Shown here: positions 1-64,000 of the stretch, one piece after another
Position numbering within the stretch: position 1 is the first letter of the stretch
Layout: each line of letters opens with the position of its first letter
Origin: an uncultured Chloroflexia bacterium
GTDB taxonomy: Bacteria > Chloroflexota > Dehalococcoidia > DSTF01 > JALHUB01
Assembly: GCA_963835655.1 (NCBI GenBank)
Contig: CAWIGJ010000003.1
Location: 1,011,380 to 1,075,379, forward strand
Reading direction: 5' to 3'
DNA: 64,000 bases
Translations under genes and position numbers: made by a program
The notes under the pieces: model-generated
Seen by the model: the letters and a program-made list of their open reading frames with translations, nothing else
Databases searched by the model: none
Told to the model about the DNA's origin: nothing

Positions 1-1063
1 GACGCACCATGCCCTTCAGTTCCAGCATCGCCAGAGTGCTGCTGACGGTCGCTATCGGCAAGCCCGACTCCCGGCGCACCTCGTCGATATGCACCGGCTG
101 CGACGACAGATGACGCAGCAGCAGCGCCTCCGTCTCGTCAGCCGGAACCAGCTCTTTCATCTCCATCTGCGTCGACACCATGGTCAGATTCAGTTCTTCC
201 AGGATGTCCTCTACTTTCGAAACTAGCTTCGCTTCGCCGTCCTGGATCAGCTTGTTGGGCCCGCGGAACGTCGGCGCATAGATGCTCCCCGGCACGGCGA
301 ATACGTCGCGGTTTTGCTCCAGCGCTAGGTGAGCCGTGATCATAGCGCCGCTCTTCAGGTCGCCCTCGATCATCAGCACGCCCAGGCTGACGCCGCTCAT
401 GATGCGATTGCGCCGCGGGAAGAACTCGCTTCGCGGCTGCGTGCCCAGGGGGTAATCGGAGATGAGCGCCCCGTGCTCCGTTATCTCCTGCGCCAGCTTC
501 ACGTGCTCCGGCGGATAGACCATGTCCAGCCCGCAGGCCAGCACGGCAATCGTCCTGCCGCCGGCGGCCAGGGCCGAGCGGTGCGCGACGGCGTCGATTC
601 CTCGCGCCAGACCGCTAACCACCGTCACGTTATTGCGAGCGAGATCGGTCGAGAACTGCTCGACGACCTGGCGTCCATAAGGCGTCGCTCGCCGCGTCCC
701 GATGACCGCGACCGCCCATTCGTCGGCGCTCTCCAGCTGCCCGCGGATGTAGAGGACCGGCGGCAGGTCGTATATCTCCTTCAGCTTTGGCGGATAGGAT
801 GGATGATTCCAGGTGATCGCGTCGACGTGCGCCCGTTGCAGGCTCTCCAGCTCCGCATCCGGCGACACTTCCGGCCGCGCCGCGACGATGGCGTTGATGG
901 ACGCGGGGTCAAGTCCTGCGGCACGAAGCTCAGCCGCGGAGGCTGTCCAGGCGTTCTCCAGCCGCCCGAAGTGCTTCTCAAGTAGTGAGAAGCGCGCTCG
1001 CCCGATGCGTGGAATGTGTGTGAAAGCTATCCAGTACTTGAGGTCGTCGGTCTCGCTGTTCAT
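1..1063 (-). CDS. dprA: DNA processing protein DprA/Smf; the 3' end runs off the window
   Basis: Minus-strand translation gives a Rossmann-like DprA core (GLARGIDAVAHRSALAAGGRTIAVLACGLDMVYPPEH) and a C-terminal winged helix. The ATG is the reverse complement of 1061-1063. The ORF track misses it because it is truncated at the window edge. Confidence 0.8.
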   Translation of the reverse strand, partial: MNSETDDLKYWIAFTHIPRIGRARFSLLEKHFGRLENAWTASAAELRAAGLDPASINAIVAARPEVSPDAELESLQRAHVDAITWNHPSYPPKLKEIYDLPPVLYIRGQLESADEWAVAVIGTRRATPYGRQVVEQFSTDLARNNVTVVSGLARGIDAVAHRSALAAGGRTIAVLACGLDMVYPPEHVKLAQEITEHGALISDYPLGTQPRSEFFPRRNRIMSGVSLGVLMIEGDLKSGAMITAHLALEQNRDVFAVPGSIYAPTFRGPNKLIQDGEAKLVSKVEDILEELNLTMVSTQMEMKELVPADETEALLLRHLSSQPVHIDEVRRESGLPIATVSSTLAMLELKGMVR

Positions 1064-1102
1064 CGCCGCGCATTCTAGCACAGCGATTTCGGGGCTGACA
1101 AA

Positions 1103-2416
1103 CTAGGGAAGCTGTTTATTGTTCGCCCCGTTGCCGTTCGAAACTGGAGGCGGCAACTCCTTCTTCACCCGGATCTTCTTGATCCGGCGGCCCAGCACCG
1201 AGAGGACTTTCATGCGCAGCCCATCCGACTGCACCTCGTCGCCGGCCAGTGGGATTCGCCCCAACTCGTGATAGACGAAGCCGCCGACAGTGTCGAAGTC
1301 CTCCCCCTCGATGTTCAGCCCCAGAAGCTCGTTGAGGTCGTCGATGCTGACGCGCGCGTCGACAATCACCTCCGTCTCGTCGACCTTCTCAATTGTCGGC
1401 TCCTCGCGGTCGTACTCGTCTTCGATCTCGCCGACGATCTCCTCCAGCATGTCTTCGATGGTGACGATACCCGCTGTCCCACCGTACTCGTCGACCACGA
1501 TGGCCAGGTGGACCCGGTTCGCCCGCATGTCCGCCAGCAGCTCGTCCACGTGCTTCGATTCCGGAACGAAGAAGGGCGGGCGCGCTAGATCACGTAGGTT
1601 GGTAGCCGAGCGGTCGACGCCGTCTGCCGCCAGGTGTTTCATGATGTCTTTGGCGTACAGCACGCCGACGACGTTGTCTATCGTCTCCTCGAAGAGCGGC
1701 ACGCGGCTGTACCCTCGCTCCATGATGACCTGGATAACGTCATCCAGCGTGTCCTCTGTGCTCACGGCCACGACGTCGATGCGCGGCACCATGATCTCGT
1801 GCACGCTGGTCTCCTCCAGGTTGATGACGCCGCGGATCATCTGTCGCTCGGTCGGCTCCATCGTGCTCTCTTCCTCTTCCATTTCCATCAGCCTCACCAA
1901 TTCGTCGCTCTCCAGCGCCTCTTCGAAGGCTTCGCCGGAGAGGCCGCGAGCCCGCAGGACAATCCGGTCCGGCAATGAGGCAATCCAGGCTGGCACGGCG
2001 AAAACGAGCTTGAGGGCATTAGCAATAGGTGAAAGGCGCAACCCCCAGAACTCGGGCGCGCCGATCATCAGCATCTGAGGAATGGCCTGTAGCACGGCGA
2101 CCACCAAGAACGCGACGACGATGACGCCCGCCAGTCCCGCCCACTTGTGCCCGGTCTCACCGGTGATTAGGAACAGCGCGAAGGCGACGCCCGCGATCAC
2201 CGCCACGTCGCGCGCGAAGTCAAGCGCCCCGAGCAGACGGTGACGGTCGCGGAGGTAGCTCTGAAGGGCTTCGACCCGTGGTTCCCCTTTAGTGATGAGG
2301 GCATGCACGCGAGCCCGGTTGGCCCAGACAACACTCGCTTCGGCCGCCGTCACCAGCGCCATCAGCAGGATAGTGCCTACAAGCAACCCGAGGGCGACCC
2401 AGCTACTGTTGCTCAC
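1103..2416 (-). CDS. HlyC/CorC-family (CNNM) transporter with a DUF21 transmembrane domain, a CBS pair and a CorC_HlyC C-terminal domain
   Basis: 437 aa with four N-terminal TM helices, tandem CBS motifs and a C-terminal transporter-associated domain. Confidence 0.8.
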   Translation of the reverse strand: MSNSSWVALGLLVGTILLMALVTAAEASVVWANRARVHALITKGEPRVEALQSYLRDRHRLLGALDFARDVAVIAGVAFALFLITGETGHKWAGLAGVIVVAFLVVAVLQAIPQMLMIGAPEFWGLRLSPIANALKLVFAVPAWIASLPDRIVLRARGLSGEAFEEALESDELVRLMEMEEEESTMEPTERQMIRGVINLEETSVHEIMVPRIDVVAVSTEDTLDDVIQVIMERGYSRVPLFEETIDNVVGVLYAKDIMKHLAADGVDRSATNLRDLARPPFFVPESKHVDELLADMRANRVHLAIVVDEYGGTAGIVTIEDMLEEIVGEIEDEYDREEPTIEKVDETEVIVDARVSIDDLNELLGLNIEGEDFDTVGGFVYHELGRIPLAGDEVQSDGLRMKVLSVLGRRIKKIRVKKELPPPVSNGNGANNKQLP

Positions 2417-2618
2417 CGCCGCCTTCCTCTTCCGCTTCCTTCAGTCGCTCAATGCGGCGTCGGCGTTGCATCTCTGACGAAGTCACGATTGCGAGCGCGA
2501 GCAGTGTTCCCACCAGGAAGCCTAGCCATATCTGGCCTCGCTTAGTCAATGCCACGCTCCTTTCTGCGCCGAAGCCTGGCCGGCGCTCCGACCGCCAGCG
2601 TATTCGGAGGAACGTCAT
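2403..2618 (-). CDS. Small single-TM hypothetical protein (possible start TTG near 2549); its TM resembles CorC TM1
   Basis: The ORF overlaps the glmU stop. It contains a hydrophobic helix IWLGFLVGTLLALAIVTS similar to the WVALGLLVGTILLMALVTA helix of the downstream CorC. Confidence 0.25.
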   Translation of the reverse strand: MTFLRIRWRSERRPGFGAERSVALTKRGQIWLGFLVGTLLALAIVTSSEMQRRRRIERLKEAEEEGGGEQQ

Positions 2619-3935
2619 GGTTGACGATCGAGCCGGCCGCCGTTTGCGCCCCAGCGCCGACTTCGACCGGCGCGACGAGCATCGTGTCGCTGCCGATAAA
2701 GGCGCTGTCGCCGATGATGGTCCGGTGCTTGCTCACGCCGTCGAAGTTGCAGGTTATCGTGCCGGCGCCGATGTTCACCTCGTCGCCGACCTGCGCGTCG
2801 CCCACGTAGCTGAAGTGTCCCATCTTCGTGTTGCGCCCGATGCGCGAGTTCTTCACCTCAGCGAAGTTGCCGATGTGCACGCCGCTGCAGACGTACGCGC
2901 CGGCGCGTAGATGACTGAACGGCCCGACATCGATGTTGTCCTCCAGCGTCGACTCCTCGATGACCGACGAATCGACGCGGCAGCGAGAGCCGAGCGTAGA
3001 CTCGATAACCTGGCTGCTTGGCCCGATGACGCACTCCTCGCCGATGACCGACTTGCCGCCGAGATAGGTGTTCGGATAGACCGTTGTGTCCATGCCTATC
3101 GTCACATCGGCGTCGATATAAGTTGTTGCTGGGTCGACGATCGTAATGCCCGCCAGCATGTGACGCCGCCGGATGCGGTCTCGAAGCACCGCCTCGGCCT
3201 GTGCCAGTTGAATGCGGTCGTTGATGCCCAGCGCTTCCGCCGGGTCGCCAGCAGGCACGGCAAGGATGGTTGCGCCTTCGTCGACGCCAATGCTGACCAG
3301 GTCGGTCAGGTAGTACTCTCCGGCGGCGCTCCGCTGAATGCCCGGCAGGCGTGGCCAAAGCCATTCAGCGCGGAAGCAGTAGACGCCCGCGTTCACCTCG
3401 TTCCCCGCTAGTGTCGCCTCGTCAGCATCTGCCTCTTCGATGATTCCGCTCACTCGTCCCGAATCGTCGTGCTGTACGCGCCCCTGTCCGCGCGGATCGT
3501 CGACGAGAGCGGTCAGGAAGGTGAGGTCGGCCTTCGCCTCAAGGTGGCGTGTCATCAGAATCTTCGATTGTGCTTGCCGAGATGAGCGGGACATCCGCGT
3601 TGATGACGAGGATGTGTGCGCTGTCCTTCGCCGCGTCCATCGCCTGCGCGACGGCGTGCCCGGTGCCTAACTGCTCCGTTTGCTCCACCGGTCCGCACCG
3701 AGCCGTCGAGCGCGGCTGAGACGTGCGCCGCCTCATGCCCGACGACAACCACGTAGCGGGCCGGACGCTCGGCAGAGTCGAACGCGCTGCGGACGGCCGT
3801 TAGCACGTGCACCAGCATCGGCCGCCCGGCGAGCGAATGCAGTGCCTTCGGTTTCTTCGACCGCATGCGCTTGCCGAGGCCGGCTGCCAGAACAATCGCC
3901 GTCCAATCCTCTGCCATCAGCTCACCCTGCAACAA
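2542..3935 (-). pseudogene. glmU: glmU (bifunctional UDP-GlcNAc pyrophosphorylase / GlcN-1-P acetyltransferase) interrupted by two +1 frameshifts
   Basis: Three consecutive minus-strand ORFs in three different frames (3555-3935, 3539-3748, 2542-3594) together tile one colinear GlmU. They cover the N-terminal LAAGxGxRM motif, the EQLGTGHA motif and the C-terminal left-handed beta-helix hexapeptide repeats. Single-base indels at about 3686-3693 and 3551-3565 restore one frame. Confidence 0.75.
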
Positions 3936-3995
3936 AAAAGGCCGTCGTCACGCCCGAGACGTGCGCCAACCGGCCAACGTCGCCCGCCACAAAGC
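3936..3995 (-). terminator. Imperfect GC-rich hairpin followed by TTTTTTG immediately upstream of glmU and downstream of the small-membrane-protein operon
   Basis: The minus strand reads ggccgttggcgcacgtctcgggcgtgacgacggcc followed by ttttttgttg. Confidence 0.3.
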
Positions 3996-4196
3996 GGACA
4001 CCAGGTTTGTCGCTATTGTCGTTATCGTCCAGAGGGCCGTCTAACACCGGCTGGTGTAACCCCCGTTCATACGAATAGTATCGACGCTGTTCCGGCCCTG
4101 TCAAGATAGGGACTATTGAGGATGCGGCAGCGTCAGGAGTTGAGGCGCGACTACCGTTCCTCGCGGTTGACTACTCGCACGATGGGGACTTTCCTC

Positions 4197-4568
4197 CTAG
4201 CGCTTCCTCTGCGATTGACCGAAACGCCAGGCTGTCCGAAGGATCAGATTCTTCTCGAACGCCTCCTTCATCTGAGGGTTCTCAGCCATCTTCTTCTCGA
4301 CGAAATCCAGTCGCTTGTCGGTCAGCCAAGCTCCAAAGCACATCTGCAAAAACACAATGCACCCTAGCCCAATGGTCAGCAAGGCTGTGAACGGAACATC
4401 CTTCGAGTAGAACAGGGACACGAACCCTATGAAGAAAATGACCAGCGTGCCTATCCAGATAGAACGTACGCCTAATGAACGAAAGTGGATCCCATGCCAG
4501 AGCAGGAAAACCACAGACATAATCAGTGTAACGTCTGCCACCGCGAGAACTACAATTGCAGCCCACAT
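4197..4568 (-). CDS. Small multi-TM hypothetical protein (123 aa) in the low-GC islet
   Basis: Hydrophobic ORF with a GGGGAGG RBS upstream of the ATG. Local GC is about 50% against about 65% in the flanks. Confidence 0.55.
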   Translation of the reverse strand: MWAAIVVLAVADVTLIMSVVFLLWHGIHFRSLGVRSIWIGTLVIFFIGFVSLFYSKDVPFTALLTIGLGCIVFLQMCFGAWLTDKRLDFVEKKMAENPQMKEAFEKNLILRTAWRFGQSQRKR

Positions 4569-4584
4569 CGGCTAACCTCCCCTA

Positions 4585-4944
4585 TTATCGACCACATTTC
4601 CCCAGATCATGGCACAGTTGGTAAATGGCGGCCGCGCTTCCTATATTCGGCTCCGCTATTCTGTAGCCCATCTCGGCCCCCGCCTGCATGAGTGGCGTAA
4701 GGAAGCGGAACACGGCCATGCCAATCGCAATAGTGATGAGTCCCACCACCACGGTTGCAACAGAAAACTCAGGAAGGGTGTACGCGAGCCATGCGACGAG
4801 ACCTAGTAGGAAGCCAATTAATGTCGCCTTGTTCCGGGTGAGGCTCCGTCGGACTGCCCAGAGCACGAAGACCCACATCAAAACGTATGCGACCGCTGAC
4901 ACTGCTGCGATGCGAATTAGTACTTCAGACGTTGTTACACCCAA
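4585..4944 (-). CDS. Small multi-TM hypothetical protein (119 aa, TTG start)
   Basis: Hydrophobic ORF with a GGGAGG RBS before the TTG. It lies 17 nt upstream of the previous gene on the same strand. Confidence 0.5.
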   Translation of the reverse strand: MGVTTSEVLIRIAAVSAVAYVLMWVFVLWAVRRSLTRNKATLIGFLLGLVAWLAYTLPEFSVATVVVGLITIAIGMAVFRFLTPLMQAGAEMGYRIAEPNIGSAAAIYQLCHDLGKCGR

Positions 4945-5186
4945 CCTCCCTGGAGGAGATAATCTTCTCCGCTCGGCTCTTCTATTGGCCCCCGAATCCG
5001 ATGCACGCGTCTAGCCAACGCCGCAGTCTGGAAACTGTCTACGTGAGCACGGTTTCAGGTCAGGGCGCGTTCATGCTGCCGCCTTTTGGCTCGAGAGATC
5101 GCAGAACAAGAGAGTGACACTGGAGGCATCCACGCTAGGCTACCGAGCATTGCCGAAACGCAGACCCCGAACAGAGACCCGTCCCC

Positions 5187-5228
5187 TAGCAGGGCGGCGG
5201 GATTTGAACCCACGACCTGGCTGCAACC
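5187..5228 (-). other. tRNA 3'-half remnant (T-arm plus acceptor 3' strand, no D-arm or anticodon arm); candidate att-site relic
   Basis: The minus strand reads GGTTGCAGCCAGGTCGTGGGTTCAAATCCCGCCGCCCTGC. It folds as a T-stem GTGGG/CCCGC with a TTCAAAT loop and a 7-nt acceptor strand. No 5' half is found nearby. Confidence 0.45.
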
Positions 5229-5247
5229 TTTTCCGATTGCCCTGATG

Positions 5248-5421
5248 TCAGCAACGCCTCAACAGCCAAGCCGAACCAATCGCGAGTATGGCGACGAACC
5301 CTAGACTTATGGCAAGCGATAGCGGAGTCGCAACGCCAACAACTACCTGGAGGCCAATCATCCAGAAGCTGGCCCACGCCACGAGGAGGATCAGAAGCAC
5401 GCTTTTTCGAATCGAGAGCAT
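5248..5421 (-). CDS. Unannotated 57-aa two-TM protein (MLSIRKSVLLILLVAWASFWMIGLQVVVGVATPLSLAISLGFVAILAIGSAWLLRRC)
   Basis: Not in the ORF track because it is under 60 aa. It has a strong RBS GGAGGAGG 6 nt before the ATG, which overlaps the stop of the upstream gene. It sits in the same low-GC operon. Confidence 0.45.
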   Translation of the reverse strand: MLSIRKSVLLILLVAWASFWMIGLQVVVGVATPLSLAISLGFVAILAIGSAWLLRRC

Positions 5422-5431
5422 CTCCCTCCTC

Positions 5432-5770
5432 CTACCGAACCAGCGACGAAACGGCCTCGATCAGGATCGCTCCAACGACCATCAGAAGCACCGATCCAAC
5501 CGAAAAGAGGACAAAGAAGCGTGCGGCAAGACGCGTGGATTGCTGAATGCGCACATCCTTCTGCTCGTCCCCTGTCGTCCCAAAGCAAAAGTAGCCAACA
5601 GATGGAATCATCTTTGCCACTGCCCTGCGATATCGCTCGGGCGTAAGTGCGAGGCAAAGACGTAGTCCAGTGCGAGGAAACCATTCTGGTTCCCGGAACA
5701 TCATGATGAAGAACGCCGCCAGAGAACTGATGGCAACGAGAACCACTAGGGCTTGCGCGACTTCTTTCAA
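5432..5770 (-). CDS. Small multi-TM hypothetical protein (112 aa, TTG start)
   Basis: Hydrophobic ORF and first gene of the four-gene small-membrane-protein operon. Confidence 0.5.
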   Translation of the reverse strand: MKEVAQALVVLVAISSLAAFFIMMFREPEWFPRTGLRLCLALTPERYRRAVAKMIPSVGYFCFGTTGDEQKDVRIQQSTRLAARFFVLFSVGSVLLMVVGAILIEAVSSLVR

Positions 5771-5845
5771 GGCTCCCGCTCCCTATTCTCGGTGCGGATG
5801 AACAGGCGCAGTACTATCCACTAATCTTACCAATCTTGCTTAACT

Positions 5846-5875
5846 CGCATGAGGATAGCGCCACAATAAGATTAT
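5846..5875 (-). promoter_or_regulatory. Candidate sigma70-type promoter for the small-membrane-protein operon (TTGACA, 17 nt, TATTGT)
   Basis: The minus strand reads ttgacaaaggtctcccataatcttattgt about 80 nt upstream of the 5770 start. Confidence 0.25.
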
Positions 5876-6166
5876 GGGAGACCTTTGTCAAGGAATAAGA
5901 CTCGGAAGCAGAGCCGAGTCCTGAATGCTCGTAGTGCCACTACTATCTTAGACGTCGCCTCGAACTGTGCTTAAATGGGACATGCCTCGGACCGTTCCGC
6001 CGCCGCTCCAGCCTCCAAGACGCGTAGTGCGGGCATCCCTGGTCGCCGCAGGCGGCCTGCCCGCACCTGCTCTCTTCCTGCGCCCGGTCAGCGACAACGC
6101 ACGCTCCCGCTCACCCGCAACTCCGCCTTAGAGAGGGCTCTTTTTTTCTTGAATTCAAACAGACAA

Positions 6167-7717
6167 TCAGAGGGGAATGCTGCCGTGCTTTCGACGTGGC
6201 GTCGAGTCCGTCTTGCTGCGGAGCATCTCCAGCGCCCGCAGCACCTGCCAGCGCGTCTCTCGCGGGTCGATGACGTCATCGAGGTAACCGCGTTCCGCTG
6301 CCGCATACGGGCTCGCGAATCGCTCCTTGTACTCCTGCACCAGCTCCGTTCGCAACGCCTCTTTGTCTTCCGCCGACTGCAACTGGTTGCGGAAGATGAT
6401 GTTCACCGCCGCGTCCGGGCCCATGACGGCGATCTCGGCGCTTGGCCAGGCGAGGTTCACGTCGGCCCGCAGGTGCTTCGACCCCATAGCCAGGTAGGCG
6501 CCGCCGTACGCCTTACGTACTATGACCGTCACCTTCGGCACGCTCGCCTCGGCGTACGCGTAGACCAGCTTTGCGCCGTGAGTGATGATGCCGCCGAACT
6601 CCTGTGCCGTCCCCGGCAGGAAGCCCGGCACGTCGACCAGCGTCACGATGGGAATGTTGAACGCATCGCAGAAGCGCACGAAGCGGGCCGCCTTCCGCGA
6701 CGAGTCGATGTCGAGCACGCCTGCCAGGTATAGCGGCTGATTCGCGACGACGCCAACCGTCCTCCCTCCCATCCGGGCGAAGCCGACCACCACGTTCTGC
6801 GCGAAGTGCCGGTGCACCTCCATGAAGTCGCCGCCGTCGACGATACGGTAGACCACCTCCCGGATGTCGTACGGCTTCACCGGATCATCGGGGACGATGT
6901 TGAGCATGTCCTCGGCGCGACGGTGCGGATCGTCGCCGATCTCCAGGAAGGGCGCGTCGTCAACGTTATTCGACGGCAGGTACGACAGAAGGCGCCGGAC
7001 CTCGTGCAGACATTCCTCCTCGCCTTCAATAGCGAAGTGCGCGACACCGCTGCGGGTGGCCTGCGTCATCGCTCCGCCCAACTCTTCGTGTGTCACTTCC
7101 TCCTGCGTCACAGCCCTGATGACATCAGGGCCGGTGATGTACATCTGCGAGGTCTTCTGCACCATGAAGATGAAGTCGGTCATCGCGGGCGAATACACAG
7201 CGCCGCCAGCGCAGGGCCCCATAATGACCGATATCTGCGGCACAACGCCTGAAGCTAGCGAGTTGCGAAGAAAGATGTCGGCGTAACCAGCCAGGCTGGC
7301 AACGCCTTCCTGAATGCGGGCGCCGCCGGAGTCGTTCAGGCCGATGATGGGGCAGCCCGTCTTCACCGCCATGTCCATTACGCGGCAGATCCTCTCGCCG
7401 ACGACCTCCGACAGGGAGCCACCGAACACAGTGAAGTCCTGCGAGTAGACGAACACCTGCCGGTTGTCAATTCGTCCGTAGCCCGTCACGACGGCGTCGC
7501 CGTGGATTCGCTGACCGTCGGCGCCGAACTCGCTCGATCGGTGGACGACCAGACCCTCAAGTTCGGTGAAGCTGCCTTCGTCCAGGAGAATGTCCAACCG
7601 CTCGCGGGCCGTGAGTTTGCCTCGGCTGTGCTGCGCCTCGATGCGTCGCTGTCCGCCACCCTGACGGGCGTCTTCCTTCAGCCTGCGCAGTCGCTCCAGC
7701 TTGTCTCCAACCGACAT
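6167..7717 (-). CDS. Acyl-CoA carboxylase carboxyltransferase beta subunit (propionyl-CoA carboxylase beta / methylmalonyl-CoA carboxyltransferase family)
   Basis: 516 aa with both carboxyltransferase N and C halves. The hallmark motifs are recognisable by eye. No alpha (biotin carboxylase) subunit gene is adjacent. Confidence 0.85.
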
Positions 7718-7754
7718 GTCATCCGTCTCCTAACAGATGGAAGTGAAGCCGCCG

Positions 7755-8402
7755 CTATTCAGGAGTAGGGGTTTCCTCCGGCGTTGACGTCGCCTCGGGC
7801 TGTTCGCTTCCCGACGCCGGTATTACAAGCACCTGTCCGACCGATAGGCTCCGGAGGTCGTCGACGGTCATGTTGTTTGCCGCCGCCAGCTCGTCGAGGG
7901 TGATGCCGAAGCGGACGGCAATGTCGTCGGCCGTGTCACCGGATTGCACCGTGTACTCCGTCTGGCCGCTCCTCGGCGTCGCCTGCGATGATGGCGTCGA
8001 TTCCCCCGTTGCTTCCCGTGTGGGTGTCGTCTGTGGCCTCGGCGTCGCCGTTGCTGCCGTGACGGTCTTGCCGGGCACGCGCAGCACCTGCCCAACGAAG
8101 AGGTCGCTGCTGGTCAAGTTGTTCAACGCATTTAGCTCGTCTACCGTCGTCCCCAGCTTCTCGGCGATGCTCGATAGGGTGTCGCCGGACTCGACGGTGT
8201 AGGTGTCGCCTTGAGGTGTGACGGGACGCGCCGTGGGCAGTCCTTCGATCATTGTCGGGTCCGGTAAATTGGCGGGAAGAGTGGCTGTCGGCACCTTGCC
8301 TGGGTTGCCGCGAGAGTATGACGCGGGCTTTCCCCCACAGGCCTCCAGCATCAACACTGAGACAAGGAGGGACAGCGCAACGAGGGTCGCAAGCGGCTTC
8401 AT
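7755..8402 (-). CDS. Lipoprotein with two LysM peptidoglycan-binding domains
   Basis: Signal peptide with a lipobox (LMLEAC). Two repeats of YTVxSGDTLxxIAxxxG...L...N fit LysM. Confidence 0.8.
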
Positions 8403-8500
8403 ATTGCCTCCGGTTCGGCTAAACAGCGTACTACAGGCGCGTAAGCAGCGACAAGGGCCCGGGTCGAACGGATGCGTTCAGCGAGGTTCGCGAGTGATAG

Positions 8501-8905
8501 TTAGCGGGTGTGGCTGTGCTTCTTGAACCAACCCTGGAGCTTGTCCACGAAACTCGGCCCTGAGAGGTCGACGACCTGGCCGCGCCACCGCTTGTCCGGC
8601 CGCCGCCGGTGGATGACGAAGGACAAGCCGATCGTCAGTCCGAGAAGGGCGAGGCCGGCAATCATGGCGTACTGCCCAATTGGGCTCGAGCGGAAGACGA
8701 ACGCCATGAACACAAGGATCAGCGAGATTACGAGCAGATACCCCAGCGAGGCATGCGTGAGCAGCGCACCGAGGCGGGCCATGAAGGCATGGACGGCCGA
8801 GCCGACCCTCGTGCGTAAGCCGCTGCGCGACTTCTCCTCAGGAATGAAGTCGTCCAGCCGGTCAAGGATTTCTTCGATCTCGCGCTGGAGTTGGTCCGCC
8901 ATCAT
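8501..8905 (-). CDS. Hypothetical membrane protein (134 aa)
   Basis: ORF with two predicted TM helices. No recognisable domain. Confidence 0.45.
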   Translation of the reverse strand: MMADQLQREIEEILDRLDDFIPEEKSRSGLRTRVGSAVHAFMARLGALLTHASLGYLLVISLILVFMAFVFRSSPIGQYAMIAGLALLGLTIGLSFVIHRRRPDKRWRGQVVDLSGPSFVDKLQGWFKKHSHTR

Positions 8906-9058
8906 CCCTTCCCGGAGAGCTCATGCGCGCTCTTCCCACAACCATTTTACACGCTCTGAATAGGGGAGTGGCAAAGCCAAGAGGAGATTTCACGAATCCT
9001 GCACGTTTTGGGGCGTTCGGAATCACAAGGAAGACGCTAAACAAAGCGTAGAAGGGCT

Positions 9059-10372
9059 TTAGTTGAGGCAGTTCATGACTAGCCCAGCCGGCAGTTTCGG
9101 ATAGAAGTAGGTCGACTTCTGTGGCATGCGTTCGCTGGCGTCGGCCATCGACAGCACTTGCTCCAGCGGCGCCGGCGAAAGGAGGAAGGCGACACCGCAT
9201 TCGCCTGAATCGATCAGCCGCAACGCTTCCTCGCCGTCGTGGGTGAACGTCAGGGAACCGTCAGCGGAGGCTTCCGGCTGGTCGATTCCGAGCATCCCGC
9301 GAAGCACAACGGCTTCGAGGATTGCGGCGTCGAGCGACCGCCAGGAAGGAGGGCTGTCAGGCGGCATGCCTTTAGCAATGGTCTCGTCGTCGCGAACACG
9401 CACGATAAGACGTTGACGGCGCATTGCTATTCCGAAAGCTACTCCACCCCTCGCGGCCTTCGTTAGCCTCTCGCTCGTTTCTTGCCATCCAGCGTCGCCG
9501 GCCATGTCCTCAACCGCGAATTCGCGCCCCAGCCGGTCAGTGAAGTCAGCGGGGAGGACAACGTTGCGGAGCAGTCGGTGTGTTGGCAGGACAACCACGC
9601 CCGGGTCCTCGCGGGCGATCACCGCCATGAGGACGAAGTTCTCCGGCTCTTGGCCCGTCCACGTTTCTGCCTGCGAACGGCGCTCGTCTCGATACGCCAG
9701 CGCTGTCTCGTACCGATGATGCCCATCGATGACATAGAATGCCCTGTCGCTCACAAGTCGAGCAATTGCCTCCAGCGATTGCCGGTCGTCCATCCGCCGC
9801 AACTCATGTCTCTCGCCCTCCGCTTCAGCGCTCGCCAATGACGAGGCGTCGCGGCATCCCGATTCCACGGCTTCTCGCAGCCGGCCATCGTCGTCGCGAT
9901 ACAGCGACAGGATAGGGCTGATATTCAGCCGTGTCGCGCGCAGGAGCTGAAGGCGGTCCTCTTTCGGTCGGTTCAGGGTTCGCTCATGTGGCCGCACTGG
10001 TCCTTCGTCCCAGTCGTGCAGACGAACGCGGGCGAACAGCGAGCGTCGAGTCAGTCGGCGCCCCTCGTGCGTGAACTCCTGGTCGTCGACGTATAGGGCC
10101 GGGGCATCGTCTTGCACGAGAATGTGCCGCCGGAGCCAGTCCCACAGTGTCGCCGCGGCGCGCGTGTAGCGATTGTTCGACCCGTTGTCGGCAGCCGATG
10201 TCTCTCCGCATTCCAGCCGGACGATGTTGAACGGACTCCGTTCATACAGGAGTCGCTGCTCCTCCGGTGATATGACATCGAAGGGAGGGCAGACCAACAA
10301 AGAGAGGTCGGCTTCGGTGTAGTGGAGGCCGCGAAAGGGGCGAATCTCAGCCATGAGAGAGTCCCTCGACAA
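9059..10372 (-). CDS. DUF1015-family protein
   Basis: N-terminal MAEIRPFRGLHY and overall architecture are typical of DUF1015. Confidence 0.6.
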   Translation of the reverse strand: MSRDSLMAEIRPFRGLHYTEADLSLLVCPPFDVISPEEQRLLYERSPFNIVRLECGETSAADNGSNNRYTRAAATLWDWLRRHILVQDDAPALYVDDQEFTHEGRRLTRRSLFARVRLHDWDEGPVRPHERTLNRPKEDRLQLLRATRLNISPILSLYRDDDGRLREAVESGCRDASSLASAEAEGERHELRRMDDRQSLEAIARLVSDRAFYVIDGHHRYETALAYRDERRSQAETWTGQEPENFVLMAVIAREDPGVVVLPTHRLLRNVVLPADFTDRLGREFAVEDMAGDAGWQETSERLTKAARGGVAFGIAMRRQRLIVRVRDDETIAKGMPPDSPPSWRSLDAAILEAVVLRGMLGIDQPEASADGSLTFTHDGEEALRLIDSGECGVAFLLSPAPLEQVLSMADASERMPQKSTYFYPKLPAGLVMNCLN

Positions 10373-10457
10373 GGCAAAAGCGAATGGAGGCGAATTGACC
10401 GCGAATGCGGCCCCTACCTAGAATTAACGCGACCTAAGCATAACTGCGGAATCATCG

Positions 10458-10778
10458 ATGGTCTACTGCACGTTCTGCGAAATCGTCGCCGGCAAATCAC
10501 CCGCGGAGATCGTCTACGAGGACGAGGAAGTGGTGGTCTTCCGTAACCGGCTACGCTGGGTGCCGGTCATGCTGCTCGTCGTTCCCAGACAACACATGAG
10601 CCAGGAGGACTTGTGGCGAAACCTGGGGCACGTCGGCGACGTGGCTGTGCAGATGGGCGAGAGGTTCTGCCCCAACGGCTTCCGGCTGCTCTCCAACTTC
10701 GGCGCCGATGCCCTTCAGACCCAGCATCACGGCCACATCCACGTCCTGGGGGGCGCCTGGCTCGGGCAGTATGCCTGA
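10458..10778 (+). CDS. HIT-family (histidine triad) nucleotide hydrolase
   Basis: Contains the HhHhHhh motif (HHGHIHVLGG). Confidence 0.8.
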   Translation: MVYCTFCEIVAGKSPAEIVYEDEEVVVFRNRLRWVPVMLLVVPRQHMSQEDLWRNLGHVGDVAVQMGERFCPNGFRLLSNFGADALQTQHHGHIHVLGGAWLGQYA

Positions 10779-10780
10779 GT

Positions 10781-11554
10781 CTACTCGTCGGGCGAAACCC
10801 GCTCTGTAGGCGCCAGGGCTCGACTCTGCGCCTCCAACAGCTCGCGAATGCCCTGACTGGCCAGCCGCAGCACCTCTTCAAGCGTCGACCGCGGGAAAGG
10901 CGCGTTTTCGGCCGACCCCTGCACTTCGACGAAGTCGCCCGACGCGGTCTGCACGATGTTGAAGTCGGCCTCCGCGCGGGAGTCCTCTTCGTAGGTCAAG
11001 TCCAGCAGCGGCGCGCCCCCAACGACGCCGACGCTCACGGCAGCTATGGCATCCCGAAGGGGCATCGTCGACAGCGTGTGGCGTTCCAGTAACGTTTCGA
11101 AGGCCTGCCGGAGCGCAACGTAGGCGCCGGTGATGGCGGCGCAGCGAGTACCGGCGTCCGCCTGAATGACGTCGCAGTCGACCGTAAAAGTGCGCTCGCC
11201 CAGCAGATCGAGCCGCGTCACCGCGCGCAGCGACCGCCCGATGAGGCGTTGTATTTCCTGTGTCCGCCCGCCGACGCGTCCTTGCGCGGCTTCACGAGGC
11301 GTTCGAGTGTGCGTCGAACGCGGCAACATGCCGTATTCTGCGGTCACCCAGCCGCTGCCCTTATCCCGCAAGAACAGCGGCAGTCGATCCTCAACGCTCA
11401 CAGCGCACAGGACCACCGTCCCGCCCTGTGCGATGCGCGCCGACCCTTCCGCGTGCGGTAGATAGCCGGGCTCGATGCGCACGGGCCGCAACTCGTCAGC
11501 GCGACGTCCGTCAAGTCGTTCCACGGCTGCGCCTTTCACTCGGATCCGGAGCAA
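10781..11554 (-). CDS. rph: Ribonuclease PH
   Basis: N-terminal RLDGRRADELRPVRIE and RNase PH core motifs. The annotated N-terminal residues may be an over-extension. Confidence 0.85.
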   Translation of the reverse strand: MLRIRVKGAAVERLDGRRADELRPVRIEPGYLPHAEGSARIAQGGTVVLCAVSVEDRLPLFLRDKGSGWVTAEYGMLPRSTHTRTPREAAQGRVGGRTQEIQRLIGRSLRAVTRLDLLGERTFTVDCDVIQADAGTRCAAITGAYVALRQAFETLLERHTLSTMPLRDAIAAVSVGVVGGAPLLDLTYEEDSRAEADFNIVQTASGDFVEVQGSAENAPFPRSTLEEVLRLASQGIRELLEAQSRALAPTERVSPDE

Positions 11555-11597
11555 CGGGAGTATAGCATGCCCTTCATCGTCGGAGAAGCGGCTGATC

Positions 11598-12964
11598 CTA
11601 CCTGATGGCCTGAAGATCGCCCTGGTAGGCCTGGCCCGTCACCGAGATCAGCTTGTTGTCGAGGGCCTGTCTGGCGCCCCGGTTCTGAAGCGCCTGAATC
11701 GCGGCGTCGCAGGCTGCGTTCTGGTTTGCGTTGCTAGCCGGATAGACCGGCGGACAGGGCGCCGTCAGCGAAGCGTAGTCGACCAGATTGAACCAGTAGA
11801 AGAAGCCGAACGCGCTGATGTAGTCGAACTGCTCGTAGTTCGCCAGCTTCATCATCATCGAAAGGAACTGCTGGTCCAGGGGCGACCAGAAGCTGAACGT
11901 ATCGCGGGCGCGGACGTCGAGCAGGGGGTCCGGACCCAGAAACCGCGCAACGACGTCGACTTGTGCAACCAGTATTCAGAGATACTGGCGCCCTTCCCGG
12001 CCGCATGCGCCATGTCTGCCACCTGCTCGGCGACGCCGATTTCATCTAACCCCGGCTGAAGGTTGTAGACATGCGTGTCGATCTCGTCTAGGCCGGGAAT
12101 CGTCGCCAGGTCCGTCACATACGCCTTCCAGTCAGCCTGCCAGCTTCCTACGCCTGAGCCAAGCGGCATTGTCGTGTGGAGACCAGGAATCTGTGCCTGC
12201 TGCAGCGCTGCCACGAATTGCCTTATCATCTCGGTGTCGGCCTTCGGATCGCTCATGACACTCGACAAGGCTGGATTCTGCGAGTTAACTGCGTCGGTCG
12301 TCGGCTCCGTCTGCAGGAGCAGGTAATCGGGCTTGATCGTCTGTGCCACGAGGAGGTTGTGTGCGCTTCGCCGCTGCTCGTAAGTGGCGAGGTCGAGCGA
12401 CTTGTAATAGCCGCTGGCATCGATTGAATTCGCACTGCCGGTCGCAATCGTCAACAGTGGGTTGGCTTCGACGATCATCTTCATGCCCAGACTGTGGATC
12501 GCGTCTGCGACAGACGTGTAGTAGGCGATCCACGTCTGGACGGTCTGCTGTGCCTGAACAGGTGTCTGCCCGAGCGCTATGTAGAGATTCTCGTCGAATA
12601 TCGGAAAGCCGATCTGAACGGTGATGGCCGTCCCTCCCATATCGTGCTCGGCCTGGAGCTCTTCCTGCATTGCTGCCTTCACGCTGGGTTGGAGGATAGC
12701 GAAGCCGCCGTTGCCGTCCGCCGACAGCAACTCAGTGGCGTAGTTGACCGCGTAGGTGCTCCCGTCCCACGCTGAGCTGATCTCGCTGTCGTTCGCGCCG
12801 ATGATGCCTTGGAGGTCGTTGTACAGCGTCTCGTACTGGGTCGGAACCTCAGGCGGGACGACCGTGGGCGATAGTGTAGGAGCCGGAGCCTTCGATCCGC
12901 TGCAGCCAACAAGCAAACCAGCCGATGTTAGGACGAGCGTGGCAGTCAGGAAGAGAAATCGCAC
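11598..12964 (-). pseudogene. Lipoprotein (possible glycoside-hydrolase-like) interrupted by one frameshift
   Basis: The 369-aa ORF ends in frame noise. The next ORF (11598-11858) continues the same protein in another frame once extended upstream (…SISEYW then LVAQVDVVARFLGPDPLLDVRARDTFSFWSPLDQQFLSMMMKLANYEQ…). The junction is near 11960-11980. Lipobox LVGCSG. Confidence 0.55.
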
Positions 12965-13012
12965 CGTAATCGGCCCCTTTCTCTTCGAATCGCGGTCAAT
13001 CCCAGTGTAGCA

Positions 13013-15514
13013 CTACTCGCCGCCTGAGAAGCGCGACGGCACTTGCGGCTCGCCTCGCTCGGCGCTTACCCAAAGCCGCTCGCCGTCTGTTGAAAACGTC
13101 ACGTCGCCCTCCTGATCGGTCCGGTAGAGGATAGTGTCGTCGAGGCGCAGGAGTGTCGACGGCGCTGGCTGTCCGAAGTCGTTCTCGCCCACGGATATAA
13201 CCGACACGGCCGGCTGCACGGCATCGAGCAGCGCCTGGCTTGTGCCGTAGGCGGAGCCGTGGTGGGGGACCTTCAGCACTGTCGATCTCAAATCGACGCG
13301 CTCGTCGAGCAGCGCGTCTTCGCCCTCAGATTGGATGTCGCCGGTCAAAAGGAAGCTGACGTTGCCCCATTTGAGCTTGAGCACGAGTGAGTTGTTGTTC
13401 CGGTTCTCGCCGGCGCCGCCGCCGATGATCGGCTGCTTGGGTGGCCCGAGGATCTGAATCGACGCACCTTCTCCCAGGTCTATCCAGCCGCCCGCTGTTG
13501 CCTCTTCGCAGGGCACGCCTTTCTCGTCGATCACGTCGCGCCAGGAGTTGACGAGTTGCGTGTCTGCTTCTATTGGCCCCTCGACAATTCGTTCCACATC
13601 GTAGCGCTTCACGACGTCGACAAGGCCCGCGAGATGATCGCTGTCTGTGTGCGTGAGCAGCACCATGTTCAGCTTCCGGTCCCAGTACGGCAGGGCCCCA
13701 CCCAGATCCTGCTCGATCACCTCGGGGTCCGGCCCACCGTCGACCAGCAGTCTCTGCCCTTCCGGCGTGGTGATGAGAATGGAATCGCCCTGCCCGACGT
13801 CGAACACCTCTACGGTCAGACGACCATCCGGTGCCGCGAATATCCCCGCGAGTCGGTTGTCGCGTGACGATAGGACGGGTGACCACACGACTATCGCCGC
13901 GAGCGCCAATCCGCCCGTCAACCAAGTGGCCGGTATCGCCGCAAGCGGTCGGACCGGCACGGCCAGGACGCGCCGGAGTGGCTGCCAAAGGCGCAGGAGC
14001 GCCTCTTCGCCGGGCCGCTTTCGAGCCAGCATCCAGCAGAGCGCCGCCAGCAAACCATAGGAGGCGACGCACACCTCAGTGTTGAACCGCCGCACCTCGA
14101 GCGAGGCGAACGGGACGGCGGCCATTAGGCGCACCATCTCAATCATGTAGCTGAGCCCTAACCAGGCGAAGTAACCTGCCACCTGCGCCAGCGCTCCGGA
14201 AGCGAGCCCAAGCACAGCGACAAAGGTCGAACTCAACATAATGTAAGGAAAGGCGGGAAGGACGAGCAGGTTCGCCGGTAACGCAATGAGAGAGATGCGC
14301 TGGAAGTAGAGCGCGATGAGCGGCAACGTCGAGATGACGGCACACACCGTCACAAGCCCGATTTCGAAGAGGCCGGCCCCGAAGCCTTGCCTCGGAAGTT
14401 CTGGCAGCCAGCCGGCCCGCTGCCAGACCTGCTCGACGCGTGGGCGCAGAAGCGGCTCCAACACAATGAGCCCGGCTGTCGCTGCGAAGCTGAGTTGGAA
14501 CGAGACGTCGGTTACAACGTTTGGCTGCAATCCGGCCATGAGGGCCGCCGCCGTAAGCAGCGAGACAACGCCGCTCGTCGGGCGTCCGAGCAAGATAGCA
14601 GTCAGGTAGAGCGAGCCCATGATCGCGGCCCTGACGAGGCTTGGCGAAGCGCCCGTGAAGAGCGTGTATCCGACGATCGCCGCAAGCGCCAGCAGCGCCG
14701 CCCGGCGGCGTCCGACCAGCCAGGCCAGAGCGCCGATGATGAAGCCAGCCAGCAGCGTTACGTTGTAGCCTGAAAGGGCAATGATGTGAGACGTGCTGGT
14801 TGTGTTCAGGTCATCCTTCAAGTCTTGCGGCAATACTGAGCGTTCGCCCAGCAATATCCCCTGTGCCAGCGCCGCCTGCGGTTCCGGCAACGCCTTCCCC
14901 AGCGCCAACGAAAGGTCGCGCCGCAAGTCATGAATCACCCCTAGCGCGCCGTTCCCCCGTCCCGCCCCCTCTAGAGCCACTTCTGGATAGTAGGCTACGG
15001 AGTCTATTCCCCGGTTCGCGAGGTACTGTCGGTAGTCGAAGTTCGGCAGAGCGGGCGGCGTTTCCAGCTTCGCCGTAATGGTGAGAAAGTCGCCGTAGTG
15101 ATGGCCCTCGCCGGCAACCTCCCGCAAGAGCACGCCGCCATCCGCAGACTGCCAGGAGCCGTCGCGCTGCTGGACCTCTTTCACGGCGATGCGCGTCGAA
15201 ATGTAGCGATCGCCGATGTCGGGTTCGTCGACGACGAGGCCACGGAAAGTAACGGCCGGGCCGTCATTCAGGGCGACGATGCCAGAAGGCGCAGCGGCAG
15301 AATCATGTGGATTCGCGCGAAGGAACCCGCCGGCGAAGAGCCCCACGCACGCCAGGCTGAGGAGCGCCAGGCTCGGTTGTCTTCGGGCCAGCCCGAAGCC
15401 GGCCGCGAGCGCAAGGGTCGCGGCGCCAGCGATCATCGCCGCCCGCTCGTCCCAACCGAGGGCAGCGGCGACGGTGCCGGCAAACCAGGCGGCAGCAAAA
15501 TAGGCGAGCGTCAA
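13013..15514 (-). CDS. comEC: DNA internalization competence protein ComEC/Rec2 with a C-terminal metallo-beta-lactamase domain
   Basis: 833 aa with a polytopic membrane domain, a DUF4131/competence domain and an MBL HxHxDH-like motif (LLTHTDSDHLAGL). The 4-nt overlap with comEA suggests translational coupling. Confidence 0.85.
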   Translation of the reverse strand: MTLAYFAAAWFAGTVAAALGWDERAAMIAGAATLALAAGFGLARRQPSLALLSLACVGLFAGGFLRANPHDSAAAPSGIVALNDGPAVTFRGLVVDEPDIGDRYISTRIAVKEVQQRDGSWQSADGGVLLREVAGEGHHYGDFLTITAKLETPPALPNFDYRQYLANRGIDSVAYYPEVALEGAGRGNGALGVIHDLRRDLSLALGKALPEPQAALAQGILLGERSVLPQDLKDDLNTTSTSHIIALSGYNVTLLAGFIIGALAWLVGRRRAALLALAAIVGYTLFTGASPSLVRAAIMGSLYLTAILLGRPTSGVVSLLTAAALMAGLQPNVVTDVSFQLSFAATAGLIVLEPLLRPRVEQVWQRAGWLPELPRQGFGAGLFEIGLVTVCAVISTLPLIALYFQRISLIALPANLLVLPAFPYIMLSSTFVAVLGLASGALAQVAGYFAWLGLSYMIEMVRLMAAVPFASLEVRRFNTEVCVASYGLLAALCWMLARKRPGEEALLRLWQPLRRVLAVPVRPLAAIPATWLTGGLALAAIVVWSPVLSSRDNRLAGIFAAPDGRLTVEVFDVGQGDSILITTPEGQRLLVDGGPDPEVIEQDLGGALPYWDRKLNMVLLTHTDSDHLAGLVDVVKRYDVERIVEGPIEADTQLVNSWRDVIDEKGVPCEEATAGGWIDLGEGASIQILGPPKQPIIGGGAGENRNNNSLVLKLKWGNVSFLLTGDIQSEGEDALLDERVDLRSTVLKVPHHGSAYGTSQALLDAVQPAVSVISVGENDFGQPAPSTLLRLDDTILYRTDQEGDVTFSTDGERLWVSAERGEPQVPSRFSGGE

Positions 15515-16119
15515 GGCCCAACCGTTATCAGGTCTTTGATCTTGTCGAAGGTTGCCTGCGGCAGCACCTTTCGTTCCACAAGCTCCTCGGGCCGGTGGAA
15601 TGCGCCCTCGGTCTCGCGTGAATCGACGATCCGTTGCGAATACACCTCGCCGATGCCCGGCAGCATATCTAGCTCTGCCGCTGTCGCCGAGTTGATGTCA
15701 ATCTTCTGTCCGGCAATGGGCGTGGAGCCGGAAGACACTCCATCCGTCTCGCCGAGTTGCGGCACCTTGATCTGGTCTTGGTCGCGAACGCGCAGGGCAA
15801 GATTGAGGGAATCGGTGTCGGCGTCTTCAGTCACTCCGCCGGCGGCGGCGAGCGCGTCTTCTACGCGATCGCCTTCGTGCAGGGAATAGACGCCTGGCTT
15901 CTCGACTGCGCCCGCCACCTCGACCTTTATGGCCGTGCCGCCGGCTTGAGGATCATCAAAGCTGATTTCCAGAGATTGCTGTCCGCCACGGTGCTGCAGG
16001 ACGAGGATAACGAGTCCGACCACGATGACGGAGACAAGAAAACCGAGGACAATGCTGCGGTTCCGTTCCAGCCAGGAGCTCACGGAATATCCCTTCCGTT
16101 GTAAAGACGAGGTGCGCAA
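15511..16119 (-). CDS. comEA: Competence protein ComEA (SLBB plus helix-hairpin-helix DNA-binding)
   Basis: N-terminal TM helix, SLBB domain and a C-terminal tandem HhH (INSATAAELDMLPGIGEVYSQRIV). Confidence 0.8.
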   Translation of the reverse strand: MRTSSLQRKGYSVSSWLERNRSIVLGFLVSVIVVGLVILVLQHRGGQQSLEISFDDPQAGGTAIKVEVAGAVEKPGVYSLHEGDRVEDALAAAGGVTEDADTDSLNLALRVRDQDQIKVPQLGETDGVSSGSTPIAGQKIDINSATAAELDMLPGIGEVYSQRIVDSRETEGAFHRPEELVERKVLPQATFDKIKDLITVGP

Positions 16120-16251
16120 GCGAGCTTACTATTCTCGCATGCGTTCGTCAACTAGCCGGAAGCGAATCGCGAAGAGTATCTGCGCAGGAGGCGTCAACTG
16201 TGCTGGCGAATAGCGCTATGTTATACTTTTTTACTGTCGAAAGGGGGCCTC

Positions 16252-17169
16252 ATGCAGGGTCGAAACCTGCTGTCAATCGCCGATCTAACGCCGGAAGAGC
16301 TTCGCCGCATCGTCGATCTCGCTGCCGAGATGAAGCAAGACGGCTATCCGCGCCTCCTTGCTGGCAAGACGCTCGCGCTCCTCTTCGAGAAGGCCTCACT
16401 GCGGACTAACGTCAGCTTCAACGTCGCCATGCAGCAGCTCGGCGGCCAGGCGATTTACCTTGGACAGAGCGAAGTCGGCCTCGGCCAGCGCGAGTCCGTC
16501 GCCGATGTCGCCCGCGTGCTTAGTCGCTACGTCGACGGCATCGCTGCTCGCACCTATTCGCAACAGACGCTTGTCGACCTTGCGCGGTACGCCAGTGTCC
16601 CTATCGTCAACGCCCTCTCCGACGAGGAGCACCCCTGCCAGGCTGTCGCCGACTTGCTGACCGTATATGAGAAGAAGGGGCACTTCCACGGTTTGACCTT
16701 GGCGTTCATCGGAGATGGCAACAACGTAGCCACATCGCTAGCCCAGGCGGCCGCAATGGTCGGGATGAACTTCATCATCGCCTCACCCGAGGGCTACGAG
16801 CTCTGCGAACGGACGCTGGAGCAGGCACGAGAATCGGCAACTACAAACGGTGCTACTGTAACCTGCATTCGCTCGCCGCAAGCGGCGGTGGATCAGGCCG
16901 ACATCGTCTACACCGACGTCTGGATCAGCATGGGGCAGGAGGACAGCTACGACGACCGGCTGACAGCCTTCGAAGGCTATCAGGTGAATGATGAATTGCT
17001 CTCGCACGCGCGTAAGGACGTCATCCTCATGCATGACCTGCCGGCACACCGCGGCGAAGAGATAGCGAACGAGGTGATCGAGGGTCCGAAATCGGTAGTT
17101 TTCGACCAGGCCGAAAACCGCCTGCACGCGCAGCGTGCCATCCTGGCGTTGCTCTTGGCAGATAGCTAA
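16252..17169 (+). CDS. argF: Ornithine carbamoyltransferase
   Basis: Carbamoyl-phosphate-binding SxRT, HPCQ and OTCase-specific DxWxSMG motifs. Confidence 0.85.
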   Translation: MQGRNLLSIADLTPEELRRIVDLAAEMKQDGYPRLLAGKTLALLFEKASLRTNVSFNVAMQQLGGQAIYLGQSEVGLGQRESVADVARVLSRYVDGIAARTYSQQTLVDLARYASVPIVNALSDEEHPCQAVADLLTVYEKKGHFHGLTLAFIGDGNNVATSLAQAAAMVGMNFIIASPEGYELCERTLEQARESATTNGATVTCIRSPQAAVDQADIVYTDVWISMGQEDSYDDRLTAFEGYQVNDELLSHARKDVILMHDLPAHRGEEIANEVIEGPKSVVFDQAENRLHAQRAILALLLADS

Positions 17170-17198
17170 ACACCGAAGCCTACGGACAGCCTTCAACC

Positions 17199-18014
17199 AT
17201 GCAAGGATTCCTCGACAACATCAGCCAGAACCTGTCGCGTTTCGACGCCCGCGCTGCCGTCGATATTCTGCTGATTGCTGCCATCATCTACTGGTTTCTG
17301 CTTGTCCTCCGCGGTACGACCGCCATGTCGGTGCTGCGCGGGATCGCTTTCGTCTTCATCGGTGCCTTCGTGCTGGCGCGCGTCCTCGACCTCACAGTGC
17401 TCAATTGGGTCCTCACTCATTCCTTCATCGCCGTGCTCATAGCCATCCCGATCATCTTCCAGCCCGAGCTTCGCCGGGCCCTCGAGCGGCTTGGCCGGAC
17501 AAGGCGTGCTTGGCTCGGCCGTCCTAGTTATGACGCAGTTATCGACGCTGTCACGGGCGCTGCTTGCAACCTCTCGCGAGAGCGACACGGCGCCCTCATG
17601 GTGCTGGAGCGTGAGACTGGCCTGGAAGACTACATTGACACCGGCGTGAGGGTCGATGCCTCGCCATCGGTCGAATTGCTCCAGGGCATCTTCTTCCCTA
17701 ATTCGCCCCTGCACGATGGCGCGGTCATCCTGCGCGAGAATCGGGTCGTCGCTGCTGCTTGCACGTTGCCGCTGGCCGATGAGAAGCCTCGCGGCATGAT
17801 GGGAACGCGCCACCGAGCGGCGATAGGCATCACGGAACGAACGGACGCTGTGTCGGTCGTCGTCTCAGAGGAGACGGGGCAGATGTCGGTTGCGACCAAC
17901 GGCCGCATTTGGCGCCGGCTCGATGAAGGACGCCTCCGTGCAATCCTTCAGAACAGCTTGGGAAGTGTCTGGACAAAACGAGGCGACGGGAGGGAACGTG
18001 CTGTCTCCGGGTGA
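17199..18014 (+). CDS. cdaA: Diadenylate cyclase CdaA (DisA_N/DAC domain, membrane-anchored)
   Basis: Three N-terminal TM helices plus DAC motifs (DGAVI, RHRAA, GxSEETG). Confidence 0.85.
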   Translation: MQGFLDNISQNLSRFDARAAVDILLIAAIIYWFLLVLRGTTAMSVLRGIAFVFIGAFVLARVLDLTVLNWVLTHSFIAVLIAIPIIFQPELRRALERLGRTRRAWLGRPSYDAVIDAVTGAACNLSRERHGALMVLERETGLEDYIDTGVRVDASPSVELLQGIFFPNSPLHDGAVILRENRVVAAACTLPLADEKPRGMMGTRHRAAIGITERTDAVSVVVSEETGQMSVATNGRIWRRLDEGRLRAILQNSLGSVWTKRGDGRERAVSG

Positions 18015-19242
18015 CCTTGTGAAGACCGCCCTCGGTGCCCTACGCGACGCCTTCGACGTGTTCCGGCACACGTTCACGCTGGGCCTGCTCTCGCTGGGGC
18101 TCGCCATCGTCATCTGGTTCGTCGTCAGCGACGCCCAGAACCCGCCCAAGCGAGGCTTCTTCTCCGGCACCATCCCGGTGGAAGCAGTGAACGTGCCCCA
18201 AGGCAAGGCGCCAATCGAGGCCGCGCAGGTCCAGATCGAGATATCCGCAGATTCTGACGTCTGGAATGACCTCACCATCGGCGACTTCAAGGCAACAGTC
18301 GACCTCTCGAGCATGACCCAGGCCGAGGCCAATCTGCCGGTGCATGTTGCCGCCTTGCGAAACGATGTTGACATAATCCGCGCCGTCCCTTCGTCGGTCG
18401 ATGTCACGCTCGAGCTCACTACGACTGAGTCGAAGCCGGTGAAGATAAACACTGTCGCCGTGGCGCCTGTGGGCTACAGCGTGACGGATGAAAAGGTAAG
18501 CCCAGACACCGTGGAAGTCAGTGGGGCACAGAGTCTTGTCGCACAGACCGATGCCGTCTGGGTCGACCTCAACCTGACCGGCGTCCAGACAAGCATGGAG
18601 CGCGACTACACTCTGGTCGCCCGCGACAAGGATGGCCGCCAGGTGAACGTCAAAATCGAGCCGAATACGGCAAAGGTCGCTGTGACGGTCGTTAGGACGG
18701 AGTGGATGGAGACCTTCCCCGTCAACCCCTCGATTAGCGGCAATGTCGCTACTGGGTACTCCGTCACCGGTGTCGAGGTCGACCCTCCGTTCGTGAACGT
18801 TCGCGGCCCTGTCGACGTGCTCCAATCGATCTCGGTTCTGACGACCGATGCGATTCCCGTCGATGGGGCGGAATCGGATGTCCAGCGCAGCGTACAGCTT
18901 CGCCTTCCGCCGGGTGCCACGGTTGATGGCGGTAGCGAGGTTGTCGTCCACGTTCGCGTCGCGCCCGCGGAGGGGCAGCGCAATCTTCAGGTCGCCGTAC
19001 AGGTGATGGGCCTGAAGCAAGGCTTGGTCGCCACCCTCTCGAACGAGGATCTGGTCGCAACGCTTGCTGGCTCATTGCCGGCGCTCAATGCTCTCACCGG
19101 CGATGACGTGACTGCGACGATCGATGCTTCCAACCTGACCGTCGGCACATACTCGCTCACTCCCAAGATCAACCTGCCAGCAACCATGCAACTCATCGGC
19201 GTTTCCCCGCCTGAGATCCAGGTGACGGTCACTTCCCAATGA
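17998..19242 (+). CDS. cdaR: CdaR (YbbR-domain regulator of CdaA)
   Basis: The GTG at 17998 follows RBS GGAGGG in the ORF-track frame. N-terminal TM helix followed by repeated YbbR-like beta domains. Overlaps cdaA by 17 nt. Confidence 0.7.
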   Translation: MLSPGDLVKTALGALRDAFDVFRHTFTLGLLSLGLAIVIWFVVSDAQNPPKRGFFSGTIPVEAVNVPQGKAPIEAAQVQIEISADSDVWNDLTIGDFKATVDLSSMTQAEANLPVHVAALRNDVDIIRAVPSSVDVTLELTTTESKPVKINTVAVAPVGYSVTDEKVSPDTVEVSGAQSLVAQTDAVWVDLNLTGVQTSMERDYTLVARDKDGRQVNVKIEPNTAKVAVTVVRTEWMETFPVNPSISGNVATGYSVTGVEVDPPFVNVRGPVDVLQSISVLTTDAIPVDGAESDVQRSVQLRLPPGATVDGGSEVVVHVRVAPAEGQRNLQVAVQVMGLKQGLVATLSNEDLVATLAGSLPALNALTGDDVTATIDASNLTVGTYSLTPKINLPATMQLIGVSPPEIQVTVTSQ

Positions 19243-20614
19243 GCTCCCGCGCGCGTTCAGGGACGAAGCCAGCCGGTCAGCAAGCATCATCCGAAGCCGG
19301 ATACCCTATCGTAGCCCTCGTTGGCCGGCCGAACGTTGGGAAGTCTGCTCTGTTCAACCGCATAATCGGGGGACGCAAGGCCCTCGTCGAAGAAGCGGCT
19401 GGGACGACTCGTGATCGCGTTTACGGCGACATCGAATGGCGAGGAAAGCGCATTCGGCTCGTCGACACCGGCGGCCTGCTCATGGACGGCTCGTTGCCGT
19501 ACAGTGAACTCGTCCGAGCCCAGGTGGAGGTTGCGGCCGACGAAGCCGAAGTAATCCTCTTCGTGGTCGATGGTAAGGAGGGCCTGACCGCCGGGGACCG
19601 CGATGTGGCCGATCACTTGCGACGCGTCGACAAGCCTGTCATCCTCGTCGCCAACAAGACCGAGAGCGAGAGCCGTCGCGAGTCGGCCGTCGAGTTCTAC
19701 GAGCTTGGCCTCGGCGAGCCGTTTGCCGTCAGCGCCTTGCACGGCATGGGCGTCGCTGACCTGATGGACATGCTGGCTGACTTGCTTCCAGAGTCGCTAG
19801 CGCCGGAAGCGCTCGACAACCCTTTCAATCGCCATCGTCGGACGGCCGAACGTCGGCAAGTCGATGCTGACGAATGCTATCCTCGGCGAGGAGCGTGTCA
19901 TCGTCAGCGAGACGCCCGGCACGACGCGCGACAGCGTTGACACTCTCTTCGAGTTTGATGGGCATAAGCTCACCCTTATCGATACGGCAGGCATCCGTCG
20001 AAGAGGCCGTATTGAGGTTGGCGTGGAGAAGCACTCGGTGCTGCGAGCGCAGGATGCGGCGCAGCGGGCCGACGTGGCGCTCGTGCTTATGGACGCCGGC
20101 GAAGGGCTCGCGGCGCAGGACGCGCACATTGCCGGGCTTATCGTGGACAGCTTCGTCGGAATGGTGCTGGTAGCCAATAAGTGGGACTTGGCGCCGCCTG
20201 AGCCTTCCTATCGAAAGGAATTCGAACGTCTCCTTCGCTACCGCCTGCGCTTTGCGCCCTGGGCGCCGCTTTGCTTCGTCTCCGCGAAGGAGCGCACCGG
20301 CGTCGACGAACTGCTGAAGGAGGCCCTGCGCGTCGGTGAGGAGCGACAGAAGCGATTGCCGACAGCTGAGGTGAACGCCGTCGTACAGCGGGCGATCGGC
20401 GAGCGAAGCCCGCCCTTCGACGCAGGGCCGCAAGCTGAAAGTGCTCTACGTGACGCAGGCTCAAACAGCGCCGCCGACTTTCGTCTTCTTCGTCAACGAT
20501 GCCTCCTTGCTCCACTTCTCCTATCGTCGCTATCTTGAGAACCGGTTGCGGAAGGCTTACGGCTTCGAAGGCACGCCGCTGAAGCTCATCTTCAAGAGCA
20601 GAGGGGAAAAGTAG
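19239..20614 (+). pseudogene. der: GTPase Der/EngA (tandem GTPase domains plus KH-like C-terminus) carrying two frameshifts
   Basis: Domain 1 is in the 19239 frame with G1 GRPNVGKS. Domain 2 with its G1 (IAIVGRPNVGKSMLTNAILGEE) continues in the 19864 frame. The C-terminal RKLKVLYVTQAQTAPPTFVFFVNDASLLHFSYRRYLENRLRKAYGFEGTPLKLIFKSRGEK lies in a third frame and ends at 20614. The shifts are near 19821-19835 and 20415-20435. Confidence 0.75.
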
Positions 20615-21247
20615 ATGGCCTGGCAGCTTATCGTCGCCGCCATCATCGGCTATCTGCTCGGCTCCATTCCCGGCGGCTACGTCATGGGGCGCCTGACCCG
20701 CGGCATCGACGTACGTGACTACGGCAGCGGCAAAACGGGCGCCACCAACGCGATGCGGACACTCAGTCTTTGGGCTGTTCTCGGCGTGCTGGTGATCGAC
20801 ATCGGCAAGGCAGCGGCGGCGGTTTCCATCGCCCGCGTTCTCTCAGATAGCGCATGGGCGCAGGCGTTGGCGGGCATAGGTGCGTTTGCCGGACACGTCT
20901 GGCCGCTGTACCTTGGCTTCCGCGGTGGACGGGGTGTCTCCGCTGCTTACGGCTCCCTCCTTGCGATGAACCCACTAGCCAGCCTGGCGCTGCTTCCCAT
21001 CGCCTTGCTGATTATCGCTGTTACCCGCTACATGTCACTGATGTCGATTTCGATGGCGCCGATTGCCGCCGCGCTCTTCCTGGCGCTGGCAATAGCAGGC
21101 GTGTTGCCTTATGCCTACTCTGTCTACGGCATGGTCGTTGCGGCGATGATCGTCATCCTTCACTACGACAACATCCGCCGCCTGCTTTCAGGCACCGAGC
21201 GGAAGATCGGTCAGAAGGAGCTGCAACGGACCGGAGGCCGTTGGTGA
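20615..21247 (+). CDS. plsY: Glycerol-3-phosphate acyltransferase PlsY
   Basis: 210-aa polytopic protein with PlsY motifs (GSGNPGATN-like GSGKTGATN). Confidence 0.85.
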   Translation: MAWQLIVAAIIGYLLGSIPGGYVMGRLTRGIDVRDYGSGKTGATNAMRTLSLWAVLGVLVIDIGKAAAAVSIARVLSDSAWAQALAGIGAFAGHVWPLYLGFRGGRGVSAAYGSLLAMNPLASLALLPIALLIIAVTRYMSLMSISMAPIAAALFLALAIAGVLPYAYSVYGMVVAAMIVILHYDNIRRLLSGTERKIGQKELQRTGGRW

Positions 21248-21768
21248 AAAGCGTAGCTGTCGTCGGCTCCTCAAGCTGGGGCACCGTCCTCGCGGTCCTC
21301 TTCGCCCGCAACGGCTTGCCGGTCCGCCTCTGTGCCTATGACGAGGCCGATGCGGAAGCGCTTCGTCGTGGCGGCGAAAACGCGCGACTTGAGCCTGGCC
21401 TGCGTTTCCCTCCTGTACCGCGCCTTGGAATCGCGGCTGGCGCCCAACCGCTGACCCTCCTCGGCCTCGCGGGCGTCGGCGATCTCATGGCCACCTGCTA
21501 CAGCCCCCTCAGTCGCAACCATCGCGTCGGCATCGAGCTGGCGAAAGGACGCTCGCTCGACGAAGCTCTTGCCTCACTCGGCCAGGTCGCTGAGGGCGTG
21601 GCGACGACCGTTGCAGCCCGTGGACTGGCTCTTCGCTACCGGGTCGAGATGCCTATCATACAGATGACCTATCAGGTGCTCTTCGAAGGGCTGGACCCGC
21701 GCCGCGCCGTCGCCGAATTGATGCTTCGGGCGCCCCGTCACGAACTCCACGGAGTCGGCCGGAAGTGA
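21244..21768 (+). pseudogene. gpsA: gpsA (NAD(P)H-dependent glycerol-3-phosphate dehydrogenase) with an in-frame internal deletion
   Basis: The N-terminal Rossmann fragment (VAVVGSSSWGTVLAVLFARNG…LEPGLRFPPVP) is fused directly to the C-terminal fragment (RLGIAAGAQPLTLLGLAGVGDLMATC…VEMPI…). About 150 central residues, including the KGIE catalytic region, are absent. The ORF is 175 aa against about 330 expected. Confidence 0.7.
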
Positions 21769-22229
21769 TCACGGTCCGTCCCCTGTGGCCCAACGATATA
21801 CCTCAGTGTGAAGCCATCCTGCGCGGCCTGCCAGAGTGGTTCGGCTTCGAAGCCGCTCTCCTCCAGTTCGTCGATGACCTTGCGCGTCTGCCCGGTCTCG
21901 TGGCTGTCGAAGGCGACGACGTTCTCGGTTTCCTCGCCTTGCACGACCACAGCGCCGAATCGTCCGAGATCCACGTTCTCGCTGTCCACCGCGGTCGTCA
22001 CCGCCAGGGAATCGGCCGCGCCCTGCTGGAAGGCGCGGAAGCCGGCCTGCTCGCCAGGGGCGTCAAGCTGCTTCAAGTGAAGACGCTTGGCCCGTCGAGC
22101 GATGATGCCAACTACGCCAAGACACGCGCCTTCTACCTGGCGATGGGCTTTTCCCCGCTGGAGGAGACTTCAGCTTTCTGGGGCCAACAGCAGCCCACTT
22201 TGCTCATGGTGAAACGCCTTTGCCCTTGA
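21765..22229 (+). CDS. GNAT-family N-acetyltransferase
   Basis: Acetyl-CoA binding motif RGRHRQGIGRALL. GTG start overlapping the gpsA stop. Confidence 0.75.
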   Translation: MITVRPLWPNDIPQCEAILRGLPEWFGFEAALLQFVDDLARLPGLVAVEGDDVLGFLALHDHSAESSEIHVLAVHRGRHRQGIGRALLEGAEAGLLARGVKLLQVKTLGPSSDDANYAKTRAFYLAMGFSPLEETSAFWGQQQPTLLMVKRLCP

Positions 22230-22321
22230 ATCACCTCCATTCTCTGCTGCCCCTTGAGCGCTTGCGCCCGTCATTGACAAGCCGTTTTGGCGGTGCCTAG
22301 ACTGAATTCAAGGGGAACCCA

Positions 22322-23242
22322 ATGGCATTGCAGGACTATCTGGATGAGTTGAAGAACCCCTCGCGGCCGCTCTTGGCTTCGAGGCTCAGCGAAATCTCTT
22401 CGCTGTCGGCTGTTGATGCGTCTGCGTTGGCCGATATCTGGCCGCAAATAGAAGTCGCGCGGCGCCGCCAGGTCCTGCGCCGCCTGCTCGAGCTTGCTGA
22501 AGACAACGTCGAGCTCGACTTCGACCGCGTCTCAATCCTCGCTCTTGACGACAACGATGCCGAGGTGCGCGCTCTCGCCATCCAGGGTCTGTGGGAGCAT
22601 GAGGACCGTGACCTGATCACGCCTTTGATCAACATCCTGAAGGATGACCCGTCGGCGACCGTTCGCGCTGAAGCCGCCGGCGCTCTTGGCCATTTTGTCC
22701 TGCGGGCAGAGTTCCAGCAGCTGAATCCAATGGACAGCCGTCGCATTACAGACGCATTGCGAGCGACGATCGACAATTCCGATGAGTCAGCCGAGGTCCG
22801 TGGCCGGGCACTTGAGTCCATCGGTGCTCTCAGTACGCCCTGGGTTCGCAGCAGCATCGAGAACGCCTATCGCAGTGGCGACTGGCGTCTTCGCATCAGT
22901 GCCGTTCACGCGATGGGCCGAAATTGTGACCGCAATTGGATCTCGCTCCTTTCCAAGGAGCTGGAGAGCGACGTTCCAGAGATGCGCTTCGAGGCCGCCA
23001 CCGCCTGCGGTGCTTGCTGCGACGAGAATGTGGTACCTCTCCTGAAACCCCTGCTCGAGGACGAAGACGCGGAGGTACAAGAAGCCGCGATAGCCGCCCT
23101 CGGTGAAATCGGTGGCGATGCGGCGAAACGTGCGCTCCGAGAGATCGACCGCCACCCGGAGGTGCGCGTCCGCGAAGCCGTGGCTGCCGCCCTCGAAACA
23201 ATCGAGTTCAACGAGGACCCGCTGGGGTTCCATCTGCCGTAG
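22322..23242 (+). CDS. HEAT-repeat (PBS-lyase type) protein
   Basis: Repeated E/D-x-V-R-x-x-A-x-x-A-L-G units throughout. Confidence 0.7.
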   Translation: MALQDYLDELKNPSRPLLASRLSEISSLSAVDASALADIWPQIEVARRRQVLRRLLELAEDNVELDFDRVSILALDDNDAEVRALAIQGLWEHEDRDLITPLINILKDDPSATVRAEAAGALGHFVLRAEFQQLNPMDSRRITDALRATIDNSDESAEVRGRALESIGALSTPWVRSSIENAYRSGDWRLRISAVHAMGRNCDRNWISLLSKELESDVPEMRFEAATACGACCDENVVPLLKPLLEDEDAEVQEAAIAALGEIGGDAAKRALREIDRHPEVRVREAVAAALETIEFNEDPLGFHLP

Positions 23243-23245
23243 GAG

Positions 23246-23722
23246 GTGCGGTTGTCAGAGAAACAGGGGAACGGTTTGCGGACGGAGTCAGCTACATCGG
23301 CGGGCGGCGTCGTCTATCGACTTGGTGATCAGGGTCTCGAGGTCGTAATTTGTGGTCGCTCACGTGAGGGCATTTGGGGCCTGCCGAAGGGAACGCCGGA
23401 GCCCGGGGAAGACCTCATTACGGTCGCGACCCGCGAGGTCCGCGAGGAGACGGGATTGGAAGTCCGGCCGGAGGACCAAATCGGATCCATACGCTACTGG
23501 TTTGTTAGAGAGGGCGTTCGCTACCATAAGACGGTCTATCACTATCTTTTCGTGCCCATCGGCGGTAGCCTGGAGGCGCACGACGCCGAGTACGACCGCG
23601 TGGAATGGCTCAACGTCGAGGAAGCATGTCGACGGCTCAGCTACCAGAATGAAGTCGATATAATCCGGAAGGCTGCCGAGATGATAGCGCGCCGACAAGC
23701 GCCTACTGAGCAGAGGGCATGA
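23246..23722 (+). CDS. NUDIX hydrolase
   Basis: Nudix box GLPKGTPEPGEDLITVATREVREETGL. Confidence 0.85.
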   Translation: MRLSEKQGNGLRTESATSAGGVVYRLGDQGLEVVICGRSREGIWGLPKGTPEPGEDLITVATREVREETGLEVRPEDQIGSIRYWFVREGVRYHKTVYHYLFVPIGGSLEAHDAEYDRVEWLNVEEACRRLSYQNEVDIIRKAAEMIARRQAPTEQRA

Positions 23723-24264
23723 CGAAGACAGATGTCGAGGGTGAAGTCGCCCGTGGCGAGAAGATCGTCCTTCGGCAGAAGCGGCTGTCCGACGCCGAAG
23801 CCGAGTACGCCTGGCGTAAGGACCCCGAGCTTGCATCCTACGACGCTGCTAAGCCCATCACGACAGCCTGGGAGGACTTTCTTGCGCTCTACGAGGACGA
23901 CCTTAGCCATCCGACGCCGTTTCGCACCTCCTTCGCCGTCGACGACATCGAAGGGCGGCACATCGGCAACGTCATGCTTTACAGCATCGATCTCCTCAAG
24001 GGCGAAGCCGAGATAGGCATCACCATCGGCGAGAGGCTTTATTGGAGCCGCGGCTACGGCACTGACACGTTGAAGGCGCTTGTTCGCTACGTCTTCGCAA
24101 ACACCAATATGACCCGGCTCTATCTGAAGACGCTCGACTGGAACCTGCGGGCGCAGACGTCATTCAGGAAGGCGGGTTTCGTCCAATACAATACGTCGCG
24201 ACGAAGCAATGGGTCATTCATCCTCATGGAGTTGCGGCGCGGCGACTGGGGCGCGGACCAATAA
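23719..24264 (+). CDS. GNAT-family acetyltransferase (RimJ/RimL-like)
   Basis: GNAT fold motifs. Overlaps the preceding gene by 4 nt. Confidence 0.7.
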   Translation: MTKTDVEGEVARGEKIVLRQKRLSDAEAEYAWRKDPELASYDAAKPITTAWEDFLALYEDDLSHPTPFRTSFAVDDIEGRHIGNVMLYSIDLLKGEAEIGITIGERLYWSRGYGTDTLKALVRYVFANTNMTRLYLKTLDWNLRAQTSFRKAGFVQYNTSRRSNGSFILMELRRGDWGADQ

Positions 24265-24326
24265 CCAGAAAAACGTGGCCGAGGCTCGAAAAGCCTCGGC
24301 CGTTCGGGTTCAACCACCCCGCATTA

Positions 24327-25235
24327 TCACGCTGATGCGTTTCGTCCCGGTATCGGTAGATCCGGTGGTGGCGGCGACGGATTTGCTACTCCCGACATCA
24401 GTCCTCGGGGCATGACCGCGGCCAGTTCCTCTACCGTCCACATCCCTTCTTTGTTGATCGCCCGGCCCATCTCCTCCTCGAACGCCAGCGAAATCGCGCC
24501 GCCGGAGACGTAGAAGACCTTACCGTTGACGTTCCATGCCTCCTCGGTCGCCAGATAGGTCACCATGGACGCCACCTGTTCCGGCGTCCCCAGCCGAGGC
24601 GCCTTTCCGCTCGCCCGAACGACTCCTTCTGTAAGCCGCGTCTCCGCCATCGGCGCTACCGCATTGACCGTGATGGCGTTGCGGCCCAGCTCTCGCGAAA
24701 GGACCCGTGTCAGGCCGACGACCCCAGCCTTCGACGCAGCGAAATTCGCCTGGCTGTGTGCTCCCAGCAACGCCGATGGTGAAGTGAAGTTGATGATGCG
24801 CCCATAGCGCTGGCGTCGCATTTGGATGGCGGCTGGATGGCACGTGCAGTAGTGGCCCTTGAGGTTGACGGCTATTACGGTATCCCAATCCTCTTCGGTC
24901 ATGCCAAGGAAGTCGCGGTCCCGCAGGATTCCAGCAGCGTTGACGAGGATGTCCAGCCGCCCAAAGTTGTCAATGGCGGTCTTGACGATGCTCTCACCGC
25001 CCTCAACCGTCGCGACGCTCTCAAAACTGGCGACTGCGCGGCCGCCGTCTGCCGCAATCTTATTGACGACGTCCTGCGCTGGGCCGCTGCTTGGTGCGCT
25101 TCCGTCGGCGGCAACGCCCAGGTCGTTGACGATGATCGCGGCGCCTTCTGCTGCCAGCGCCAGCGCACACGCCCTGCCGATTCCCCGGCCGGCGCCGGTT
25201 ACTGCCGCTACCCGGTCCTTCAGTCTATCCGTCAC
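24327..25235 (-). CDS. Short-chain dehydrogenase/reductase (hydroxyacyl-CoA dehydrogenase-like, MFE-2 N-terminal type)
   Basis: TGAGRGIG cofactor motif and a YxxxK-type active site region (SKAG). Confidence 0.8.
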   Translation of the reverse strand: MTDRLKDRVAAVTGAGRGIGRACALALAAEGAAIIVNDLGVAADGSAPSSGPAQDVVNKIAADGGRAVASFESVATVEGGESIVKTAIDNFGRLDILVNAAGILRDRDFLGMTEEDWDTVIAVNLKGHYCTCHPAAIQMRRQRYGRIINFTSPSALLGAHSQANFAASKAGVVGLTRVLSRELGRNAITVNAVAPMAETRLTEGVVRASGKAPRLGTPEQVASMVTYLATEEAWNVNGKVFYVSGGAISLAFEEEMGRAINKEGMWTVEELAAVMPRGLMSGVANPSPPPPDLPIPGRNASA

Positions 25236-25244
25236 GTTCCTCTC

Positions 25245-26309
25245 TCATTCCGCCTCATCGTCCGGTGGCATCCCCTCTTCCGCGTGAGAGCGTGCGAAGG
25301 AGGGCTTAAGGTGCTCGGCCGGCGGCCCAGGGTTCTCGAGCAACTGGGTTAGCTGCGTTGGGACCACCAGGATGAGTTCGTCGACTGAGTAGCCTTCCGG
25401 CTTGAAGATCGTCCGCCGTGGCACGGGCGCCTGCGATAGCGAGACGCTGCCGCCGAAGACGTAGAAGACCTGGCCGTTTATGTTCCAGGCTGCGTCGCTG
25501 GCAAGGTAGGCGATGAACGGCGCGATGTATTCCGGCTCCGGTATGACGAGCCCATACTTCGCCGCCATGCTTGCCATGCCAACAGTCAGACGCGTCGAAG
25601 CCATCGGCGCGATGGCGTTGCAGGTGATGCCGTAACGGCCAAGCTCCCGGGCCAGCACGCGCGTAAGACCAGCGATCGCCGACTTCGCGGAGCCGTAGTT
25701 GGCTTGCGCCGCATTCCCCATCAAACCCGAGGAGGATGACGCGTTGATGATCCGTCCACAGCGCTGTTGCTGCATCTGCGCCGCAGCTGCCTTGGAGCAG
25801 GCAAACGTGCCCTTGAGATGAACCGCCATGACGGCATCCCAATCGGCTTCGGTCATTTTGATGAACATACCGTCGCGCAGAATACCTGCGTTGTTGAAGA
25901 GGATGTCGATGCGGCCCCAGGTGTCGACGGCCGTGGCGACGATTCGCCTGCCGCCGTCCATGCTCGCAACGGAATCGTGGTTTGCGACGGCTTCCCCGCC
26001 CGCGGCTTTGATCTCGGTGACAACCTGATCGGCTGGCGCCTGGTCCTGGCCCGTGCCGTCGGGAGAGACGCCTGGGTCGTTGACGACCACGCGCGCCCCT
26101 TCCTTCGCCAGGTACAGGGCTACGCAGCGACCGATGCCGCGGCCGGCGCCGGTGACTACTGCCACTTTTCGTTGCAAGGCTCCGGCCGCTGTCTCGATCC
26201 TGGGAGTTTCTTTTCCTGCTGATTCGGGCGGCTGCATCAGCCTCGCGAAGGGAGGATAACGGTCGCTTTGCCGGGTGTCGTCTTCTCGCCGTCGTCCTTC
26301 TCGGTCCAA
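25245..26309 (-). CDS. Short-chain dehydrogenase/reductase, paralog of the previous gene
   Basis: TGAGRGIG and SAKSA motifs. The N-terminal ~40 aa are probably an over-extension. Confidence 0.75.
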   Translation of the reverse strand: MDREGRRREDDTRQSDRYPPFARLMQPPESAGKETPRIETAAGALQRKVAVVTGAGRGIGRCVALYLAKEGARVVVNDPGVSPDGTGQDQAPADQVVTEIKAAGGEAVANHDSVASMDGGRRIVATAVDTWGRIDILFNNAGILRDGMFIKMTEADWDAVMAVHLKGTFACSKAAAAQMQQQRCGRIINASSSSGLMGNAAQANYGSAKSAIAGLTRVLARELGRYGITCNAIAPMASTRLTVGMASMAAKYGLVIPEPEYIAPFIAYLASDAAWNINGQVFYVFGGSVSLSQAPVPRRTIFKPEGYSVDELILVVPTQLTQLLENPGPPAEHLKPSFARSHAEEGMPPDDEAE

Positions 26310-26668
26310 ATGTCGAGTTCGACGAGGTTCTTTCCGCCCTCTTGCTTCTTCGCCGTTATCACGCCGCGGCAGATCATGTTCTGTCCTGGAACGTCCATTC
26401 CTCGGTACTGGCAGCTATACTTCTTGATCTTGCCCTTCTCGCCCAGCCAATCCCACAGCATCTGGCCCAGGAAAGCGTTCTTGAGTGCTCCGTGGACGAT
26501 AACCCCAGGCAGGCCATTGGCGGCCGCGAAGTCCTTGTCGTAGTGGATCTGGTACATGTCACCGGAGCCGGCAGCCCACATGACAAGCTGCTGCGTCGTG
26601 CAATTCTTCACCAGCTTCGGTATCTCGTCGCCAACGTTTACGTCTTCGAAATAGACTTGGTCAGCCAT
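26237..26668 (-). CDS. MaoC-like (R)-specific enoyl-CoA hydratase (hotdog fold)
   Basis: 143 aa with the MaoC dehydratase signature. Confidence 0.75.
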   Translation of the reverse strand: MADQVYFEDVNVGDEIPKLVKNCTTQQLVMWAAGSGDMYQIHYDKDFAAANGLPGVIVHGALKNAFLGQMLWDWLGEKGKIKKYSCQYRGMDVPGQNMICRGVITAKKQEGGKNLVELDIWTEKDDGEKTTPGKATVILPSRG

Positions 26669-26680
26669 CGTATGCCTCCC

Positions 26681-27175
26681 CTAATAAATGATGCCGGTGC
26701 CGCGCTCAGTGGCCACCAGCTTGCCTGCGGCATTGTAGAAGTTCGCTTCCGACGTGAGGATTATCATCTTGCCCAGCGCGCCGGTCCTCTCTCGAACATC
26801 GAGGATCTTGCTGATGCTCTTCAGCGTGTCGCCAGCGCAAATGTCCTCGTCGTAGTACTCGAACTCCGTGCCGCCGTTGAGGAGGCGTGAGACCTTCACG
26901 CCGGGAAGGCCCGGTGAACGCTTAACGGAATTGCCGATGATGTTAGTGGGAGTCTGGGGTGTGTGTATCGCGTGCCCTAGGAAGCCGGGAGGGCAGATTA
27001 TGCTACGATGCCCCTTGCCCTTGGCATATGCCTCGTCGTAGAAGACGAGGTCGGTGTGACCGACGGCACGAGCAAACCAACGGATCGCCGTCTTGTCGAC
27101 CTCGACGATCAGAGGCTCTCCTTCTTTGCCCACGGCCGCTCGCGCCTCGTCCGTGAGAAGCGATTCTTGAGTCAC
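26681..27175 (-). CDS. MaoC-associated N-terminal hotdog subunit (partner of the hydratase)
   Basis: 164 aa with a hotdog N-terminal-type sequence. Arranged tandem to the MaoC gene. Confidence 0.6.
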   Translation of the reverse strand: MTQESLLTDEARAAVGKEGEPLIVEVDKTAIRWFARAVGHTDLVFYDEAYAKGKGHRSIICPPGFLGHAIHTPQTPTNIIGNSVKRSPGLPGVKVSRLLNGGTEFEYYDEDICAGDTLKSISKILDVRERTGALGKMIILTSEANFYNAAGKLVATERGTGIIY

Positions 27176-27346
27176 AGCTCTCCTACCTCCTTACTGGAAA
27201 CATGCGTTCAGAAGATGGTCCTGCTAGCCCATCAGATATGTGCTGACCATAGCGCAAGCTCTGATTCGTGTCAAACGGACGGGATGTGCATCTCGACCTC
27301 GTCCGCCGGACGCAGGTCCAGCGGCTCGAATCGGCCCGCCTGCAGC

Positions 27347-27943
27347 TCAACGATGAGGTCCTTCAAGAGAGGTTATGCGCTTCTCGAACCGCGTCACGCA
27401 CCGTCCGACCTGATGCGGCTGATGTGCGTCGCTCCCGCCCGTGCCTCGCATACCCAGCCTCTGGCGCAGCCGCTCGGAGAAGTCGTTCTGTTGTGGAGCG
27501 CCCCGTCCGTGCAGCGTTTCCAGCGCGACACATTGCTTGTAGGCGGGATTGTCCATGGCCTTGTCCAGGCTGCGTTCCAAATCTTCGCCGGAAAGCTCGT
27601 ACCATGGCATGTAGCGACGGTACGGATGGGCCGCAACCATCACTCCGCCGGCCGCTTTCACCATCGCTGCCAGCTGCTCGACGCGGTGCATCCCGAACTG
27701 GTACTTCTGGAGTCCGTAGACGAGCATGTGCCCGCACTCGGTGTTCGCCTCTAGCCCCGGCAGGACGAGGAAGTCGTGCTTCTTCGCCAGCGCCTCGCAC
27801 TCGGCGACATCCCAGAAGTAGTCGTGCTCAGTGAAGCAAATGCCTTCGACGCCGGCCTCCTTCGCGAGTTCGATCATCTGGTCCGGAGTCAAGGCGGAAT
27901 CCCAGGAGATGGGGTAAGTGTGCGAATGCAAATCGATGAGCAT
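27347..27943 (-). CDS. PHP-domain metal-dependent phosphoesterase
   Basis: N-terminal HSHT motif and distributed His/Asp ligands (GGSDAH). Confidence 0.75.
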   Translation of the reverse strand: MLIDLHSHTYPISWDSALTPDQMIELAKEAGVEGICFTEHDYFWDVAECEALAKKHDFLVLPGLEANTECGHMLVYGLQKYQFGMHRVEQLAAMVKAAGGVMVAAHPYRRYMPWYELSGEDLERSLDKAMDNPAYKQCVALETLHGRGAPQQNDFSERLRQRLGMRGTGGSDAHQPHQVGRCVTRFEKRITSLEGPHR

Positions 27944-28034
27944 GAGAGGTAATTTCAGTATCCGCGTTTGTCAGAGATGGTGTCAATGAAAGGCGAAGGC
28001 GCTATGCTAGTATGGCCTTACCTGGAGGGATAGC

Positions 28035-28499
28035 TTGGCGCGACGACATGAGATCGACGTAAAGGTCGACGGACGTTTTCGCAATGCAGTCGACGAGACT
28101 TGGCTGCGCCATGTCGTTGCGGACGTCCTCGCCGCCGAGGGCACTGGTGACGCCCGAGTTGGCGTCGTCATCGCCAGCGATGCCATGGTGCGCGATCTGA
28201 ACCGGCGGTTTCGCGGCGAGGACGCCCGGACCGATGTCCTCTCCTTCTCCCAACGCGAGGATGCTGGCGAGTTCGTCCTTCCACCTGGCGAATCGGCCCA
28301 CTTGGGCGACGTAATCATCTCACTGCCCGCGTCGCGCCGGCAGGCGAAGCAGGCGGGGCATTCGCTCGAGCGCGAACTCGCCCTTCTCCTCGTTCACGGC
28401 CTGCTCCACCTCCTTGGTTATGATCACGCAACCGGCGAGCAGGCACGTGCCATGGAGTCGCACCAGACCACTCTACTGGCCGGTCTGGGAATGATATAA
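28035..28499 (+). CDS. ybeY: rRNA maturation endoribonuclease YbeY
   Basis: HGxLHLxGYDH zinc motif. Confidence 0.9.
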   Translation: MARRHEIDVKVDGRFRNAVDETWLRHVVADVLAAEGTGDARVGVVIASDAMVRDLNRRFRGEDARTDVLSFSQREDAGEFVLPPGESAHLGDVIISLPASRRQAKQAGHSLERELALLLVHGLLHLLGYDHATGEQARAMESHQTTLLAGLGMI

Positions 28500-28512
28500 T
28501 CTCGGTGGGATA

Positions 28513-30174
28513 ATGGCTGTCGAAGTCCTCTACCGTAAGTACCGTCCCCAAAGGTTCAGCGAGGTTGCGGGTCAAGAGCCCATTATGCGCACCCTCCGCA
28601 ACGCTGTATCTTCGAAAAAAGTATCCCATGCGTACCTTTTTAGCGGCCCGCGCGGGACCGGCAAGACCAGCACCGGCCGTCTCCTCGCCAAGGCGGCCAA
28701 CTGCCGGAACCCGAAGGACGGCGAGCCCTGCAACAAGTGCGACTCCTGCCTCGCCTTCAGCGAAGGCCGCGCCATGGACCTCGTCGAGCTGGACGCCGCC
28801 AGTAACCGCGGCATCGACGCCATCAAGGACCTGCGCGAGAGGGTCGGCTATGCGCCCGGTAGCGCCGACTTCAAGGTCTATATCCTTGACGAAGCCCACA
28901 TGCTCACCACCGAGGCCTCGAATGCCCTCCTGAAGACGCTCGAGGAGCCGCCACCGCACGTCATCTTCGTCCTCGCGACGACGGAACCTCACAAGATACC
29001 CGCGACCATCGGCTCTCGTTGCCAGCGCTTCGACTTCCGTCGCATCCCCCTGGAAGCGGCTGTCGACCGGCTGGCTTACGTCTGCAAGCAGGAGAAGATA
29101 ACCTGCCCGCGCGAGGCGCTCGAGCTCATTGCCCGCAGCGCCACCGGCAGCATGCGCGACGCCATCAATATGCTGGAGCAGGTCGTCGACTACCACGGTC
29201 GCGAGCTGACGGTCGAGACGGTCCAGAGCGGCCTCGGCCTCACCGGCGACGCCCGCAGCAACGAGCTGGCCCGCCTTGTCCTCAGCGGCGACCTCGGCGG
29301 CGGCCTGGCGCTCATCGCCTCCGTGCGCGACGACGGTCTTGACCTGCGGCAGTTTCAGCGCGAAGTCGTCTCCTATCTGCGACAGCTACTGCTCGTCGCC
29401 GCCGGCGCCGATAGCGCTCTCAGCTTGACCAAAGAGCAGGCGAAGGATATGCAGAAGGCCCTGGAAGGCGTTGGTAAGGAGGAAATCGTGCGAGCGTTGC
29501 GTGCCTTCGGCCAGGTCGACGTCCGTGCCGACCCGTTGTCGTCGCTGCCGCTGGAAATCGCCCTTGCTGAGTGCGTCCTTGCTCGAAATGCGGTCGTGCA
29601 TCAGGCGGCAGAGGTTCAAAGACGCGAAGCCGCGCCTGTCAGGCCTCCAGCCGCCGCACCCGCACCCATCATCGACGAACCCCCTTCGATGCCTGGCCCT
29701 TCACGACGCAGAGCCGCTCCCGTCGCGACGCCCGCTCCCGCCCCGCCCCTGTCGGAGAGTGCCGTCGCGACGCCCGCCCTGCCGGTTTCGCCGGAGGTAA
29801 CATCGCTTCAGTCGAAATGGCAGGATGTCTATCAGTTAGCTCGCAAGATCAACTTCAAGGCCGGTGCCCTGCTCAACAGCGGCTGCGCTATCACCGGTCT
29901 TGACGATGGCACTGTCGTGTTCGGCTTCCGCCATCAGCCGCTCGCCGAAAAGATGAACTCCGGCGAAGGCGGCGCCTACCTGCAGGCGCTCCGCGAGGCC
30001 GTGCAGAAAGTTCTCGGTGCCTCTTACGAAGTGCGCTGCGTCTACGACCCGCAGGCGTCAAGCGGGCGGTCAGCGAGCGCAAGCACCGGCGGTGGCGGCG
30101 GACACCTCGTCCAGGCGGCCCGCGAGCTGGGAGCGCGGGTGGTGGGTGGCGTCGACGAAGGAGAGATGCCATGA
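28513..30174 (+). CDS. dnaX: DNA polymerase III subunit gamma/tau
   Basis: AAA+ Walker A GPRGTGKTS, zinc module CxxC…CxxC, SRC motif and a Pro/Ala-rich linker. Confidence 0.9.
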   Translation: MAVEVLYRKYRPQRFSEVAGQEPIMRTLRNAVSSKKVSHAYLFSGPRGTGKTSTGRLLAKAANCRNPKDGEPCNKCDSCLAFSEGRAMDLVELDAASNRGIDAIKDLRERVGYAPGSADFKVYILDEAHMLTTEASNALLKTLEEPPPHVIFVLATTEPHKIPATIGSRCQRFDFRRIPLEAAVDRLAYVCKQEKITCPREALELIARSATGSMRDAINMLEQVVDYHGRELTVETVQSGLGLTGDARSNELARLVLSGDLGGGLALIASVRDDGLDLRQFQREVVSYLRQLLLVAAGADSALSLTKEQAKDMQKALEGVGKEEIVRALRAFGQVDVRADPLSSLPLEIALAECVLARNAVVHQAAEVQRREAAPVRPPAAAPAPIIDEPPSMPGPSRRRAAPVATPAPAPPLSESAVATPALPVSPEVTSLQSKWQDVYQLARKINFKAGALLNSGCAITGLDDGTVVFGFRHQPLAEKMNSGEGGAYLQALREAVQKVLGASYEVRCVYDPQASSGRSASASTGGGGGHLVQAARELGARVVGGVDEGEMP

Positions 30175-30482
30175 AGATGAACCGCGACATGATGCGTCAG
30201 CTTCAACAGATGCAATCGAAGCTGGCGCAGGCCCAGGAGGAGCTGAACAATCTGACAGCCGAAGGCAGCGCTGGCGGCGGCGCCGTCAAAGTCGTGATAA
30301 CCGGCGCCCTGGAGATCCGTTCGCTTGATATCTCGCCCGAGGTCGTTGATGCCGACGACGTCGAGATGTTGGAAGACCTGGTTATCGCCGCCTTCAACGA
30401 AGCCCTGCAAAAGGCGCAGGCCCTGCAATCGCAGCATATGGCCGGTCTGACCTCCGGATTGAATCTGCCCGGCATGCGCTAG
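30171..30482 (+). CDS. ybaB: Nucleoid-associated protein YbaB/EbfC
   Basis: 103 aa. Conserved dnaX-ybaB-recR context. Confidence 0.85.
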   Translation: MKMNRDMMRQLQQMQSKLAQAQEELNNLTAEGSAGGGAVKVVITGALEIRSLDISPEVVDADDVEMLEDLVIAAFNEALQKAQALQSQHMAGLTSGLNLPGMR

Positions 30483-30503
30483 ACATAAGATGACGAGGAA
30501 CCC

Positions 30504-31118
30504 ATGACCCAGACCGCGCCCTCGGCGGCGCTTCCCGTAAGCCGCCTGATCGAAGCGTTCAACAAGCTGCCCGGCATCGGCCCCAAAAGCGCCCAGCGGC
30601 TGACTTACTACCTCCTTCGCGCTCCCCAGGAAGAGGCGCAGACGCTCGCTCAGGCCATTCTCGAGATGAAGGAGAAGATCATTCTCTGCTCGGTCTGTCA
30701 GAACATCACCGACGCCGACCCTTGCGCCATCTGCGATGATGACCGGCGCGACCACTCGAAGATCTGCGTGGTCGAAGAACCACTCGACATCCTCGCCCTG
30801 GAGCGCACCGGCAGCTATAAGGGCCTGTATCACGTCCTCCACGGCGTCATCTCGCCCATGGACGGCATCGGCCCCGACGAGTTGAAGACGCGCGAGCTCC
30901 TGGCGCGGCTGAAATCGCCCGGAGTGGTCCAGGAGATCATAATGGCGACGAACCCGAACCTGGAGGGCGAAGCAACCGCCATGTACCTGACTCGGCTCAT
31001 CGCGCCCCTCGGGATACGCGTGACACGCCTCGCCCGCGGCTTGCCCGTCGGCGCCGACCTCGAGTACGCCGATGACGTCACCCTTACACGTGCCCTCGAA
31101 GGCCGCCAGGAAGTCTAG
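30504..31118 (+). CDS. recR: Recombination protein RecR
   Basis: HhH, C4 zinc finger (CSVCQN…CAIC) and Toprim. Confidence 0.9.
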   Translation: MTQTAPSAALPVSRLIEAFNKLPGIGPKSAQRLTYYLLRAPQEEAQTLAQAILEMKEKIILCSVCQNITDADPCAICDDDRRDHSKICVVEEPLDILALERTGSYKGLYHVLHGVISPMDGIGPDELKTRELLARLKSPGVVQEIIMATNPNLEGEATAMYLTRLIAPLGIRVTRLARGLPVGADLEYADDVTLTRALEGRQEV

Positions 31119-31154
31119 ATGTAGCGGCGGAATTCTTTACCCGCCGCACGTGCG

Positions 31155-31934
31155 ATGACAATCCCCAAGATTTACAAGACCACCGCCATCGTCCTCCGCC
31201 AGCGCCGCCTAGGCGAGGCCGACAAGATCATCACGCTCTTCACGCCCAACCTCGGCAAGATTGATGCCGTCGCGAAAGGCGTGAGGAGGACTCGCAGCAA
31301 GGTCGCCGGCCATGTCGAGCCGCTGACCTACACGGCCTTCTTGGTGGCGCGCGGCCGCGAACTCGACATCATCACCCAGGCCCAGTCAATCGAAGCCTTC
31401 TCTGAGCTGCGGGAAGACCTCGAGCGTACGAGCCGCGGTCTCTACGCTGCCGAGCTGGTTGATCGCTTCACGCCGGAGCGGCAGGAGAACTTCCAGGTCT
31501 TCCGCCTGCTACTTGAAACCTTGCGCCGCCTGACCATGGAAGAGCGGCTCGACATAACGCTGCGCTACTTCGAGATGCGCCTCTTGGGCTACCTGGGCTA
31601 TCAGCCTCAGACAAAGGAGTGCGTTCTGTGTAGCGGGACGCTGACGCCGGTGGTGAACGGCTGGAGCGCTGAGGCGGGTGGCGTGCTGTGTCCGGAATGT
31701 GCCCGCAAAGCGCCTATGTCACGACCGCTGACGGTCAATGCCTTGAAACTGATGCGCTTGCTTCAGAGAGACGACTTCGCGGCCGTCGCGAAGGTACATA
31801 CGGCGCCGCCGTTGGAAGCGGAGCTGGAGCGTCACCTCCGCGAGTACATTCTCTATGTGCTCGAACGCGACGTCCGCTCCACGCGTTTCCTCGAAACCCT
31901 TCGTCGCACGAGGCAGTCGACTCCCGTCCCGTAG
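31155..31934 (+). CDS. recO: DNA repair protein RecO
   Basis: OB fold plus C-terminal CxxC…CxxC. Confidence 0.85.
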   Translation: MTIPKIYKTTAIVLRQRRLGEADKIITLFTPNLGKIDAVAKGVRRTRSKVAGHVEPLTYTAFLVARGRELDIITQAQSIEAFSELREDLERTSRGLYAAELVDRFTPERQENFQVFRLLLETLRRLTMEERLDITLRYFEMRLLGYLGYQPQTKECVLCSGTLTPVVNGWSAEAGGVLCPECARKAPMSRPLTVNALKLMRLLQRDDFAAVAKVHTAPPLEAELERHLREYILYVLERDVRSTRFLETLRRTRQSTPVP

Positions 31935-31993
31935 CGGTCGGGGTTCGACTCCGCTCGATTGCGTTCTATAATGGTTCTGGTTAGGTTCTGAGT

Positions 31994-32395
31994 ATGCCGC
32001 TCTACGAATACTACTGCGAGCACTGTAACGGAGTCTTCGAGGCGCTGCGCCCGATGCGCGAAGCCTCAGATGCGTGTCCCTGTCCCCTGTGCGAGCGGGA
32101 CTCGCAGCGCATCATGCCAACGTCGTTCGCTGCCTTCACCTTCCGCGACGGCTATCCTCGGCGCATTCCTGACAAGGGGACTTACTGGCATCTGGGCAAG
32201 GAAGTCAAGCGACCCATCACGGGCCCCGTTCGTCCCGGCGAGCACCCGGATCTCGCGCCACCTCGACGGCCGGCGCGCAAGAGCAAGGGTGAAGTTGAGA
32301 TCGAGCGCGAAAAGGCGAACCAGCGTCAGAAGGAAGAGAAGAAGATGCGCGACTCGGGTGTCCGGCCCATCCGCGAGCGTCCGATTGTCCGCTAA
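31994..32395 (+). CDS. FmdB-family zinc-ribbon protein
   Basis: MPLYEYYCEHCNGVFEAL…CPCPLC followed by a basic tail. Confidence 0.7.
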   Translation: MPLYEYYCEHCNGVFEALRPMREASDACPCPLCERDSQRIMPTSFAAFTFRDGYPRRIPDKGTYWHLGKEVKRPITGPVRPGEHPDLAPPRRPARKSKGEVEIEREKANQRQKEEKKMRDSGVRPIRERPIVR

Positions 32396-32401
32396 CCGCC
32401 G

Positions 32402-33370
32402 CTACGTCCTTCGCTCCAGCACGTAGACAGCTAGCTCGTCTAGCGTGTCCCGCTCCCGCCGGGCCGGTAGCTTCCCCAGCGACTCACGTGCCGCGTTGCC
32501 GAAGCTCTTCGCTATATCGTAGGCTTCCGTCAATATGTCTGACCCGCGAACCGTCTCGATAGCCTCCCGCACGTATTCGAGGCCGCCGAGGTCCTTGAAG
32601 AAGCGACGCACTGGATTGTCGCCCGGATAACGTTTAGCGAGCAGCAGCGCCGGCAGCGTCAGCGTGCCCTGCATGAGGTCGCTGCCCACCGGCTTCCCCA
32701 TCTCCCGTTCGTCGCCCGTAAAGTCGAGTATGTCGTCGACGATCTGGAAGGCCATTCCCAGGTTCTCCCCGTAGCTTCGCAATGCCCCGACGCCGTCGTC
32801 GTTGACACCGGAGAGCAGCGCGCCTCCCTGAGCGGCGATGGCAAACAGTGAGGCCGTTTTCCCGCGAATCAGCTCAAGGTAGCCATCAACTGTCTGGTTG
32901 TAATCGAACGCGGTCCGGTCTTCAGCCAGTTGCGCCGACGACATCACAACCATCGTCTCCGCGAATAGACGGACGACCTCGATATTTCCGGTGGTCGCGA
33001 CGAGCGCTGCTGCCCGTGCGAAGATGTAGTCGCCGAGAAGGACCGCGCCGTGGTTATCGTACAGGCTGCTCGGGGTCGGCCGGCCACGGCGCATGTCGGC
33101 GCCGTCAATGACGTCGTCGTGGACCAGACTGGCAGTATGCAGCAGCTCGAGCGATGTGGCCAGCGGAACCGCCAGCGTCGCGTCGAAGCGGCCGAACTTG
33201 CCGGCCAGCAACGAGACGGCAGGCCGCATTCGCTTGCCACCTGCAAAAAGCACGGCTGAAAGCATCTCCCGCAGCCAGGGGGTGTCGACGCGTGCCAGCG
33301 AGGCCAGCGCCTCTTCCACCTCACTCATCTCCGCGAGTACCGGCTCGTAGAGGCTGGTTGTCCTGGTCAT
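32402..33370 (-). CDS. Polyprenyl diphosphate synthase (trans-isoprenyl diphosphate synthase)
   Basis: DDxxD motifs (LVHDDVIDGAD and IVDDILD). Start chosen at MTRTTSLYEP. The ORF-track N-terminal extension is judged spurious. Confidence 0.8.
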   Translation of the reverse strand: MTRTTSLYEPVLAEMSEVEEALASLARVDTPWLREMLSAVLFAGGKRMRPAVSLLAGKFGRFDATLAVPLATSLELLHTASLVHDDVIDGADMRRGRPTPSSLYDNHGAVLLGDYIFARAAALVATTGNIEVVRLFAETMVVMSSAQLAEDRTAFDYNQTVDGYLELIRGKTASLFAIAAQGGALLSGVNDDGVGALRSYGENLGMAFQIVDDILDFTGDEREMGKPVGSDLMQGTLTLPALLLAKRYPGDNPVRRFFKDLGGLEYVREAIETVRGSDILTEAYDIAKSFGNAARESLGKLPARRERDTLDELAVYVLERRT

Positions 33371-33381
33371 ATCTATCCTGT

Positions 33382-34182
33382 CTAGCTCTCCAAACGGTAC
33401 AGCTTCTTCGCGCTTGCCGTCGTAGCCGCCGCCATTTCCGCCGCGTCCACACCACGCAGATGAGCGATGAACTCGATTGTCTCTCGCAGGTACGCCGGTT
33501 CGCAGCGTCGGCCCCGATGGCCTTGGGGCGCCAAAAACGGGGCGTCGGTCTCGACCAGCAGGTTCTCCAGCGGCACGGCAGCTACAGCGTTCTGCAACCG
33601 TCTGGCATTCGGATATGTCACGTTTCCGGCGAATGATAGCATGAGCCCCAACTCGACGTACTCCGTCGCGAGTTCGCTGTCGCCCATGAAACAGTGCAAA
33701 ACGCCGATGGGCTTCTTTCTCCTCTTGTCGCCGGCCCACTCCCGCAGTATCCGGAGCATGTCCTCGTTCGCCTGCCGCGAATGAATGACCACCGGCAACT
33801 CTAGCTCGTCGGCGAGCGTCAACTGGTCATGGAATGCACGCCGCTGTATGGCTGCGGGCGACAGGTTTCGATAGAAGTCGAGACCTGTTTCGCCGACCGC
33901 CACGACTTCCGGCTGACGCGCTAGCTCGCGCAGAGATTGAAGGGCGTAAGGATCGAGGCAGCTCGCATCGTGGGGGTGCACACCGACCGTCGCGTATATC
34001 TCCTCGTAGCGGCTCGCCAGGTCTATCGCCTGCTGGCTGCTGGGCGGGTCCATGCCGACGACCACCGCGCCCTCGAGTCCCCCTTGATGCGCTCGCTCCA
34101 GCACTTCCGGAAGGTCGCCGGCGAACACAGCCATCTGAAGGTGTGAGTGTGAATCGAACATCGGGATAGCGTCAGACTTCAT
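33382..34182 (-). CDS. tatD: TatD-family metal-dependent DNase/hydrolase
   Basis: HSH, GExGLD and distal His/Asp ligands. Confidence 0.85.
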   Translation of the reverse strand: MKSDAIPMFDSHSHLQMAVFAGDLPEVLERAHQGGLEGAVVVGMDPPSSQQAIDLASRYEEIYATVGVHPHDASCLDPYALQSLRELARQPEVVAVGETGLDFYRNLSPAAIQRRAFHDQLTLADELELPVVIHSRQANEDMLRILREWAGDKRRKKPIGVLHCFMGDSELATEYVELGLMLSFAGNVTYPNARRLQNAVAAVPLENLLVETDAPFLAPQGHRGRRCEPAYLRETIEFIAHLRGVDAAEMAAATTASAKKLYRLES

Positions 34183-35821
34183 CGACGGTCAGTGGTTCCA
34201 GTTTCTTGAACAGCGCCTCCGGCTCTCGCAGTTCCTGTCCCGCACGCGGCAGCACGGCCCGCCAGCCGCCGGACGCCACGGTGCTCTCGAAGCCCAAATA
34301 GCCGTGCAACCTTTCGGTCGTGAACGGCAGGTAAGGATAGAGTGCCACCTTCAGCGCATTGATTGCGCCAAGTGCCGTGTATAGAGAAGTGGCTGCCGAT
34401 TGCGGGTCGTCTCGGATCGCCTTCCACGGCGCTTTGTCGTCGAGATAGCGGTTCGTTTCCTGAGCGAACCCCATCGCCGTCGACAGGCCGGCCCTGAAAT
34501 GACACAGCGCTATGTTCTGCCCCACTTCGTCGACTGCCGTTTGCGCGCGGTCGAGCAAGGAGCGGCTTTCCGGGTCTAGCTCCGCTGGCTGTGGCACCCG
34601 CCCGTCAAAGCGGCTGTACGTGAAAGTGAGCACCCGATGCGCCAGGTTGCCCCAGGTCGCAACCAACTCGTCGTTATTGCGACGGACGAGGTCGACTTCG
34701 CTGAAGTCACTGTCCGCCGTTTCTGGCATGATTGCCGAGAGGTAGTAGCGCAGCGTGTCCGGGTCGTAGCGGGCGAGGTATTCTGGCAGGAAGGGCGCCG
34801 TGCCGCGGCTGGTCGAAGCCTTACCACCACCCAGGTTGAGATACTGGTTCGCCGGCACGTCGTAGGGAAGGTTCAGGCCGCCGTAGGCCATGAGCATCGA
34901 CGGCCAGCTCAGCGTGTGGAACCAGATGTTGTCCTTGCCGATGAAGTAGTAGCTCTTGCTCTCCGGGTTGGTCCAGAACTCGTGCCAGATATCCGGCTTT
35001 CCGCTTAGCTGTGCCCACTCCTTCGCCGCCGACAGGTAACCGATGACGTTCTCAAACCAGACATAGATCCGCTTCTGCTCGTATCCCGGCAGCGGTATCT
35101 TGATGCCCCATTCGATGTCTCGCGTTATCGCCCGGTCTCGTAGCCCCTGCTCGACGGCGCCGCGCGAGAAGTTGAGGACGTTGCGCCGCCAGTGCTCCTT
35201 GTCTTCCGACAGCCACGCCCTCAACCTGTCGTTGTAGGCGCTGAGACGAAGGAAGAAGTGCTCTGATTCGCGGGTCTCCGGCGTCAATCCGTCAAACTTG
35301 CAGCGCGCGTCGATCAGTTCCTCGGGGTCCAGCGGGTTGCCGCAATTGTCGCACTGGTCGCCGCGGGCGCCGCTGAAGCCGCAAATGGGGCAGATGCCTT
35401 CGACGTAGCGATCGAGGAGGAAGCGCTGCTCGACGGTGCAGTAGGGCAGGCGCATCTTGTCGAGGTAGATATCGCCCTTCTCGTGAAGCCGCAGGAACAT
35501 GTCCTGCACCACTGCGGCATGGTTTTCCGTGCCGGTCGTCGTGTACAGGTCGAAGCCGATTCCAAGCCGCTGCCACGAATCCAGGAACTCCCGATGGAAG
35601 CGCGAAGCAACCGCCGCCGGTGTCGTTCCTTCCTCCTGCGCGCGAACCGTTATAGGTGTGCCGTGCTGGTCGCTGCCCGAGACCATGAGGACGTTATCGC
35701 CCTTGAGCCGGTGATAGCGGGCGAAAATGTCAGGCGGCAGGTATGCCCCGGCAATCTGGCCAAGATGAAGAGAGCCGTTGGCGTAAGGCCATGCAACGCC
35801 AATGAGGATAGTCTCGGGCAT
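34172..35821 (-). CDS. metG: Methionyl-tRNA synthetase
   Basis: HLGQ (HIGH-class) motif, zinc knuckle CPICG…CDNCG and an anticodon-binding domain. Confidence 0.9.
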   Translation of the reverse strand: MPETILIGVAWPYANGSLHLGQIAGAYLPPDIFARYHRLKGDNVLMVSGSDQHGTPITVRAQEEGTTPAAVASRFHREFLDSWQRLGIGFDLYTTTGTENHAAVVQDMFLRLHEKGDIYLDKMRLPYCTVEQRFLLDRYVEGICPICGFSGARGDQCDNCGNPLDPEELIDARCKFDGLTPETRESEHFFLRLSAYNDRLRAWLSEDKEHWRRNVLNFSRGAVEQGLRDRAITRDIEWGIKIPLPGYEQKRIYVWFENVIGYLSAAKEWAQLSGKPDIWHEFWTNPESKSYYFIGKDNIWFHTLSWPSMLMAYGGLNLPYDVPANQYLNLGGGKASTSRGTAPFLPEYLARYDPDTLRYYLSAIMPETADSDFSEVDLVRRNNDELVATWGNLAHRVLTFTYSRFDGRVPQPAELDPESRSLLDRAQTAVDEVGQNIALCHFRAGLSTAMGFAQETNRYLDDKAPWKAIRDDPQSAATSLYTALGAINALKVALYPYLPFTTERLHGYLGFESTVASGGWRAVLPRAGQELREPEALFKKLEPLTVDEV

Positions 35822-35975
35822 TCGCTATTGTGACCTCGACGAGAGCTTAAGCGATTTTATTATACGATAGGCTTGAGAAGTAGGCCTTTTGCGGCTCGAT
35901 GGTCTCTCAAACGTGTGGGCGGCTATCCTGCCTGCCCTAAACTCTTCGTTTGCAATGGGAAAACGGAGAAGGGCT

Positions 35976-36827
35976 TTAGCCCGCGCCTTCCCCCTGTCCA
36001 CCGGCCATATTCTTCTGATCCAGCCACAGCCGGTAGATGCGTCTTCGCGGAACCCCATATCTGAGTGACAACCTTGCCACAGCCTCCCGCGTTCCGACGC
36101 CCTCCTTGCGCAACCGAACCATCTCGTCCACCGCATCCTCTGGCACGCCTTCGTCTGGCGCCGCCGGCGTCGCTCCTGCTATCACCAGCGTGAACTCGCC
36201 CCTTGGCTCGACGAAGTGCCGCGACGCTTGGGATAAGGTTCCCCTGAAGACCTCTTCGTAAAGCTTCGTCAGTTCCCGGCAGGCCGCGATCTGCCTGTCG
36301 CCAAATGCCGCTTCGATATCGGCCAACGTCTCCAGTAGCCGGTGTGGCGATTCGAAAGCGACGAGCGTCTCTGCGCGAGTCGAAAGCGACTCCAATAAGC
36401 GATGGCGGGCGGTTGCCTGTCGTGGCAGGAAGCCCAGGTATGTGAAAGCGCGGGTCGACAATCCGGACGCCGCCAGCGCCGTCGTTATCGCCGACGGGCC
36501 CGGCACCGGCATGACCTTGGCTCCAGCCTCGTAGGCTGCCCTAACGAGGTCCTGTCCCGGGTCGCTTATCGCCGGCATGCCCGCCTCTGACACCAACGCC
36601 ACGTTGCCATCGGCCAGACGCTCGAGCAGCGCAGTCGTCCGGAGGCGCTTGTTGCGGTCGTTGTAGCTGATGAGCGGCGTGTGGATGTTATAGCGAGAGA
36701 GCAGCTTGCGGGCGGTGCGCGTGTCCTCAGCAGCAATCAGGTTCACCCCTTTGAGGATGCGTAGAGCGCGGAGCGTCACGTCCTCCAGGTTCCCGATCGG
36801 CGTGGCGACAAGATAGAGCGTTCCCAT
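35976..36827 (-). CDS. rsmI: 16S rRNA (cytidine1402-2'-O)-methyltransferase RsmI
   Basis: Tetrapyrrole-methylase fold, LYLVATPIGNLEDVTLRA. Confidence 0.85.
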   Translation of the reverse strand: MGTLYLVATPIGNLEDVTLRALRILKGVNLIAAEDTRTARKLLSRYNIHTPLISYNDRNKRLRTTALLERLADGNVALVSEAGMPAISDPGQDLVRAAYEAGAKVMPVPGPSAITTALAASGLSTRAFTYLGFLPRQATARHRLLESLSTRAETLVAFESPHRLLETLADIEAAFGDRQIAACRELTKLYEEVFRGTLSQASRHFVEPRGEFTLVIAGATPAAPDEGVPEDAVDEMVRLRKEGVGTREAVARLSLRYGVPRRRIYRLWLDQKNMAGGQGEGAG

Positions 36828-36937
36828 TATGTCAGGCGACTATCCCTCAACCGTAGAGGTGAAGAGGTGCTTATGTTAATAAACTGTGCAGAAGCGTAAT
36901 CTTTTTCGGAGATTGTAGCAGATCGACGCCTTTCGCG

Positions 36938-36968
36938 TTGACCTTCTTCGCCAGCGGCTGCTATAGTC
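36938..36968 (+). promoter_or_regulatory. Candidate sigma70 promoter (TTGACC … TATAGT) upstream of the IMPDH-family gene
   Basis: cgTTGACCttcttcgccagcggctgcTATAGTc. The spacer is 17-19 nt depending on the -10 register. Confidence 0.3.
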
Positions 36969-37025
36969 TTAGTAATACTAACTCCACCGTTCCATTCCCC
37001 AGACTCCGAAGGGAGGGCAACGCAA

Positions 37026-38248
37026 TGAGGGACGTTAGCTGGCAAGGCGTCCCAGGACGGGGTTCTGCACCCCCCGGCGCAGTCGTCGATGCCGAGCTTC
37101 TCGAGGAGATACGCATGGCTCCGCCCGGCGCCAAGCAAATGCGCCGCGCCTATGGCTTCGACGAAGTCGCCATCGTTCCCGGTGACGTCACTATCAATCC
37201 GGAACTTACCGACATCTCTTTCAGTCTCGGCGATGTCAAACTGCGCCTGCCTTTCCTTGCCGCCGGAATGGACGCGGTTGTCAGCCCGCGTTCCGCCGCC
37301 GCCTTCTCCAAGCTCGGTGGTCTGGCCGTCCTGAATATCGATGGTCTTCAGACGCGCTACGACGACCCCGACGGCGTTCTCCTCGAGATCGCCACTGCCA
37401 GCGACCAGGCCGTAGCGGCGCTTTTGCAGAAGATCTACTCGCAGCCCGTCGAGCCCCGTCTCGTCGGCGAAAGGGTCAGCGAGATCAAGCGACTCGGGGG
37501 CCTTTGCGCTGTCTCCTGCACACCTGGCAGCGCCAAGCGAGTGGCGCCCATAGCAGTCGAAGCGGGTGCCGACGTCTTCGTCGTTCAATCGACCGTCACA
37601 ACGGCCCGGCATAGCTCTCGCAGCCTCGAAGGCCTCCGTTTCGAGAAGCTCTGCGAGCAGGTCCCGGTGCCGGTCGTCGTTGGCAACACCGTCAGCTTTC
37701 GGCCGTGCAAAGACCTGATGGAGACAGGCATAGCTGCTGTCCTTGTTGGCGTCGGTCCAAGCGTCATATGCACGACACGGGAAGTTCTGGGCATCGGCGT
37801 TCCTCAGGTGACGGCGGTGATCGATTGTGCCGCTGCTCGGGATGCCTATCTCCGCGAAAGCGGACGTTACGTCCCCATAATCGCCGACGGCGGGATTCAC
37901 ACCGGCGGCGATCTCTGCAAAGCCTTCGCTGCCGGCGCTGATGCGGCGATGCTCGGCACGCTCCTCGCCGTCGCCGAAGAGGCGCCAGGGCGTGGGTATC
38001 ATTGGGGCATGTCGGCCCCGCACGCGGAGTTGCCGCGAGGCAAGCGCGTGCACGTCGGGGTGCGGGCCAGCCTGGAGAAGATACTCTACGGGCCTACCTC
38101 TCGCAGCGACGGTACCGAAAACCTGTCCGGCGTCCTGCGTACCGCTCTCGGCGTCTGCGGTGCTGGCAACATCCGCGAGTTCCAGCAGGCCGAGATGATC
38201 ATTGCCCCCTCCATCAAGACCGAGGGCAAGACGATAACCTCAGCCTAG
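37026..38248 (+). CDS. IMP dehydrogenase-family protein lacking the CBS subdomain (GuaB-like)
   Basis: TIM-barrel motifs with catalytic Cys loop GVGPSVICTTREV. No CBS pair. Start ATG 37026 after RBS GAAGGGAGGG. Confidence 0.7.
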
Positions 38249-38252
38249 TCTT

Positions 38253-39332
38253 CTACTCCGTCAACTGGATGAAGTGGATGAGGCTGGCTGCATCGTAGAC
38301 GCCTTTGACGGCGCCCGTCGTTATCTCCGACTTGACGAACCGCCCCTTCACCTCGCAGTGATTCCCTGTGCAGCCGCCGTCACCGTAGCCCTCCAGGAAG
38401 AAGAGCGCGAATCCGTTGACGGTGACGTAGCAGCGCCCTCCGCAAAGGTCGTCGACGATGGGAACAATGACCACGCGCAGGCTGGGCAGGCTGTCTTCAA
38501 CAAATGGGTTGCACTGCTGCACGATAGAATAGCCGCCGGCCTCGTTTGCCGTGAACACCTTGTCGAACGTATCGCAAGACGTGCTGGTGTTGTTAATACG
38601 GTAGTCGACGCCTGTCCTCGTTGGACCCGTCATGTTGCCCGGCTCCGTTAGGCACTCTCCATCGTGGCATTCCGGAGCCGTATCCACGCAACCTAAAGCA
38701 ACGGCTGGCGCTGAGCAGACGGTAGTCTGAGAGCCGTGCTCGATCTCCTGTCGATAGGTACTCGATCCCGTTCCGTCGATCGCCATGCCCCCGAAGTCGC
38801 CGTTGTCTCCTCCCGTGGAGTCATACTTGAGCGTTACCTCACCGCCGACGCCGGCGTCGTCGATTTCACTCTGGAGGACGGCCCACGGGACGACTCCGTC
38901 GCTGCCCCCTGGCGAAGTCTTTATCGCTGTCGCGGTGGCGGTCAAGTCCGCTGAATCAACGCCGATAACCGGGGCAAGCTGGTAATCATGTTGCCGTTGA
39001 AGCCTGACAGTGATTTGTGGATTGGGATGGCCGGACGATTGCTGCTCTACGCTGATGGACTCAATCTGGTCCGGCTGAACACCATTCTTCGCTGCCCATT
39101 GCGTGGCGGACGCGACGGCGGCCTCTTGGTTGGGCAGATCAATGGCGCCGGCCAGCGCCATCGCATCCGCTGCGTTCTGCAGGTCTCGCTTATCATGAGC
39201 AAGCGACCCGATATCGATAGCAAGGGCGCTGAAGCCGATCAGGCCCACAATCATCGCCCCCATAAGAACGACTATCTGTCCGTCTTCACTCCCTCTGAGA
39301 CCCACAAGAATCCGGGACAAGGTACGCATCAC
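38253..39332 (-). CDS. TadG-like pilus assembly protein (TadE/G-like N-terminus plus a large C-terminal domain)
   Basis: N-terminal TM helix followed by GSLAHDKRDLQNAADAMALAGA, typical of the TadE/G family. Confidence 0.6.
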   Translation of the reverse strand: MMRTLSRILVGLRGSEDGQIVVLMGAMIVGLIGFSALAIDIGSLAHDKRDLQNAADAMALAGAIDLPNQEAAVASATQWAAKNGVQPDQIESISVEQQSSGHPNPQITVRLQRQHDYQLAPVIGVDSADLTATATAIKTSPGGSDGVVPWAVLQSEIDDAGVGGEVTLKYDSTGGDNGDFGGMAIDGTGSSTYRQEIEHGSQTTVCSAPAVALGCVDTAPECHDGECLTEPGNMTGPTRTGVDYRINNTSTSCDTFDKVFTANEAGGYSIVQQCNPFVEDSLPSLRVVIVPIVDDLCGGRCYVTVNGFALFFLEGYGDGGCTGNHCEVKGRFVKSEITTGAVKGVYDAASLIHFIQLTE

Positions 39333-39333
39333 A

Positions 39334-39761
39334 CTACTCCAATCGCATGTTGGAGGATGACGAAAGGTCGAAGTAGCCCGGGAAACTCCCGCCCGAAACC
39401 AGCGTGAAGACGCCCGCCAGTGGCGTAATCAGGTTGTATCGATAGTTTGCGCTGACGACGACCGAATTCCCCGGTGCCTGCCCACTTGGATACGTGACAG
39501 AGACCGACGCTAGGTCCAAGCCGGTCGCCGTGTCGCACACACGGCGAACAACCGTCCCCGACTGGGCGCCGGAACAACCAGTCCATGTTCCCGCCGGGTT
39601 GCCAACCACAGCAAAGCGCGCTCCCTCACGGGTAGCGTTCGTCAACTGTATGTAGGACTTGAATCCCATCCCGAAGTCGACGATGCTGAGCGCGAGCAGC
39701 AAGAGGATTGGCAGCACCACGACAAACTCGACCAAACTCTGACTTCGTTCTGAAGACAACC
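39334..39761 (-). CDS. TadE-like protein
   Basis: Start MFQRLSSERSQSLVEFVVVLPILLLLAL. The long ORF-track N-extension is judged spurious. Confidence 0.6.
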
Positions 39762-40020
39762 TTTGAAACATCTCCTCCACTCCCCAGTCTGCTGTTCTCT
39801 CAGCGAATGCAAAAAGCCACCGGCGCGGCCGCCAGTGGCTGACGTGCTCCCCCTGAACCAGCTTTCGGCGGCCCGGCTGCCATGGTCGATTCAAGATCGA
39901 ACTTTAGGCCCGAAGCTTTGCGTCCCGTCCTTTCGAACGGTTTGCCGTTTGTCGAGCAGAACCCAACAACGGGTTCTACTCTTTCAATCGGATGATTGCG
40001 GGAAATCTGCTGCAGGTTGC

Positions 40021-40893
40021 CTATGGGTACGGAAAGCGGAGACGCACGTCCCCAAAGGTCTCAACGCGGAGAATGCGATCGAGGCCAGCAAGGTCCTTGA
40101 TGACCGAGACTTGTGCCTCCGGAAAACACTCGCCAGCAAGCTTCGTTAGGCGTTCCCCTTCGTCCCAGGCGATCTCCGCTACGAGACAGCCGCCTGGACG
40201 GAGACGCGACCTCGCAGACCGTAGCAGCCGCTCCAACACCGCCGTGCCGCCGGGACCGCCGTCCAGCGCCTGCCGTGGCTCATTTTGCCGGATCTCCAGT
40301 GGCAACTTCTCCCAGTCGTTTGTCTTTACATAAGGAAGGTTAGCAGCTATAACCTCGACTGGGTGCGGCAGGGGGTCGACGAGATCCCCATGCAAGAGCT
40401 TGACTCTGTCCGATAAGCCCAATCGCTCGACGTTCCGGGCCGCCAGCTCTAGCGCCTTCTCTGAAGAGTCGATGCCGTAGACGTTGTGATGCGGCAGACG
40501 AATTGCCAGCGCAATGGCGACCGCGCCGCAACCCGTGCCTACGTCGGCGAGTGCGCAAGGATGTTTCGGGGTACCACGGAGCGCTTCATCGACCAGCAGT
40601 TCCGTTTCCGGCCGTGGGATGAGAGTGTCCGGACTCACCCCCAAGTCGATGCCATAGAACTCCTTGTGCCCGATGATGTAGGCCGTTGGCTCGTGGTTTG
40701 CCCGTCGATCAACGAGACGCTCGAAGGAGTTCCGCTGCTTCCTGTCGATCTCTTCGTGGAGTCTTGAGAAGAGCGCCACTCGGTCGAATCCGAGGGCGTG
40801 ACGAAGGAGGACCTCGGCCTCCAGATTGGCGTCGTCAATGCCAAGTTGATGAAGATGGGATTGAGCGGCGCGAAGCGCTTCCGCAAGCGTCAT
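40021..40893 (-). CDS. prmC: Release-factor glutamine methyltransferase PrmC/HemK
   Basis: SAM motif [11 protein letters not shown] and NLPY (NPPY) motif. Confidence 0.85.
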
Positions 40894-41996
40894 GCCCGAC
40901 CGACCGCCTGCCGGTGGCCGTCGGACGCGGCTAGCTGTTCCTCTAGCATCCGCGCCTGCTCGCTTGTTGAGACGGGATCGATTATGGGGTCTAGGTCGCC
41001 GTCGAGGATGCCCTGGAGATTGTGCAGCGTGAGCGCGACGCGATGATCAGTCACCCGGTCCTGCGGGAAGTTGTAGGTCCGTATCTTCTCGGCCCGTTCG
41101 CCTGAACCGACCTGCGACCGTCGCGTTTCCGAGACCTCTTGGGCCTGGCGCTGCTGTTCGTAGTCGAGGAGGCGAGCGCGCAGAACGGCCATCGCTCGCA
41201 CGCGGTTCTTCCACTGGGAGCGCTCATCCTGGCACACAACAACGATGCCCGTAGGTATGTGCGTGAGTCGCACGGCAGTGGCGACCTTCTGCACGTTTTG
41301 TCCACCGTGCCCGCTGCTGTGGAAGATGTCGATCCGCAGATCTTCTTCGTTGACATTGACGTCGACCTCTTCCGCCTCCGGCAGCACTGCGACTGTTGCC
41401 GTGGACGTGTGGATGCGGCCCTGCGCTTCCGTCAGCGGTACTCGCTGGACGCGATGAACCCCGCTCTCGTACTTCAGCCGCGAGTAGGCGCCCTTGCCGT
41501 TCACCTCGAAGATGATCTCCTTCAGACCGCCGATGCCACTCTCACTGTGGGATAAGACCTCCGTCTTCCATCCCTTGCGCTCCGCGTAGCGCGTGTACAT
41601 GCGGAAGAGGTCGGCCGCGAAGAGCGCCGCTTCGTCGCCGCCGGTCCCGGCCCGTATCTCGACGATGACGCTCTTCTCATCGCGCGGGTCTGGCGGCAGG
41701 AGCGCGCGGCGGATTTCGTTCTCCAGCCGCTCCTTGTCTCCGGTCAAGCGCTCCAACTCCTCGCGGGCCAGCGCCTCCATCTCGGGGTCGTTCGCCTCTT
41801 CCAGGAGTGCGCGGGCATCTTCGATGCCCCGGTCCGTTTCCCGATAATGCCGATACAGCGAAACGATGTCCTCGAGCGACGCCCGTTCCTTCGCGAGCGT
41901 CTGCAGCCGCTCGTAATCCGACGAGAGGTCAGGGCGGGACATCTCGGCGGTGAGTTCGTCGTATCTGTCGATCAGAGCTTGAAGTCGGTCCAGCAT
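40890..41996 (-). CDS. prfA: Peptide chain release factor 1
   Basis: GGQ motif ([11 protein letters not shown]). The PxT-type decoding region is taken to be present. Confidence 0.9.
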
Positions 41997-42074
41997 CTCA
42001 TGCCATCCACAGAGAAACCCCGATCTTGTCGGGGCTCCCAGACGGCTCGATCATACCACAGCAGACGTGCCCCG

Positions 42075-43366
42075 TCAGCGGACCAGGCCTCTCAGGAAGG
42101 CGATGGCCTCCCGCTGGAGCAACTCTCGTTGGCTGGCATCGTCCATGTTCCGGAGCTGTACGCTGCCGGTTGCCAGTTCCTGCTTGCCCATGATCGCGAC
42201 CCACTTCGCTCCCAGCGCGTTCGCCTGTCGCATCTGCGACTTCAGGCTGCGTTCGCCGGTCCCGATAGTCGTCGGCGTCCCCTCACGACGCAAGAGGCTC
42301 GCGAATTTGAACGCCTCTGCGCGTGCGTCCGTCCCATGATACGCGACGTAAACCAGCGGCATGACGGGCTGAGGAACCGGCGACCTCCGTCGCTTCATAT
42401 TCAAGACCATTCGTTCGACGCCTGTGGCAAAGCCGATTCCGGCGGTCGCCTTGCCACCCAGCTCTTCGATCAGGTAGTCGTAGCGGCCGCCCGCGCCGAT
42501 CGTGCTCTGAGTGCCGCCGCCACGCGGCTGAATCTCGAAGACAGTGCGCGTGTAGTAGTCGAGGCCGCGCACGAGGTGGGGCGTAAGCTCGTACGGTACT
42601 CCGAGGGCATCAAGGTAAGTGCGTACGTCATTGAAGTGGCGACGGCAGTCCTCGCAAAGGTAATCAATGATCGACGGCGCGCCCGCGATAATCGGCTGGC
42701 AACTCGCCTGCTTGCAGTCGAGGAGACGCAACGGATTGCGTTCGTAGCGGTCCCGGCAGTCGCGACAGACTTCACCCAGGTGCGGCTCATAGTATGCGCG
42801 CAGAGCCTCAAGGTAGCGCGGCCGGCAGACGCGGTCGCCGATGCTGTTGAGCAAGAGAACGAGGTCGCCGAGCCCAAGGTCAGCGTAGAGACGCCAGAGT
42901 AGCTCGACGATCTCCGCATCGATCGCCGCATCCCCGTCGCCGATGGCCTCGCAGCCGAACTGCGTGTGCTGGCGTCTCCGGCCTGCCTGTGGGCGCTCAT
43001 AGCGAAAAGTGGGTGCGATGTAGTAGAGACGCACGGGCTGCGGCAGGTTCGACATGCCGTGCTGGAGGTAGGCACGACAGATCGGCGCGGTGCCCTCGGG
43101 CTTTAGGGCCAGCCTCTCGCCGCTGCGGTCCTCGAAAACGTACATCTCCTTGCGGACGACGTCCGAGCCTTCGCCGGCGCCGCGTTCGAACAAGTCTGCC
43201 TGCTCGAAAGCCGGCGTGTCGACGCGTCCGTATCCGAAGAGCCGACACAGCCGTTCCGCGGCGTCGATCGCCGATTGCCAGTACGGCTGTTCGTCGGGGA
43301 GGACGTCGCCGGTGCCGCGAGGCGCGGAGAACAAAGCATGCTCCTGGGTCGGATTCGGCTCCAGCA
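42075..43366 (-). CDS. hisS: Histidyl-tRNA synthetase
   Basis: Class II motifs plus a C-terminal anticodon-binding domain. Start set at MLEPNPTQEH. The ORF-track extension is judged spurious. Confidence 0.85.
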
Positions 43367-43486
43367 TAGCGAAGGGGCTGCCACCTGTAAAGGCGTGGTT
43401 CCGGCTGCCGCTTCCGCCTGCAAACCATCTTTTTCCCACGTCCCGCCCTAGCTGCGTTTTCTTTGCAAGAGGATGTCCTACTCCCG

Positions 43487-43511
43487 GGCCGTTCGGGAAA
43501 GCCGAACGGCC
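43487..43511. repeat. Perfect 10-bp-stem hairpin (GGCCGTTCGG gaaag CCGAACGGCC) in the hisS/rel divergent intergenic region
   Basis: Read directly from the sequence. Confidence 0.6.
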
Positions 43512-43581
43512 TCTCCCCCACTCGATCACACCCCCTTTGACCGATATGCTACAGTGGATACGGAAGGTCGGACGCTCTCCC

Positions 43582-45768
43582 ATGCCTGCCACCGTAGAAG
43601 AACTCATTCAGAAAGCCCAGTCATATCTGCCGGGCGATAGGATCCAACTCATCGAGGAAGCCTACCGCTTCGCCGAGGAGTGTCACCGCGACCAGCTCCG
43701 CAAGACCGGCGATCCCTACATCACGCACCCACTCGATGCTGCCAATACCGTCGCCGACCTCCAGCTCGACGCCTCCGCCGTCGCCGCCGCGCTCATTCAC
43801 GACGTCGAAGAAGACTGCGGCGTCACCAATGCCGAGCTGACCAAGCGCTTCGGACGCGAAGTCGCCCACCTCGTCGACGGAGCGACGAAGCTGGAGAAGA
43901 TCTCCTGGAAGGCGCCGGAAGAGCCTGTCCGTGACCGGGAAACCCAGGCCGAGAACCTTCGCAAGATGTTCTTGGCCATGGCCCGCGATGTTCGCGTCGT
44001 CATCATCAAGCTCGCCGACCGGTTACACAACATGCGGACCCTCTATGCCCTATCGCCTGAGAAGCAGCAACTCGTCGCCCAGGAGACAATGGAGATCTAC
44101 GCGCCGCTGGCCAGCCGCCTCGGCATCTGGCAGATCGGCCGCGAACTAGAGGACCTTTCCTTCCGCTACCTGAATGAGGAACGCTACCGGCAGATCGCGA
44201 ACCTGCTCGCTTCCAGCCGCGCGGCCCGTGAGAAATACATCGCCCAAGTCGAGAGCATCCTGCGGAAGGAACTCGACAAGAACGGCGTCCATGCCGAGGT
44301 GCAGGGCCGCGCCAAGCACCTCTACAGCATCAACAAGAAGATGGAGAAGTACGCTGCCCAGGGCAAGACGTTCAACGAGATCTACGACCTCTTGGCCCTG
44401 CGCGTTCTGGTCGAGGCCGAGGCCGATTGCTATCGCGCCCTTGGCGTTGTCCATAACCTGTGGCGGCCCATTCCAGGTCAGTTCGACGACTACATCGCCA
44501 ACCCGCGGGAAGGCGTCTATCGCTCACTACACACGACAGTCCTCTGCCTCGGCGCGCGCGCCCTTGAAGTCCAGATTCGGACCCACGAGATGCACCGGCT
44601 GGCTGAGTACGGCGTTGCCGCTCACTGGCGATACAAGGAAGGTGGCAAGCGCGATCATCAGTTCGAGGAGCGCGTCTCCTGGCTGCGACAGTTGCTGGAG
44701 TGGCAGCGCGACATGGCCGGGGCGGACGACTTCGTTGAGCTGGTGAAGACCGACCTTTTCCAGGACCAGGTCTTCGTTTACACGCCGAAGGGCGAGGTGA
44801 AAGACCTGCCCGTCCATTCCACGCCGATCGACTTCGCCTATCGCATCCACACCGACATCGGACACCGCTGCATTGGCGCCAGAGTCAACGGGCGCCTGGT
44901 GCCGCTGAACTATCAGCTCCAGAACGGCGACATGGTCGAAGTCCTGACCAGCAAGGCGCCGCGCGGGCCGTCGCGCGACTGGTTGAACATGGATCTCGGC
45001 TACGTCATGACCACCCACGCCCGCGAAAAGATCCGCGCCTGGTTCAAGCTACAGGAGCGCGCCGCCAACGTTGAGCGGGGGCGCGACCTACTGCACAAAG
45101 AGCTGCGGCGCCTCGGCTTGAGCCTTTCCGACTCCCAGGACCTGCTGCTTCGCTCCTTCAAGATCGATGACATGGACGAGTTCCTGGCGGCCATCGGCTA
45201 CGGCGGCGTCAGCCTGCATCAAGTCGTGACGAAACTCACGCCGCTGGTGCAGCCGGAGCAACCACCCGAGGAGCTGACTATCACGCCGCAGAAGATGGTC
45301 TATACGGCGAGCGTCGAAGTCCTCGGCTCCGGCGACCTGCTGACGCAACTGGCCCGCTGCTGCAATCCCGTTCCCGGCGATCTCATCGTAGGGTATGTGA
45401 CCCGAAGCCGCGGTGTGACCGTTCACCGGCGCGACTGCGGCAACGTCTTGCGCGAGGACGAGAAGGAGCGCCTCGTCGAAGTCGAATGGGGGAAGACCGG
45501 TCAGCTATATCCCGTGGCCGTTCGCATCGAAGCCTGGGATCGAGTCGGCCTCATTCGCGATATCGGCAGTATCGTCGCCGAGGAGAAGGTCAATATGGCG
45601 GCCGTTCGAACGCAGGAGCACAGCGACCATACCGTAAGTGTCTTCCTGACGCTCCTTACCGCCGGCGTCGACCAGCTTACGCGGCTCCTGAGCAAACTCG
45701 AGGCTGTTCGCGGCGTCTTCTCCGTCGACCGTCACATCGAAGGCGCGGAGCGTCAGGTTAGGACGTAG
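43582..45768 (+). CDS. rel: Bifunctional (p)ppGpp synthetase/hydrolase Rel (HD, synthetase, TGS and ACT domains)
   Basis: HD motif HDVVEDT-like (IHDVEED), synthetase RAKHLYS, TGS and a C-terminal ACT domain. Start at MPATVEEL. Confidence 0.9.
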   Translation: MPATVEELIQKAQSYLPGDRIQLIEEAYRFAEECHRDQLRKTGDPYITHPLDAANTVADLQLDASAVAAALIHDVEEDCGVTNAELTKRFGREVAHLVDGATKLEKISWKAPEEPVRDRETQAENLRKMFLAMARDVRVVIIKLADRLHNMRTLYALSPEKQQLVAQETMEIYAPLASRLGIWQIGRELEDLSFRYLNEERYRQIANLLASSRAAREKYIAQVESILRKELDKNGVHAEVQGRAKHLYSINKKMEKYAAQGKTFNEIYDLLALRVLVEAEADCYRALGVVHNLWRPIPGQFDDYIANPREGVYRSLHTTVLCLGARALEVQIRTHEMHRLAEYGVAAHWRYKEGGKRDHQFEERVSWLRQLLEWQRDMAGADDFVELVKTDLFQDQVFVYTPKGEVKDLPVHSTPIDFAYRIHTDIGHRCIGARVNGRLVPLNYQLQNGDMVEVLTSKAPRGPSRDWLNMDLGYVMTTHAREKIRAWFKLQERAANVERGRDLLHKELRRLGLSLSDSQDLLLRSFKIDDMDEFLAAIGYGGVSLHQVVTKLTPLVQPEQPPEELTITPQKMVYTASVEVLGSGDLLTQLARCCNPVPGDLIVGYVTRSRGVTVHRRDCGNVLREDEKERLVEVEWGKTGQLYPVAVRIEAWDRVGLIRDIGSIVAEEKVNMAAVRTQEHSDHTVSVFLTLLTAGVDQLTRLLSKLEAVRGVFSVDRHIEGAERQVRT

Positions 45769-45798
45769 CCCTACACACGCATGCACAGGGAGGTGCAC

Positions 45799-45963
45799 AT
45801 GCAGAATATATTCCTCGTCGCGCTAACCGTGTTTGTGGGACTTCTCTGGGCTGGCACGATCGGTCCCGAGATGAAGTGGACGGCGACGATGTTCGGCCTA
45901 TCGCTGATGGCCATCATCGCCGAAGGCGGTGTTCAGGCAGGCAGGCGCCGTCATCACCACTAG
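45799..45963 (+). CDS. Small membrane protein (54 aa)
   Basis: RBS GGGAGG before the ATG. Two hydrophobic segments. Confidence 0.35.
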   Translation: MQNIFLVALTVFVGLLWAGTIGPEMKWTATMFGLSLMAIIAEGGVQAGRRRHHH

Positions 45964-46008
45964 AGCACGACAGCAGCGGAAGCCTTCCGGTTTCGGCTGC
46001 CGGATTCC

Positions 46009-48408
46009 CTATGACCGCAGGGTGGCGCCTATCTCATGCCTCAGGCGCTCCACAATCCCTCGCTGCGCCCGCGCCACTTCTTCGTCCGTGAGCGTGTGGT
46101 CGAGCGATTGATAGGTCACTTCGAACGCCAGCGATTTTTTGCCTGCGCCCACCTGCTCGCCTGTGTAGTGGTCGAACAGCCGGGCCTCTCGCACCAGCGG
46201 TGCCTTCTCGATGGTCGACTTGATCCGTCCTGCCGCCACGACCTCATCAACGATTAGCGCTATGTCCTGCACAACCGGTGGGAATCGCGAGATAGGCTCG
46301 TAGCGGCGCTGTCCGCTCACATGTGGCAGCAGGCGGTCCAGCACAACCTCGAACAGACAGGCATCGCCCTGGACGTCGAAAGCTGCGGCGACCCGTGGAT
46401 GCACCTGACCGATCACCGCGACGATCTCGCCCTTTTTCACCACCTCCGCAGACCTGCCGGGCACCATTCCGAAAACGTCGGCGGCAACGAACTCAGCCTC
46501 GAGACCTAGACCGTCAAGAAGAGCCTCAAGATAGCCCTTCGCGTCGTAGAAATCGATGGGCTTTTCGGTTGGATGTCCCCAGCGGTCCTCGCGCCGTCCT
46601 CCAATGAGCCCCGTCACGTGCTCCTCTTCGAGCGGCAGATCGGAGCCGCGCGGAAGATAGGCGCGCGCCGCTTCGAAAATGGCTATCTCGCCGGCAGCGT
46701 AGCGCTGGTTCGCCGCTAGCGTCTGCAGTAGGCTCGCCCGCAGCGTCGTTCGAAGGTACTCGTGCTGACTGCTCAGGCTGTTGATGACCCGCAGCGGCGG
46801 CTGCTCCTCCAGAAGTTCCGGCGGAACGACGTGCTGCAGCGCTTCGAGCGTGGTCAGCGAATAGTTGATGACCTCCTGCATGCCCGCCGCGGTCAGAAGG
46901 TCCCGCGCGCGCTCGCGAAGGCCTCGCAGGGGTTGCGGTATCACCGGCGGCACTTCGCCGCGCAGGTTGGTTACCGGCAGTTCGTCGTAGCCGACCATCC
47001 GCGCTACCTCTTCGGCGACGTCGTCAGCTATGCGAACGTCCATACGCCAGAAAGGGACATCGGCCAGATAGCCGTCGTCCTGTGACCGGCAACCGAACTC
47101 CAGCCCTTCCAGAACCTCGCATACCCGCTTCTCCGGCAGGTCTAGCCCCAGGATGGTTCGAAGCCGCGGCTTTGGAACTTGGACCGCGACCGGCTGCGCC
47201 TTCCGTGGATAGACATCGACACATCCCTTCGCGGCTCGGCCGCCTGCCACCTCTACCATCAGCTTCGTCGCCCGCTTGGAAGCAAACATCGACAGCTCTG
47301 GGCTGAGCCCTTTCTCGAAGCGGCTCGACGCCTCGCTCCGTGCCTTCAGCCGCACGCTTGTCCGGCGGATGCTCGCCGCACCGAAGTTTGCCGATTCTAG
47401 CAGCACCGTCCGCGTGTCCTCGCGCACCTCGCTGTTCGCCCCGCCCATGACGCCGGCCAGCGCCACACCTTCCGACGCGTCGGCGATGACGAGCATGTCC
47501 GGCAGAAGCTCGTGGTCGACGCCGTCGAGCGTCGTCATCTTTTCCTCCGGCAGCGCCCGCCGAACGACTATCTTGCCGCCGCTTAGCAGCTTGTAGTCGA
47601 ACGCGTGCAACGGCTGACCGAGTTCCAGCATGACGTAGTTCGTGATATCGACGATGTTGTTGATGGGCCGCATGCCGGCGGCAATTAGCCGCTCCTGCAT
47701 CCACGGCGGCGAGTCCCCCAGCTTCACGTCTTCGATCAGGGTTGCCACGTAGCGCGAGCACAGGTCATCGTCGGCTATTTCGACGGCCACGCGGCCCTCC
47801 ACCGGGCCGCCTGCCTCTTCATAGGAGCAGTCTGGGTAGCGGACCTTCTTTCCGGTCAGCGCCGCCACTTCGCGCGCGATTCCGACCATCGAGAGACAGT
47901 CGCCGCGGTTCGGGGTAACGGCGATCTCGAGGACGGTGTCGCCCATATATTCCTGAAGCGGCGTTCCGATCGGCGCGTCGCCGTCCAGGACCAGGATACC
48001 TACGTGTTCATCGGAGATGCCGAGTTCTCGCTCTGAAAGCACCATTCCCGCCGATTCGACGCCGCGGATCGTCGCCGGCGTCAGCGTCACCTGTTCTCGG
48101 GTTGATGGGTTGATGATGTGAGCACCCACCTTTCCGAACGCGATCTTCTGGCCTTCAGTCACGTTGGGCGCGCCACATACAACGGTCATTTGCTCGCCGC
48201 CAAGGTCGACGGTCGCCAGCTTCAATCGATCGGCGTTCGGGTGCTGTTCGACCTTCGTGACGAGCGCAACGTAGATGCCCTCCCAGTCGCCGCCCAGCCG
48301 TTCGATGTGGTCGACTTCCGACCCGGACATAGTGAGTCGGTGAGCAAGCTCCTTCGGTGGCAGGTCGATGTCGACGTAGTCCGCCAGCCAGCGCAGTGAT
48401 GCTCTCAT
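46009..48408 (-). CDS. pheT: Phenylalanyl-tRNA synthetase beta subunit
   Basis: 799 aa with tRNA-binding, B3/B4, B5 and FDX-ACB domains. Confidence 0.9.
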   Translation of the reverse strand: MRASLRWLADYVDIDLPPKELAHRLTMSGSEVDHIERLGGDWEGIYVALVTKVEQHPNADRLKLATVDLGGEQMTVVCGAPNVTEGQKIAFGKVGAHIINPSTREQVTLTPATIRGVESAGMVLSERELGISDEHVGILVLDGDAPIGTPLQEYMGDTVLEIAVTPNRGDCLSMVGIAREVAALTGKKVRYPDCSYEEAGGPVEGRVAVEIADDDLCSRYVATLIEDVKLGDSPPWMQERLIAAGMRPINNIVDITNYVMLELGQPLHAFDYKLLSGGKIVVRRALPEEKMTTLDGVDHELLPDMLVIADASEGVALAGVMGGANSEVREDTRTVLLESANFGAASIRRTSVRLKARSEASSRFEKGLSPELSMFASKRATKLMVEVAGGRAAKGCVDVYPRKAQPVAVQVPKPRLRTILGLDLPEKRVCEVLEGLEFGCRSQDDGYLADVPFWRMDVRIADDVAEEVARMVGYDELPVTNLRGEVPPVIPQPLRGLRERARDLLTAAGMQEVINYSLTTLEALQHVVPPELLEEQPPLRVINSLSSQHEYLRTTLRASLLQTLAANQRYAAGEIAIFEAARAYLPRGSDLPLEEEHVTGLIGGRREDRWGHPTEKPIDFYDAKGYLEALLDGLGLEAEFVAADVFGMVPGRSAEVVKKGEIVAVIGQVHPRVAAAFDVQGDACLFEVVLDRLLPHVSGQRRYEPISRFPPVVQDIALIVDEVVAAGRIKSTIEKAPLVREARLFDHYTGEQVGAGKKSLAFEVTYQSLDHTLTDEEVARAQRGIVERLRHEIGATLRS

Positions 48409-48415
48409 GGCTCTC

Positions 48416-49459
48416 TCAGAACTGCCTCAGAAAACGCAGGTCGTCGGCATAGAACAGGCGAATGTCCTCGATGCCGTATCGCAGCATCGCGATCCGCTCC
48501 ATCCCCAGTCCGGCCGCGAAACCGGTGTAGCGGCTGGCGTCATAACCCATGTTGGCCAGTATCTCGGGATGCACCATTCCTGCGCCCAGGATCTCTATCC
48601 ATCCTTCGCCGTTACACGTCCGGCAGCCGGTGCCGCCGCAAATCATGCAGTCGATCGCCATCTCCGCGCCGGGCTCGACGAATGGGAAGTAGTCGCAGCG
48701 GAAGCGGACTCGGCGCTCCTGCCCGAAAATCCGTTTGGCGAATTCAAACAGCGTGCCTTTGAGATCAGTGAGGCTGATGCCTTCGTCAACCGCCAGCAAC
48801 TCGATTTGCGTCTGCATCCACTCGTGCGTCACGTCCGTCGCCTCGTTACGATAGCATCGTCCAGGCACGACGACCCGAATGGGCGGCTTCGTCTTCTCCA
48901 TCACCCGCACTTGGTTCGGCGAGGTGTGCGTTCTCATCACGACGTCGTATTCGCCGCCGTGCTGGATGTCGACGTATAGGGTGTCCATCGTGTCGCGGGC
49001 GGGGTGGTCTTTGCCTATCCGCAGCGCCTCGAAGTTGTAGTAGTCCGACTCAACCTCCGGCCCTTCGACTACGGAAAAGCCCATCGATACGAAGGCGGCC
49101 AGCACGTCGCGGAGGGTCTGCGTCACGGGATGCAGCCTTCCGACGCCCTTCTCGCGCCCAGGGAGCGTCACGTCCAGTCTGCCGCTTTCAATGGCGGTCA
49201 ATCGCTCTCGTTGGAGTTGCTCCTGCCGCTCCGCCAGGGCGCTCTCCAACGCCTGCTTCAGGCCGTTTGCCGCCGCTCCCATGGTCCGCCGCTGCTCAAC
49301 AGGAAGGTCACTCAGGCTGCGGAGGACGCTGGTCAGGCGGCCCTTGCGGCCCAGCCACTCGACGCGCCACGTCTCCAGCGACGCGTCATCGCTCGTGGCG
49401 GCAAGCTCGGCTCGAGCCTGCTCTTCGATTCTGTTCAGTTCGTCTATCATGGATTGCAA
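48416..49459 (-). CDS. pheS: Phenylalanyl-tRNA synthetase alpha subunit
   Basis: Class II catalytic core motifs. Confidence 0.9.
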   Translation of the reverse strand: MQSMIDELNRIEEQARAELAATSDDASLETWRVEWLGRKGRLTSVLRSLSDLPVEQRRTMGAAANGLKQALESALAERQEQLQRERLTAIESGRLDVTLPGREKGVGRLHPVTQTLRDVLAAFVSMGFSVVEGPEVESDYYNFEALRIGKDHPARDTMDTLYVDIQHGGEYDVVMRTHTSPNQVRVMEKTKPPIRVVVPGRCYRNEATDVTHEWMQTQIELLAVDEGISLTDLKGTLFEFAKRIFGQERRVRFRCDYFPFVEPGAEMAIDCMICGGTGCRTCNGEGWIEILGAGMVHPEILANMGYDASRYTGFAAGLGMERIAMLRYGIEDIRLFYADDLRFLRQF

Positions 49460-49624
49460 GTACGCTGCTATCAGGTGGGATTAGGGGTAGAGGCAGCAGG
49501 TTATCGAAGCTATTATGATGTCACGTATTCAATCGGTCAACCGATTACGCTGCCGTTGTCCGCCTCCTGTCCGCCCAATCGTGGCACTTAGCGACAAACG
49601 ATAGTAAGATCGTTACAGGCATCC

Positions 49625-49701
49625 GGGCCGCTAGCTCAATTTGGCAGAGCAGCTGACTCTTAATCAGCCGGTTCCAGGTTCGAGTCCTGGGCGGCCTACC
49701 A
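49625..49701 (+). tRNA. tRNA-Lys (anticodon CTT)
   Basis: Cloverleaf folds as GGGCCGC/GCGGCCT acceptor, GCTC/GAGC D-stem, GCTGA/TCAGC anticodon stem with loop CTCTTAA, and a CCAGG/CCTGG T-stem with a TTCGAGT loop. CCA is encoded. Confidence 0.9.
49655..49701 (+). repeat. attL core: the 3' 47 nt of tRNA-Lys, identical to 62920-62966
   Basis: Exact 47/47 match: gactcttaatcagccggttccaggttcgagtcctgggcggcctacca. Confidence 0.85.
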
Positions 49702-49714
49702 GAAAACGAATCTA

Positions 49715-49740
49715 GAAAGGCCCCCTTCGAGGGGCCTTTC
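49715..49740. terminator. Perfect hairpin GAAAGGCCCC cttcga GGGGCCTTTC, likely a bidirectional terminator between tRNA-Lys and the first element gene
   Basis: 10-bp perfect stem. T-rich flank on the minus strand (TTTCTAGATTCGTTTTCTGG). Confidence 0.45.
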
Positions 49741-49758
49741 TGCTTACCTTCCTTAGCA

Positions 49759-49778
49759 TTTGCTAACATTTTGCTAAC
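49759..49778 (+). repeat. Two direct copies of TTTGCTAAC (plus an overlapping TTAGCA/TGCTAA inverted repeat) just inside attL; candidate integrase arm sites
   Basis: ccTTAGCAtTTGCTAACatTTTGCTAACgc. The same 9-mer pair occurs at 62768-62789. Confidence 0.5.
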
Positions 49779-50169
49779 GCTCGTGTGGGCGGTAGTGTCC
49801 CACTAGAAACGCCAAGTGCGCGGTACTCATCAGGAAGGCGGTCGCCTTCGGTCCGACCGACGTTGAACCTGTGGCCTCCCTACGGTGCATAAAGAAGAGA
49901 AGATTGGTCGTTAGGAGAGCGAGGGCGGCTCTCTCTATATCCGTTTTGTGCGAAGCGTCCGCCGCGACGACACAAGCCGCTATATAGTCAAAGGCCTTGT
50001 CCGAATGAAGTTCAGGCTTAGAGACGTTCAGTTGTTTTGCTAACTGACGGAGGGTCTCAAGCACAATCTCATTTCCAGTATTTGGGTCTGTGTCAGCATC
50101 TTCCACTTGCTTGAGCCAAGCGACAGCCTCGGCTTCCCCCAATAGATCCATTTCGCTGTTCTCATCCAT
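49774..50169 (-). CDS. Hypothetical protein (131 aa), element cargo
   Basis: ORF only. No recognisable motif. Confidence 0.4.
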   Translation of the reverse strand: MDENSEMDLLGEAEAVAWLKQVEDADTDPNTGNEIVLETLRQLAKQLNVSKPELHSDKAFDYIAACVVAADASHKTDIERAALALLTTNLLFFMHRREATGSTSVGPKATAFLMSTAHLAFLVGHYRPHER

Positions 50170-50173
50170 CTTG

Positions 50174-51316
50174 TCACCTACTGAACACTAGCGCCGCCAC
50201 CCGCTCTGCGGCGTCCTCTTGCAAGCCGGGGATAACGGCGCTGTAGACGTCGAGGGTAAAGGCGACGCTGCTATGTCCGAGCCGTTCACTGACCACTTTC
50301 GGGTGAACGCCAGCGGCCAACGCAAGGCTGGCGTGACCGTGGCGCAAATCATGCAGCCTTATCGTGGGCAGGCCAGCCGACTTCACGAGGAGCTGGAAAT
50401 GGCCCGAGAAGGACTCGGGGTTTACGGGGCCGCCGTCCGGCGCCGTGAATACCAGCGCCTCGGCGTCGGGCGCCCCTAGTCCAAGAGTCATGCGATCTTC
50501 CAGCACCCGCTTGCGGTGAGCCCTGAGAACGGCGATCGTGGTCGTGTCTAGGCTGATCTTGCGGTTGCCCCGGCCTGTCTTCGGCTCGCTCGAAAGGATT
50601 TGCCCCTTCACGCTGATAAGCGTCTGATTGACGCTGAGGTGGCCAGCCTTGAGGTCTAGGTCACACCACCTTGCCCCCAGTGCTTCGCCGCGTCTCATGC
50701 CCGTGGTGGCGAGTAGGAACAGGGGCTGGTAGTAGTAGTCACCTTCTATATGTCGGAGGAATTGGCCCAGTTGGTCAGCGTTCCATGTCCGAAGGGTATG
50801 GTTACGCTGCTGCTTTGGTGGGCTTGCAGCAGCGGCCACGTTCCTAGTCACGTCACCCCATTTGAGGGCTTCGCCCAATGCGCGGTGCAACGTCGCGTGG
50901 CAATAGCGCACCGTTCGGGGCGATAAACCGCCCTTGCCCTGGCGCCGGCCGCTTTCCAGGAGTTCAGCGTAAAGGCTATTCAACTGGCCGGGGGTGAGTT
51001 TCTGCAACGGCGTGCTACCTATTCGCGGCTTGATATAGCTTTCGACTATCAGCCGGTAGCCCTCGAGCGTTGACGCGCGGACGCTGGCCCGCGCCTGATC
51101 CAGCCATCGCGTCAGGAACATGGCCAGCGTTTCCCGTGAGGGCTCTACAAGGTTGCCCGTGGCGTAGCGCTGAAGCGTCTCCGTTAGCCCGGCCTCGCAC
51201 TCTTTCCGCGTACGAAATCCGCCCTTAGTCCGCTGCCGACGCCGGCCCTTTTCGTCGCGGCCAACGTCGAGCGTATAGCTCCAGGTCCTGCCCCTCTTGC
51301 CGACGTGTCCTTTCAT
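50174..51316 (-). CDS. Tyrosine-type phage integrase
   Basis: Catalytic box R…HDLRH…LGHSSVAFTLDVY. Adjacent to attL and tRNA. Start probably the internal Met (MKGHVGKRG) next to the upstream gene stop. Confidence 0.85.
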   Translation of the reverse strand: MKGHVGKRGRTWSYTLDVGRDEKGRRRQRTKGGFRTRKECEAGLTETLQRYATGNLVEPSRETLAMFLTRWLDQARASVRASTLEGYRLIVESYIKPRIGSTPLQKLTPGQLNSLYAELLESGRRQGKGGLSPRTVRYCHATLHRALGEALKWGDVTRNVAAAASPPKQQRNHTLRTWNADQLGQFLRHIEGDYYYQPLFLLATTGMRRGEALGARWCDLDLKAGHLSVNQTLISVKGQILSSEPKTGRGNRKISLDTTTIAVLRAHRKRVLEDRMTLGLGAPDAEALVFTAPDGGPVNPESFSGHFQLLVKSAGLPTIRLHDLRHGHASLALAAGVHPKVVSERLGHSSVAFTLDVYSAVIPGLQEDAAERVAALVFSR

Positions 51317-52221
51317 GATTGCCCTCCTCTGTGTTCTCGCGCCCATGCGCGATCCCGACAGCGCTTGTCATGGTACTCTTGCAGCCCGTGGGCGACGCCG
51401 AAGAGACGCCCGCAACCTTTGCAGAGCTGCCATCGTTTACCGGCCGCTAGGTCTTCATAGAGTTGCAGCCACATGGCAGTTTCTAAGTCGCCACAGCTCG
51501 ATCCACCTTTGATTCTGCCACCATCAATGGAGAGCCCTAGCCGAACGCTCTCCAACCGTTCCCAGAACACCGACGCCAAGCGAACCTGCTTCTCCTCTAG
51601 GTCCGGATCGTCGTCGAACTCCTCTGCGTCTCGTACCTGCTTCACGAGCCGAACGGCCTCAGAGAACTCGATGGCTTGTATAAGCAAGCGCCAGAGAATG
51701 ATCCTGACTTTGCCGTCCGCGTCCTCCAGATCGGCGAAGATGGGGCGCGGCGGTGATTGCCGAGTGTAGATAATGCCGCCCGGTAGAGGTCGCGGAAGGA
51801 CTGGCCCCCAATTGACGACGAACGCTCGCGCCTCGCGCTGGATCGCCCCGTTGAACGAGGCGTATATGGCAAGGGTTTCCGCAGAATCTTCGCCGCTCGG
51901 TGCCGACCTTTGCCCTGCGTCCTGCGCATGCTTTCCTAGCGCGGCGAAGTCGCTGTAGGGCTGCGGCGTCAGTCTGAGCGGCTCATACCCCTCGCGGCTG
52001 AAGTCCACGAGCGCGCCGTCAAACTGTAACGCGACGGGGTCGCCGCCGACGCGCCAGTGCTGCCTGTTTCCCTTCGGCCACCAAAAGACCGTGAAAGTGT
52101 CGTCGCGTTTCTGCATTTCGGCCCCTATCTCGGCGGAAATCGGCTTGGCCTCGTCTATTATTGCACGGTACCATACCAGTGTCAAGCGATTAGAAGGGGA
52201 TAGGAGCAGAAAAAATGACAC
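51313..52221 (-). CDS. Hypothetical protein with a C-terminal CGNR-like zinc-finger (CxxC…F…C-R-x-R…HR)
   Basis: C-terminus RWQLCKGCGRLFGVAHGLQEYHDKRCRDRAWAREHR resembles the zf-CGNR signature. The N-terminal ~35 aa may be an over-extension. Confidence 0.4.
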   Translation of the reverse strand: MSFFLLLSPSNRLTLVWYRAIIDEAKPISAEIGAEMQKRDDTFTVFWWPKGNRQHWRVGGDPVALQFDGALVDFSREGYEPLRLTPQPYSDFAALGKHAQDAGQRSAPSGEDSAETLAIYASFNGAIQREARAFVVNWGPVLPRPLPGGIIYTRQSPPRPIFADLEDADGKVRIILWRLLIQAIEFSEAVRLVKQVRDAEEFDDDPDLEEKQVRLASVFWERLESVRLGLSIDGGRIKGGSSCGDLETAMWLQLYEDLAAGKRWQLCKGCGRLFGVAHGLQEYHDKRCRDRAWAREHRGGQS

Positions 52222-52439
52222 AGAAGAATGCGATGGCGGTAGACGTTCGCCGGCTGCCGCCGACGGTCACCGTTCCCGAAGCGGGTAGCTTGCTGGGAAT
52301 CAGTCGCGGGTCCGCTTACGAGGCCGCCCGTACGGGGCAAATCCCGGCCCTGAGAATCGGGGCGCGCCTCGTGGTGCCTACGGCGCAGTTGCTCCGGCTT
52401 CTAGAGGGTGTGCCCACCGAGCCGAAGCCGGGCGCCTGA
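52215..52439 (+). CDS. Excisionase/AlpA-family HTH DNA-binding protein
   Basis: VTVPEAGSLLGISRGSAYEAARTGQIPALRIGARLVVPTAQLLRLLEG matches the excisionase-family HTH pattern. Divergent from the integrase. Confidence 0.65.
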   Translation: MTQKNAMAVDVRRLPPTVTVPEAGSLLGISRGSAYEAARTGQIPALRIGARLVVPTAQLLRLLEGVPTEPKPGA

Positions 52440-52549
52440 GCCGACAAGGGCCGTGAGCACGTTGACTGAACTCCGTCCTGCGCGCGCTTTGTGCCCGCGC
52501 TGCCAATTTCGGTTCGAGCTTCTTTCGGAAGTCCGGGTAGAGGATAGCG

Positions 52550-53527
52550 TTGCCTGCCCCAAGTGCCATGTCGTGGTTTGCCCCGAACGGGAGCCGCTCG
52601 ACCAAAGTTGGTGGGCTTGGGCGAATAGCAGAGGGGCAGACCGTGAATCTTGACGACATTCTCCCGCTTCTCGATTCGCCCGCCGGCGATCCTTTCGGCG
52701 GGAAGCCGGTTGCGCCGGACCGTCACACGTGGTTTTTCTGCCCCGTTCATGCGGATGGCAGCAAGCACGGGCGCCGCTCGGCAACCTTTCACCCCCGCTA
52801 TGGCCTGACCTGTTTCGCCGGCTGCGAAAGGCGCGACATCATTGCCGCGCTCCAAAAGCGCGGCGGCGTTCATCCCGCCCATACACCGAGCGACAGCAGC
52901 CCCGCGCATCGCTCGAGGTCAAAAGCGATCCCTGGCCGGATCGTCGCCCGCTACCCGTACCCCGACGAAAGGGGCCAGTTGCTGTATGAGGCCCTACGCA
53001 AGGAGACGGCTGACGGCAAGACATTCCTTTTGCGGCGGCCTAACGGCATGGGCGGCTGGATTTGGAACATTGACGGCATGCGCCGTGTCCTCTATCGGCT
53101 TCCCGAACTCCTGGCGGCTGACCCTAGCGCCTTTGTTTTCATCTGTGAGGGCGAGAAGCGCGTTGATGCGCTTGCTCGGCTCGGCCTCACGGCGACAACA
53201 AACGTAGGCGGCGCCGGGAAGTGGAAACCCGCCTGTAACGACTATCTTCGCCGCCGGCGCGTCGTGATCCTTCCCGACAACGATCCGCCAGGAGCCGAAC
53301 ACGCTGAGCAAGTGGCGCGCTCACTTATGGGCGTCGCCGCTGAAGTCCGCGTGATCGTGCTGCCCGGCCTGCCTTTCAAGGGCGACATCATTAACTGGCT
53401 TGCTGCTGGCGGCAACCGCGAAATACTCCTAGCCCTGGCAGAGCGCCCGCCGACGGAGCGGCCATCTTCCGCCGACTTCCCGAAAGCCGTCCGGGTGAGC
53501 GTCCTTAACGCCGCAGGAGTTGCCTGA
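52550..53527 (+). CDS. Phage/plasmid primase (CHC2 zinc finger plus Toprim)
   Basis: CPVHADGSKHGRRSATFHPRYGLTCFAGC (CHC2). Toprim glutamate in ICEGEKRVDAL and DxD in ILPDNDPPG. Confidence 0.75.
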   Translation: MPAPSAMSWFAPNGSRSTKVGGLGRIAEGQTVNLDDILPLLDSPAGDPFGGKPVAPDRHTWFFCPVHADGSKHGRRSATFHPRYGLTCFAGCERRDIIAALQKRGGVHPAHTPSDSSPAHRSRSKAIPGRIVARYPYPDERGQLLYEALRKETADGKTFLLRRPNGMGGWIWNIDGMRRVLYRLPELLAADPSAFVFICEGEKRVDALARLGLTATTNVGGAGKWKPACNDYLRRRRVVILPDNDPPGAEHAEQVARSLMGVAAEVRVIVLPGLPFKGDIINWLAAGGNREILLALAERPPTERPSSADFPKAVRVSVLNAAGVA

Positions 53528-54750
53528 TGCCTCAGCCTAGCACGCGGGAGGAAGTTGCCATCGTCGCATTCGGTGACGGCTCGCACACCGACCGGGAGCA
53601 AGTTCTGGAAGTGGTAAGCCGCTGGCTGAGAATCGGCGACCTCGAGGCGGTCGACGTCATCATGGCAACCGCTATCGCAATCTACCTGCCGGGCGATCCC
53701 CTTTGGCTTCACGTTGTAGCTCCACCTGGAGGCACCAAGAGCGAGTTACTGCGGTCGCTACAGGGGCCAAGGGTCGTCAGCATTTCCACCATGACGCCGC
53801 AGACGCTCATCTCGGGCCTCAAGGGGCACGGTGAGGACATCGACCTGCTGCCTAAGCTCGATGGCAAACTGCTTATCATCAAGGACTTCACGTCCATTCT
53901 TTCAAAGAAGTCAGAGGACCAGGCGGCAATCTTCGCCGACTTGCGCGAAGCATATGACGGCTATCTTGAAAAGTCCTTCGGCTCCGGCGTCGGGATAAAG
54001 GGCTACAATGCCAGTTTCGGACTCATTGCGGGCGTCACGCCCGCGATAGACATGTTCCGGACTGTCCATTCCTTGCTCGGCGAGCGCTTCCTTCGGGTCA
54101 ATGTTGTTGGCGATGAACAGGGCGCCGTCACGCGCTCCAGTGAGCTTGAGGGCCAAGAGAAGACAATGCGCCAAGAGCTCGGCGCCGCTGTCGGCGGCTA
54201 TCTCACGCATGCCGGCGAATGGGTTGACCCCGACGTGCTGGTAGAAGAGCGTTTCCTTCAGCAGCTCCGGGCACTGGCACAGCTCACGGCTGCCCTGCGT
54301 TCCCCCGTCGCTCGCGACCGTCAGCACCACGTCCTCTATTCGCCTCAGCGTGAGATAGGTACGCGGCTCGTTAAGCAGCTTCAGAAACTTGGCAAGGCGC
54401 TCGCCAACTGGCGGGAACGCCTGATAGTCAGCGCTGAAGATTACGCTACCGTTCGTCGCGTCGCGCTTGACTGCATACCGAGCGGACGAATTGCCGCCCT
54501 GCGGCCGCTCCTAGAGGCGGATACGTGGCTATCGACAAAACAGGTAGGGCAAGCCGCTAACCAGCATACCGACACCGCAAACGAGCATCTTCATGACATG
54601 TGGATGCTCCATCTCCTACAACGCGAAGGTGACGCCGCCTATTCATGGGCAGTAGCGGATGAAACCCGCCAACTGCTAGGAAGGGCGGCTATCGACCTAC
54701 GGACGCAAAACACCCTGAGTAGGCTAGATGAGGCAATGGAATGCCCTTAA
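53527..54750 (+). CDS. Primase-associated P-loop NTPase / replicative helicase-like protein
   Basis: Walker-A-like VVAPPGGTKSE and Walker-B-like KLLIIKDF. Start overlaps the primase stop (ATGA), suggesting translational coupling. Confidence 0.45.
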   Translation: MPQPSTREEVAIVAFGDGSHTDREQVLEVVSRWLRIGDLEAVDVIMATAIAIYLPGDPLWLHVVAPPGGTKSELLRSLQGPRVVSISTMTPQTLISGLKGHGEDIDLLPKLDGKLLIIKDFTSILSKKSEDQAAIFADLREAYDGYLEKSFGSGVGIKGYNASFGLIAGVTPAIDMFRTVHSLLGERFLRVNVVGDEQGAVTRSSELEGQEKTMRQELGAAVGGYLTHAGEWVDPDVLVEERFLQQLRALAQLTAALRSPVARDRQHHVLYSPQREIGTRLVKQLQKLGKALANWRERLIVSAEDYATVRRVALDCIPSGRIAALRPLLEADTWLSTKQVGQAANQHTDTANEHLHDMWMLHLLQREGDAAYSWAVADETRQLLGRAAIDLRTQNTLSRLDEAMECP

Positions 54751-54811
54751 TTGTTAAGACTCAAGGACGCAAAACACCCTGTGCAAGCACGAGGACAAAT
54801 ATAATTTGTCC
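54701..54811 (+). promoter_or_regulatory. Origin-like region: two 17-bp direct repeats GGACGCAAAACACCCTG (54701-54717 and 54765-54781) followed by the AT-rich palindrome GGACAAATATAATTTGTCC (54793-54811)
   Basis: Read directly. Located at the 3' end of, and just after, the helicase-like gene. Confidence 0.5.
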
Positions 54812-55091
54812 TTTTAGAACGTCGGCGGCTACTGGGGGTACTTTGCGCCCCTGGCCTACTGCCTGCCAACAAGCGCGTGTGCTACCCGCTCCGGCCACAA
54901 AATCACGCGGCGACAGCCGCCCAAGCGGTAGGCTCAGTGGATGCGGCAGAACGAAGGCCCTGCCATGACTGCCACCAAAGAGGACTCGGCCCGTGAGCAA
55001 AGCGTTAGCAGGCAAGCGGGATCGAATCTGGAAAAGGCCCAGCAGCGGATTGGTAGTCAGCGGGATTACACACTAACGGAGTCTGACTAGG

Positions 55092-55631
55092 ATGGCCGTC
55101 AAAGCCGAAATAGAGCCCGCCACAGGCGCGCTAGAGCCGCGATCTATCTCGCCGGCGCAACGTCAGCAGCGCCAGCTCGCAGCCGTGAAGACGGGTCTGT
55201 ATGTAAAAGCCCCTGCTGGCCTCAGGCTCAGGTCGCGAAGAGTGCGCCGCTTGGTAAGCAAAATGCGCGCGGTCATGCCGTGGCTTGACGATAGCGACTT
55301 GCCAGCTTGTAGGGCGTGGGCAGAGTTCGAGATTCTAGGCGCTACTGCCTTCGCCGATCTCATTGAGCGCGGCATGACAAACGACAATGGCGATCCGCGC
55401 CGGTTGCTGGGCGAATTCAGGCAACTTCGGCAGGCGCAACTCGGCTATGAGCGCGGTCTAGGAATGACGCCAGCCGCCCGCATGTCCTTGCGGGTAGGCG
55501 ACAGCCGGGCGCGTTCGTTCGATAGGGGCGGCGTTGCCGCATCTGCTGAGGACGTGGCAGCGCTTGAAACGCGCGTCCTGGCGCGTCTAGGGCCGCAAGG
55601 AACGGCGGCAGAGGTGAACAGTGGAGACTAA
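55092..55631 (+). CDS. Terminase small subunit (P27-family-like)
   Basis: 179 aa. Overlaps the terL start by 11 nt. Sequence character fits the P27 small terminase family. Confidence 0.55.
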   Translation: MAVKAEIEPATGALEPRSISPAQRQQRQLAAVKTGLYVKAPAGLRLRSRRVRRLVSKMRAVMPWLDDSDLPACRAWAEFEILGATAFADLIERGMTNDNGDPRRLLGEFRQLRQAQLGYERGLGMTPAARMSLRVGDSRARSFDRGGVAASAEDVAALETRVLARLGPQGTAAEVNSGD

Positions 55632-57000
55632 CGACGCCCTGGCGCAATCGCCCTTGTTGTGGGCGCTGGAGCGGCTTCACCGCCTCAACGGACGGCCTTT
55701 CACGCTCTATGACTACCAGCTTCACGTCCTGGCAAACCGCTCGCCGCGTGTGCTGGTCCTGAAGTCGCGACAAGTCGGGCTATCGACAGCGGCGGCGATC
55801 AGGGCGGCTCACGAATTGCTGTTCAACGAACGGGCGATGGTGCTGGTAGTGAGCCGCGATCAGGACGCCGCCGGCCACTTCCTTGCGACCGTCCTTGACA
55901 TTCTCGACTCACTTGCTGAGCCGCCTGACTTCACGCGGCGCGGCGTCTTTGAGGCGCAACTAAAGAACGGATCACGCATCCTGTCGCAAGCGGCGACAGG
56001 CAAGGCAGGGCGCGGCGTTAGGGCGACACTCGTGGTCTGTGATGAATTCGCCTTTATGGATTATGACGCGGCGATCTTCCGCGCCGTCAGCCCGACGATA
56101 GCGCGCGGCGGGCGGCTAATCGTGATCAGCACGCCCAACGGTCAAAACAATCTCTTCTTCAGACTGTGGCACGGCAACGAAGGCGGCGATTGGTCAAGGC
56201 ATCGCGTCCACTGGAGCGACTGCCCGGCGTTTGATCCGGCATGGTTTGAGCGGGAACGTCCGAACTATACCGCCCGCGACTGGGCGCAAGAGTTCGATTT
56301 GGACTTCGTTGCGAGTGGCGGCGCTGCCTTCCGTCCTGAGGACGTTGACGCCATGGCCGATGGATGGCAGGGCTATCAGCCGCGCAAGGATGATGAGCGG
56401 TTTGCGATCTATGTCACGGGCGTTGACGTCGGCCGCAAGCATGACGCGACCGTGCTAATCACCCTGAGGACTGACAGGCGACCGTTCCAGATCGTCGCGT
56501 TCGAGCGGCTAGTGGGCTGTCCCTACGCTCAGCAGCAGGCCTTGATCGAGGCGCGGGCCGAAGCCTACGGCGGCAAGGTGATAGTCGAGAGCAACGGGAT
56601 CGGCGACCCGGTTCTCGAGGCGCTGCATTGCTACGCCGATCCCTTCGTAACGACTCAACAGAGCAAGGCGCACGGCCTGACGCGGCTCATTCAACTGGTA
56701 GAGCAGCGCCAGATCAAGGGCGACATTCCCGAGTTGCTGTCAGAACTTCGCTCCTACGAATGGGAGGATTCGCGGCTCAAAACAGACTGTGTAATGGCCC
56801 TGATGCTCGCTTGCACGGGCATCGTCGAGTATTACGTATCGTTCCAAGAGCTTCAGGACATGATGGACGAAGGCTCGCGCGGGCGGGGAACTATCGTCAC
56901 AAACTCTGACGGCACGCGCTGGTTGAATTCGAGTTGCGTTGAGGACGACGCCCGAGCGGATGAAGCGGGCGCGTTCCATAGCATCCCGACAGTCTTTTGA
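55621..57000 (+). CDS. Terminase large subunit (ATPase plus RNaseH-like nuclease)
   Basis: Walker A region VLKSRQVGLST, Walker B LVVCDEFAF, and the nuclease Asp cluster YVTGVDVGRKHDATVL. Confidence 0.75.
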   Translation: METNDALAQSPLLWALERLHRLNGRPFTLYDYQLHVLANRSPRVLVLKSRQVGLSTAAAIRAAHELLFNERAMVLVVSRDQDAAGHFLATVLDILDSLAEPPDFTRRGVFEAQLKNGSRILSQAATGKAGRGVRATLVVCDEFAFMDYDAAIFRAVSPTIARGGRLIVISTPNGQNNLFFRLWHGNEGGDWSRHRVHWSDCPAFDPAWFERERPNYTARDWAQEFDLDFVASGGAAFRPEDVDAMADGWQGYQPRKDDERFAIYVTGVDVGRKHDATVLITLRTDRRPFQIVAFERLVGCPYAQQQALIEARAEAYGGKVIVESNGIGDPVLEALHCYADPFVTTQQSKAHGLTRLIQLVEQRQIKGDIPELLSELRSYEWEDSRLKTDCVMALMLACTGIVEYYVSFQELQDMMDEGSRGRGTIVTNSDGTRWLNSSCVEDDARADEAGAFHSIPTVF

Positions 57001-57028
57001 CACTGCCGGGGTAGGAAAGGAAACGGAA

Positions 57029-57391
57029 ATGGCGACAGGAACCTCAAACGAGAAAGTCAGGGAGCACCTGAAGACGCTGAGTGAACAGATGCGCCTTCGC
57101 TACAACGTGCTGGAGGACCGGCGCGCGGCTGAAGAGGCGGGCAACTCAGTGATTCCGCCAGGGCTGCCAGGAGAAACATTCGGCTTCAAGACGACAACGC
57201 GAATCGACGCGCCGGCCATCATGAAAGTTGACCCGAAGGCTAACGCTGCCATGAAGCAGCGGCTCCAGAACGTGTTGGGCGTTGCGAAGCTGCTTGGTGT
57301 TCCCGAAGACAAGGCGCGAGAACAGTTCGAGCGGGAACAGGCAGGCCAGCGGCCGCTCGATAACACCGTGCCGGGATTCAAGGGAGTGTAA
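57029..57391 (+). CDS. Hypothetical phage protein (120 aa)
   Basis: RBS GGAAAGGAAACGG. ATG at 57029 follows terL. Confidence 0.45.
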   Translation: MATGTSNEKVREHLKTLSEQMRLRYNVLEDRRAAEEAGNSVIPPGLPGETFGFKTTTRIDAPAIMKVDPKANAAMKQRLQNVLGVAKLLGVPEDKAREQFEREQAGQRPLDNTVPGFKGV

Positions 57392-57394
57392 ACC

Positions 57395-57715
57395 ATGCAA
57401 ACGGGAGACGTACACCGCGTCGATTTTGCCAACGTTCGGCGCTACGCCGACAGCGAACTCGACCGCTGCTGGAGTTGCCGCAACTTGGCGCGCTGTTCTG
57501 GCGATTGTCACTCGCACGCCGAGCCGCCCGTCGCTGTAAAGGTTAACGGCTCAGCGGATGCGCGGGCGAGACAGCAACTCGATGAAGTCCTGACGGTCGG
57601 CAAGGGCGCCGGTCTTAGTGAAGCACAAGTCCTCGAGCAAAGGCTGAGGCAGCTTCAGGGCAAGCCGCCGGTTCCCGATGGAACTTTCGGCTTCAACGGG
57701 GGTCACGCCCAATGA
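57395..57715 (+). CDS. Hypothetical Cys-rich protein (CWSC…C…C…H)
   Basis: ORF in the structural/packaging module. Possible zinc-binding. Confidence 0.4.
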   Translation: MQTGDVHRVDFANVRRYADSELDRCWSCRNLARCSGDCHSHAEPPVAVKVNGSADARARQQLDEVLTVGKGAGLSEAQVLEQRLRQLQGKPPVPDGTFGFNGGHAQ

Positions 57716-57930
57716 CCCCGCTCATCGAGGAATTGGCGGCGCGCGTCGAAAACGGCCAAATCCGCCTATCGCGACTGCCGCCGGGCGAAACGCGCGATCA
57801 AGTGGCGGCGCGACTGGAGAAGGATCGCGGCGACTTGCAGCGCTGGCTCGACGTAGAAGAGCTTGAAAGAAACAGCCGGGCGAACAGCGCTGAGCCCCTG
57901 CCGTGGGACTTGCGACGGAAGGAACTGTGA
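57712..57930 (+). CDS. Hypothetical protein (72 aa)
   Basis: Overlaps the preceding gene by 4 nt. Confidence 0.35.
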   Translation: MTPLIEELAARVENGQIRLSRLPPGETRDQVAARLEKDRGDLQRWLDVEELERNSRANSAEPLPWDLRRKEL

Positions 57931-58140
57931 ATCGCGTTAGGTGCGTGAAGTGAACGAAGTGAATTTCGGCTCGGACAGGTGTGGCTTCACCTCCTTGTTG
58001 TCTGCCTGTCCGGTCGGCGTGTCGGGCCGGGGTGTGTGACGCGCGACTTCCATCGCGTTGCCATAACGAGCTTGACCTCCTTGAGCTCCCCGGTCCGGAG
58101 CGCTTCAAGTCAGGGTGACGCAATTTGAAAGGATAGCCCA

Positions 58141-59748
58141 ATGGCAGACGATTCAACCCTGAGTATCCTAATTCAGGCTGAGGACCAAGCCTCGAGCGCC
58201 CTTCAAAGCGTCGGCGGCTCCCTTGACGACCTTCAATCAAAGGCGCAAGGCGTCACTGACGCCGCAGGCGACACGGCGGGTGCCATGTCTGACGTTGGGG
58301 ACACGGCGGCAGATGCCGGTTCAAGCCTTGAGGATGCGGGCGGGGCTGCGGCTGACACCGGGACAAACCTTGAGGATGCGGGTAGTTCTGCCGACAGTGC
58401 GGGGATGAGCATCGGCGACCTGACCTCACAGGTTGGTGATCTGGCGGGCGGTCTAAGCGGCCTCACGCCCGAAATGGGAACGTTAACCGCTGGATTAGGC
58501 GGGCTATCTGGGGCAGTGGCCGGACCAGCGGGTATAGCAGCGGCTATTGGCGCTGGAGCGGCGGCCTTCATCGGGCTAGGCGAAGCGGGCGGTCAGTGGG
58601 CAACTGAGGTGATGACCGTTAAAGACATCACCAATATGAGCACGACTGACGTAACGAAGTGGGGCCTTGCGCTGGAAGACGTGGGCGGCGACATGAATCA
58701 GCTCGCTACGATCTCCTACATGCTGGAGCGCCGATTGCAAACGCAAGTAGATGCCGAGAACGCAGGGCAGACGGGTAGTTTGGCGTTGGCGAAAGCGATG
58801 GAGGACACCGGAACGGCCTACAAGGATGCCGAAGGGAACATGCTCGACATGGGTACTATCCTGCCCAATCTGCTAACGAATCTGACAGCCATGACGGATA
58901 AAACGCTGGCCGCTAATGATGCCACGGTAATTCTCGGACGCGGCGGGCGTGAAATGCTAGTGGTACTTCAAGAATGGCCTGATCTGGCGGCCGCCGTCAA
59001 CCGGCAGACTGCCGAGTTGGATACCACGACTGAAGAAGGGGCGAAACACGCCATCGAGTACAACATCGCCATGACGGACATGAAAGACGAGCTGATCATG
59101 CTCGATCAGGACGTTTTACCCGCGTTTACCACATTCCTAGAGGCCCTACCCGTCGGCTTCCATATGGCTGGCGACGCCATGCACCTTCTGTTTAGAGAGA
59201 TCGTGGACGGAGCGCCGTTTTTGCGCTCGATGGTCGATACAGTCTCGGCCGGAGCTGACATACTACACGGCGACTTCAAGGGCGCCGTAGACGACGGAAA
59301 GAACGCCCTGCGAGATATGATTCCCGGCTATAACATGGCGCAGGACGCTATTGCCGGCGTCAACGATGAAACCAAGGATTTGTCTAGTTCGCTCGACGCC
59401 CAATCTGAAAGCCTGAAATCCTCGACTCAGCAATGGGCCGACTACAACTCAGAGATTGAAGCGGCTCTCAGCATGGGCATGACGCTGGAAGAGGCCGTGA
59501 CCAGCGTAAGTCATCCCGGTGTAGACATCACCGGCCAAGAGGTGAACGTTCCTACCTATGACTACGGCGGCTTTGTGCCCGGGGCGCCGGGTGCGCCGCA
59601 ACTTGCAGTTGTGCATGGCGGCGAGACGGTGACGCCAGCGGGCCAACAGCAGTTCGGCACCTTCCAGAACTTCGGTAATATCAACGTCTACCCCCAGAGC
59701 GGCGGCATGGCCGACATGATGGCAGAAATAGCGAAGCAGGTGAGCTAA
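58141..59748 (+). CDS. Tape-measure-like / tail structural protein (Gly/Ala/Asp-rich repeats)
   Basis: N-terminal degenerate repeats DxGxxxxDxG followed by Gly-rich hydrophobic segments, then a helical region. Position is after the terminase genes. Confidence 0.35.
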   Translation: MADDSTLSILIQAEDQASSALQSVGGSLDDLQSKAQGVTDAAGDTAGAMSDVGDTAADAGSSLEDAGGAAADTGTNLEDAGSSADSAGMSIGDLTSQVGDLAGGLSGLTPEMGTLTAGLGGLSGAVAGPAGIAAAIGAGAAAFIGLGEAGGQWATEVMTVKDITNMSTTDVTKWGLALEDVGGDMNQLATISYMLERRLQTQVDAENAGQTGSLALAKAMEDTGTAYKDAEGNMLDMGTILPNLLTNLTAMTDKTLAANDATVILGRGGREMLVVLQEWPDLAAAVNRQTAELDTTTEEGAKHAIEYNIAMTDMKDELIMLDQDVLPAFTTFLEALPVGFHMAGDAMHLLFREIVDGAPFLRSMVDTVSAGADILHGDFKGAVDDGKNALRDMIPGYNMAQDAIAGVNDETKDLSSSLDAQSESLKSSTQQWADYNSEIEAALSMGMTLEEAVTSVSHPGVDITGQEVNVPTYDYGGFVPGAPGAPQLAVVHGGETVTPAGQQQFGTFQNFGNINVYPQSGGMADMMAEIAKQVS

Positions 59749-59757
59749 CACGGGGCA

Positions 59758-59985
59758 ATGTCTATGGCCTTAGTGCGCTGTGGCCGCCCGTACTGTGGCG
59801 GCGCAATCTTGCCCGGCGAGTCCGCCTGTCTCCTTTGCGGCCGCTGCCCCCGCAAACTTGAGCCTATCCGCCTTCCCGTTCGGCGCCGCGAAAAGACGTT
59901 CTCAGTGCTGGCGGCGATAATGGTAGAGGTCCCAGGTGCCTTCCGTTCGCTGAGGGCGGCTGTACCCGAGGGGGTAGACTTCTAG
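59758..59985 (+). CDS. Small zinc-ribbon protein (CxxC…CxxC)
   Basis: CGRPYCGG…CLLCGRC. Confidence 0.35.
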   Translation: MSMALVRCGRPYCGGAILPGESACLLCGRCPRKLEPIRLPVRRREKTFSVLAAIMVEVPGAFRSLRAAVPEGVDF

Positions 59986-60098
59986 TAGCACGTCGCGCCC
60001 GGGCGCTCTAGGTACTGACCGACCGCCTTCTTTCCGACCCCCAAAGCTAGGAACCGCTCGTTTTGCCGCCAGGATCGAAATCTGGGCGTTTCCCGCGC

Positions 60099-60128
60099 TT
60101 GACAGGCGCTAGACACCGGCGTACTATC
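60099..60128 (+). promoter_or_regulatory. Near-consensus sigma70 promoter (TTGACA, 18 nt, TACTAT) upstream of the second recombinase
   Basis: cgcTTGACAggcgctagacaccggcgTACTATcc. Confidence 0.4.
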
Positions 60129-60252
60129 CGCCGTGAAAGACGACGGCGCCCGCTTGGGCGGACGCCGCCTGAGCCAAAGCCTGCTGTTACCAGGCCCGGC
60201 CCGCGCAAAGGATACCATGTCGGACCCCTGATCGCAGCAGCGAAGGGGGTTT

Positions 60253-61143
60253 TTGATGATCACGGTAAAGGATGCAGTGAGCCGCTACATTCAAAGCCTC
60301 TGCGCCAGCGGCTACTCCGAGTTCACTACGATCAGCGCGACCTCTATTCTAGGGCAGTTCGCAACCTACGCCGATGGTGCAGCCTTAGCCGATGTCGGTG
60401 ATCGGGCCATCGCTTGGCTGGCTCTTCGCCGCCGACAGGTTCGGCGTAACACGCTGTGTGCCAACTCCTCACACGTTAAGCAATTCCTCAAGTTCTGCAA
60501 GGACAACGGCTGGATCGAGTCCAATCCCGTTGCCGACATGAAGCGACCATGTGCAGAACAGGTAGTCACACAACCGCTGAGTGATAGGGAAATCCTCGCG
60601 CTATGCGAGGCGGCAACGGGTTGGCAGCGGACGGCTATCGTTTTACTGCTAGGAACCGGGATGCGGATCGGCGAGCTCGCCGCCCTGCGCTGGCAGGACA
60701 TTTACGATCAATACGTGGTAGTGCATGGGAAGGGTTCAAAGCAGCGCACGCTCGCTCCGGGCAGGCGAGCTATGGAGATGCTGCGCGAGTTGCCACAGGC
60801 CGGCGATAAGGTATTCCCCTGTACCTATGGCGGCATAAAGACGGTTCTGCGGCGCCTCTCCGTTCGCAGCGGTATCTACTTCCATCCGCATCAGTTCCGG
60901 CATACGTTTTCCCATCGCTTCCTCGAGGCTGGCGGCTCATTTGAAGAGCTGTCAGAGATTCTGGGCCATGCCAACCTGAACACAACGGCTGTCTATGTCC
61001 GGGCATTCCGGCGGGATCGAGCGTTAGCGGCGCAACGCCGCTGGAATCCGGCTGATGCGCTCTTTGGAATTCCCGACGATGGTGACGACGGCGCCAGCAA
61101 CGTTGTCGCGTTTCATCCGAGAGTCGCAGTCGGGGCGCGATAG
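60253..61143 (+). CDS. Second tyrosine recombinase (XerC/D-like)
   Basis: R…HQFRHTFSHRF…LGHANLNTTAVYV catalytic box. Confidence 0.8.
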   Translation: MMITVKDAVSRYIQSLCASGYSEFTTISATSILGQFATYADGAALADVGDRAIAWLALRRRQVRRNTLCANSSHVKQFLKFCKDNGWIESNPVADMKRPCAEQVVTQPLSDREILALCEAATGWQRTAIVLLLGTGMRIGELAALRWQDIYDQYVVVHGKGSKQRTLAPGRRAMEMLRELPQAGDKVFPCTYGGIKTVLRRLSVRSGIYFHPHQFRHTFSHRFLEAGGSFEELSEILGHANLNTTAVYVRAFRRDRALAAQRRWNPADALFGIPDDGDDGASNVVAFHPRVAVGAR

Positions 61144-61480
61144 AGGGCGTTGACCCGCTCGACGTACCGTTGTCACTGAGTAGATAATCGCGACGTTAGG
61201 CCGGGGGTTTGTGTTGTGCGGCAACCCGCGACAGTCGTAAACGGGTCTATGAGAATGGCACCGGGTCCCACCTTAAGTCCCGTGGCTGGGGCAACGCAAG
61301 GATGCGATCACATTTCCAGGAGGCAGTCTGTCAAGAGATTGGGAGCGATTCTATGCGCACGGCCTACCCCCGGCCGACGCATTCCAATGATCGAAAGGAG
61401 ACAGTTGTGGAATCTGAAGATGTTTACGAGACTTTAGCAGCCCTCAAGAAAACAGCAGGCTGATAGGGGCGAGCAGGGGT

Positions 61481-61837
61481 CTACTGCAGCTTCCCGTCCT
61501 TGTCGCTTACCGTGTAGGTGTCTGACTCGACGATGTTCTGGCCCGCTTGGTCTGGGGCGAAATCGCAGGTGACTACCCACATGTCGGCGTCGGGCCTATA
61601 AGAGGCGCTGACGCATCTTACAAAGTTAGCTCCCGCCGGAGCGGGCATATTGCTCACCTGCTGTTGAGCCAGCCGCTCAATGTCTTGTGCAGTGAACCTG
61701 GCCTTGGGCGCGGCGGTGGGCGCGGGCGTGGGAATTGTTTGCGTCGATTGCCACGGACCGGTCACATACAGGATCGCACCGGCCGCGATACCAGCGCCGA
61801 CCAGCAGTGCGACTACGGGGATTATCCACTGCTTCAT
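61481..61837 (-). CDS. Membrane-anchored or secreted hypothetical protein (118 aa), element cargo
   Basis: N-terminal signal anchor, Pro/Thr linker, and a Cys-containing C-terminal domain. Confidence 0.4.
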   Translation of the reverse strand: MKQWIIPVVALLVGAGIAAGAILYVTGPWQSTQTIPTPAPTAAPKARFTAQDIERLAQQQVSNMPAPAGANFVRCVSASYRPDADMWVVTCDFAPDQAGQNIVESDTYTVSDKDGKLQ

Positions 61838-62008
61838 GGTACGTCTCCTAACAGGAGTCTGACGAGGATAGGCGCATTCTACACCCGTGAGTCAACGTAT
61901 CGCGTGCGCGTCGTTCTGCAACCCGATTTGCAACAAGAATCTTGACGCTCGTGGTATCCTTTCACTATCTCAGGACCTCCGCCAATCCCATCAACAGGGA
62001 CACAACAT

Positions 62009-62662
62009 ATGCCCTGGCCATTCCGACGAAGGCTACCAGATAGCGATTTCGCAAACGTCATTAACTTGATCCGTCATCTCCAGACCCAGGGAGCACTCCA
62101 GGATTTTACCGGCGAGCTTTCAATCACGGCCATGGCCATCGCGGACGGCGCTGGTCTACAGGAAGATGGAGTCTTCGCCCGTGGGAGGGCATACGTAACT
62201 GATCCTCACCGCGCCGCCACTCATCTTCTTCCCGCATTCGAAAAGACGGTTACGATGGCCGAGTCCATGGCCAGCGAACACAACTCATATCCGGCCCCAC
62301 AAACACCCAAGAAAGCGCTTGAGGCCTACAATTCCTGGACGGATTTCCTAACCTTATTTGTCACCAGAGCAAGACTAGAACTTGCCTGTTATACGGAATG
62401 GGTCGAGAATCCCTCTCTTGATGTCAGTCAGCGTTCCGCCGCGCTCAACCAGGCCACAGACGGCTCATTAGCCCTCGCCGTGACCCGTCTCAAGGACCTC
62501 GTCCGCTATGCGGGAATCAGCACAGACGCTTGGTGGTCTCTCAACTGTGCCGCGTTCAACGACGCCCGAAGCCGGGTCGATCTACCTCCCTTGACCGAGA
62601 CCGACTTCCGCGCCAGGTACCTCTCCATGGTCGCTGGAAGCCGACCTCGATTCTTCGAATGA
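62009..62662 (+). CDS. Hypothetical protein (217 aa), element cargo near attR
   Basis: ORF only. Confidence 0.4.
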   Translation: MPWPFRRRLPDSDFANVINLIRHLQTQGALQDFTGELSITAMAIADGAGLQEDGVFARGRAYVTDPHRAATHLLPAFEKTVTMAESMASEHNSYPAPQTPKKALEAYNSWTDFLTLFVTRARLELACYTEWVENPSLDVSQRSAALNQATDGSLALAVTRLKDLVRYAGISTDAWWSLNCAAFNDARSRVDLPPLTETDFRARYLSMVAGSRPRFFE

Positions 62663-62767
62663 CATTGCCAAGACAACGAGACATACCATGACCGCCTTGA
62701 CCGGCGACAGTACGCATGCGCCGGGCATGACCTTGCAGACAGCGAATAACTGGGGCGTTTTGCTAAC

Positions 62768-62789
62768 GGATTTGCTAACAAACCGTTTG
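62768..62789 (+). repeat. Two direct copies of TTTGCTAAC inside attR, in the same orientation as those at attL
   Basis: cgTTTTGCTAACggaTTTGCTAACaaacc. Confidence 0.5.
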
Positions 62790-62919
62790 TAATTGGCCGT
62801 CAGCGGTCATCATGGCGGGGTAGTCATGGGTCTAGCATCGGGCCGGGCGCAGATACGAATTGGCGCTAGAATTGGCACTAACCCGCAACGTTTAGTATGC
62901 TTTATCATGGCTGGCCTAG

Positions 62920-62966
62920 GACTCTTAATCAGCCGGTTCCAGGTTCGAGTCCTGGGCGGCCTACCA
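62920..62966 (+). repeat. attR: 47-bp duplicate of the tRNA-Lys 3' end (no tRNA 5' half present)
   Basis: Exact match to 49655-49701. The upstream sequence lacks an acceptor or D-arm. Confidence 0.85.
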
Positions 62967-62983
62967 GTGAAGGATCGCTGGCC

Positions 62984-63068
62984 GGGGAAGTGTCGGAACT
63001 GGCAGACGAGCATGACTTAGGATCATGTGCCGCAAGGCGTAGGGGTTCGAGTCCCCTCTTCCCCACCA
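62984..63068 (+). tRNA. tRNA-Leu (anticodon TAG)
   Basis: Acceptor GGGGAAG/CTTCCCC, anticodon stem CATGA/TCATG with loop CTTAGGA, long variable arm TGCCGCAAGGCGT, T-arm AGGGG-TTCGAGT-CCCCT, CCA encoded. Confidence 0.85.
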
Positions 63069-63148
63069 GTCGGGTCGCGTGATGGTTTGCGCGAAACTCC
63101 CGAGACAGAGATAATCAGGAAACTCCAGAGAGGGATAGGGAGAACAAG

Positions 63149-64000
63149 TTGGGCACTCTTCTTGAGGTGAAGAACCTAAAGACATACTTCTTCACCGATG
63201 ACGGTGTGGTCAAAGCGGTAGACGGCATCAACTACGACCTGCAGGAAGGCGAGACCATCGGCCTCGTCGGCGAAAGCGGCTGCGGGAAGAGCGTTTCCGC
63301 GCTCTCGCTCCTGCGCCTCATCCAGTCACCACCCGGCCGCATCGTCGACGGCGAAGTCTGGTTCGAAGGCGAAAACCTCCTGAAGGTCGACGAGGACGAG
63401 ATCCGGCACGTGCGTGGCAACCGGATCGCCATGATCTTCCAGGAGCCGATGACATCCCTGAACCCCGTTCTCACCATCGGCCGCCAACTCACCGAGGCGC
63501 TTGAACTGCACATGCACATGGACCGGCGGGCCGCGACGAACCGCGCTATCGAGTTGCTGGATATGGTGGGAATCCCTTCGGCAACGTCGCGAATCAAGGA
63601 TTACCCCCACCAGTTCTCCGGCGGCATGCGTCAGCGTGTGATGATTGCCATGGGTCTTTCGTGCAACCCGCGTCTGCTTCTCGCTGACGAGCCGACTACC
63701 GCGCTCGATGTAACCATCCAGGCGCAGATCCTGGAGCTTATGGCCAAGCTGAGCAGCGAGTTCGGGACAGCCGTTATCATCATCACCCATAACCTGGGCG
63801 TGATAGCTCGCTACGCCCAGCGCGTGAACGTAATGTACGCCGGCAAGATCGTCGAATCGTCGACCTCCCGCGAAGTCTACGGCAACCCCAAGCACCCTTA
63901 TACCCTGGGTTTGCTGAAATCGGTGCCGCGGCTCGACCAGGTCCGCAAGAGCAGGCTGAACCCTATTGAGGGCTTCCCGCCGGACCTCGTGCACATGCCG
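63149..64000 (+). CDS. ABC transporter ATP-binding protein (oligopeptide/dipeptide OppD/DppD type); 3' end off the window
   Basis: TTG start after RBS AGGGAGAA. Walker A GESGCGKS, signature FSGGMRQR and Walker [13 protein letters not shown]. Confidence 0.85.

Follow-up and report, generated by a model that had tools for sequence, protein, structure and literature searches.

A 13.2-kb mobile element in a tRNA-Lys gene of an uncultured Chloroflexota bacterium: a probable phage satellite with its own predicted terminase

Introduction

What kind of mobile DNA carries both subunits of a phage terminase in little more than 13 kb? The question is raised by a tRNA-Lys gene of an uncultured Chloroflexota (Dehalococcoidia-like) bacterium, which lies within the window examined here, the whole stretch of 64,000 nucleotides that was analysed. 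A preliminary description of this DNA had proposed an element integrated in the tRNA gene and bounded by direct repeats, and had left its source open as a phage or satellite.

Results

Insertion in tRNA-Lys(CTT)

A 13.2-kb mobile element is inserted in tRNA-Lys(CTT). The target gene (49625-49701, plus strand) was identified by ARAGORN and by the Rfam tRNA model (64.6 bits), and its 3' part lies within attL, the left copy of an exact direct repeat (49655-49702, plus strand) that runs from the anticodon stem to one nucleotide past the 3' end of the tRNA. The right copy, attR (62920-62967, plus strand), follows after 13,217 bp and, as had been claimed, has no tRNA 5' half according to both ARAGORN and the sequence. 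The repeat had been described as a perfect 47 bp: its exactness stood, but its length is 48 bp, consisting of 47 nt of the tRNA-Lys 3' part and the next G, and the bases flanking the 48-bp copies differ. tRNA-Leu(TAG) (62984-63068, plus strand; ARAGORN and Rfam) was found 17 nt past the second copy, in agreement with the earlier account when counted from position 62966. In the 64-kb window the repeat pair was the sole source of 25-mers occurring twice, and a 28-nt core pattern searched with up to 3 mismatches matched the two att copies only (0 expected, 100 shuffles); a chance origin of the repeat is therefore excluded. The tRNA-Lys gene is made whole again by the copy of its 3' part that the element brings.

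The left flank encodes PheT and PheS, and the right flank an OppD/DppD-type ABC ATPase that runs off the window's right end. The original order had been proposed as pheS–tRNA-Lys–tRNA-Leu–oppD, with an empty site in related genomes suggested as the check. Such a site was found in four related Chloroflexota genomes (L002, L003, L004 and L050), whose PheS and OppD are 77-88% and 84-94% identical to those of the window. In each of them tRNA-Leu(TAG) adjoins a complete tRNA-Lys(CTT), 17-34 nt after it, with no element genes between the two. When the flanks of the window were joined, the resulting spacer, GTGAAGGATCGCTGG, was the same as in three of the four genomes. Because these four relatives have the empty site, the insertion is established, and the proposed order holds. 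The attP junction pattern was absent from IMG/VR. GC content was close to that of the host, as described earlier (0.602 in the element vs 0.621), and lower in the right 5 kb (0.587).

Integrase operon and HTH_17 gene

A hairpin at 49714-49741, which has a stem of 12 bp and T-runs on either strand, is a consensus match from the terminator scan and a likely bidirectional terminator for tRNA-Lys and the integrase operon. The leftward operon ends with a gene for a 131-aa protein taken from the ORF list (49774-50169, minus strand). Ahead of it is a tyrosine integrase (50174-51346, minus strand; Pfam Phage_integrase 4.8e-17, Phage_int_SAM_3 and Arm-DNA-bind_4; phrog_1 7e-70), about 470 bp from attL, whose translation shows the R...HxxR...Y catalytic residues; the integrase that the preliminary description had placed beside attL was thus recovered. 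The Met codon at position 51316 is likely its true start and shares bases with the upstream stop (ATGA). Two sister elements, L166 and L252, encode integrases that are 49-51% identical to this one. An ORF of at most 302 aa with a C-terminal Cys-rich motif (51313-52221, minus strand; ORF list) has the same orientation, and Met36 (position 52116) is its probable start; a promoter-like site was found at this ORF (52185-52157, minus strand; 11 of 12 matches). Neither the 131-aa nor the 302-aa protein matched a family in Pfam, PHROG, NCBIfam or PADLOC. The 302-aa ORF occupies the slot where satellites hold a master repressor, and sister elements have unrelated genes of 203-250 aa in this position.

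The first gene of the rightward operon (52215-52439, plus strand) encodes an HTH_17 protein (Pfam HTH_17 2.3e-9), an excisionase or AlpA-type regulator, which matched phrog_66, an excisionase/regulator family; the HTH_17 genes of L166, L252 and a further relative, L334, show 51-55% identity to it. The earlier Xis-type HTH assignment agrees with this. The integrase, the co-transcribed 302-aa ORF and the divergent HTH_17 excisionase/AlpA-like gene form the lysogeny module.

Replication module

A primase with a helicase-like partner had been proposed; both were found, and the partner was refined to an MCM-like protein. The primase is of DnaG type and combines a CHC2-like zinc motif with a Toprim domain (52550-53527, plus strand; phrog_239 9e-22, phrog_6088 3e-21); it matched NCBIfam PRK07078 at 1e-29, under that model's cut-off, and is 74% identical to the primase of L334. 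Its partner (53527-54750, plus strand) is a 407-aa protein that was modelled with AlphaFold2 on a 45-sequence alignment (mean pLDDT 89). The best Foldseek matches of the model in the PDB were MCM2-7 and archaeal MCM (SsoMCM), with E ~1e-9 and probability 1.0; by sequence the protein had no match among PDB helicases. Lys71 and Asp120 were invariant or nearly so. From this confident model the protein is predicted to be an MCM-like AAA+ replicative helicase with a C-terminal winged helix, a membership that applies at the level of fold. Among the 5558 representatives of its family, fusions to Prim-Pol, Toprim or AEP primases are frequent. The primase and the MCM-like helicase form the replication module.

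At the right end of this module, past the helicase gene, a non-coding stretch (54694-54856) contains a perfect hairpin, GGACAAATATAATTTGTCC, as well as a local duplication of 64 bp, and may be an origin or a terminator. Positions 54765-54856 are 90% identical to L334, compared with 78% in the coding part, and the homology to L334 ends at about 54856.

Terminase

The terS/terL pair of the preliminary description was strongly borne out for TerL, and TerS, weak when searched alone, was backed across its family. TerS (P27/Terminase_4-like; 55092-55631, plus strand) gave matches of 0.0076 to Terminase_6 and 0.021 to Terminase_4, while six of the seven family members matched PF05119 (best 6e-8); it is 68% identical to its L252 homologue, and its end overlaps the start of TerL. 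TerL (55621-57000, plus strand; Pfam Terminase_6N 1e-12, Terminase_6C 0.002; phrog_2 1e-39) is apparently intact, with conserved ATPase motifs (Walker A-like KSRQVGLS, Walker B DEF, STPNG) and nuclease motifs (DVGRKHD, VESNGIGDP, DCVMAL). Its identity to TerL proteins of Meiothermus and Thermus phages is 32-33%, and no close relative of it was found in IMG/VR. Together the two genes are predicted to make up a packaging module, a complete terminase.

Genes right of the terminase

Three small genes (120, 106 and 72 aa; 57029-57930, plus strand) are tightly packed behind TerL. The same three were called independently on L001, an identical contig, and they had no family matches in Pfam, PHROG, NCBIfam or PADLOC. 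The next gene (58141-59748, plus strand) encodes a 535-aa orphan, for which the earlier tape-measure-like assignment stood in part: it has weak profile matches to Pfam TMP_3 (0.0014) and to PHROG tape-measure families (6e-5 and 5e-4), but none above a family cut-off (18.8 bits for TMP_3, against a cut-off of 41). Among 5.8 billion proteins two weak partial matches were obtained, one to a PF10145 protein, and cultured phages gave no match. A single-sequence AlphaFold2 model, of low confidence (pLDDT 42), consisted of helices throughout. No tail genes were found near this gene.

The 535-aa gene is followed by one for a 75-aa Cys-rich protein, possibly a zinc ribbon (59758-59985, plus strand), whose homologue in sister elements comes after the tape-measure-like gene or closes the element: it shares 50% identity with the gene directly after a 538-aa tape-measure-like gene in L337 and 38% with the one that ends L162. 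A second tyrosine recombinase, already noticed in the preliminary description, was recovered as XerC/D-like (60253-61143, plus strand; Pfam Phage_integrase 2.7e-27; phrog_1 3e-45). Beyond it are a 118-aa cargo protein (61481-61837, minus strand) whose translation has an N-terminal hydrophobic segment, so that it is probably membrane-bound or secreted, with no meaningful match in Pfam, PHROG, NCBIfam or PADLOC, and a 217-aa protein from the ORF list (62009-62662, plus strand). Besides the second recombinase, the element was counted as holding three cargo genes.

The right part raises the question of a composite, in which a satellite of about 10 kb (integrase to zinc-ribbon gene, ~49.7-60.0 kb) is joined to the stump of a Xer-led element (60.0-62.9 kb), the two having once stood in tandem at the same tRNA and the internal att having been lost. 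The second recombinase is 26-29% identical to the Xer-like integrases that stand at the left end of L253, L162 and L337, the homologue of the 75-aa protein lies at or near the right end of L337 and L162, and GC falls in the right part. However, repeat and core-pattern searches found the att core neither as a third copy nor as a remnant inside the element, and only about 1.8 kb follows the second recombinase, without replication or packaging genes. We consider a composite quite unlikely. It is compatible with the satellite explanation.

Virion genes and element integrity

Pfam, PHROG and NCBIfam HMM searches detected no portal, capsid, protease, tail-tube or lysis genes in the element, and tblastn with the portal, MuF, protease and capsid proteins of related phages gave no match. 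The absence of capsid and portal genes is a result of sequence searches, in an element where at least seven ORFs have no assignable function and structures were predicted for two proteins; the ORFs left over after TerL are of 72-120 aa, or the all-helical 535-aa orphan. A complete temperate tailed prophage was rejected as an identity, at 13.2 kb vs the usual >30 kb and with no portal, capsid, tail or lysis modules detected.

The genes are closely packed and their start and stop codons overlap, the ORFs are intact, and the translations of both recombinases keep their catalytic residues. This packing and these residues may be read as signs of a working element. They bear on the possibility of a defective prophage, that is, a siphovirus at tRNA-Lys that lost its portal-to-tail-tube block and lysis genes and was left with int, the replication genes, TerS/TerL, a short remnant of a tape-measure gene and debris. 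Packaging genes followed by a tape-measure-like gene are siphovirus synteny, an orphan with weak tape-measure matches is what a decaying gene might look like, an extra recombinase and a lower GC mark the right part, and relatives of the TerL at 40-47% identity belong to real phages. Yet there is no mismatch between the att repeats, none of the tightly packed ORFs is disrupted, and TerL has kept all of its motifs.

Sister elements and TerL family

Six other small contigs (L162, L163, L166, L251, L252 and L253) encode TerLs 53-74% identical to that of the element, in the order int–HTH_17–primase/helicase–TerS–TerL and with no portal or capsid gene. L166 is complete: its 10,046 bp are enclosed by perfect repeats of 62 bp in tRNA-Leu(CAA). 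In a midpoint-rooted neighbour-joining tree the TerLs of the small elements formed one clade. More distant TerLs (40-47% identity) were beside portal genes on phage contigs of 30-66 kb in all three cases whose context was examined. Six independent, diverged relatives with the same small headless architecture, one of them complete at 10.0 kb, and a TerL clade of their own are a pattern that independent decay would not give. A defective prophage is an unlikely account of the element; on the question of phage or satellite, a satellite-like element belonging to a recurrent family fits the evidence better than a prophage does.

L334 was the closest relative of the replication module (HTH_17 55%, primase 74% and helicase 86% identical) and carries a Type I restriction-modification system where the terminase module of this element begins. 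The slot can therefore hold plain cargo. By extension, the element could be a self-replicating island of tycheposon type in which the TerS/TerL pair is itself cargo, for example a defence that sabotages the packaging of invading phages, and does not serve self-packaging; tycheposons divide likewise into cargo and PICI-like forms (10.1101/2020.12.28.424599). This seems very unlikely, since TerS and TerL are conserved together across the family with all catalytic motifs kept, and an intact motor with its recognition subunit is most simply explained by packaging. In addition, no PADLOC defence model matched any of ten scanned element proteins of unassigned or uncertain function. The cargo-defence and satellite readings are compatible, as satellites interfere with their helpers by the same means.

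Discussion

Judged by its gene content, the element is probably a PICI-like phage satellite with a whole terminase and no capsid genes. Infection by a helper phage, or its induction, would trigger excision through Int and the HTH_17 protein, and the excised element would use an origin of its own to replicate. The resulting concatemers would be recognised and cut by the TerS/TerL of the element and driven by it into helper procapsids, which would subsequently receive helper tails. Several observations count against a satellite: neither a helper phage nor an excised circle or packaged form came to light, the order TerS–TerL–(small genes)–tape-measure-like gene is also that expected of a siphovirus minus its head and tail-tube genes, the lower GC of the right end (0.587) and the second recombinase hint at a mosaic origin, and L334 carries restriction-modification cargo in the terminase slot.

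More tentatively, the element may represent an undescribed class of Chloroflexota satellites that possess a TerS + TerL holoenzyme and sometimes tail-related genes (tape-measure-like, tail fibre) with no capsid or portal, and that replace the whole packaging motor of the helper, the same integration and replication backbone also circulating with defence cargo. If true, procapsids would be taken over by swapping the whole motor, rather than the recognition subunit only. We found no description in the literature of a terminase-carrying satellite without virion-shell genes.

Among known systems, temperate siphovirus prophages in tRNA genes share with the element a tyrosine integrase, an att block reaching from the anticodon region as far as the 3' end of the tRNA, and phage-type TerS and TerL; at 13.2 kb the element is far too small for one and lacks portal, capsid, tail and lysis genes. 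EPIPs, satellites of Mycolicibacterium, are similar in size and carry TerS and a tape-measure gene (PMC12822802), the latter a weak assignment here, and such a gene is almost unknown in satellites according to the EPIP preprint (PMC12822802). Unlike this element, EPIPs have a serine integrase, head-tail adaptors, scaffold and capsid-related genes, and TerL, present here, is not listed among their conserved genes (PMC12822802).

The tycheposons of Prochlorococcus resemble the element in their tyrosine recombinase, in tRNA insertion that leaves a partial tRNA repeat, and in a small integration module joined to a primase/helicase replication module. They occur in cargo-carrying and PICI-like forms on one backbone (10.1101/2020.12.28.424599), much as L334 carries a Type I restriction-modification system and this element a terminase. 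PICI-like tycheposons, however, have terS or a capsid gene and not TerL, and their hosts belong to another phylum.

Satellites that bear TerL also carry capsid and portal genes (PMC10085698; PMC10690885). The cfPICIs and the Streptomyces satellites MulchRoom and MiniFlayer have, like this element, TerS and TerL of phage origin, and cfPICIs share the integrase/AlpA/primase backbone (PMC10085698; PMC10690885). Those satellites encode a major capsid protein, portal, protease/scaffold and head-tail adaptors, whereas in this element TerL and TerS were found and no capsid, portal, protease or head-tail adaptor/connector gene was detected.

The defining genes of PICIs are int, a regulator, pri-rep and terS (PMC10085698). 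The element departs from PICIs in its full TerL, typically absent from PICIs, and its weakly tape-measure-like gene, which are packaging or structural genes beyond TerS, as well as in its second recombinase, its host phylum Chloroflexota, and the lack of a recognisable Stl/Rpr-type repressor or capsid-size redirection gene. It agrees with PICIs such as SaPIs in its size (~10-15 kb), in an integrase at one end beside att, and in divergent operons, with int leftward against HTH/AlpA, primase-replicase and terS rightward. The PICI order of integrase, regulator and primase-replicase is represented by int, HTH_17 and the primase with the MCM-like helicase, and the packaging gene by TerS (E = 0.0076 alone, PF05119 matched by six of seven family members). 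As in PICIs, a replication module and a TerS of its own are combined with no capsid, tail or lysis genes (PMC10085698).

Insertion into tRNA-Lys

The 13.2-kb element lies between tRNA-Lys(CTT) (49625-49701) and tRNA-Leu(TAG) (62984-63068), both called by ARAGORN and Rfam. A repeat finder and direct reading showed that 49655-49702 recurs exactly at 62920-62967: the identity covers 48 bases, with no further extension the other way, and runs from the anticodon stem to one base beyond the tRNA-Lys 3' end. The preliminary description had claimed a perfect 47-bp repeat; the exactness was borne out, and the length was corrected to 48 bp (47 tRNA nucleotides plus one base). As it had also stated, the second copy lacks a tRNA 5' half and tRNA-Leu starts 17 nt past 62966. 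The att copies were the sole source of 25-mers present twice in the whole 64-kb window, and a 28-nt att core pattern, allowing 3 mismatches at most, matched only the two att sites (0 expected).

The element is flanked by PheT and PheS on the left and by an OppD-type ABC ATPase, which runs off the window end, on the right. Relatives with an empty site were found by PheS protein search, one genome per species. This search also placed the host in Chloroflexota, among MAGs labelled Dehalococcoidia or Chloroflexia; its own genome is not one of the GTDB representatives. In all four (L002, L003, L004 and L050; PheS 77-88% identical to that of the window), tRNA-Lys(CTT) was followed after 17-34 nt by tRNA-Leu(TAG), with no element gene between them and with OppD downstream at 84-94% identity. 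The window's left flank and core, joined to its right flank, aligned end to end with the four loci; this reconstructed empty site contains the spacer GTGAAGGATCGCTGG, present in 3 of the 4 relatives. The unoccupied sites and conserved flanks therefore establish the original locus as pheS–tRNA-Lys–tRNA-Leu–oppD, as had been proposed. The repeat was exact and the relatives did not carry the same genes without repeats, and the insertion model survives.

An exact pattern of tRNA-Lys 3' end, spacer and tRNA-Leu had 0 matches in genome contigs because each of the two tRNAs has single-base differences in the relatives. The tRNA-Lys variable-loop base at 49669 (and 62934) is C in both att copies and G or A in the four relatives, indicating that attP matched the allele of its own host exactly. 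This match would fit a donor from the same lineage. GC content was close to that of the host, as first reported (0.602 in the element, 0.621 in the host). The attP junction pattern was not found in IMG/VR. Insertion into a tRNA gene is in itself ordinary biology.

The distance from tRNA-Lys to pheS is 165-185 nt in the window and L002, and 2-5.6 kb in L050 (1899-7529), L003 (3751-6022) and L004 (7994-10001). The L050 stretch holds two Xer-like recombinase genes and may therefore represent a different insertion on the opposite side of tRNA-Lys. Elsewhere in the host region, a c-di-GMP-I-GGC riboswitch aptamer (Rfam RF03167; 63.7 bits, gathering score 59) was detected at 39863-39956 on the minus strand, upstream of a minus-strand ORF.

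Integration and replication genes

A leftward operon beside attL encodes a 131-aa protein with no assignable function, a tyrosine integrase and a protein, at most 302 aa long, whose C-terminus is Cys-rich. The integrase, placed here by the preliminary description, was confirmed by Phage_integrase, SAM_3 and Arm-DNA-bind_4 domains (phrog_1, 7e-70). The stop codon of the 302-aa gene and the likely integrase start overlap in the sequence ATGA. The operon is preceded by a strong promoter-like site (11 of 12 matches), and a hairpin with a 12-bp stem closes it beside tRNA-Lys.

The rightward genes include an HTH_17 protein of the excisionase/AlpA type, in agreement with the Xis-type HTH noted earlier, and a DnaG-type primase (phrog_239, 9e-22) paired, as had been suggested, with a helicase-like protein. 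This second protein, of 407 aa, matched no family in Pfam, PHROGs or NCBIfam. Its family counts about 5,500 representative sequences, among which fusion to Prim-Pol, Toprim or AEP primases is frequent. An AlphaFold2 model built with 45 homologues (pLDDT 89) matched the ATPase plus winged-helix domains of MCM2-7 and archaeal MCM (Foldseek E ~1e-9, probability 1.0), and on this structural prediction the protein is an MCM-like helicase. The identification comes from fold search, not from a sequence profile: a helicase-family profile run against PDB sequences gave only spurious PPR matches and weak winged-helix matches.

Within 54694-54856, a local duplication of 64 bp occupies the 3' end of the helicase gene; it is absent from L334, a related element, and is followed by a perfect hairpin, GGACAAATATAATTTGTCC. 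A 38-nt repeat after the helicase gene was considered as iterons and rejected, since comparison with L334 revealed the duplication of the gene's 3' end. DNA folding of the repeat region was no more stable than that of shuffled sequence. The non-coding stretch after the gene is 90% identical to L334, versus 78% for the coding part, and could serve as an origin, as a terminator or as a signal at the module junction.

Terminase and downstream genes

Both terminase subunits had been named from sequence, and the large subunit was clear: TerL matched Terminase_6N, Terminase_6C and phrog_2 (1e-39), and is 32-33% identical to TerL of Meiothermus and Thermus phages. Its ATPase motifs (Walker A-like KSRQVGLS, Walker B DEF, and STPNG) and nuclease motifs (DVGRKHD, VESNGIGDP and DCVMAL) are kept. 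We take KSRQVGLS to be a deviant Walker A with an N-terminal lysine; the motif has the same form in phage TerL homologues. TerS alone gave a weak match (E = 0.0076), and its assignment is supported by its family, 6 of 7 members of which matched PF05119 Terminase_4 (best 6e-8). A possible 41-codon ORF (MTATKEDSAREQ...; 54965-55090, plus strand), under the ORF-list threshold, ends just ahead of the TerS start.

TerL is followed by genes of 120, 106 and 72 aa with no assignable function, and the same genes were called independently on an identical contig of 3.7 kb (L001, from ERR10755942). The 120- and 106-aa genes were considered as paralogues and rejected, as BLASTP showed no similarity. The gene described as tape-measure-like is present and encodes 535 aa; its assignment rests on matches below threshold. 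This protein had no match in cultured phages, comparison with 5.8 billion proteins gave practically no homologues, and its single-sequence AlphaFold2 model was low-confidence, all-helical and too poor for fold search. The right part of the element further encodes a Cys-rich, zinc-ribbon-like protein of 75 aa, the second tyrosine recombinase recognized earlier (XerC/D-like, 2.7e-27), a 118-aa protein with a hydrophobic N-terminus and a 217-aa protein with no assignable function. The second recombinase, together with a drop in GC, could indicate a composite of two elements. No degenerate third copy of att turned up when the region between the two halves of the element was searched, and we judge such a composite, which is not exclusive with other readings, to be quite unlikely.

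Pfam, PHROGs and NCBIfam detected no portal, capsid, protease, tail-tube or lysis gene in the element, and tblastn with head proteins of related phages gave no match. PADLOC defence models had no match among ten element proteins, and NCBIfam returned nothing meaningful for the unassigned ORFs.

TerL relatives in small elements

The TerL relatives at 51-74% identity numbered about 30, and every one lay on a short contig. Gene context was inspected for six, and all six showed the same small architecture without portal or capsid. L166 reads int – 250 aa – HTH_17 – 66 aa – primase/AAA_25 – TerS – TerL – five small genes; L252, int – 212 aa – HTH_17 – primase/AAA_25 – TerS (68% identical) – TerL – HicAB; and L253, Xer-like int – HTH_17 – AEP – DUF3987 – TerS – HNH – TerL. 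L251 carries HTH_17 … D5_N/DUF5906 – Terminase_4 – TerL, and L163 carries HTH_36 – TerS – TerL – unassigned genes. L162, beside a tRNA cluster, reads Xer-like int – Prim-Pol/D5_N – TerS … TerL … prohead-protease-like gene. The L166 element is present in full, with 10,046 bp enclosed by perfect 62-bp repeats in tRNA-Leu(CAA). As in the window's element, the identity block starts in the anticodon region and reaches the 3' end; the L166 integrase is 51% identical to the window's.

TerLs at 40-47% identity lay on 30-66-kb phage contigs (L167, L168 and L169) with a portal immediately downstream. An alignment-based scan of IMG/VR reached up to 47% identity, all phage-like, and many of these relatives had portal or MuF homologues downstream. 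Single-protein scans of IMG/VR and metagenome contigs returned relatives at no more than 30% identity because the chosen peptides are not conserved. In a neighbour-joining tree (midpoint root), the small-element TerLs, including the window's and all six with known context, split from the phage TerLs. The lineage has therefore diversified inside small elements with its catalytic motifs kept, which is not the pattern expected of independently decaying prophages. A defective prophage would fit the gene order, which is siphovirus-like, and the orphan tape-measure-like gene. Against it stand perfect att sites, intact genes and a recurrent, monophyletic family of small elements, and we regard it as unlikely.

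We consider it probable, with some reservation, that the element is a PICI-like phage satellite that packages itself with its own TerS/TerL via a helper. Excision would be carried out by the integrase and the HTH_17 protein, and replication by the element's own primase and MCM-like helicase; its TerS/TerL would then package element DNA into the procapsids of a helper phage. All of this beyond an integrated element with the genes named, belonging to a family of small elements, we infer. The overall interpretation in the preliminary description is supported, and the evidence favours a satellite-like element carrying a whole terminase.

Four of the relatives' TerLs (L162, 8173-10056; L163, 4539-6335; L166, 5421-7223; L252, 5383-7296) are 598-637 aa long and bear a C-terminal extension of ~150-190 aa, absent from the window's TerL and phage TerLs, of two types (L163/L166 and L162/L252). 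Two genes past TerL in L162, a 227-aa gene (10458-11141) resembles the N-terminal part of an L169 phage protein (29%, E = 7e-9) encoded between portal and capsid. By this similarity it is probably a prohead protease, which would give a small element with a head-maturation gene yet without a capsid gene.

Module exchange among related elements

The replication module recurs in other elements. L334 shares HTH_17 (55%), primase (74%) and helicase (86%) with the window's element, and DNA homology stops at ~54856. In place of the terminase block, L334 (1-13132) and L335 carry all parts of a Type I restriction-modification system (HsdM, HsdS and HsdR, with ORF6N and DSPc-like genes in addition). This content raises the reading of the window's element as a cargo or defence island, which we find improbable. 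Interference with the helper is also a trait of satellites, so the two readings overlap.

A second relative, on L337 (3973-13958) and L336, spans 9,940 bp in tRNA-Val(TAC) between 46-bp repeats 93% identical. It encodes a Xer-like integrase, an MCM-like helicase 77% identical to the window's, a weakly TerS-like protein, a collagen-like tail fibre and a weakly tape-measure-like protein of 538 aa. Neither TerL nor a capsid gene was found in the L337 element. A homologue of the window's 75-aa gene directly follows the 538-aa gene in L337, so the pair of a tape-measure-like gene of ~535 aa and then a zinc-ribbon-like gene recurs. The fibre gene (471 aa) was called whole in L337 only, the L336 gene calls differing. 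Modules are exchanged among these elements.

Comparison with known satellites

What is new is the gene content, a satellite-like element with a whole terminase, and not the insertion. In the literature consulted, P4, PICIs, PLEs and PICMIs are satellites that borrow the TerL of their helper. The element has the backbone and TerS in common with PICIs, which typically lack TerL, whereas the element has one (PMC10085698). In cfPICIs (PMC10085698) and MulchRoom/MiniFlayer (PMC10690885), TerL always occurs with capsid, portal and adaptor genes; these satellites resemble the element in having TerL but carry head genes, undetected in the element. VEIMEs and PICI-like tycheposons have at most terS or a capsid gene, whereas the element has TerS and TerL. 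A full-text literature search, of incomplete coverage, found no described satellite family with TerS and TerL but without head genes, and none in Chloroflexota. Such a family would represent a third packaging strategy among satellites, and raises the question of how a foreign TerL docks on the helper's portal. It would also give Chloroflexota, where to our knowledge very few phages have been characterised, a first candidate family of satellites.

A tape-measure gene in a satellite was reported only recently, in EPIPs, which, unlike the element, use a serine integrase and encode head genes (PMC12822802). Tycheposons show the same split of cargo and packaging on one backbone (10.1101/2020.12.28.424599), and the alternation of terminase and Type I restriction-modification seen here would be tycheposon-like module swapping outside cyanobacteria.

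Follow-up and report, generated by a model that had tools for sequence, protein, structure and literature searches.

Paired 9-mers flanking a tRNA-Lys core as probable arm-type sites of an island-encoded lambda-type tyrosine integrase

That heterobivalent integrases use paired arm sites is textbook knowledge. In the lambda system, the N-terminal domain of Int binds arm sites that lie far from the crossover, with DNA-bending proteins as accessory factors (PMC4880445; PMC4111918), and the attP of approximately 240 bp includes an inverted site, in a different position, that is used for excision (PMC4111918). The mycobacteriophages L5 and Giles carry pairs of arm-type sites in direct orientation on either side of the attP common core, a terminator separates the core from one of the site pairs, and phage Pixie has a 47-bp core in tRNA-Lys (PMC3203893). 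The mycobacteriophage motif differs between related integrases, and these differences have been proposed to depend on residues of the N-domain (PMC3203893; PMC10865867).

In this study, we examine short direct repeats at the ends of a 13.3-kb island that lies in a 64-kb window (the whole stretch of DNA that was analysed). Four paired copies of the 9-mer GTTAGCAAA are very probably the arm-type binding sites of the island's own lambda-type (heterobivalent) tyrosine integrase. The sites are non-random and conserved in position, and both arms change together across related elements; from the sequences we infer that the integrase N-domain is what binds them. The arrangement is an ordinary one, already known in kind, and not a new mechanism; what is new here is the uncultured high-GC lineage and its own motif.

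The ends of the island are marked by the following features.
49625..49701, + strand: tRNA-Lys(CTT), target gene of the integration, complete at the left junction
49655..49702, + strand: left att core, a 48-bp identity block running from the anticodon stem-loop to the 3' end plus one base
62920..62967, + strand: right att core, a displaced copy of the 3' part of tRNA-Lys
49714..49741, no strand assigned: GC-rich hairpin, terminator-like on both strands, separating the core from the proximal repeat pair

The 3' part of the tRNA gene forms a 48-bp perfect direct repeat (49655-49702 and 62920-62967), which therefore bounds the 13.3-kb island (49655-62967). The identity block at 49655-49702 begins 4 nt ahead of the CTT anticodon, and the crossover of the island would fall within GACTCTTAATCAGC (49655-49668). 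In the related loci L015 and L018, identity between the two copies of the core is limited to GCTGATTAAGAGTC, which would confine the crossover to the anticodon stem-loop, where we place it. The 48-bp tRNA-Lys core is like that of Pixie, whereas the lambda core is 15 bp long. The hairpin that follows the reconstituted tRNA-Lys is supplied by the island, and L015, L017 and L018 have at the same position a GC-rich hairpin whose stem differs in sequence; the mycobacteriophages, like the island, have a stem-loop terminator between the core and one pair. An Rfam scan of 49400-63300 returned nothing except two tRNAs, and a structured-RNA explanation for the repeats was set aside on that ground.

The copies of the repeat, and one inverted block beside them, are arranged as follows.
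49770..49778, - strand: int-proximal (P'-like) putative arm site 1, GTTAGCAAA
49759..49767, - strand: int-proximal putative arm site 2, GTTAGCAAA, starting 11 bp past site 1
62771..62779, - strand: int-distal (P-like) putative arm site 1, GTTAGCAAA, 140 bp from the right core
62759..62767, - strand: int-distal putative arm site 2, GTTAGCAAA, starting 12 bp past distal site 1
50036..50044, - strand: fifth exact GTTAGCAAA, unpaired, approximately 330 bp from the core and within a 395-bp insertion
62785..62793, + strand: possible third distal site, inverted, GTTTGTAAT, adjoining the distal pair on the core side

Searched as TTTGCTAAC, which is GTTAGCAAA on the int-coding strand, the motif has five exact matches in the 64-kb window, all on the + strand and starting at 49759, 49770, 50036, 62759 and 62771. 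The expected number is 0.13, and among 100 shuffles with dinucleotide content preserved none gave five copies and none gave more than one. Inside the 13.3-kb island, the five copies compare with 0.03 expected by second-order Markov simulation. Commonness of the 9-mer was a check suggested by the first-pass annotation, and the 50.7 kb of the window outside the island hold no exact copy and no one-mismatch copy. One-mismatch copies number five, all within the island (54993, 55254, 57425, 58869 and 62344), against approximately 1.6 expected inside it, and the zero outside it compares with approximately 2.7 expected; the excess inside the island is mild and could be due to chance.

The proximal pair has a period of 11 bp and the spacer AT, and 56 bp separate it from the left att core. 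The distal pair (62759-62779) has a period of 12 bp and the spacer GGA, and lies 140 bp from the right core. The first-pass annotation had described the left pair as two copies 11 bp apart, about 57 bp inside attL (49759-49778), which agrees with our measurement, and the palindrome TTAGCA-TT-TGCTAA (TTAGCATTTGCTAA) that it noted at the left end is present at 49753-49766, adjoining the pair. The right pair that it reported is real and in the same orientation, but its place is 62759-62779 and not 62768-62789, its period is 12 and not 13 bp, and its distance from the core is 140 and not approximately 130 bp. The four copies it counted do all share one orientation, but the fifth exact copy at 50036 had been overlooked. 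A further candidate for a third proximal site, at 49739-49747, was rejected: it has two mismatches, shares bases with the terminator stem and shows no convincing conservation.

Measured from the anticodon loop, the inferred exchange point, the proximal pair lies at approximately 100-118 bp and the distal pair at approximately 146-166 bp. The repeats differ from the core in sequence, flank it on both sides, and stand tens to approximately 150 bp from the crossover. Pairs of short repeats likewise flank the core in the mycobacteriophages (L5, Giles, Pixie, and Clusters K and L), although their consensus sequences differ from GTTAGCAAA and they are full phages whereas the present element is a 13.3-kb island. 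In lambda too, arm sites lie on both sides of the core, and its attP of approximately 240 bp is comparable to the approximately 285 bp of the island; however, lambda has five sites (P1, P2, P'1, P'2 and P'3) where the island has four clear ones in two pairs, lambda uses an inverted site for excision where the four island sites are all direct, and no IHF or Fis sites could be assigned in the island.

The distal arm also contains conserved blocks between the core and the pair. One block, (C)ATTGCAAAC(GG), stands immediately outside the distal pair and is the reverse complement of the GTTTGCAAT variant of the motif; it is found at 62785-62793 in the window, at approximately 148-156 in L015, at approximately 154-162 in L165 and at 281-289 in L167. 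On the opposite strand, the block at this position reads GTTTGCAAT in L015 and L167 and GTTTGCAAC in L165. The inverted block at 62785-62793 may be a third, inverted Int site (compare P1 of phage Pixie) or a site for an accessory protein.

The genes that bear on the identity of the binding protein are these.
50174..51316, - strand: tyrosine integrase (int), 380 aa, with arm-binding, SAM-like core-binding and catalytic domains; the presumed 9-mer binder
51313..52221, - strand: ORF302, 302 aa, no family match, overlapping the int start in ATGA
52215..52439, + strand: HTH_17 protein, 74 aa, candidate excisionase/directionality factor, divergent from the ORF302-int operon
60253..61143, + strand: second tyrosine recombinase, 296 aa, without an arm-binding domain, near the distal island end

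The integrase matches Pfam PF14657 (Arm-DNA-bind_4) with 37.2 bits against a cut-off of 22.3, over residues 21-64 of a 390-aa ORF, and Phage_integrase with 62.7 bits against a cut-off of 27.1; SAM_3 is also above its cut-off, and the match to the PHROG 1 integrase has an E value of 1e-69. In an alignment of 34 homologues, R208, K246, H322-x-x-R325, H348 and Y358 are invariant, and we read these as the catalytic residues. An AF2 model of the protein (mean pLDDT 85) places strands at residues 3-8, 11-20 and 26-34 and a helix at 37-53, and continues after residues 3-53 with a core-binding helical bundle and then the catalytic domain. Among PDB structures, Foldseek ranks full-length lambda Int (1z1b, 367 aligned columns) first and Tn1549 Int next. 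At the level of family matches and predicted fold, we regard a three-domain, lambda-type build of the integrase as established. Sequence identity to lambda Int, the best fold match, is nonetheless only approximately 19%, and identity to the mycobacteriophage integrases is only approximately 32%. The integrases of Tn916 and Tn1549 belong to the same Pfam arm-binding family (PF14657), and the catalytic and core-binding regions of Tn1549 Int give some of the best matches in both sequence and fold; those elements, however, are conjugative transposons with a loose choice of target, whereas the island integrase targets a tRNA gene and the gene is reconstituted.

Other genes of the island encode a primase-like protein and a large terminase, with weak matches to a small terminase and to a tape-measure protein, and no capsid gene was detected among the island ORFs scanned. 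A capsid gene is present in the contigs of L015 and L165, which are approximately 8-10 kb long; L015 also has a weak Terminase_4 match, and L018 has a weak Terminase_4 match together with a primase. The island and its relatives have the appearance of phage satellites or of prophages in decay. At the position of ORF302, L015, L017, L018 and L165-L167 have fast-evolving ORFs of 185-254 aa, with similarity to ORF302 detectable only in L017 (35% identity). A counterpart of the second recombinase, 33% identical, is found at the equivalent position in L164.

The closest integrases to that of the window come from metagenome contigs, and a scan of GTDB representatives gave no integrase more than 55% identical over a substantial match; a search for the exact integrase sequence turned up no record. 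In L015 and L016 (Int 80% identical), int is followed by cacgagcGTTAGCAAAccGTTAGCAAAtgctaag, then a hairpin, then tRNA-Lys(CTT). At the equivalent place, L017 (Int 80% identical) has GTTAGCAAAgtGTGAGCAAA, with GTGAGCAAA as the second copy, and L018-L020 (Int 62% identical) have GTTAGCAAAtGTTAGCAAA. In all of these loci (L015/L016, L017 and L018-L020), a GTTAGCAAA-type pair thus follows the int stop codon and precedes the terminator and tRNA-Lys. Beyond the core, L015 has an exact distal pair and L018 a degenerate one, GTTTGCAAAtgcGTTTGCAgc (GTTTGCAAA and GTTTGCAGC), each at 117 bp. The comparison with att flanks of homologous elements, which had been proposed as a check on the repeats, therefore finds the 9-mer there; neither this check nor the count outside the island refutes the arm-site reading. 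GTTAGCAAA also stands beside GTTTGCAAA in L164, at a tRNA-Leu. The L164 integrase (60% identical; 11360-11590) adjoins tRNA-Leu(TAG), a gene that is the immediate neighbour of tRNA-Lys(CTT) in both the window and L018, so adjacent tRNA targets seem to have been swapped; close relatives appear to have changed between neighbouring targets while keeping the arm motif family.

Conservation among close relatives is by itself weak evidence for function, because the elements with 80%-identical integrases are approximately 87% nucleotide-identical across the proximal arm. The repeats could then be non-functional relics, for instance local duplications that were carried along with the att region. More distant elements make this explanation extremely improbable: the motif and its layout persist at 26-42% Int identity, where the flanks are unalignable, and across phyla and different tRNA targets, and the two arms of each element switch motif together.

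The distant elements fall into several motif classes. Pairs of the GTTAGCAAA type follow int in L002, L005, L030, L031 and L033, which are Dehalococcoidia-type contigs with integrases approximately 40% identical to that of the window; L030 and L031 have distal pairs with a 12-bp period at 119 bp from the core. The GTTTGCAAT class (GTTTGCAA(T/A)) occupies both arms of L165 and is also found in L166 (at tRNA-Pro), L167, L021 and L006. The GGTGCCAAA class is represented by L040, at tRNA-Thr, with a proximal pair of period 11 and a distal pair of period 12, and by L039, in which two pairs stand 229 bp apart in an attP-like locus that is apparently unintegrated. The closest cultured-phage integrases are those of the Bacillus phages BMBtp16 (39% identical) and Athena (37%), both of which have GTGGTCA pairs just past the int stop codon, with a second set approximately 215 bp further on in BMBtp16. 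The motifs GTTGCCAA, GGTGGCAAT and GGTAGAC were seen in the proximal arm only.

Elements with Int identities of 26-80% carry the window's motif, or a related 8-9-mer, as a tandem pair that usually stands just past the int stop codon; they were found in Actinomycetota and Dehalococcoidia, in viral contigs and in Bacillus phages. At 26-60% identity the layout is kept as a pair between int and the core (period 10-12 bp) and a second pair approximately 107-140 bp beyond the core, and no element in which both arms can be seen lacks this far-side pair. The one layout is common to four motif classes (L015, L018, L030, L031, L040, L165, L039, L113 and L161). The motif varies among lineages and the two arms of any one element match, which is what a single protein reading both arms predicts. 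Together with the arm-binding domain and the lambda-Int-like predicted fold, this conserved layout supports the first-pass reading of the repeats as integrase arm sites.

The protein that reads both arms could be one other than Int. The 9-mers might be bound by the HTH_17 protein (52215-52439), or by another DNA-binding protein of the element such as ORF302, instead of by the Int N-domain. Directionality factors also bind tandem direct repeats with approximately one-turn spacing in att arms. In lambda, the Xis sites X1, X1.5 and X2 are in the P arm (PMC4880445). The window has an HTH_17 gene, as do most of the related elements. We consider this alternative quite unlikely, because copies of the motif flank the core on either side, whereas the lambda Xis sites are confined to the P arm, and because the motif is linked to int despite unrelated cargo: in most lineages examined the pair directly follows int, the sole gene common to all of them. 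Moreover, L068, L088, L112 and L113 have int-adjacent pairs but no HTH_17 homologue detectable by tblastn. Nor does the identity of the HTH_17 protein correlate with the motif, the protein of L032 being 62% identical with a different motif and that of L030 38% identical with the same motif; tracking of the motif with this protein was accordingly dismissed.

A role unrelated to recombination, with proximity to att incidental, is very improbable. The pairs might be a packaging (pac) site for the small terminase, given the large terminase and weak small-terminase match of the island, or an operator or roadblock that regulates int, as arm-type sites are also reported to do in KplE1 (PMC2951348). 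The same kind of pair, however, occurs in elements with unrelated cargo and always flanks the core. The sites also lie downstream of int, not at a promoter, and no sigma-70-like promoter was found in 49550-50250, which led us to discard a promoter role for the repeats.

The motif was also sought in IMG/VR with the pattern GTTAGCAAA-N(1-3)-GTTAGCAAA. At periods of 11-12 bp, 15 of the 44 pairs directly adjoin the 3' end of an int homologue encoded on the same strand; the tRNA genes at these loci are tRNA-Met and tRNA-Ser. In L113, L103 and L155, two pairs lie 194-196 bp apart in one uninterrupted attP; with L039, the uninterrupted attP-like layouts have pairs 194-229 bp apart. At a period of 10 bp, 79 matches were obtained, in AT-rich phages with no integrase nearby, and these were rejected as relatives and treated as a separate phenomenon. 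Tandem GTTAGCAAA in integrase-free phage regions means that the sequence alone is not diagnostic of arm sites. An example is L053 (6321-6339), where GTTAGCAAA-N-GTTAGCAAA is intergenic; approximately 75 similar IMG/VR loci have the same 10-bp period, and the contigs are AT-rich phages of 35-73 kb, mostly from one sample. The 10-bp-period repeat looks like an unrelated operator-like repeat.

If the Int N-domain reads the arm sites, its residues might be expected to relate to the motif. Identity over the whole N-domain does not follow the motif: L018, with GTTAGCAAA, and L021, with GTTTGCAAT, are both 48% identical to the window's domain, and Dehalococcoidia integrases at approximately 40% identity share the motif of the window. 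At the level of strand 3, R(R/K/Q)Q goes with GTT(A/T)GCAA, while RRRIRY, ERSRRF and PRRQVA go with more divergent motifs, both in few independent lineages; this link between strand 3 and the motif, drawn from aligned residues, is only suggestive. The form GTT(A/T)GCAA(A/T) is common to integrases that are only 26-40% identical, from Actinomycetota, Dehalococcoidia and assorted phages, and the tRNA targets of these integrases include Lys, Met, Ser, Pro and Leu.

With Int as the reader of the arm sites, the excised element would have an attP of approximately 285 bp, in the order int, two sites, 56 bp with the terminator hairpin, the 48-bp core, 140 bp and two further sites, all four sites pointing one way. 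The N-terminal domain of Int (residues approximately 3-53, three strands and a helix) would grip the 9-mers with high affinity. Through their core-binding and catalytic domains, the same protomers would occupy core-type sites of lower affinity around the tRNA-Lys(CTT) anticodon stem-loop, the presumed place of strand exchange. Spacings of 10-12 bp would set the sites of a pair approximately one helical turn apart. By analogy with lambda, host nucleoid proteins would bend the arms and allow Int to bridge arm and core, and in excision the 74-aa HTH_17 protein would probably add to arm bending.

The functional ends of the island are thereby fixed as an attP of approximately 285 bp, made up of the 48-bp tRNA-Lys core and two arm pairs, and this is the stretch to clone for testing or reusing the integrase. 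For this mostly uncultured integrase clade, the layout also supplies an annotation rule: a tandem 8-9-mer with a period of approximately 11 bp, usually just past the end of int, with a matching pair on the far side of the core at a distance of 107-140 bp.

The model leaves the fifth copy, 330 bp from the core, unaccounted for. This copy lies in a region that sets the window apart from its closest relatives.
49788..50182, - strand: 395-bp insertion relative to L015, L016 and L017, parting int from its arm pair
49774..50169, - strand: ORF131, an orphan of 131 aa, between int and the left pair

The first 9-mer of L015 and L017 contains the stop codon of int. In the window, int has been moved away by the insertion, and it is ORF131 that now terminates in the stop codon (TAG) inside the first 9-mer, proximal site 1 (49770-49778). 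The fifth exact 9-mer (50036-50044) is inside ORF131 and contains the Leu codon TTA; the chance of an exact match to the 9-mer within 395 bp is approximately 1 in 2000. A search of 5.8 billion proteins with ORF131 returned only the protein itself, and no fetched locus contained a match, which ruled out an explanation of the fifth copy through homologues of this orphan.

One speculative account would join the fifth copy to the arm specificity shared by distant integrases. Small satellite-like islands such as this one might be mobilised in trans by the Int/Xis of an unrelated co-resident phage, and the fifth copy would then record an event in which Int directed the capture of DNA at the junction of int and arm. 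We think this unlikely; if the shared specificity is functional, trans mobilisation by a phage reading the same arm code would be possible. Unrelated small ORFs are present at the same int/arm junction in L164 (69 aa) and L165 (149 aa), so the junction may be an insertion hot spot.

Follow-up and report, generated by a model that had tools for sequence, protein, structure and literature searches.

A tRNA-integrated island with its own terminase and a tape-measure gene, a candidate helper-dependent satellite in an uncultured Chloroflexia bacterium

We analysed a 64,000-nucleotide stretch of DNA from an uncultured Chloroflexia bacterium (hereafter, the window) and found in it a mobile island of 13,265 bp (49655-62967). 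The best reading, to which we assign a probability of about 0.55, is a satellite that depends on a helper but supplies its own terminase. By sequence comparison, the island most likely represents a lineage, so far undescribed, of small elements (about 10-13 kb) that integrate into tRNA genes of Dehalococcoidia-type bacteria.

Results

Boundaries and gene content of the island

The island is flanked by a perfect 48-bp direct repeat. The left copy (attL, 49655-49702, + strand) lies in the integration target, a tRNA-Lys (CTT) gene at 49625-49701 (+; ARAGORN; Rfam tRNA, 64.6 bits), to which it owes its 47 nt of tRNA 3′ end. The right copy (attR, 62920-62967, +) is an exact repeat corresponding to the displaced tRNA-Lys 3′ fragment, and is followed by a tRNA-Leu gene at 62984-63068. 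The window contained two exact copies of the repeat, and chance matches were found in 0 of 100 shuffles. The limits set in the first-pass annotation were therefore too narrow, and its gene list lacked a 75-aa Zn-ribbon ORF, a second recombinase (60253-61143) and three further ORFs.

The gene set comprises a tyrosine integrase, an excisionase-like HTH protein, a TOPRIM primase, a putative P-loop ATPase, TerS, an intact TerL, three small helical ORFs, a 535-aa tape-measure protein, the Zn-ribbon ORF and the second, XerC-like recombinase. All island ORFs were intact and had GC1/GC2/GC3 patterns of coding type; 8 of the 17 had no assigned function. A further candidate, the ORF at 54741-54968, is probably not a gene (GC2 0.72, GC3 0.49).

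Pfam, PHROGs and NCBIfam profile searches revealed neither genes nor gene remnants for capsid, portal or protease in the island. A tblastn search of region 49001-63500 with relatives' capsid, protease and portal proteins as queries gave nothing stronger than E=0.04. The listed genes being intact and these searches negative, the earlier description of replication and packaging modules without capsid, portal or protease was upheld. Tail tube, baseplate and lysis genes were also absent from the island, no island gene matched any of 5,027 defence models, and no helper phage was present in the remaining 50 kb of the window.

Integration, regulation and accessory genes

A 131-aa accessory ORF with lower GC3 (0.58) adjoins attL (49774-50169, −) and is followed by a terminator-like hairpin at 49741-49714. 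The tyrosine integrase gene (50174-51346, −; Pfam PF00589, 5e-17; PF14659; PF14657) encodes arm-binding, SAM-like and catalytic domains; it shares 51% identity with its counterpart in L169, a complete relative, and 49% with that in L091. Between int and xis lies a candidate regulator, a 302-aa ORF (51313-52221, −) with a C-terminal Cys-rich motif. It had no family match in the libraries searched, and L173 has a homologue (61% identity) at the equivalent position, between int and HTH_17. Its true start is probably M36, because the promoter scan placed a promoter-like site at 52185-52157. The excisionase/AlpA-like HTH_17 protein (52215-52439, +; PF12728, 2e-9) has homologues in L091 and L169.

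The second tyrosine recombinase (60253-61143, +; 296 aa; PF00589, 3e-27) is of the XerC-like type, the sole recombinase type on the recovered sequence of L089, L170, L092 and L003; in L089 and L003 the gene adjoins tRNA genes. Upstream of it is a conserved non-coding leader (59985-60253, +), possibly an attP-like region. Its counterpart in L122 is 77% identical across 275 nt and separates TerL from the XerC-like gene there. Stems were invariant between the two leaders and differences were confined to loops; the promoter scan gave a promoter-like site at 60099-60127 within the leader. As judged from these comparisons, the second recombinase and its leader mark the island as a mosaic of the lineage's two integrase types. 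The remaining accessory ORFs encode 118 aa with an N-terminal hydrophobic anchor (61481-61837, −) and 217 aa with no family match (62009-62662, +).

Replication module

The TOPRIM-type DNA primase (52550-53527, +) matched phrog_239 (9e-22), phrog_6088 (3e-21) and NCBIfam PRK07078 (1e-29), and shared 35% identity with the N-terminal part of the L169 primase-helicase (672 aa). The adjacent 407-aa ORF (53527-54750, +) had no family match in Pfam, PHROGs, NCBIfam, PADLOC or PDB. We designate it a putative P-loop replication ATPase because its sequence contains P-loop-like, Walker A/B-like motifs (GGTKS and LLIIKDF) and because the gene that occupies the replication slot in L170 (420 aa) is 34% identical to it. 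Of the primase/helicase pair named in the first-pass annotation, the primase was thus confirmed, and the "helicase" is better described as this putative ATPase.

Non-coding repeats at 54701-54811 (+) comprise a 17-nt direct repeat present in two exact copies 64 bp apart, followed by an AT-rich perfect palindrome. Iterons were found at the same position in relatives L169, L168, L089 and L173. SaPI origins lie directly 3′ of replication genes. From their position, the repeats are a candidate replication origin or packaging site.

Terminase genes

The TerS gene (55092-55631, +) matched Terminase_6 (PF23931) at E=0.0076, which is sub-threshold alone; in its homologue family of 11 members, Terminase_4 matched four (best 6e-8) and Terminase_6 matched four. 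The protein was 62-68% identical to TerS of L089 and L091, and terS was always directly upstream of TerL. The intact TerL (55621-57000, +) matched phrog_2 (1e-39), Terminase_6N (1e-12) and, in PDB, the T4 gp17 ATPase (1e-11) and nuclease structures of thermophilic-phage TerL. Its P-loop is of the deviant lambda type (K48-SRQVG-LS) and its Walker B motif is D141-E142; an STP coupling motif and the acidic residues of an RNase-H-type nuclease are also present. Residues K48, D141/E142, S170-T171-P172, D269, E323 and D383/D389 were invariant in 27 TerL clade members, and the P-loop was identical in phage-borne relatives. The earlier assignment of both terminase subunits therefore held, firmly for TerL and through the homologue family for TerS.

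Genes downstream of TerL

The first ORF after TerL (57029-57391, +) encodes a 120-aa helical protein with a long N-terminal helix and a C-terminal helix-turn-helix. Its AF2 model (pLDDT 69) matched no known fold at E<0.1; a function in scaffolding or assembly is speculative. Its C-terminal 60 aa aligned without gaps (score 86) with the next ORF (57395-57715, +; 106 aa), so the two are paralogues; besides this shared domain, the 106-aa protein has an N-terminal Cys/His cluster. A 72-aa ORF (57712-57930, +) overlaps the 106-aa ORF by ATGA in the −1 frame. These two ORFs fill the position of tail-assembly chaperones ahead of the tape-measure gene, and two small ORFs likewise precede the homologous tape-measure gene in a real phage, L171. 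No slippery heptamer was seen at the overlap, and a G/GT-type frameshift is therefore unsupported.

The 535-aa protein (58141-59748, +) had been called Gly-rich and tape-measure-like; it is a genuine member of the tape-measure family. Exhaustive HMMER search gave 356 relatives at E≤1e-3, of which 30 were at ≤1e-10; PF10145 was matched by 18 of the 32 top relatives (best 1e-13), and the profile matched the gp41 tape measure of PDB 9b45 (3.9e-5). The protein has an N-terminal coiled/low-complexity region, Gly/Ala-rich hydrophobic segments and a conserved C-terminal motif (GG.VPG..G.PQLAVVHGGE.V.PAG), which is common to P0122, a PF10145 protein whose gene is followed by one with a faint SPP1_Dit match. 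Its AF2 model was all-helical with low confidence (pLDDT 42). The suggested check for capsid or portal folds was thus negative for this protein and for the helical 120-aa model; the three small ORFs (72-120 aa) are too small to be capsid or portal. The Zn-ribbon ORF (59758-59985, +; 75 aa) is a homologue of the last gene of L003 (BLASTP, 38% identity; phmmer, 8.6e-8).

A TerL clade confined to small elements

In a neighbour-joining tree without support values, 13 TerLs from small elements (50-59% identity) formed one clade, found only in small integrase/primase/TerS/TerL elements. TerLs at least 50% identical to that of the island were restricted to contigs arranged as int, HTH_17, primase-helicase, terS, TerL and short ORFs (L091, L168, L169, L170, L173, L003, L004, L089 and L092/93). 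L169 alone is demonstrably complete: it is bounded by perfect 62-nt tRNA-Leu repeats 10,046 bp apart, has the same gene order as the island (integrase 51% and TerL 53% identical), and gave no capsid, portal or protease match. Most other relatives are on cut contigs, and head genes further downstream are therefore possible in them.

In eight distinct clade elements, the ORF after TerL encoded 130-285 aa and large downstream ORFs were never a portal; neither a portal nor a head-tail adaptor was found in any clade member. At TerL identities of 49% or less, which represent sister TerLs in ordinary phages, an ORF of at least 400 aa came next in 36 of 40 loci, and in L007 it was verified as a Mu-type portal. 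The small-element clade was absent from 2.9 million IMG/VR viral contigs (best match 47% identical), whereas phage-borne sister clades were common there. The genes that follow TerL encode an HK97 capsid protein in L089 (Pfam, 3.6e-39), a prohead protease in L003 (phrog_80, 4e-13) and a virion-protein fragment in L169 (2e-10). Post-TerL genes showed no homology when compared across elements.

Discussion

Comparison with known satellites

The first-pass annotation held that PICIs keep terS and not terL, and that both without head genes are unusual; this agrees with published definitions, in which terL, portal and adaptors separate cfPICI from PICI (PMC10085698). Like PICIs of the SaPI type with their own TerS, the island is of the same size class, integrates site-specifically with att repeats, has the order int, regulator, xis/AlpA-like gene, primase/replicase and terS, carries iterons directly 3′ of the replication genes and a variable accessory region after the packaging gene, and lacks head and lysis genes. 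It differs in its full TerL and tape measure, neither of which PICI models allow (PMC10085698), and in host phylum; sequence kinship is limited to generic domains. As in cfPICIs (about 13-14 kb; bioRxiv 10.1101/2022.09.08.507074, Alqurainy et al.), terS and terL adjoin an int/regulator/primase module, and in some relatives (L089, L003) TerL precedes a gene for a capsid protein or a protease. However, the defining capsid, portal, protease and head-tail adaptors/connectors are absent from the island and from complete L169, and cfPICIs have no tail genes, whereas the island has a tape measure. On its predicted genes, the island fails both definitions.

Extracellular prophage-inducing particles (EPIPs) of Mycolicibacterium (PMC12822802, a 2025 preprint), compared by description only, are satellites of about 11 kb that also have terS and a tape measure and lack tail-tube and lysis genes. 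They differ in having a serine integrase, a head-tail adaptor/stopper, a scaffold and a capsid-type gene, with no terL or primase reported, and were isolated as free particles. The Streptomyces satellites MulchRoom and MiniFlayer (PMC10690885) are likewise small, have both terminase subunits and depend on helpers for tails; their content is opposite in that they encode portal, major capsid, scaffold and adaptor without a primase. PICMI and VEIME marine satellites (PMC10803314; PMC9618062) share the reduced gene content without capsid-remodelling or head genes, and likely have to be packaged as multimers into helper-size heads; they have at most terS, with no terL or tape measure reported. Phages with sister TerLs, such as L007 with its Mu-like head module, have the same TerL family (Terminase_6N, lambda-type deviant P-loop), but there a Mu-type portal, Mu F and a protease come after TerL, and then tail genes. 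Such phages are the probable source of the island TerL gene and the probable type of helper; identity to TerL of Meiothermus phage MMP17 and Thermus phage Riverbug was 32-33%.

Alternative explanations

The strongest rival, itself unlikely, is that deletion removed from a temperate siphovirus all genes from portal to tail tube and all those beyond the tape measure, leaving a prophage without function. Both terS-terL and the two small ORFs with the tape measure are in canonical siphovirus order, the absent genes are exactly those between and after these blocks, in L171 two small ORFs likewise precede the homologous tape measure and a gene with a faint SPP1_Dit match follows it, and the second recombinase and unrelated accessory ORFs suggest past rearrangement. 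However, region 49001-63500 contains no tblastn-detectable head-gene pseudogenes or remnants, the att repeats carry no mismatch, TerL retains every catalytic residue, the primase and ATPase adjoining int/xis form a satellite-like replication module, and lysis genes are absent. Decay would also have had to produce the same architecture independently at least eight times over about 45% sequence divergence. We favour a new kind of satellite over a decaying prophage because this TerL clade is monophyletic and occurs only in a conserved lineage of portal-less elements of similarly small size, including complete 10-kb L169. The first-pass annotation had offered a satellite redirecting a helper's capsids or a prophage remnant; our results support it in part, since it left both options open within too narrow limits, and capsid redirection is a prediction from gene content.

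Next, and also unlikely, is a degenerate cfPICI-like member whose ancestral protease, capsid and perhaps portal were swapped for a tape-measure cassette, leaving it dependent on helper heads or immobile. The capsid protein of L089 and the protease of L003 directly after TerL, and the published view of terL as a hallmark of capsid-forming islands (PMC10085698), are consistent with this. Against it, no clade member has a portal or head-tail adaptor, complete L169 has none of these head genes, and capsid or protease genes occur in a minority (2 of 8 elements). The post-TerL modules are non-homologous, and repeated independent capture therefore looks likelier than loss from a common full set.

An improbable alternative is that the terminase acts mainly as an anti-phage or interference device, by competing for the portals or cutting the concatemers of an invading phage, and does not serve the transfer of the island itself, or that the island is an otherwise non-viral mobile element. 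Satellite TerS and other packaging-interference genes are known as defence factors (PMC9618062, PMC11417361), and accessory ORFs without assigned function flank the core. Against it, none of the defence models was matched. Self-packaging is also the better fit to terS and terL being strictly paired alongside int/xis/primase, and to the iterons adjoining terS, although interference does not preclude self-packaging.

A very compact complete phage with cryptic capsid and portal genes among the eight unannotated ORFs is highly improbable, because TerL is followed only by the tape measure and by ORFs of 120, 106, 72 and 75 aa, below the size of HK97 capsid (about 230 aa or more) and portal (about 350 aa or more) proteins, the 302- and 407-aa ORFs lie in lysogeny and replication slots that homologues also occupy elsewhere, both predicted models (535 and 120 aa) are all-helical, and tail tube, baseplate and lysis genes are absent.

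Proposed life cycle of a satellite with its own terminase

If the island is a helper-dependent satellite, the tyrosine integrase and HTH_17 excisionase, whose genes and sites are present, would excise it at the 48-bp att repeat. Replication by the primase and putative P-loop ATPase would follow, with the iteron/AT-rich region at 54701-54811 as its probable starting point. Its own TerS would recognise element DNA, and its own TerL would dock on and fill procapsids of a helper, a co-resident or infecting phage; we infer the use of helper procapsids because the island has no capsid, portal or protease gene. The variable post-TerL module may consist of single virion-assembly genes taken from phages that adapt the helper's assembly line: a short tape measure and small helical ORFs in the island, and a capsid protein, prohead protease or virion-protein fragment in relatives. 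Speculatively, the tape measure sets tail length or serves DNA delivery. EPIP satellites provide a precedent: the length of their tails is altered, and the tape measure that they encode has been proposed to modify the tails they hijack (PMC12822802). In published satellite models, a tail gene is a "forbidden" component (PMC10085698).

Because two relatives carry a capsid or protease gene, the island may instead be a derivative, now without function, of a capsid-forming ancestor. We know of no characterised satellite that has TerL without a portal or capsid. If the satellite reading is true, the island's own TerL must fit a foreign portal.

Island boundaries and setting

A perfect 48-bp direct repeat was found in two copies, at 49655-49702 and 62920-62967 (0 expected by chance). 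The left copy is the 3′ part of tRNA-Lys(CTT) (49625-49701), and the right copy sits just 5′ of a tRNA-Leu. Because these repeats bound the island, its size is 13,265 bp. The first-pass annotation had placed the element at 52550-59748; this interval does fall inside a mobile element, but the true island is larger, with its repeats at 49655 and 62920. A search of the island for an internal third att copy, the mark of two tandem elements, gave only chance matches of 7-10 nt, and a tandem arrangement was rejected. The left neighbours of the island are pheS/pheT and relA, and its G+C content is ~0.60, vs. 0.62 in the surroundings. At ≥90% identity, one housekeeping protein of the window falls into a cluster with proteins labelled "Dehalococcoidia bacterium"; the host is therefore probably an uncultured member of Dehalococcoidia.

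Rfam detected two tRNAs over the island and nothing else. A PADLOC defence scan of the island returned one meaningless coiled-coil match and nothing else, and defence cargo was rejected. Coding-type GC1/GC2/GC3 patterns were present in all tabulated island ORFs, 8 of the island's ORFs being without annotation. The ORF call at 54741-54968 is probably spurious, its base composition being of the non-coding type. Elsewhere in the window, a stretch of low G+C content (4100-5800; 0.55 vs. 0.62-0.64) lies between housekeeping genes, has no relation to the island, and carries three small minus-strand ORFs (123, 119, and 112 aa) that resemble multi-pass membrane proteins.

Integration, regulation and replication genes

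The left end of the island carries a 131-aa ORF of no assigned function (ORF call; 49774-50169, minus strand) and a tyrosine integrase gene with Arm, SAM, and catalytic domains (50174-51346, minus strand). This integrase, recognised by Pfam, and the flanking perfect 48-bp repeats give the island the combination of integrase and att repeats expected of PICIs. A divergent 302-aa ORF (51313-52221, minus strand) occupies the repressor slot; a 61%-identical homologue is found in the same regulator slot of L173, a contig bearing a related element. Family-library searches revealed no recognisable DNA-binding family in the 302-aa product, and a homologue search yielded a single real relative. The best sigma-70-like promoter match of the island (52157-52185, minus strand; TTGACA-17-AATAAT with extended TG) falls within the 5′ end of this ORF as annotated. 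The true start is probably the internal ATG at M36, which agrees with the 279-aa length of homologue P0274. An AlpA/Xis-like HTH_17 gene, presumably for an excisionase and a candidate for the AlpA/Stl/MerR-type regulator that PICIs carry beside the integrase, was identified by Pfam at 52215-52439 (plus strand). The primase/replicase module expected of PICIs is represented by a TOPRIM primase (52550-53527, plus strand; PHROGs and NCBIfam) and an adjacent 407-aa ORF in which P-loop-like motifs were read (53527-54750, plus strand). A homologue of the 407-aa protein occupies the replication slot of L170, another related element; the family libraries and PDB sequences gave no match for this protein.

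A 340-bp non-coding gap (54751-55091) separates this putative replication ATPase gene from terS. At this gap, within 54701-54811, the 17-nt sequence GGACGCAAAACACCCTG occurs as an exact direct repeat, its two copies lying 64 bp apart where chance predicts none; a perfect AT-rich palindrome (GGACAAATATAATTTGTCC) comes next. Iterons of their own were found at the same position, next to terS, in the related elements L169, L168, L089, and L173. The repeats are a candidate origin or packaging site.

The terminase

TerS (55092-55631, plus strand) was weak by itself but clear at the family level; a terS profile had no meaningful match in PDB. TerL (55621-57000, plus strand) matched Pfam, PHROG, and PDB entries and has the features of a large terminase of the T4-like/Terminase_6 family: an N-terminal ATPase with P-loop, Walker B, and coupling motif, and an RNase-H-like nuclease domain at the C-terminus that bears acidic residues. 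In an alignment with T4 gp17, another residue stands in place of the classical Walker-A lysine (SRQVGLST vs. SRQLGKTT). An invariant lysine is located two residues upstream of the replaced motif (K-S-R-Q-V-G-L-S), a spacing shared with the deviant P-loop of lambda gpA (KSARVGYS). The deviant P-loop is common to phage-borne relatives adjoining portals, and is therefore evidently a subfamily trait, not decay. Residues K48, D141-E142 (Walker B), STP170-172 (coupling), D269, E323, and D383/D389 were invariant in 27 clade members. The C-terminal tails were hypervariable across the clade. About one-third of the clade TerLs (P0013, P0015-P0017, P0020, P0021, P0024, P0028) are 598-637 aa long and share a conserved C-terminal extension of ~200 aa (columns about 430-700 of clade alignment A1), which at its start is similar to the first part of a second nuclease-type domain; the others, including that of the window, have short, highly variable tails.

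A scan of a genome collection with TerL (species representatives, the window's own genome not among them) gave one distant match. In IMG/VR, the single TerL query gave only matches of 25-28% identity, and the clade alignment query gave a best match of 47% identity; the clade is absent there. Sister TerL clades are abundant in IMG/VR. One reading of this absence is that virus-calling tools miss elements without capsid hallmark genes.

Search for head genes

Searches of the island against Pfam, PHROGs, and NCBIfam gave no match to capsid, portal, or protease, and tblastn with the relatives' capsid, protease, and portal-type proteins against 49001-63500 revealed no remnant. The first-pass annotation had likewise seen none of these genes. 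No portal-sized ORF is present in the island besides the tape-measure gene.

Three plus-strand ORFs (120, 106, and 72 aa; 57029-57930; ORF calls) follow terL; all are too small for capsid or portal proteins, and none matched a family in Pfam or PHROGs, including head-tail adaptors and connectors. The one that was modelled (120 aa; single-sequence model, pLDDT 69) was predicted to form a long helix and a helix-turn-helix, and fold searches with this model returned nothing at E<0.1. The 120- and 106-aa ORFs (57029-57715) are paralogues as judged from their final 60 residues, which finish with GF.G in each; a Cys/His cluster (C-x2-C-x6-C-x3-C-x-H) is located at the N-terminus of the 106-aa protein. 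A −1 frame relation with an ATGA overlap links the 106-aa ORF to the 72-aa ORF. No slippery heptamer was found between them, and the ORFs showed no similarity to the small ORFs preceding homologous tape measures; a G/GT-type frameshift is not supported.

The next ORF encodes a 535-aa protein (58141-59748, plus strand). An exhaustive HMMER scan yielded 356 relatives, mostly of 500-1,150 aa, and PF10145 was matched by 18 of the 32 best of them (best 1e-13). The description "Gly-rich tape-measure-like" in the first-pass annotation thus held as regards the family. A profile built from the relatives matched a solved tape-measure chain (PDB 9b45, 3.9e-5); the single 535-aa sequence gave no match to PDB sequences. 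The C-terminal motif VP.Y..GG.V.G..G.PQLAVVHGGE.V.PAG is common to P0122 and is present also in P0123; P0122 is a PF10145 protein from an ordinary tail module, where its gene is preceded by two small ORFs and followed by one that faintly matches SPP1_Dit. Since the protein itself scores under the Pfam threshold (18.8 vs. 41), its membership rests on transitive homology, by which it is evidently a tape-measure protein. Its single-sequence model was poor (pLDDT 42) and entirely helical; secondary structure alone was used.

The recognisable morphogenesis genes in 13.3 kb are therefore terS, terL, and the tape-measure gene only, and the remaining coding capacity is too small for the full set of a functional tailed prophage (portal, capsid, tail tube, distal tail, and lysis genes). 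A cryptic capsid or portal, which the first-pass annotation had left conceivable, was not detected. Since the 535-aa protein belongs to the tape measures, the small ORFs are too short, and 49001-63500 holds no head gene or remnant, an ordinary compact prophage is ruled out within the reach of the tools.

A lineage of small elements

TerLs with 50-59% identity to that of the window (74% in one case) came from contigs whose genes are arranged as integrase / HTH_17 / primase-helicase / terS / TerL / few short ORFs. This group comprises L091, L168, L169, L170, L173 (which ends just before TerL), L003, L004, L089, and L092/93; most are on cut contigs, and L169 is complete. L169 is bounded by a perfect 62-nt repeat in tRNA-Leu(CAA), which recurs 10,046 bp away. 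Its genes are an integrase with 51% identity to that of the window, a 250-aa ORF, HTH_17, a 66-aa ORF, a 672-aa primase-helicase, terS, TerL (53% identical to the window's), and ORFs of 190, 64, 208, 122, and 189 aa plus an opposite-strand 82-aa ORF. None of the ORFs between its repeats matched a capsid, portal, or protease model.

TerLs of the phage group (≤49% identity) are located in ordinary phage head modules. In L007, an ordinary phage with a sister TerL, a Mu-type portal, Mu F, and protease lie immediately 3′ of TerL. The ORF after TerL is 130-285 aa in 8 distinct small elements, whereas an ORF of ≥400 aa follows TerL in 36 of 40 phage-group loci; phage-group portals were verified for L007 and inferred from size and position for the others. 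Among the 8 small elements, only three have a large ORF downstream: that of the window (tape measure), L089 (capsid protein), and L004 (serine recombinase).

In a neighbour-joining tree (no support values), the 13 small-element TerLs formed a single clade. At least eight independent decays to the same architecture over such divergence are not credible on these sequences, so the small elements evidently form one lineage. A decayed prophage, one of the two readings in the first-pass annotation, is unlikely for this reason; moreover, the replaced Walker-A lysine belongs to the subfamily and the catalytic residues are invariant.

Genes after TerL show no homology between elements. Several nevertheless encode a single virion protein: an HK97 capsid protein in L089 (Pfam, 3.6e-39), a prohead protease in L003 (phrog_80, 4e-13), a virion-structural fragment in L169 (2e-10), and the tape measure in the window. 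In L089 (5057-7055) and L003 (10458-11141), prohead protease and/or HK97 major capsid genes lie directly after TerL with no portal visible between or near them, itself an unusual combination. In the related locus L122, TerL is followed almost directly by a conserved non-coding stretch and a XerC-like gene, the same pair that follows the tape-measure block in the window. By this comparison, the three small ORFs and the tape-measure gene occupy a variable insertion site.

Two recombinases and mosaic structure

Downstream of the tape-measure gene are a 75-aa Zn-ribbon ORF found by homology search (59758-59985, plus strand), the conserved non-coding stretch of 270 nt (59985-60253), a second tyrosine recombinase gene, XerC-like by Pfam (60253-61143, plus strand), and two ORF calls of no assigned function (61481-61837, minus strand; 62009-62662, plus strand). 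An Arm-type integrase of ~380 aa, reading away from the tRNA, is present in the window, L169, L091, and L173. The XerC-like type (~316 aa) is present in L089, L170, L092, and L003, and adjoins tRNA genes in L089 and L003. Both types are present in the window island, its order Zn-ribbon ORF / conserved leader / XerC matches the would-be circular junction of an L003-type element, its primase resembles that of L169, and its ATPase resembles that of L170. The island is thus, judging from these resemblances, a recombinant of two integrase subtypes. The XerC-like enzyme may be a second integrase or a multimer resolvase. Since L004 has a large serine recombinase (11154-12101; phrog_95, 1e-79) in place of the tyrosine integrase, the terS-TerL core has been joined to at least three integration modules.

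The XerC-type element L089, from another genome, lies beside the same tRNA-Lys(CTT)/tRNA-Leu pair as the window's island (L089 1-126; window 62920-63068), but there the tRNA-Lys is intact and the element flanks it from the opposite side. The lineage thus seems to favour this tRNA pair as an insertion hotspot.

The conserved stretch (59985-60253) is 77% identical to L122 2312-2580 over 275 nt, whereas the XerC-like recombinases of the two are only ~37% identical. Its predicted hairpin stems are invariant relative to L122, differences being in the loops, and it includes a promoter-like TTGACA-17-TACTAT. Rfam gave nothing credible for it. The stretch could be transcribed as a conserved leader RNA, serve as an operator, or represent an attP region.

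Comparison with known satellites and proposed mechanism

PICIs are defined by int, regulator, pri-rep, and terS (or another packaging-redirection gene), with other structural genes absent and tail genes forbidden; cfPICIs have this set plus terL, capsid, protease, portal, and head-tail adaptors, and no tail genes (SatelliteFinder definitions, PMC10085698). The published definition agrees with the view in the first-pass annotation that PICIs retain terS and lack terL. The left half of the island has the integrase and the primase/replicase module that both definitions call for, and in the HTH_17 gene a candidate regulator. However, the island departs from PICI through terL and the tape measure; it shares terL plus terS with cfPICI, but has no capsid, portal, or protease and carries a tail gene at 58141-59748, where cfPICIs lack tail and holin genes. 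Its gene content is unlike that of P4-like and PLE-like satellites. MulchRoom/MiniFlayer have full head genes and no primase, the opposite of the island (PMC10690885), and PICMI/VEIME elements have terS at most. EPIPs are 11-kb mycobacterial satellites with a serine integrase, terS, tape measure, head-tail adaptor/stopper, and scaffold/capsid-type gene, associated with longer tails of variable length; tape measures in satellites are otherwise unreported except in one PLE preprint (2025 preprint, PMC12822802). Compared by feature description, the island shares only terS and the tape measure with EPIPs; it has tyrosine recombinases in place of the serine integrase, and the searches revealed neither an adaptor nor a capsid gene in it. 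Because it fits neither the PICI nor the cfPICI definition and differs from the other families, the island is classed here as a satellite type outside the named families.

We consider that the island is a phage satellite, an element mobilised in the virions of a helper phage, with a probability of about 0.55. We propose more tentatively, at somewhat less than even odds, that it represents an unrecognised satellite family of Dehalococcoidia in which the conserved means of hijacking is a complete terminase holoenzyme, more than TerS by itself; each member would dock this motor on a helper portal, make no heads, and carry a different stolen virion gene. A helper signal would trigger excision and replication of the element; TerS would recognise element DNA and TerL would fill helper-made procapsids, the hypervariable TerL tails reflecting the fit to different portals. 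Packaging would occur as multimers or, more speculatively, in heads of reduced size should the helical paralogues serve as scaffolds. The tape measure would enter helper tails, and the stolen virion genes (tape measure, capsid protein, protease) would tune helper assembly.

The island might instead be a degenerate capsid-forming relative, a reading which we regard as doubtful. That it is an element acting by interference only is improbable. A complete phage in cryptic form is very improbable, since there is no head-gene match or remnant and the small ORFs are too short.

Published satellites are split between those that re-aim the helper's packaging motor and those that bring motor and capsid together. 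If the satellite reading is true, a lineage with a motor and no shell would close the gap that separates PICI from cfPICI, as a third strategy beside redirecting the helper's terminase (PICI, P4) and building an own capsid (cfPICI), and would demonstrate that one element can exploit the compatibility of its TerL with the portal of another. Elements without capsid hallmarks may escape counts in virus and satellite surveys, consistent with the absence of the clade from IMG/VR. The variable module after TerL would be a natural catalogue of single virion genes useful for hijacking. The elements would be the first satellite family in Chloroflexota, and would bring satellites into a phylum for which metagenomes are nearly the sole source of knowledge.

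Follow-up and report, generated by a model that had tools for sequence, protein, structure and literature searches.

A probable replication origin of convergent, co-varying arms at the 3′ end of a predicted MCM-like helicase gene in a Chloroflexota mobile element

The 64,000-nucleotide stretch of DNA analysed here, referred to as the window, contains a module of inverted repeats around an AT-rich centre, situated at the 3′ end of a gene (rep) for a predicted MCM-like helicase. Sequence comparison suggests that the region 54699-54852 is probably the replication origin of the integrated element in which it lies, forming part of a pri-rep-ori module of the SaPI or pRN1 kind. We favour the origin reading because the layout, comprising a primase, an MCM-like winged-helix helicase and convergent repeats at an AT-rich centre, matches both of those systems. 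A preliminary description of the same DNA had also proposed an origin beside the initiator/helicase gene, and after comparison this is the best-supported explanation, but the iteron anatomy proposed with it does not stand. Direct iterons and a palindrome had been taken as the anatomy of the origin, whereas the part that is conserved consists of convergent arms around a variable AT-rich centre.

The module belongs to a 13.3-kb element that is integrated at tRNA-Lys(CTT), flanked by a 48-bp direct repeat, and known solely in the integrated state (Table 1). Matches to the product of pri were obtained from phrog_239 (9e-22), phrog_6088 (3e-21) and PRK07078 (1e-29), with weak matches to Toprim_2/3. 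After rep there is a gap of 341 bp, which contains the repeats and the palindrome. The element genes also include a 302-aa ORF of unknown kind, a tape-measure-like ORF and a second tyrosine recombinase.

Table 1 Features of the integrated element and of the module at the 3′ end of rep, in window coordinates.
Feature	Position	Strand	Remarks
attL	49655-49702	+	3′ part of tRNA-Lys(CTT) (tRNA 49625-49701); left copy of the 48-bp repeat
Tyrosine integrase of the element	50174-51346	-	PF00589, PF14659, PF14657; phrog_1
pri, Toprim-like primase gene	52550-53527	+	Directly upstream of rep; overlaps the rep start
rep, gene for a 407-aa predicted MCM-like AAA+ helicase	53527-54750	+	
Arm copy 1, extra left arm	54699-54716	+	PWM score 25.0; within the last rep codons, encodes part of the predicted disordered tail
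Junction motif TAATTGTTAAGA	54748-54759	+	Part of the family consensus GTTAATTGYTAAC; includes the rep stop codon
Left arm, outer site AAGGACGCAAAACACCCT (second 17-mer copy)	54763-54780	+	PWM score 26.0
Left arm, inner conserved block GTGCAAGCACGA	54781-54792	+	
AT-rich centre	54793-54817	.	68% A+T vs 38% A+T for the genome; contains the palindrome and T-run
Right inner conserved block ..GTCGGCGGCTACTG	54818-54834	.	Partly complementary to the left inner block
Right arm, inverted imperfect 17-mer copy	54835-54852	-	PWM score 22.7
terS-like gene (weak)	55092-55631	+	~240 bp 3′ of the module
terL (clear)	55621-57000	+	
attR	62920-62967	+	Right copy of the 48-bp repeat

The 17-mer GGACGCAAAACACCCTG is found in two exact copies, at 54701-54717 and 54765-54781, which lie 64 bp apart just as first reported. 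No further match with three or fewer mismatches was found in the whole 64 kb, and shuffled sequences held a mean of 0.11 matches to the 17-mer, with two or more in none of them. Direct repeats of at least 14 nt within 200 bp occur at three places in the window, compared to 0.13 in simulated sequence, and the remaining two places are in-frame tandem repeats inside ORFs. The reported palindrome with 8-bp arms, GGACAAAT-ATA-ATTTGTCC, was likewise confirmed at 54793-54811, and is followed by TTTT. Perfect 8-bp hairpins are seen at eight places in the window, against approximately 4.6 in simulated sequence, and such a hairpin is statistically unremarkable by itself. A third copy of the 17-mer, inverted and imperfect, lies at 54835-54852 (reverse complement AGGGGCGCAAAGTACCCC). 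The original inventory was correct for both direct copies but missed this inverted one; it also placed the repeats after the helicase gene, which does not hold for copy 1, as this lies within the last codons of the ORF at 53527-54750 (T393-Q-N-T396).

Arm copy 2, the AT-rich centre and the inverted copy together make up a module of approximately 90-100 bp (54763-54852), wherein 54793-54817 is presumed to be the unwinding region. The inner block GTGCAAGCACGA carries a second sub-repeat, GCAAGCAC, which lies 14 nt past GCAAAACAC. There are apparently two such sub-repeats per arm, approximately 14 nt apart, with GCAAA(A)CAC followed by GCAAGCAC; this pattern was derived post hoc, and shows 26-fold enrichment in modules. 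The junction motif that precedes the module in the window does so likewise in L011, L009, L010 and L040.

The 407-aa protein was aligned with 26 relatives (A1), and with this alignment 121 loci were retrieved from viral contigs as well as from genomes and metagenomes. When the region 54650-55100 was compared with these 121 loci by blastn, the module (the equivalent of approximately 54760-54856) was conserved in 13 of them, and a fuzzy search combined with a PWM scan raised the count to more than 30 loci, with Rep identities of 45-87%. We see the module in essentially every locus that has at least 45% protein identity and includes sequence downstream of rep. The preliminary description had suggested a search for the 17-mer in related elements, and there it is indeed present, together with an inverted partner, in more than 30 loci. 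Both in the window and in these loci, arm PWM matches are confined to the rep 3′ end and always form a pair, plus strand then minus strand. One of the loci, L001, comes from a Dehalococcoidia MAG. Searching viral contigs with a degenerate module pattern gave eight matches, where roughly seven would be expected by chance, and none of the eight was beside a Rep homologue (tblastn, A1 HMM).

Across the family, the module reads in a fixed order: the left arm AGGTACGCAAAnnACCCT, the block TGnGCAAnCACnAG, a variable AT-rich centre, GCGnYTACnG, and finally the right arm GGGGGTAnnTTGCGTACC, which is the left-arm consensus inverted. The convergent arms share the consensus AGGTACGCAAAnnACCCC and are approximately 18-28 bp long, with a GCAAnCAC-like second block located inward of each arm. 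Two or three central positions in each arm are unconstrained, and the core ACGCAA...ACCC is kept down to approximately 45% Rep identity. Arm starts are spaced by 56-92 bp, with an AT-rich centre of 30-66 nt across loci. This centre varies among loci in both sequence and length, but its A+T enrichment is kept, with fractions of 0.57 compared to 0.48 for the loci, and of 0.54 compared to 0.38 in the window. More distant homologues (35-50% identity) have a large inverted repeat of their own right after the gene, and the ACGCAA core is found in many of these.

Not all that is visible in the window is conserved in this way. L007 and L050, which are on separate contigs and are the nearest relatives of the window (helicase identity 86%), have one left arm each, which ends the helicase ORF. 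Two left arms 54-64 bp apart and one right arm are present in the window, L001 and L011, and in these loci all three copies are of the same variant. L038 has one left arm and two right arms, while in L009/L018, L010 and L040 there is an arm copy at the helicase end and the module is found 600-930 bp further on. The ORFs inserted between the copies in L009/L018, L010 and L040 are unrelated, yet all end in GTTAATTGYTAAC. Copy number thus varies among loci, as would be expected for protein sites. The palindrome is retained in L007, L050 and, with changes that match on both sides (GAGAACAAT/ATTGTTCTC), in L001, whereas L010, L040, L068 and L020 lack it; L008 and L011 have different hairpins at the centre, and several other loci have none. 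Judged from these sequences, the direct duplication and the palindrome appear to be lineage-specific extras. Conservation of the repeat structure, which had been put forward as a test of the origin proposal, therefore fails for the direct pair and for the palindrome as such, but is strong for the 17-mer with its inverted partner. A promoter making use of the TATAAT in the palindrome was rejected, as there is no acceptable -35 element and no call in a promoter scan.

The constraint on the arms was examined in an alignment of 24 distinct module sequences (A2), in which 19 arm pairs are 82.9% complementary. Two-sided changes are seen in eight arm pairs (32 cells), and the covariation score was reached by none of 500 shuffles. 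If the partner is slid by 1-3 columns, pairing falls to 24-52%. The two arms of a locus always share their variant class, the classes being GGTACGCAA, GGAC/GGGCGCAA (that of the window), GTATGCAA, GGGGTGCAA and AACACGCAA. The last helicase codons (..T-Q-N-T-L..) are supplied by the left arm in most loci, and here the third codon positions are invariant, at 2.0 bits compared to approximately 0.1-0.3 bits upstream. An arm located after the stop codon is equally conserved, as seen in L012-14, L026, L017, L028, L031 and L032. This conservation at synonymous sites and past the stop codon indicates that the constraint acts on DNA. The tail encoded by the arm (residues 391-407) is predicted to be disordered. 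Taken by itself, the covariation of the inverted arms does not discriminate between an RNA stem, a DNA cruciform and a palindrome bound by protein.

The 407-aa Rep has no match among Pfam, PHROG or NCBIfam models, and no sequence homology to the SaPI Rep families (DUF927 or Primase_Cterm/D5_N) was detected, neither DUF927 nor Primase_Cterm giving a hit. As a profile sequence search of the PDB returned noise only, a fold search was used instead. Structure modelling (AF2 pLDDT 86) predicts an MCM-clade AAA+ helicase core with a C-terminal winged helix, the latter being MarR-like and spanning approximately residues 319-386, and the predicted Rep resembles SaPIbov1 Rep and SCCmec Cch, which are MCM-like helicases that load themselves. 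A primase is encoded upstream or fused, and is Toprim-like in the window and L008, or a PrimPol+PriCT_1 fusion in L010 and L012. The module accompanies the helicase whichever primase type is present.

A long stem with compensatory changes might also belong to a structured RNA, formed either by the 3′-terminal part of the rep mRNA or by an antisense transcript, with the stem acting as stabiliser, processing site or copy-number control. In line with this, the minus strand of the window folds at -45.1 kcal/mol with a z of -4.5, compared to -1.9 for the plus strand, and one T.G position is kept as a plus-strand wobble in 21 of 24 sequences. However, across the family the G.U-type mismatches number 32 on the plus strand and 31 on the minus strand, showing no bias, and folds with DNA parameters are equal on both strands (six loci, z from -3.5 to -7.6). 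Rfam 15 gave no matches at E <= 10 in 54400-55300 on both strands, neither strand has a U-tract after the stem, and a promoter scan calls no site in the region, again on either strand. The additional arm copies on either side, some of them 600-930 bp away, show concerted evolution, and a single stem would need none of these. The variable arm copy number and the lack of a strand preference in the family favour a duplex or both-strand feature over a single-stranded RNA, which we regard as an unlikely explanation. We are similarly doubtful that the palindrome and T-run simply end the pri-rep operon as a terminator, with the 17-mer pair arising as a neutral chance duplication. It is true that GGACAAAT-ATA-ATTTGTCC and TTTT come directly after the operon and that the 64-bp duplication is lineage-specific, and pRN1 also has an 8+3 hairpin terminator past rep (PMC4234260). 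Against this, a consensus terminator scan makes no call at the palindrome, L007, L050 and L001 have the hairpin without the T-run, and more distant loci lack the hairpin altogether; the conserved and co-varying arms would also be left unexplained. The palindrome may additionally be a weak terminator in this element.

The terminase genes downstream raise the question of whether the repeats and palindrome could serve as a cos/pac site for the small terminase, whose gene lies 240 bp further on. In the window, L001 and L008 a terS-like gene follows closely after the module, and inverted sites with a bendable AT-rich spacer recall lambda cosB, which has R3-I1-R2 sites around a bend. In other loci the neighbourhood is quite different: a type I R-M system follows the module in L007 and L050, large serine recombinases in L002, L016 and L019, and the next genes are HNH and capsid in L010, a Cas4-like nuclease in L021, DUF3800 in L029 and a methylase in L031. 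Of more than 25 loci, only L001 and L008 have a homologue of the window TerS on the downstream side, and a TerL homologue occurs in one, while rep is always adjacent. As the downstream genes vary and rep is constant, the module belongs to the helicase and not to packaging, and a function linked to any of the genes that follow it is rejected as well; this synteny largely refutes a cos/pac site, to which we assign hardly any likelihood. Scarcely more probable is a different cis-acting site for recombination or resolution, an oriT or a MITE. Terminal inverted repeats, a length of approximately 100 bp and the serine or tyrosine recombinase genes near the module in several loci would suit such a site, but no relaxase is present, and the arms, at 56-92 bp, are spaced much more widely than in Xer or serine-integrase core sites. 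A MITE was ruled out as there are no other copies in the 64 kb or elsewhere in the loci. An attP site was ruled out also, the module being intact inside the integrated element and the att sites lying elsewhere.

For the origin reading, a mechanism can be proposed in which the C-terminal winged helix of Rep would bind the arms. [quoted passage not shown] The centre would then melt, possibly aided if the inverted repeat and the small palindrome extrude as hairpins or cruciforms, and the Rep helicases would self-load and travel apart while the neighbouring primase primes the exposed strands. In this scheme the upstream direct copy may be an additional Rep site derived from a left-arm duplication, and the 8-bp palindrome a lineage-specific trait of the AT-rich centre. 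Cumulative GC skew along the element is lowest at 54.4-55.0 kb, at the module, despite the co-directional genes; skew is negative over pri and rep and positive over the co-directional genes to the right. This agrees in the window with the skew analysis that had been suggested for the origin proposal, but the signal is weak across loci, with GC skew higher on the right than the left in 17 of 24, a trend among loci that are not independent.

We also considered, as a rather speculative possibility, that the module is a structure-specific origin, with the MCM-like Rep being loaded on an extruded cruciform or on equivalent hairpins of both unwound strands. If so, an origin architecture would be common to archaeal plasmids and a large, unannotated bacterial family of MCM-like Rep proteins, and the left arm of such origins would double as coding sequence for the disordered tail of Rep. 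Another possibility is that a duplicated left arm creates a recombination slot, because L009, L010 and L040 carry unrelated cargo ORFs in the interval that separates their direct copies. More generally, this work defines a widespread Rep family, predicted to be MCM-like, that falls outside Pfam, PHROG and NCBIfam models. For mobile elements of Chloroflexota/Dehalococcoidia it also provides a concrete candidate pair of initiator and origin, the latter of approximately 150 bp; this group is nearly without genetic tools, and a functional pri-rep-ori cassette could seed a shuttle vector. The matched variation of sites across many loci should be useful for studying origin recognition by self-loading MCM-type helicases.

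Among known systems, the SaPI origin lies immediately 3′ of rep, with opposed iterons that flank an AT-rich region and are bound by the winged-helix domain of Rep, and two hexamers are thought to be loaded there (PMC9371898, PMC7581432). The module likewise resembles SaPI/PICI origins in that it is found at or overlapping the rep 3′ end, with opposed repeats around an AT-rich centre, a primase upstream or fused, and a Rep helicase with a C-terminal winged helix, which is here predicted. It differs in its repeats, as SaPI/PICI origins have 6-12 penta- or hexanucleotide iterons, whereas here there are two or three arms of 18-28 bp, perhaps with two ~14-nt sub-repeats each. In addition, the left arm here usually overlaps the coding end of rep, and the host belongs to the Chloroflexota, compared to the Bacillota for SaPI.

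The pRN1 origin is a stem-loop of 100 bp, in which the stem measures 21 nt and the loop 58 nt, situated 3′ of the gene for a primase-helicase-wH protein and needed for replication, and an origin of this type has been proposed also for phage BIP-1 (PMC4234260, PMC3869888). Structure-specific loading on the pRN1 stem-loop has been proposed but never proven. Architectures that combine a primase, an ATPase and a WH domain are frequent in mobile elements (PMC5862659). Shared with pRN1 are an element of approximately 100 bp located 3′ of the replication gene, a stem of approximately 20 nt with a large loop and a conserved structure, and a replication protein with primase, helicase and winged helix; a small 8+3 hairpin also lies nearby, which in pRN1 is the terminator after the rep gene (PMC4234260). 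The pRN1 type of replication protein has a PrimPol primase, and some of the relatives described here are PrimPol+PriCT_1 fusions, whereas the primase of the window is Toprim-like. Further differences are that pRN1 is an archaeal plasmid with an SF3 helicase, while the Rep studied here is predicted to be of the MCM clade, and that pRN stem-loops are poorly conserved in sequence, whereas here the core ACGCAA...ACCC is kept.

Inverted sites for an initiator helicase are also present in viral origins such as SV40 large T site II and the papillomavirus E1 site. Like the module, viral SF3/MCM-type origins place such sites by AT-rich DNA and involve two opposed hexamers (PMC7581432), but their initiators have an N-terminal origin-binding domain and recognise short pentanucleotide sites, unlike here. 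Iteron plasmid origins are similar in having a repeated initiator-binding sequence by an AT-rich region, near the initiator gene. They have at least three regularly spaced direct repeats, however, whereas here there are at most two direct copies, found in some lineages only, and it is the inverted pair that is conserved. In short, the module extends a known origin design and does not reveal a new one.

The putative origin module, in which two convergent arms surround an AT-rich centre at the 3′ end of the helicase gene rep, is immediately preceded by the motif GTTAATTGYTAAC, which contains stop codons in two frames. In loci that carry rep relatives (L009, L010 and L040), three mutually non-homologous ORFs are inserted between the arm copy at the rep end and the module, and the same motif forms the terminus of each inserted ORF. 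It seems that variable cargo occupies a slot bounded by the two direct arm copies. We also see that arm copy number varies on the left or the right side: L038 has a single left arm with two tandem right arms, and L017 has two left-type copies with a spacing of 54 bp.

Coordinates of features in the window and in loci (L) carrying relatives of its helicase gene
Feature	Sequence	Position (strand)
GTTAATTGYTAAC motif	window	54748-54759
GTTAATTGYTAAC motif	L009	~6328-6340
GTTAATTGYTAAC motif	L010	~7585-7597
GTTAATTGYTAAC motif	L040	~4882-4894
GTTAATTGYTAAC motif	L011	~7148-7160
Variable arm array	L038	1904-2015
Variable arm array	L017	1626-1697
Long inverted repeat	L003	9257-9321
Long inverted repeat	L111	6418-6568
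Long inverted repeat	L116	7081-7164
Long inverted repeat	L119	970-1132
rep	window	53527-54750 (+)
Promoter-like site	window	52157-52185 (-)
ORF overlapping this site	window	51313-52221
Gap upstream of pri	window	52222-52549
Integrated element	window	49655-62967
tRNA-Leu(TAG)	window	62984-63068
42-bp tandem repeat	window	58306-58389
14-mer repeat	window	29720-29775

The module lies in a 13.3-kb element integrated at tRNA-Lys(CTT), with a 48-bp att repeat at both ends. tRNA-Leu(TAG) starts 17 bp beyond the right copy, attR, which places the element between two tRNA genes. It encodes an integrase, the primase Pri, Rep, a weak TerS, TerL, a tape-measure-like protein and a second tyrosine recombinase. 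Comparison of the tested ORFs with Pfam and PHROGs identified neither a capsid nor a portal. The element resembles either a satellite or a prophage that has decayed. The 535-aa tape-measure-like ORF contains a 42-bp unit repeated in tandem and in frame (76% identity), and a second close repeat elsewhere in the window comprises a 14-mer at 29720 and 29762 (spacing 42 bp).

Upstream of pri, the gap is likely a divergent control region. The top promoter-like site in this part of the window (TTGACA-17-AATAAT with an upstream TG, 11 of 12) points away from pri and falls inside the annotated start of the neighbouring ORF, whose actual start therefore probably lies further downstream.

Among the scored candidates there were 398 hits to the Rep family (the window protein and P0001-P0120) at E <= 1e-3, and the family has no dedicated model in Pfam, PHROG or NCBIfam. 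Its members stand alone or are fused with PrimPol+PriCT_1, Toprim or DnaG zinc-ribbon primase domains, and the predicted fold would make the family MCM-like. The label of one homologue, P0058 (51% identity), assigns it to a Candidatus Thorarchaeota MAG; either the binning went wrong or an archaeon hosts a related element. In distant Rep homologues at 29-39% identity (L003, L111, L116 and L119), some of them on viral contigs and one in a Latescibacterota genome, very long inverted repeats with arms of 18-30 bp and unrelated sequence lie directly 3′ of the gene. This suggests that the inverted-repeat architecture after rep outlives its sequence.
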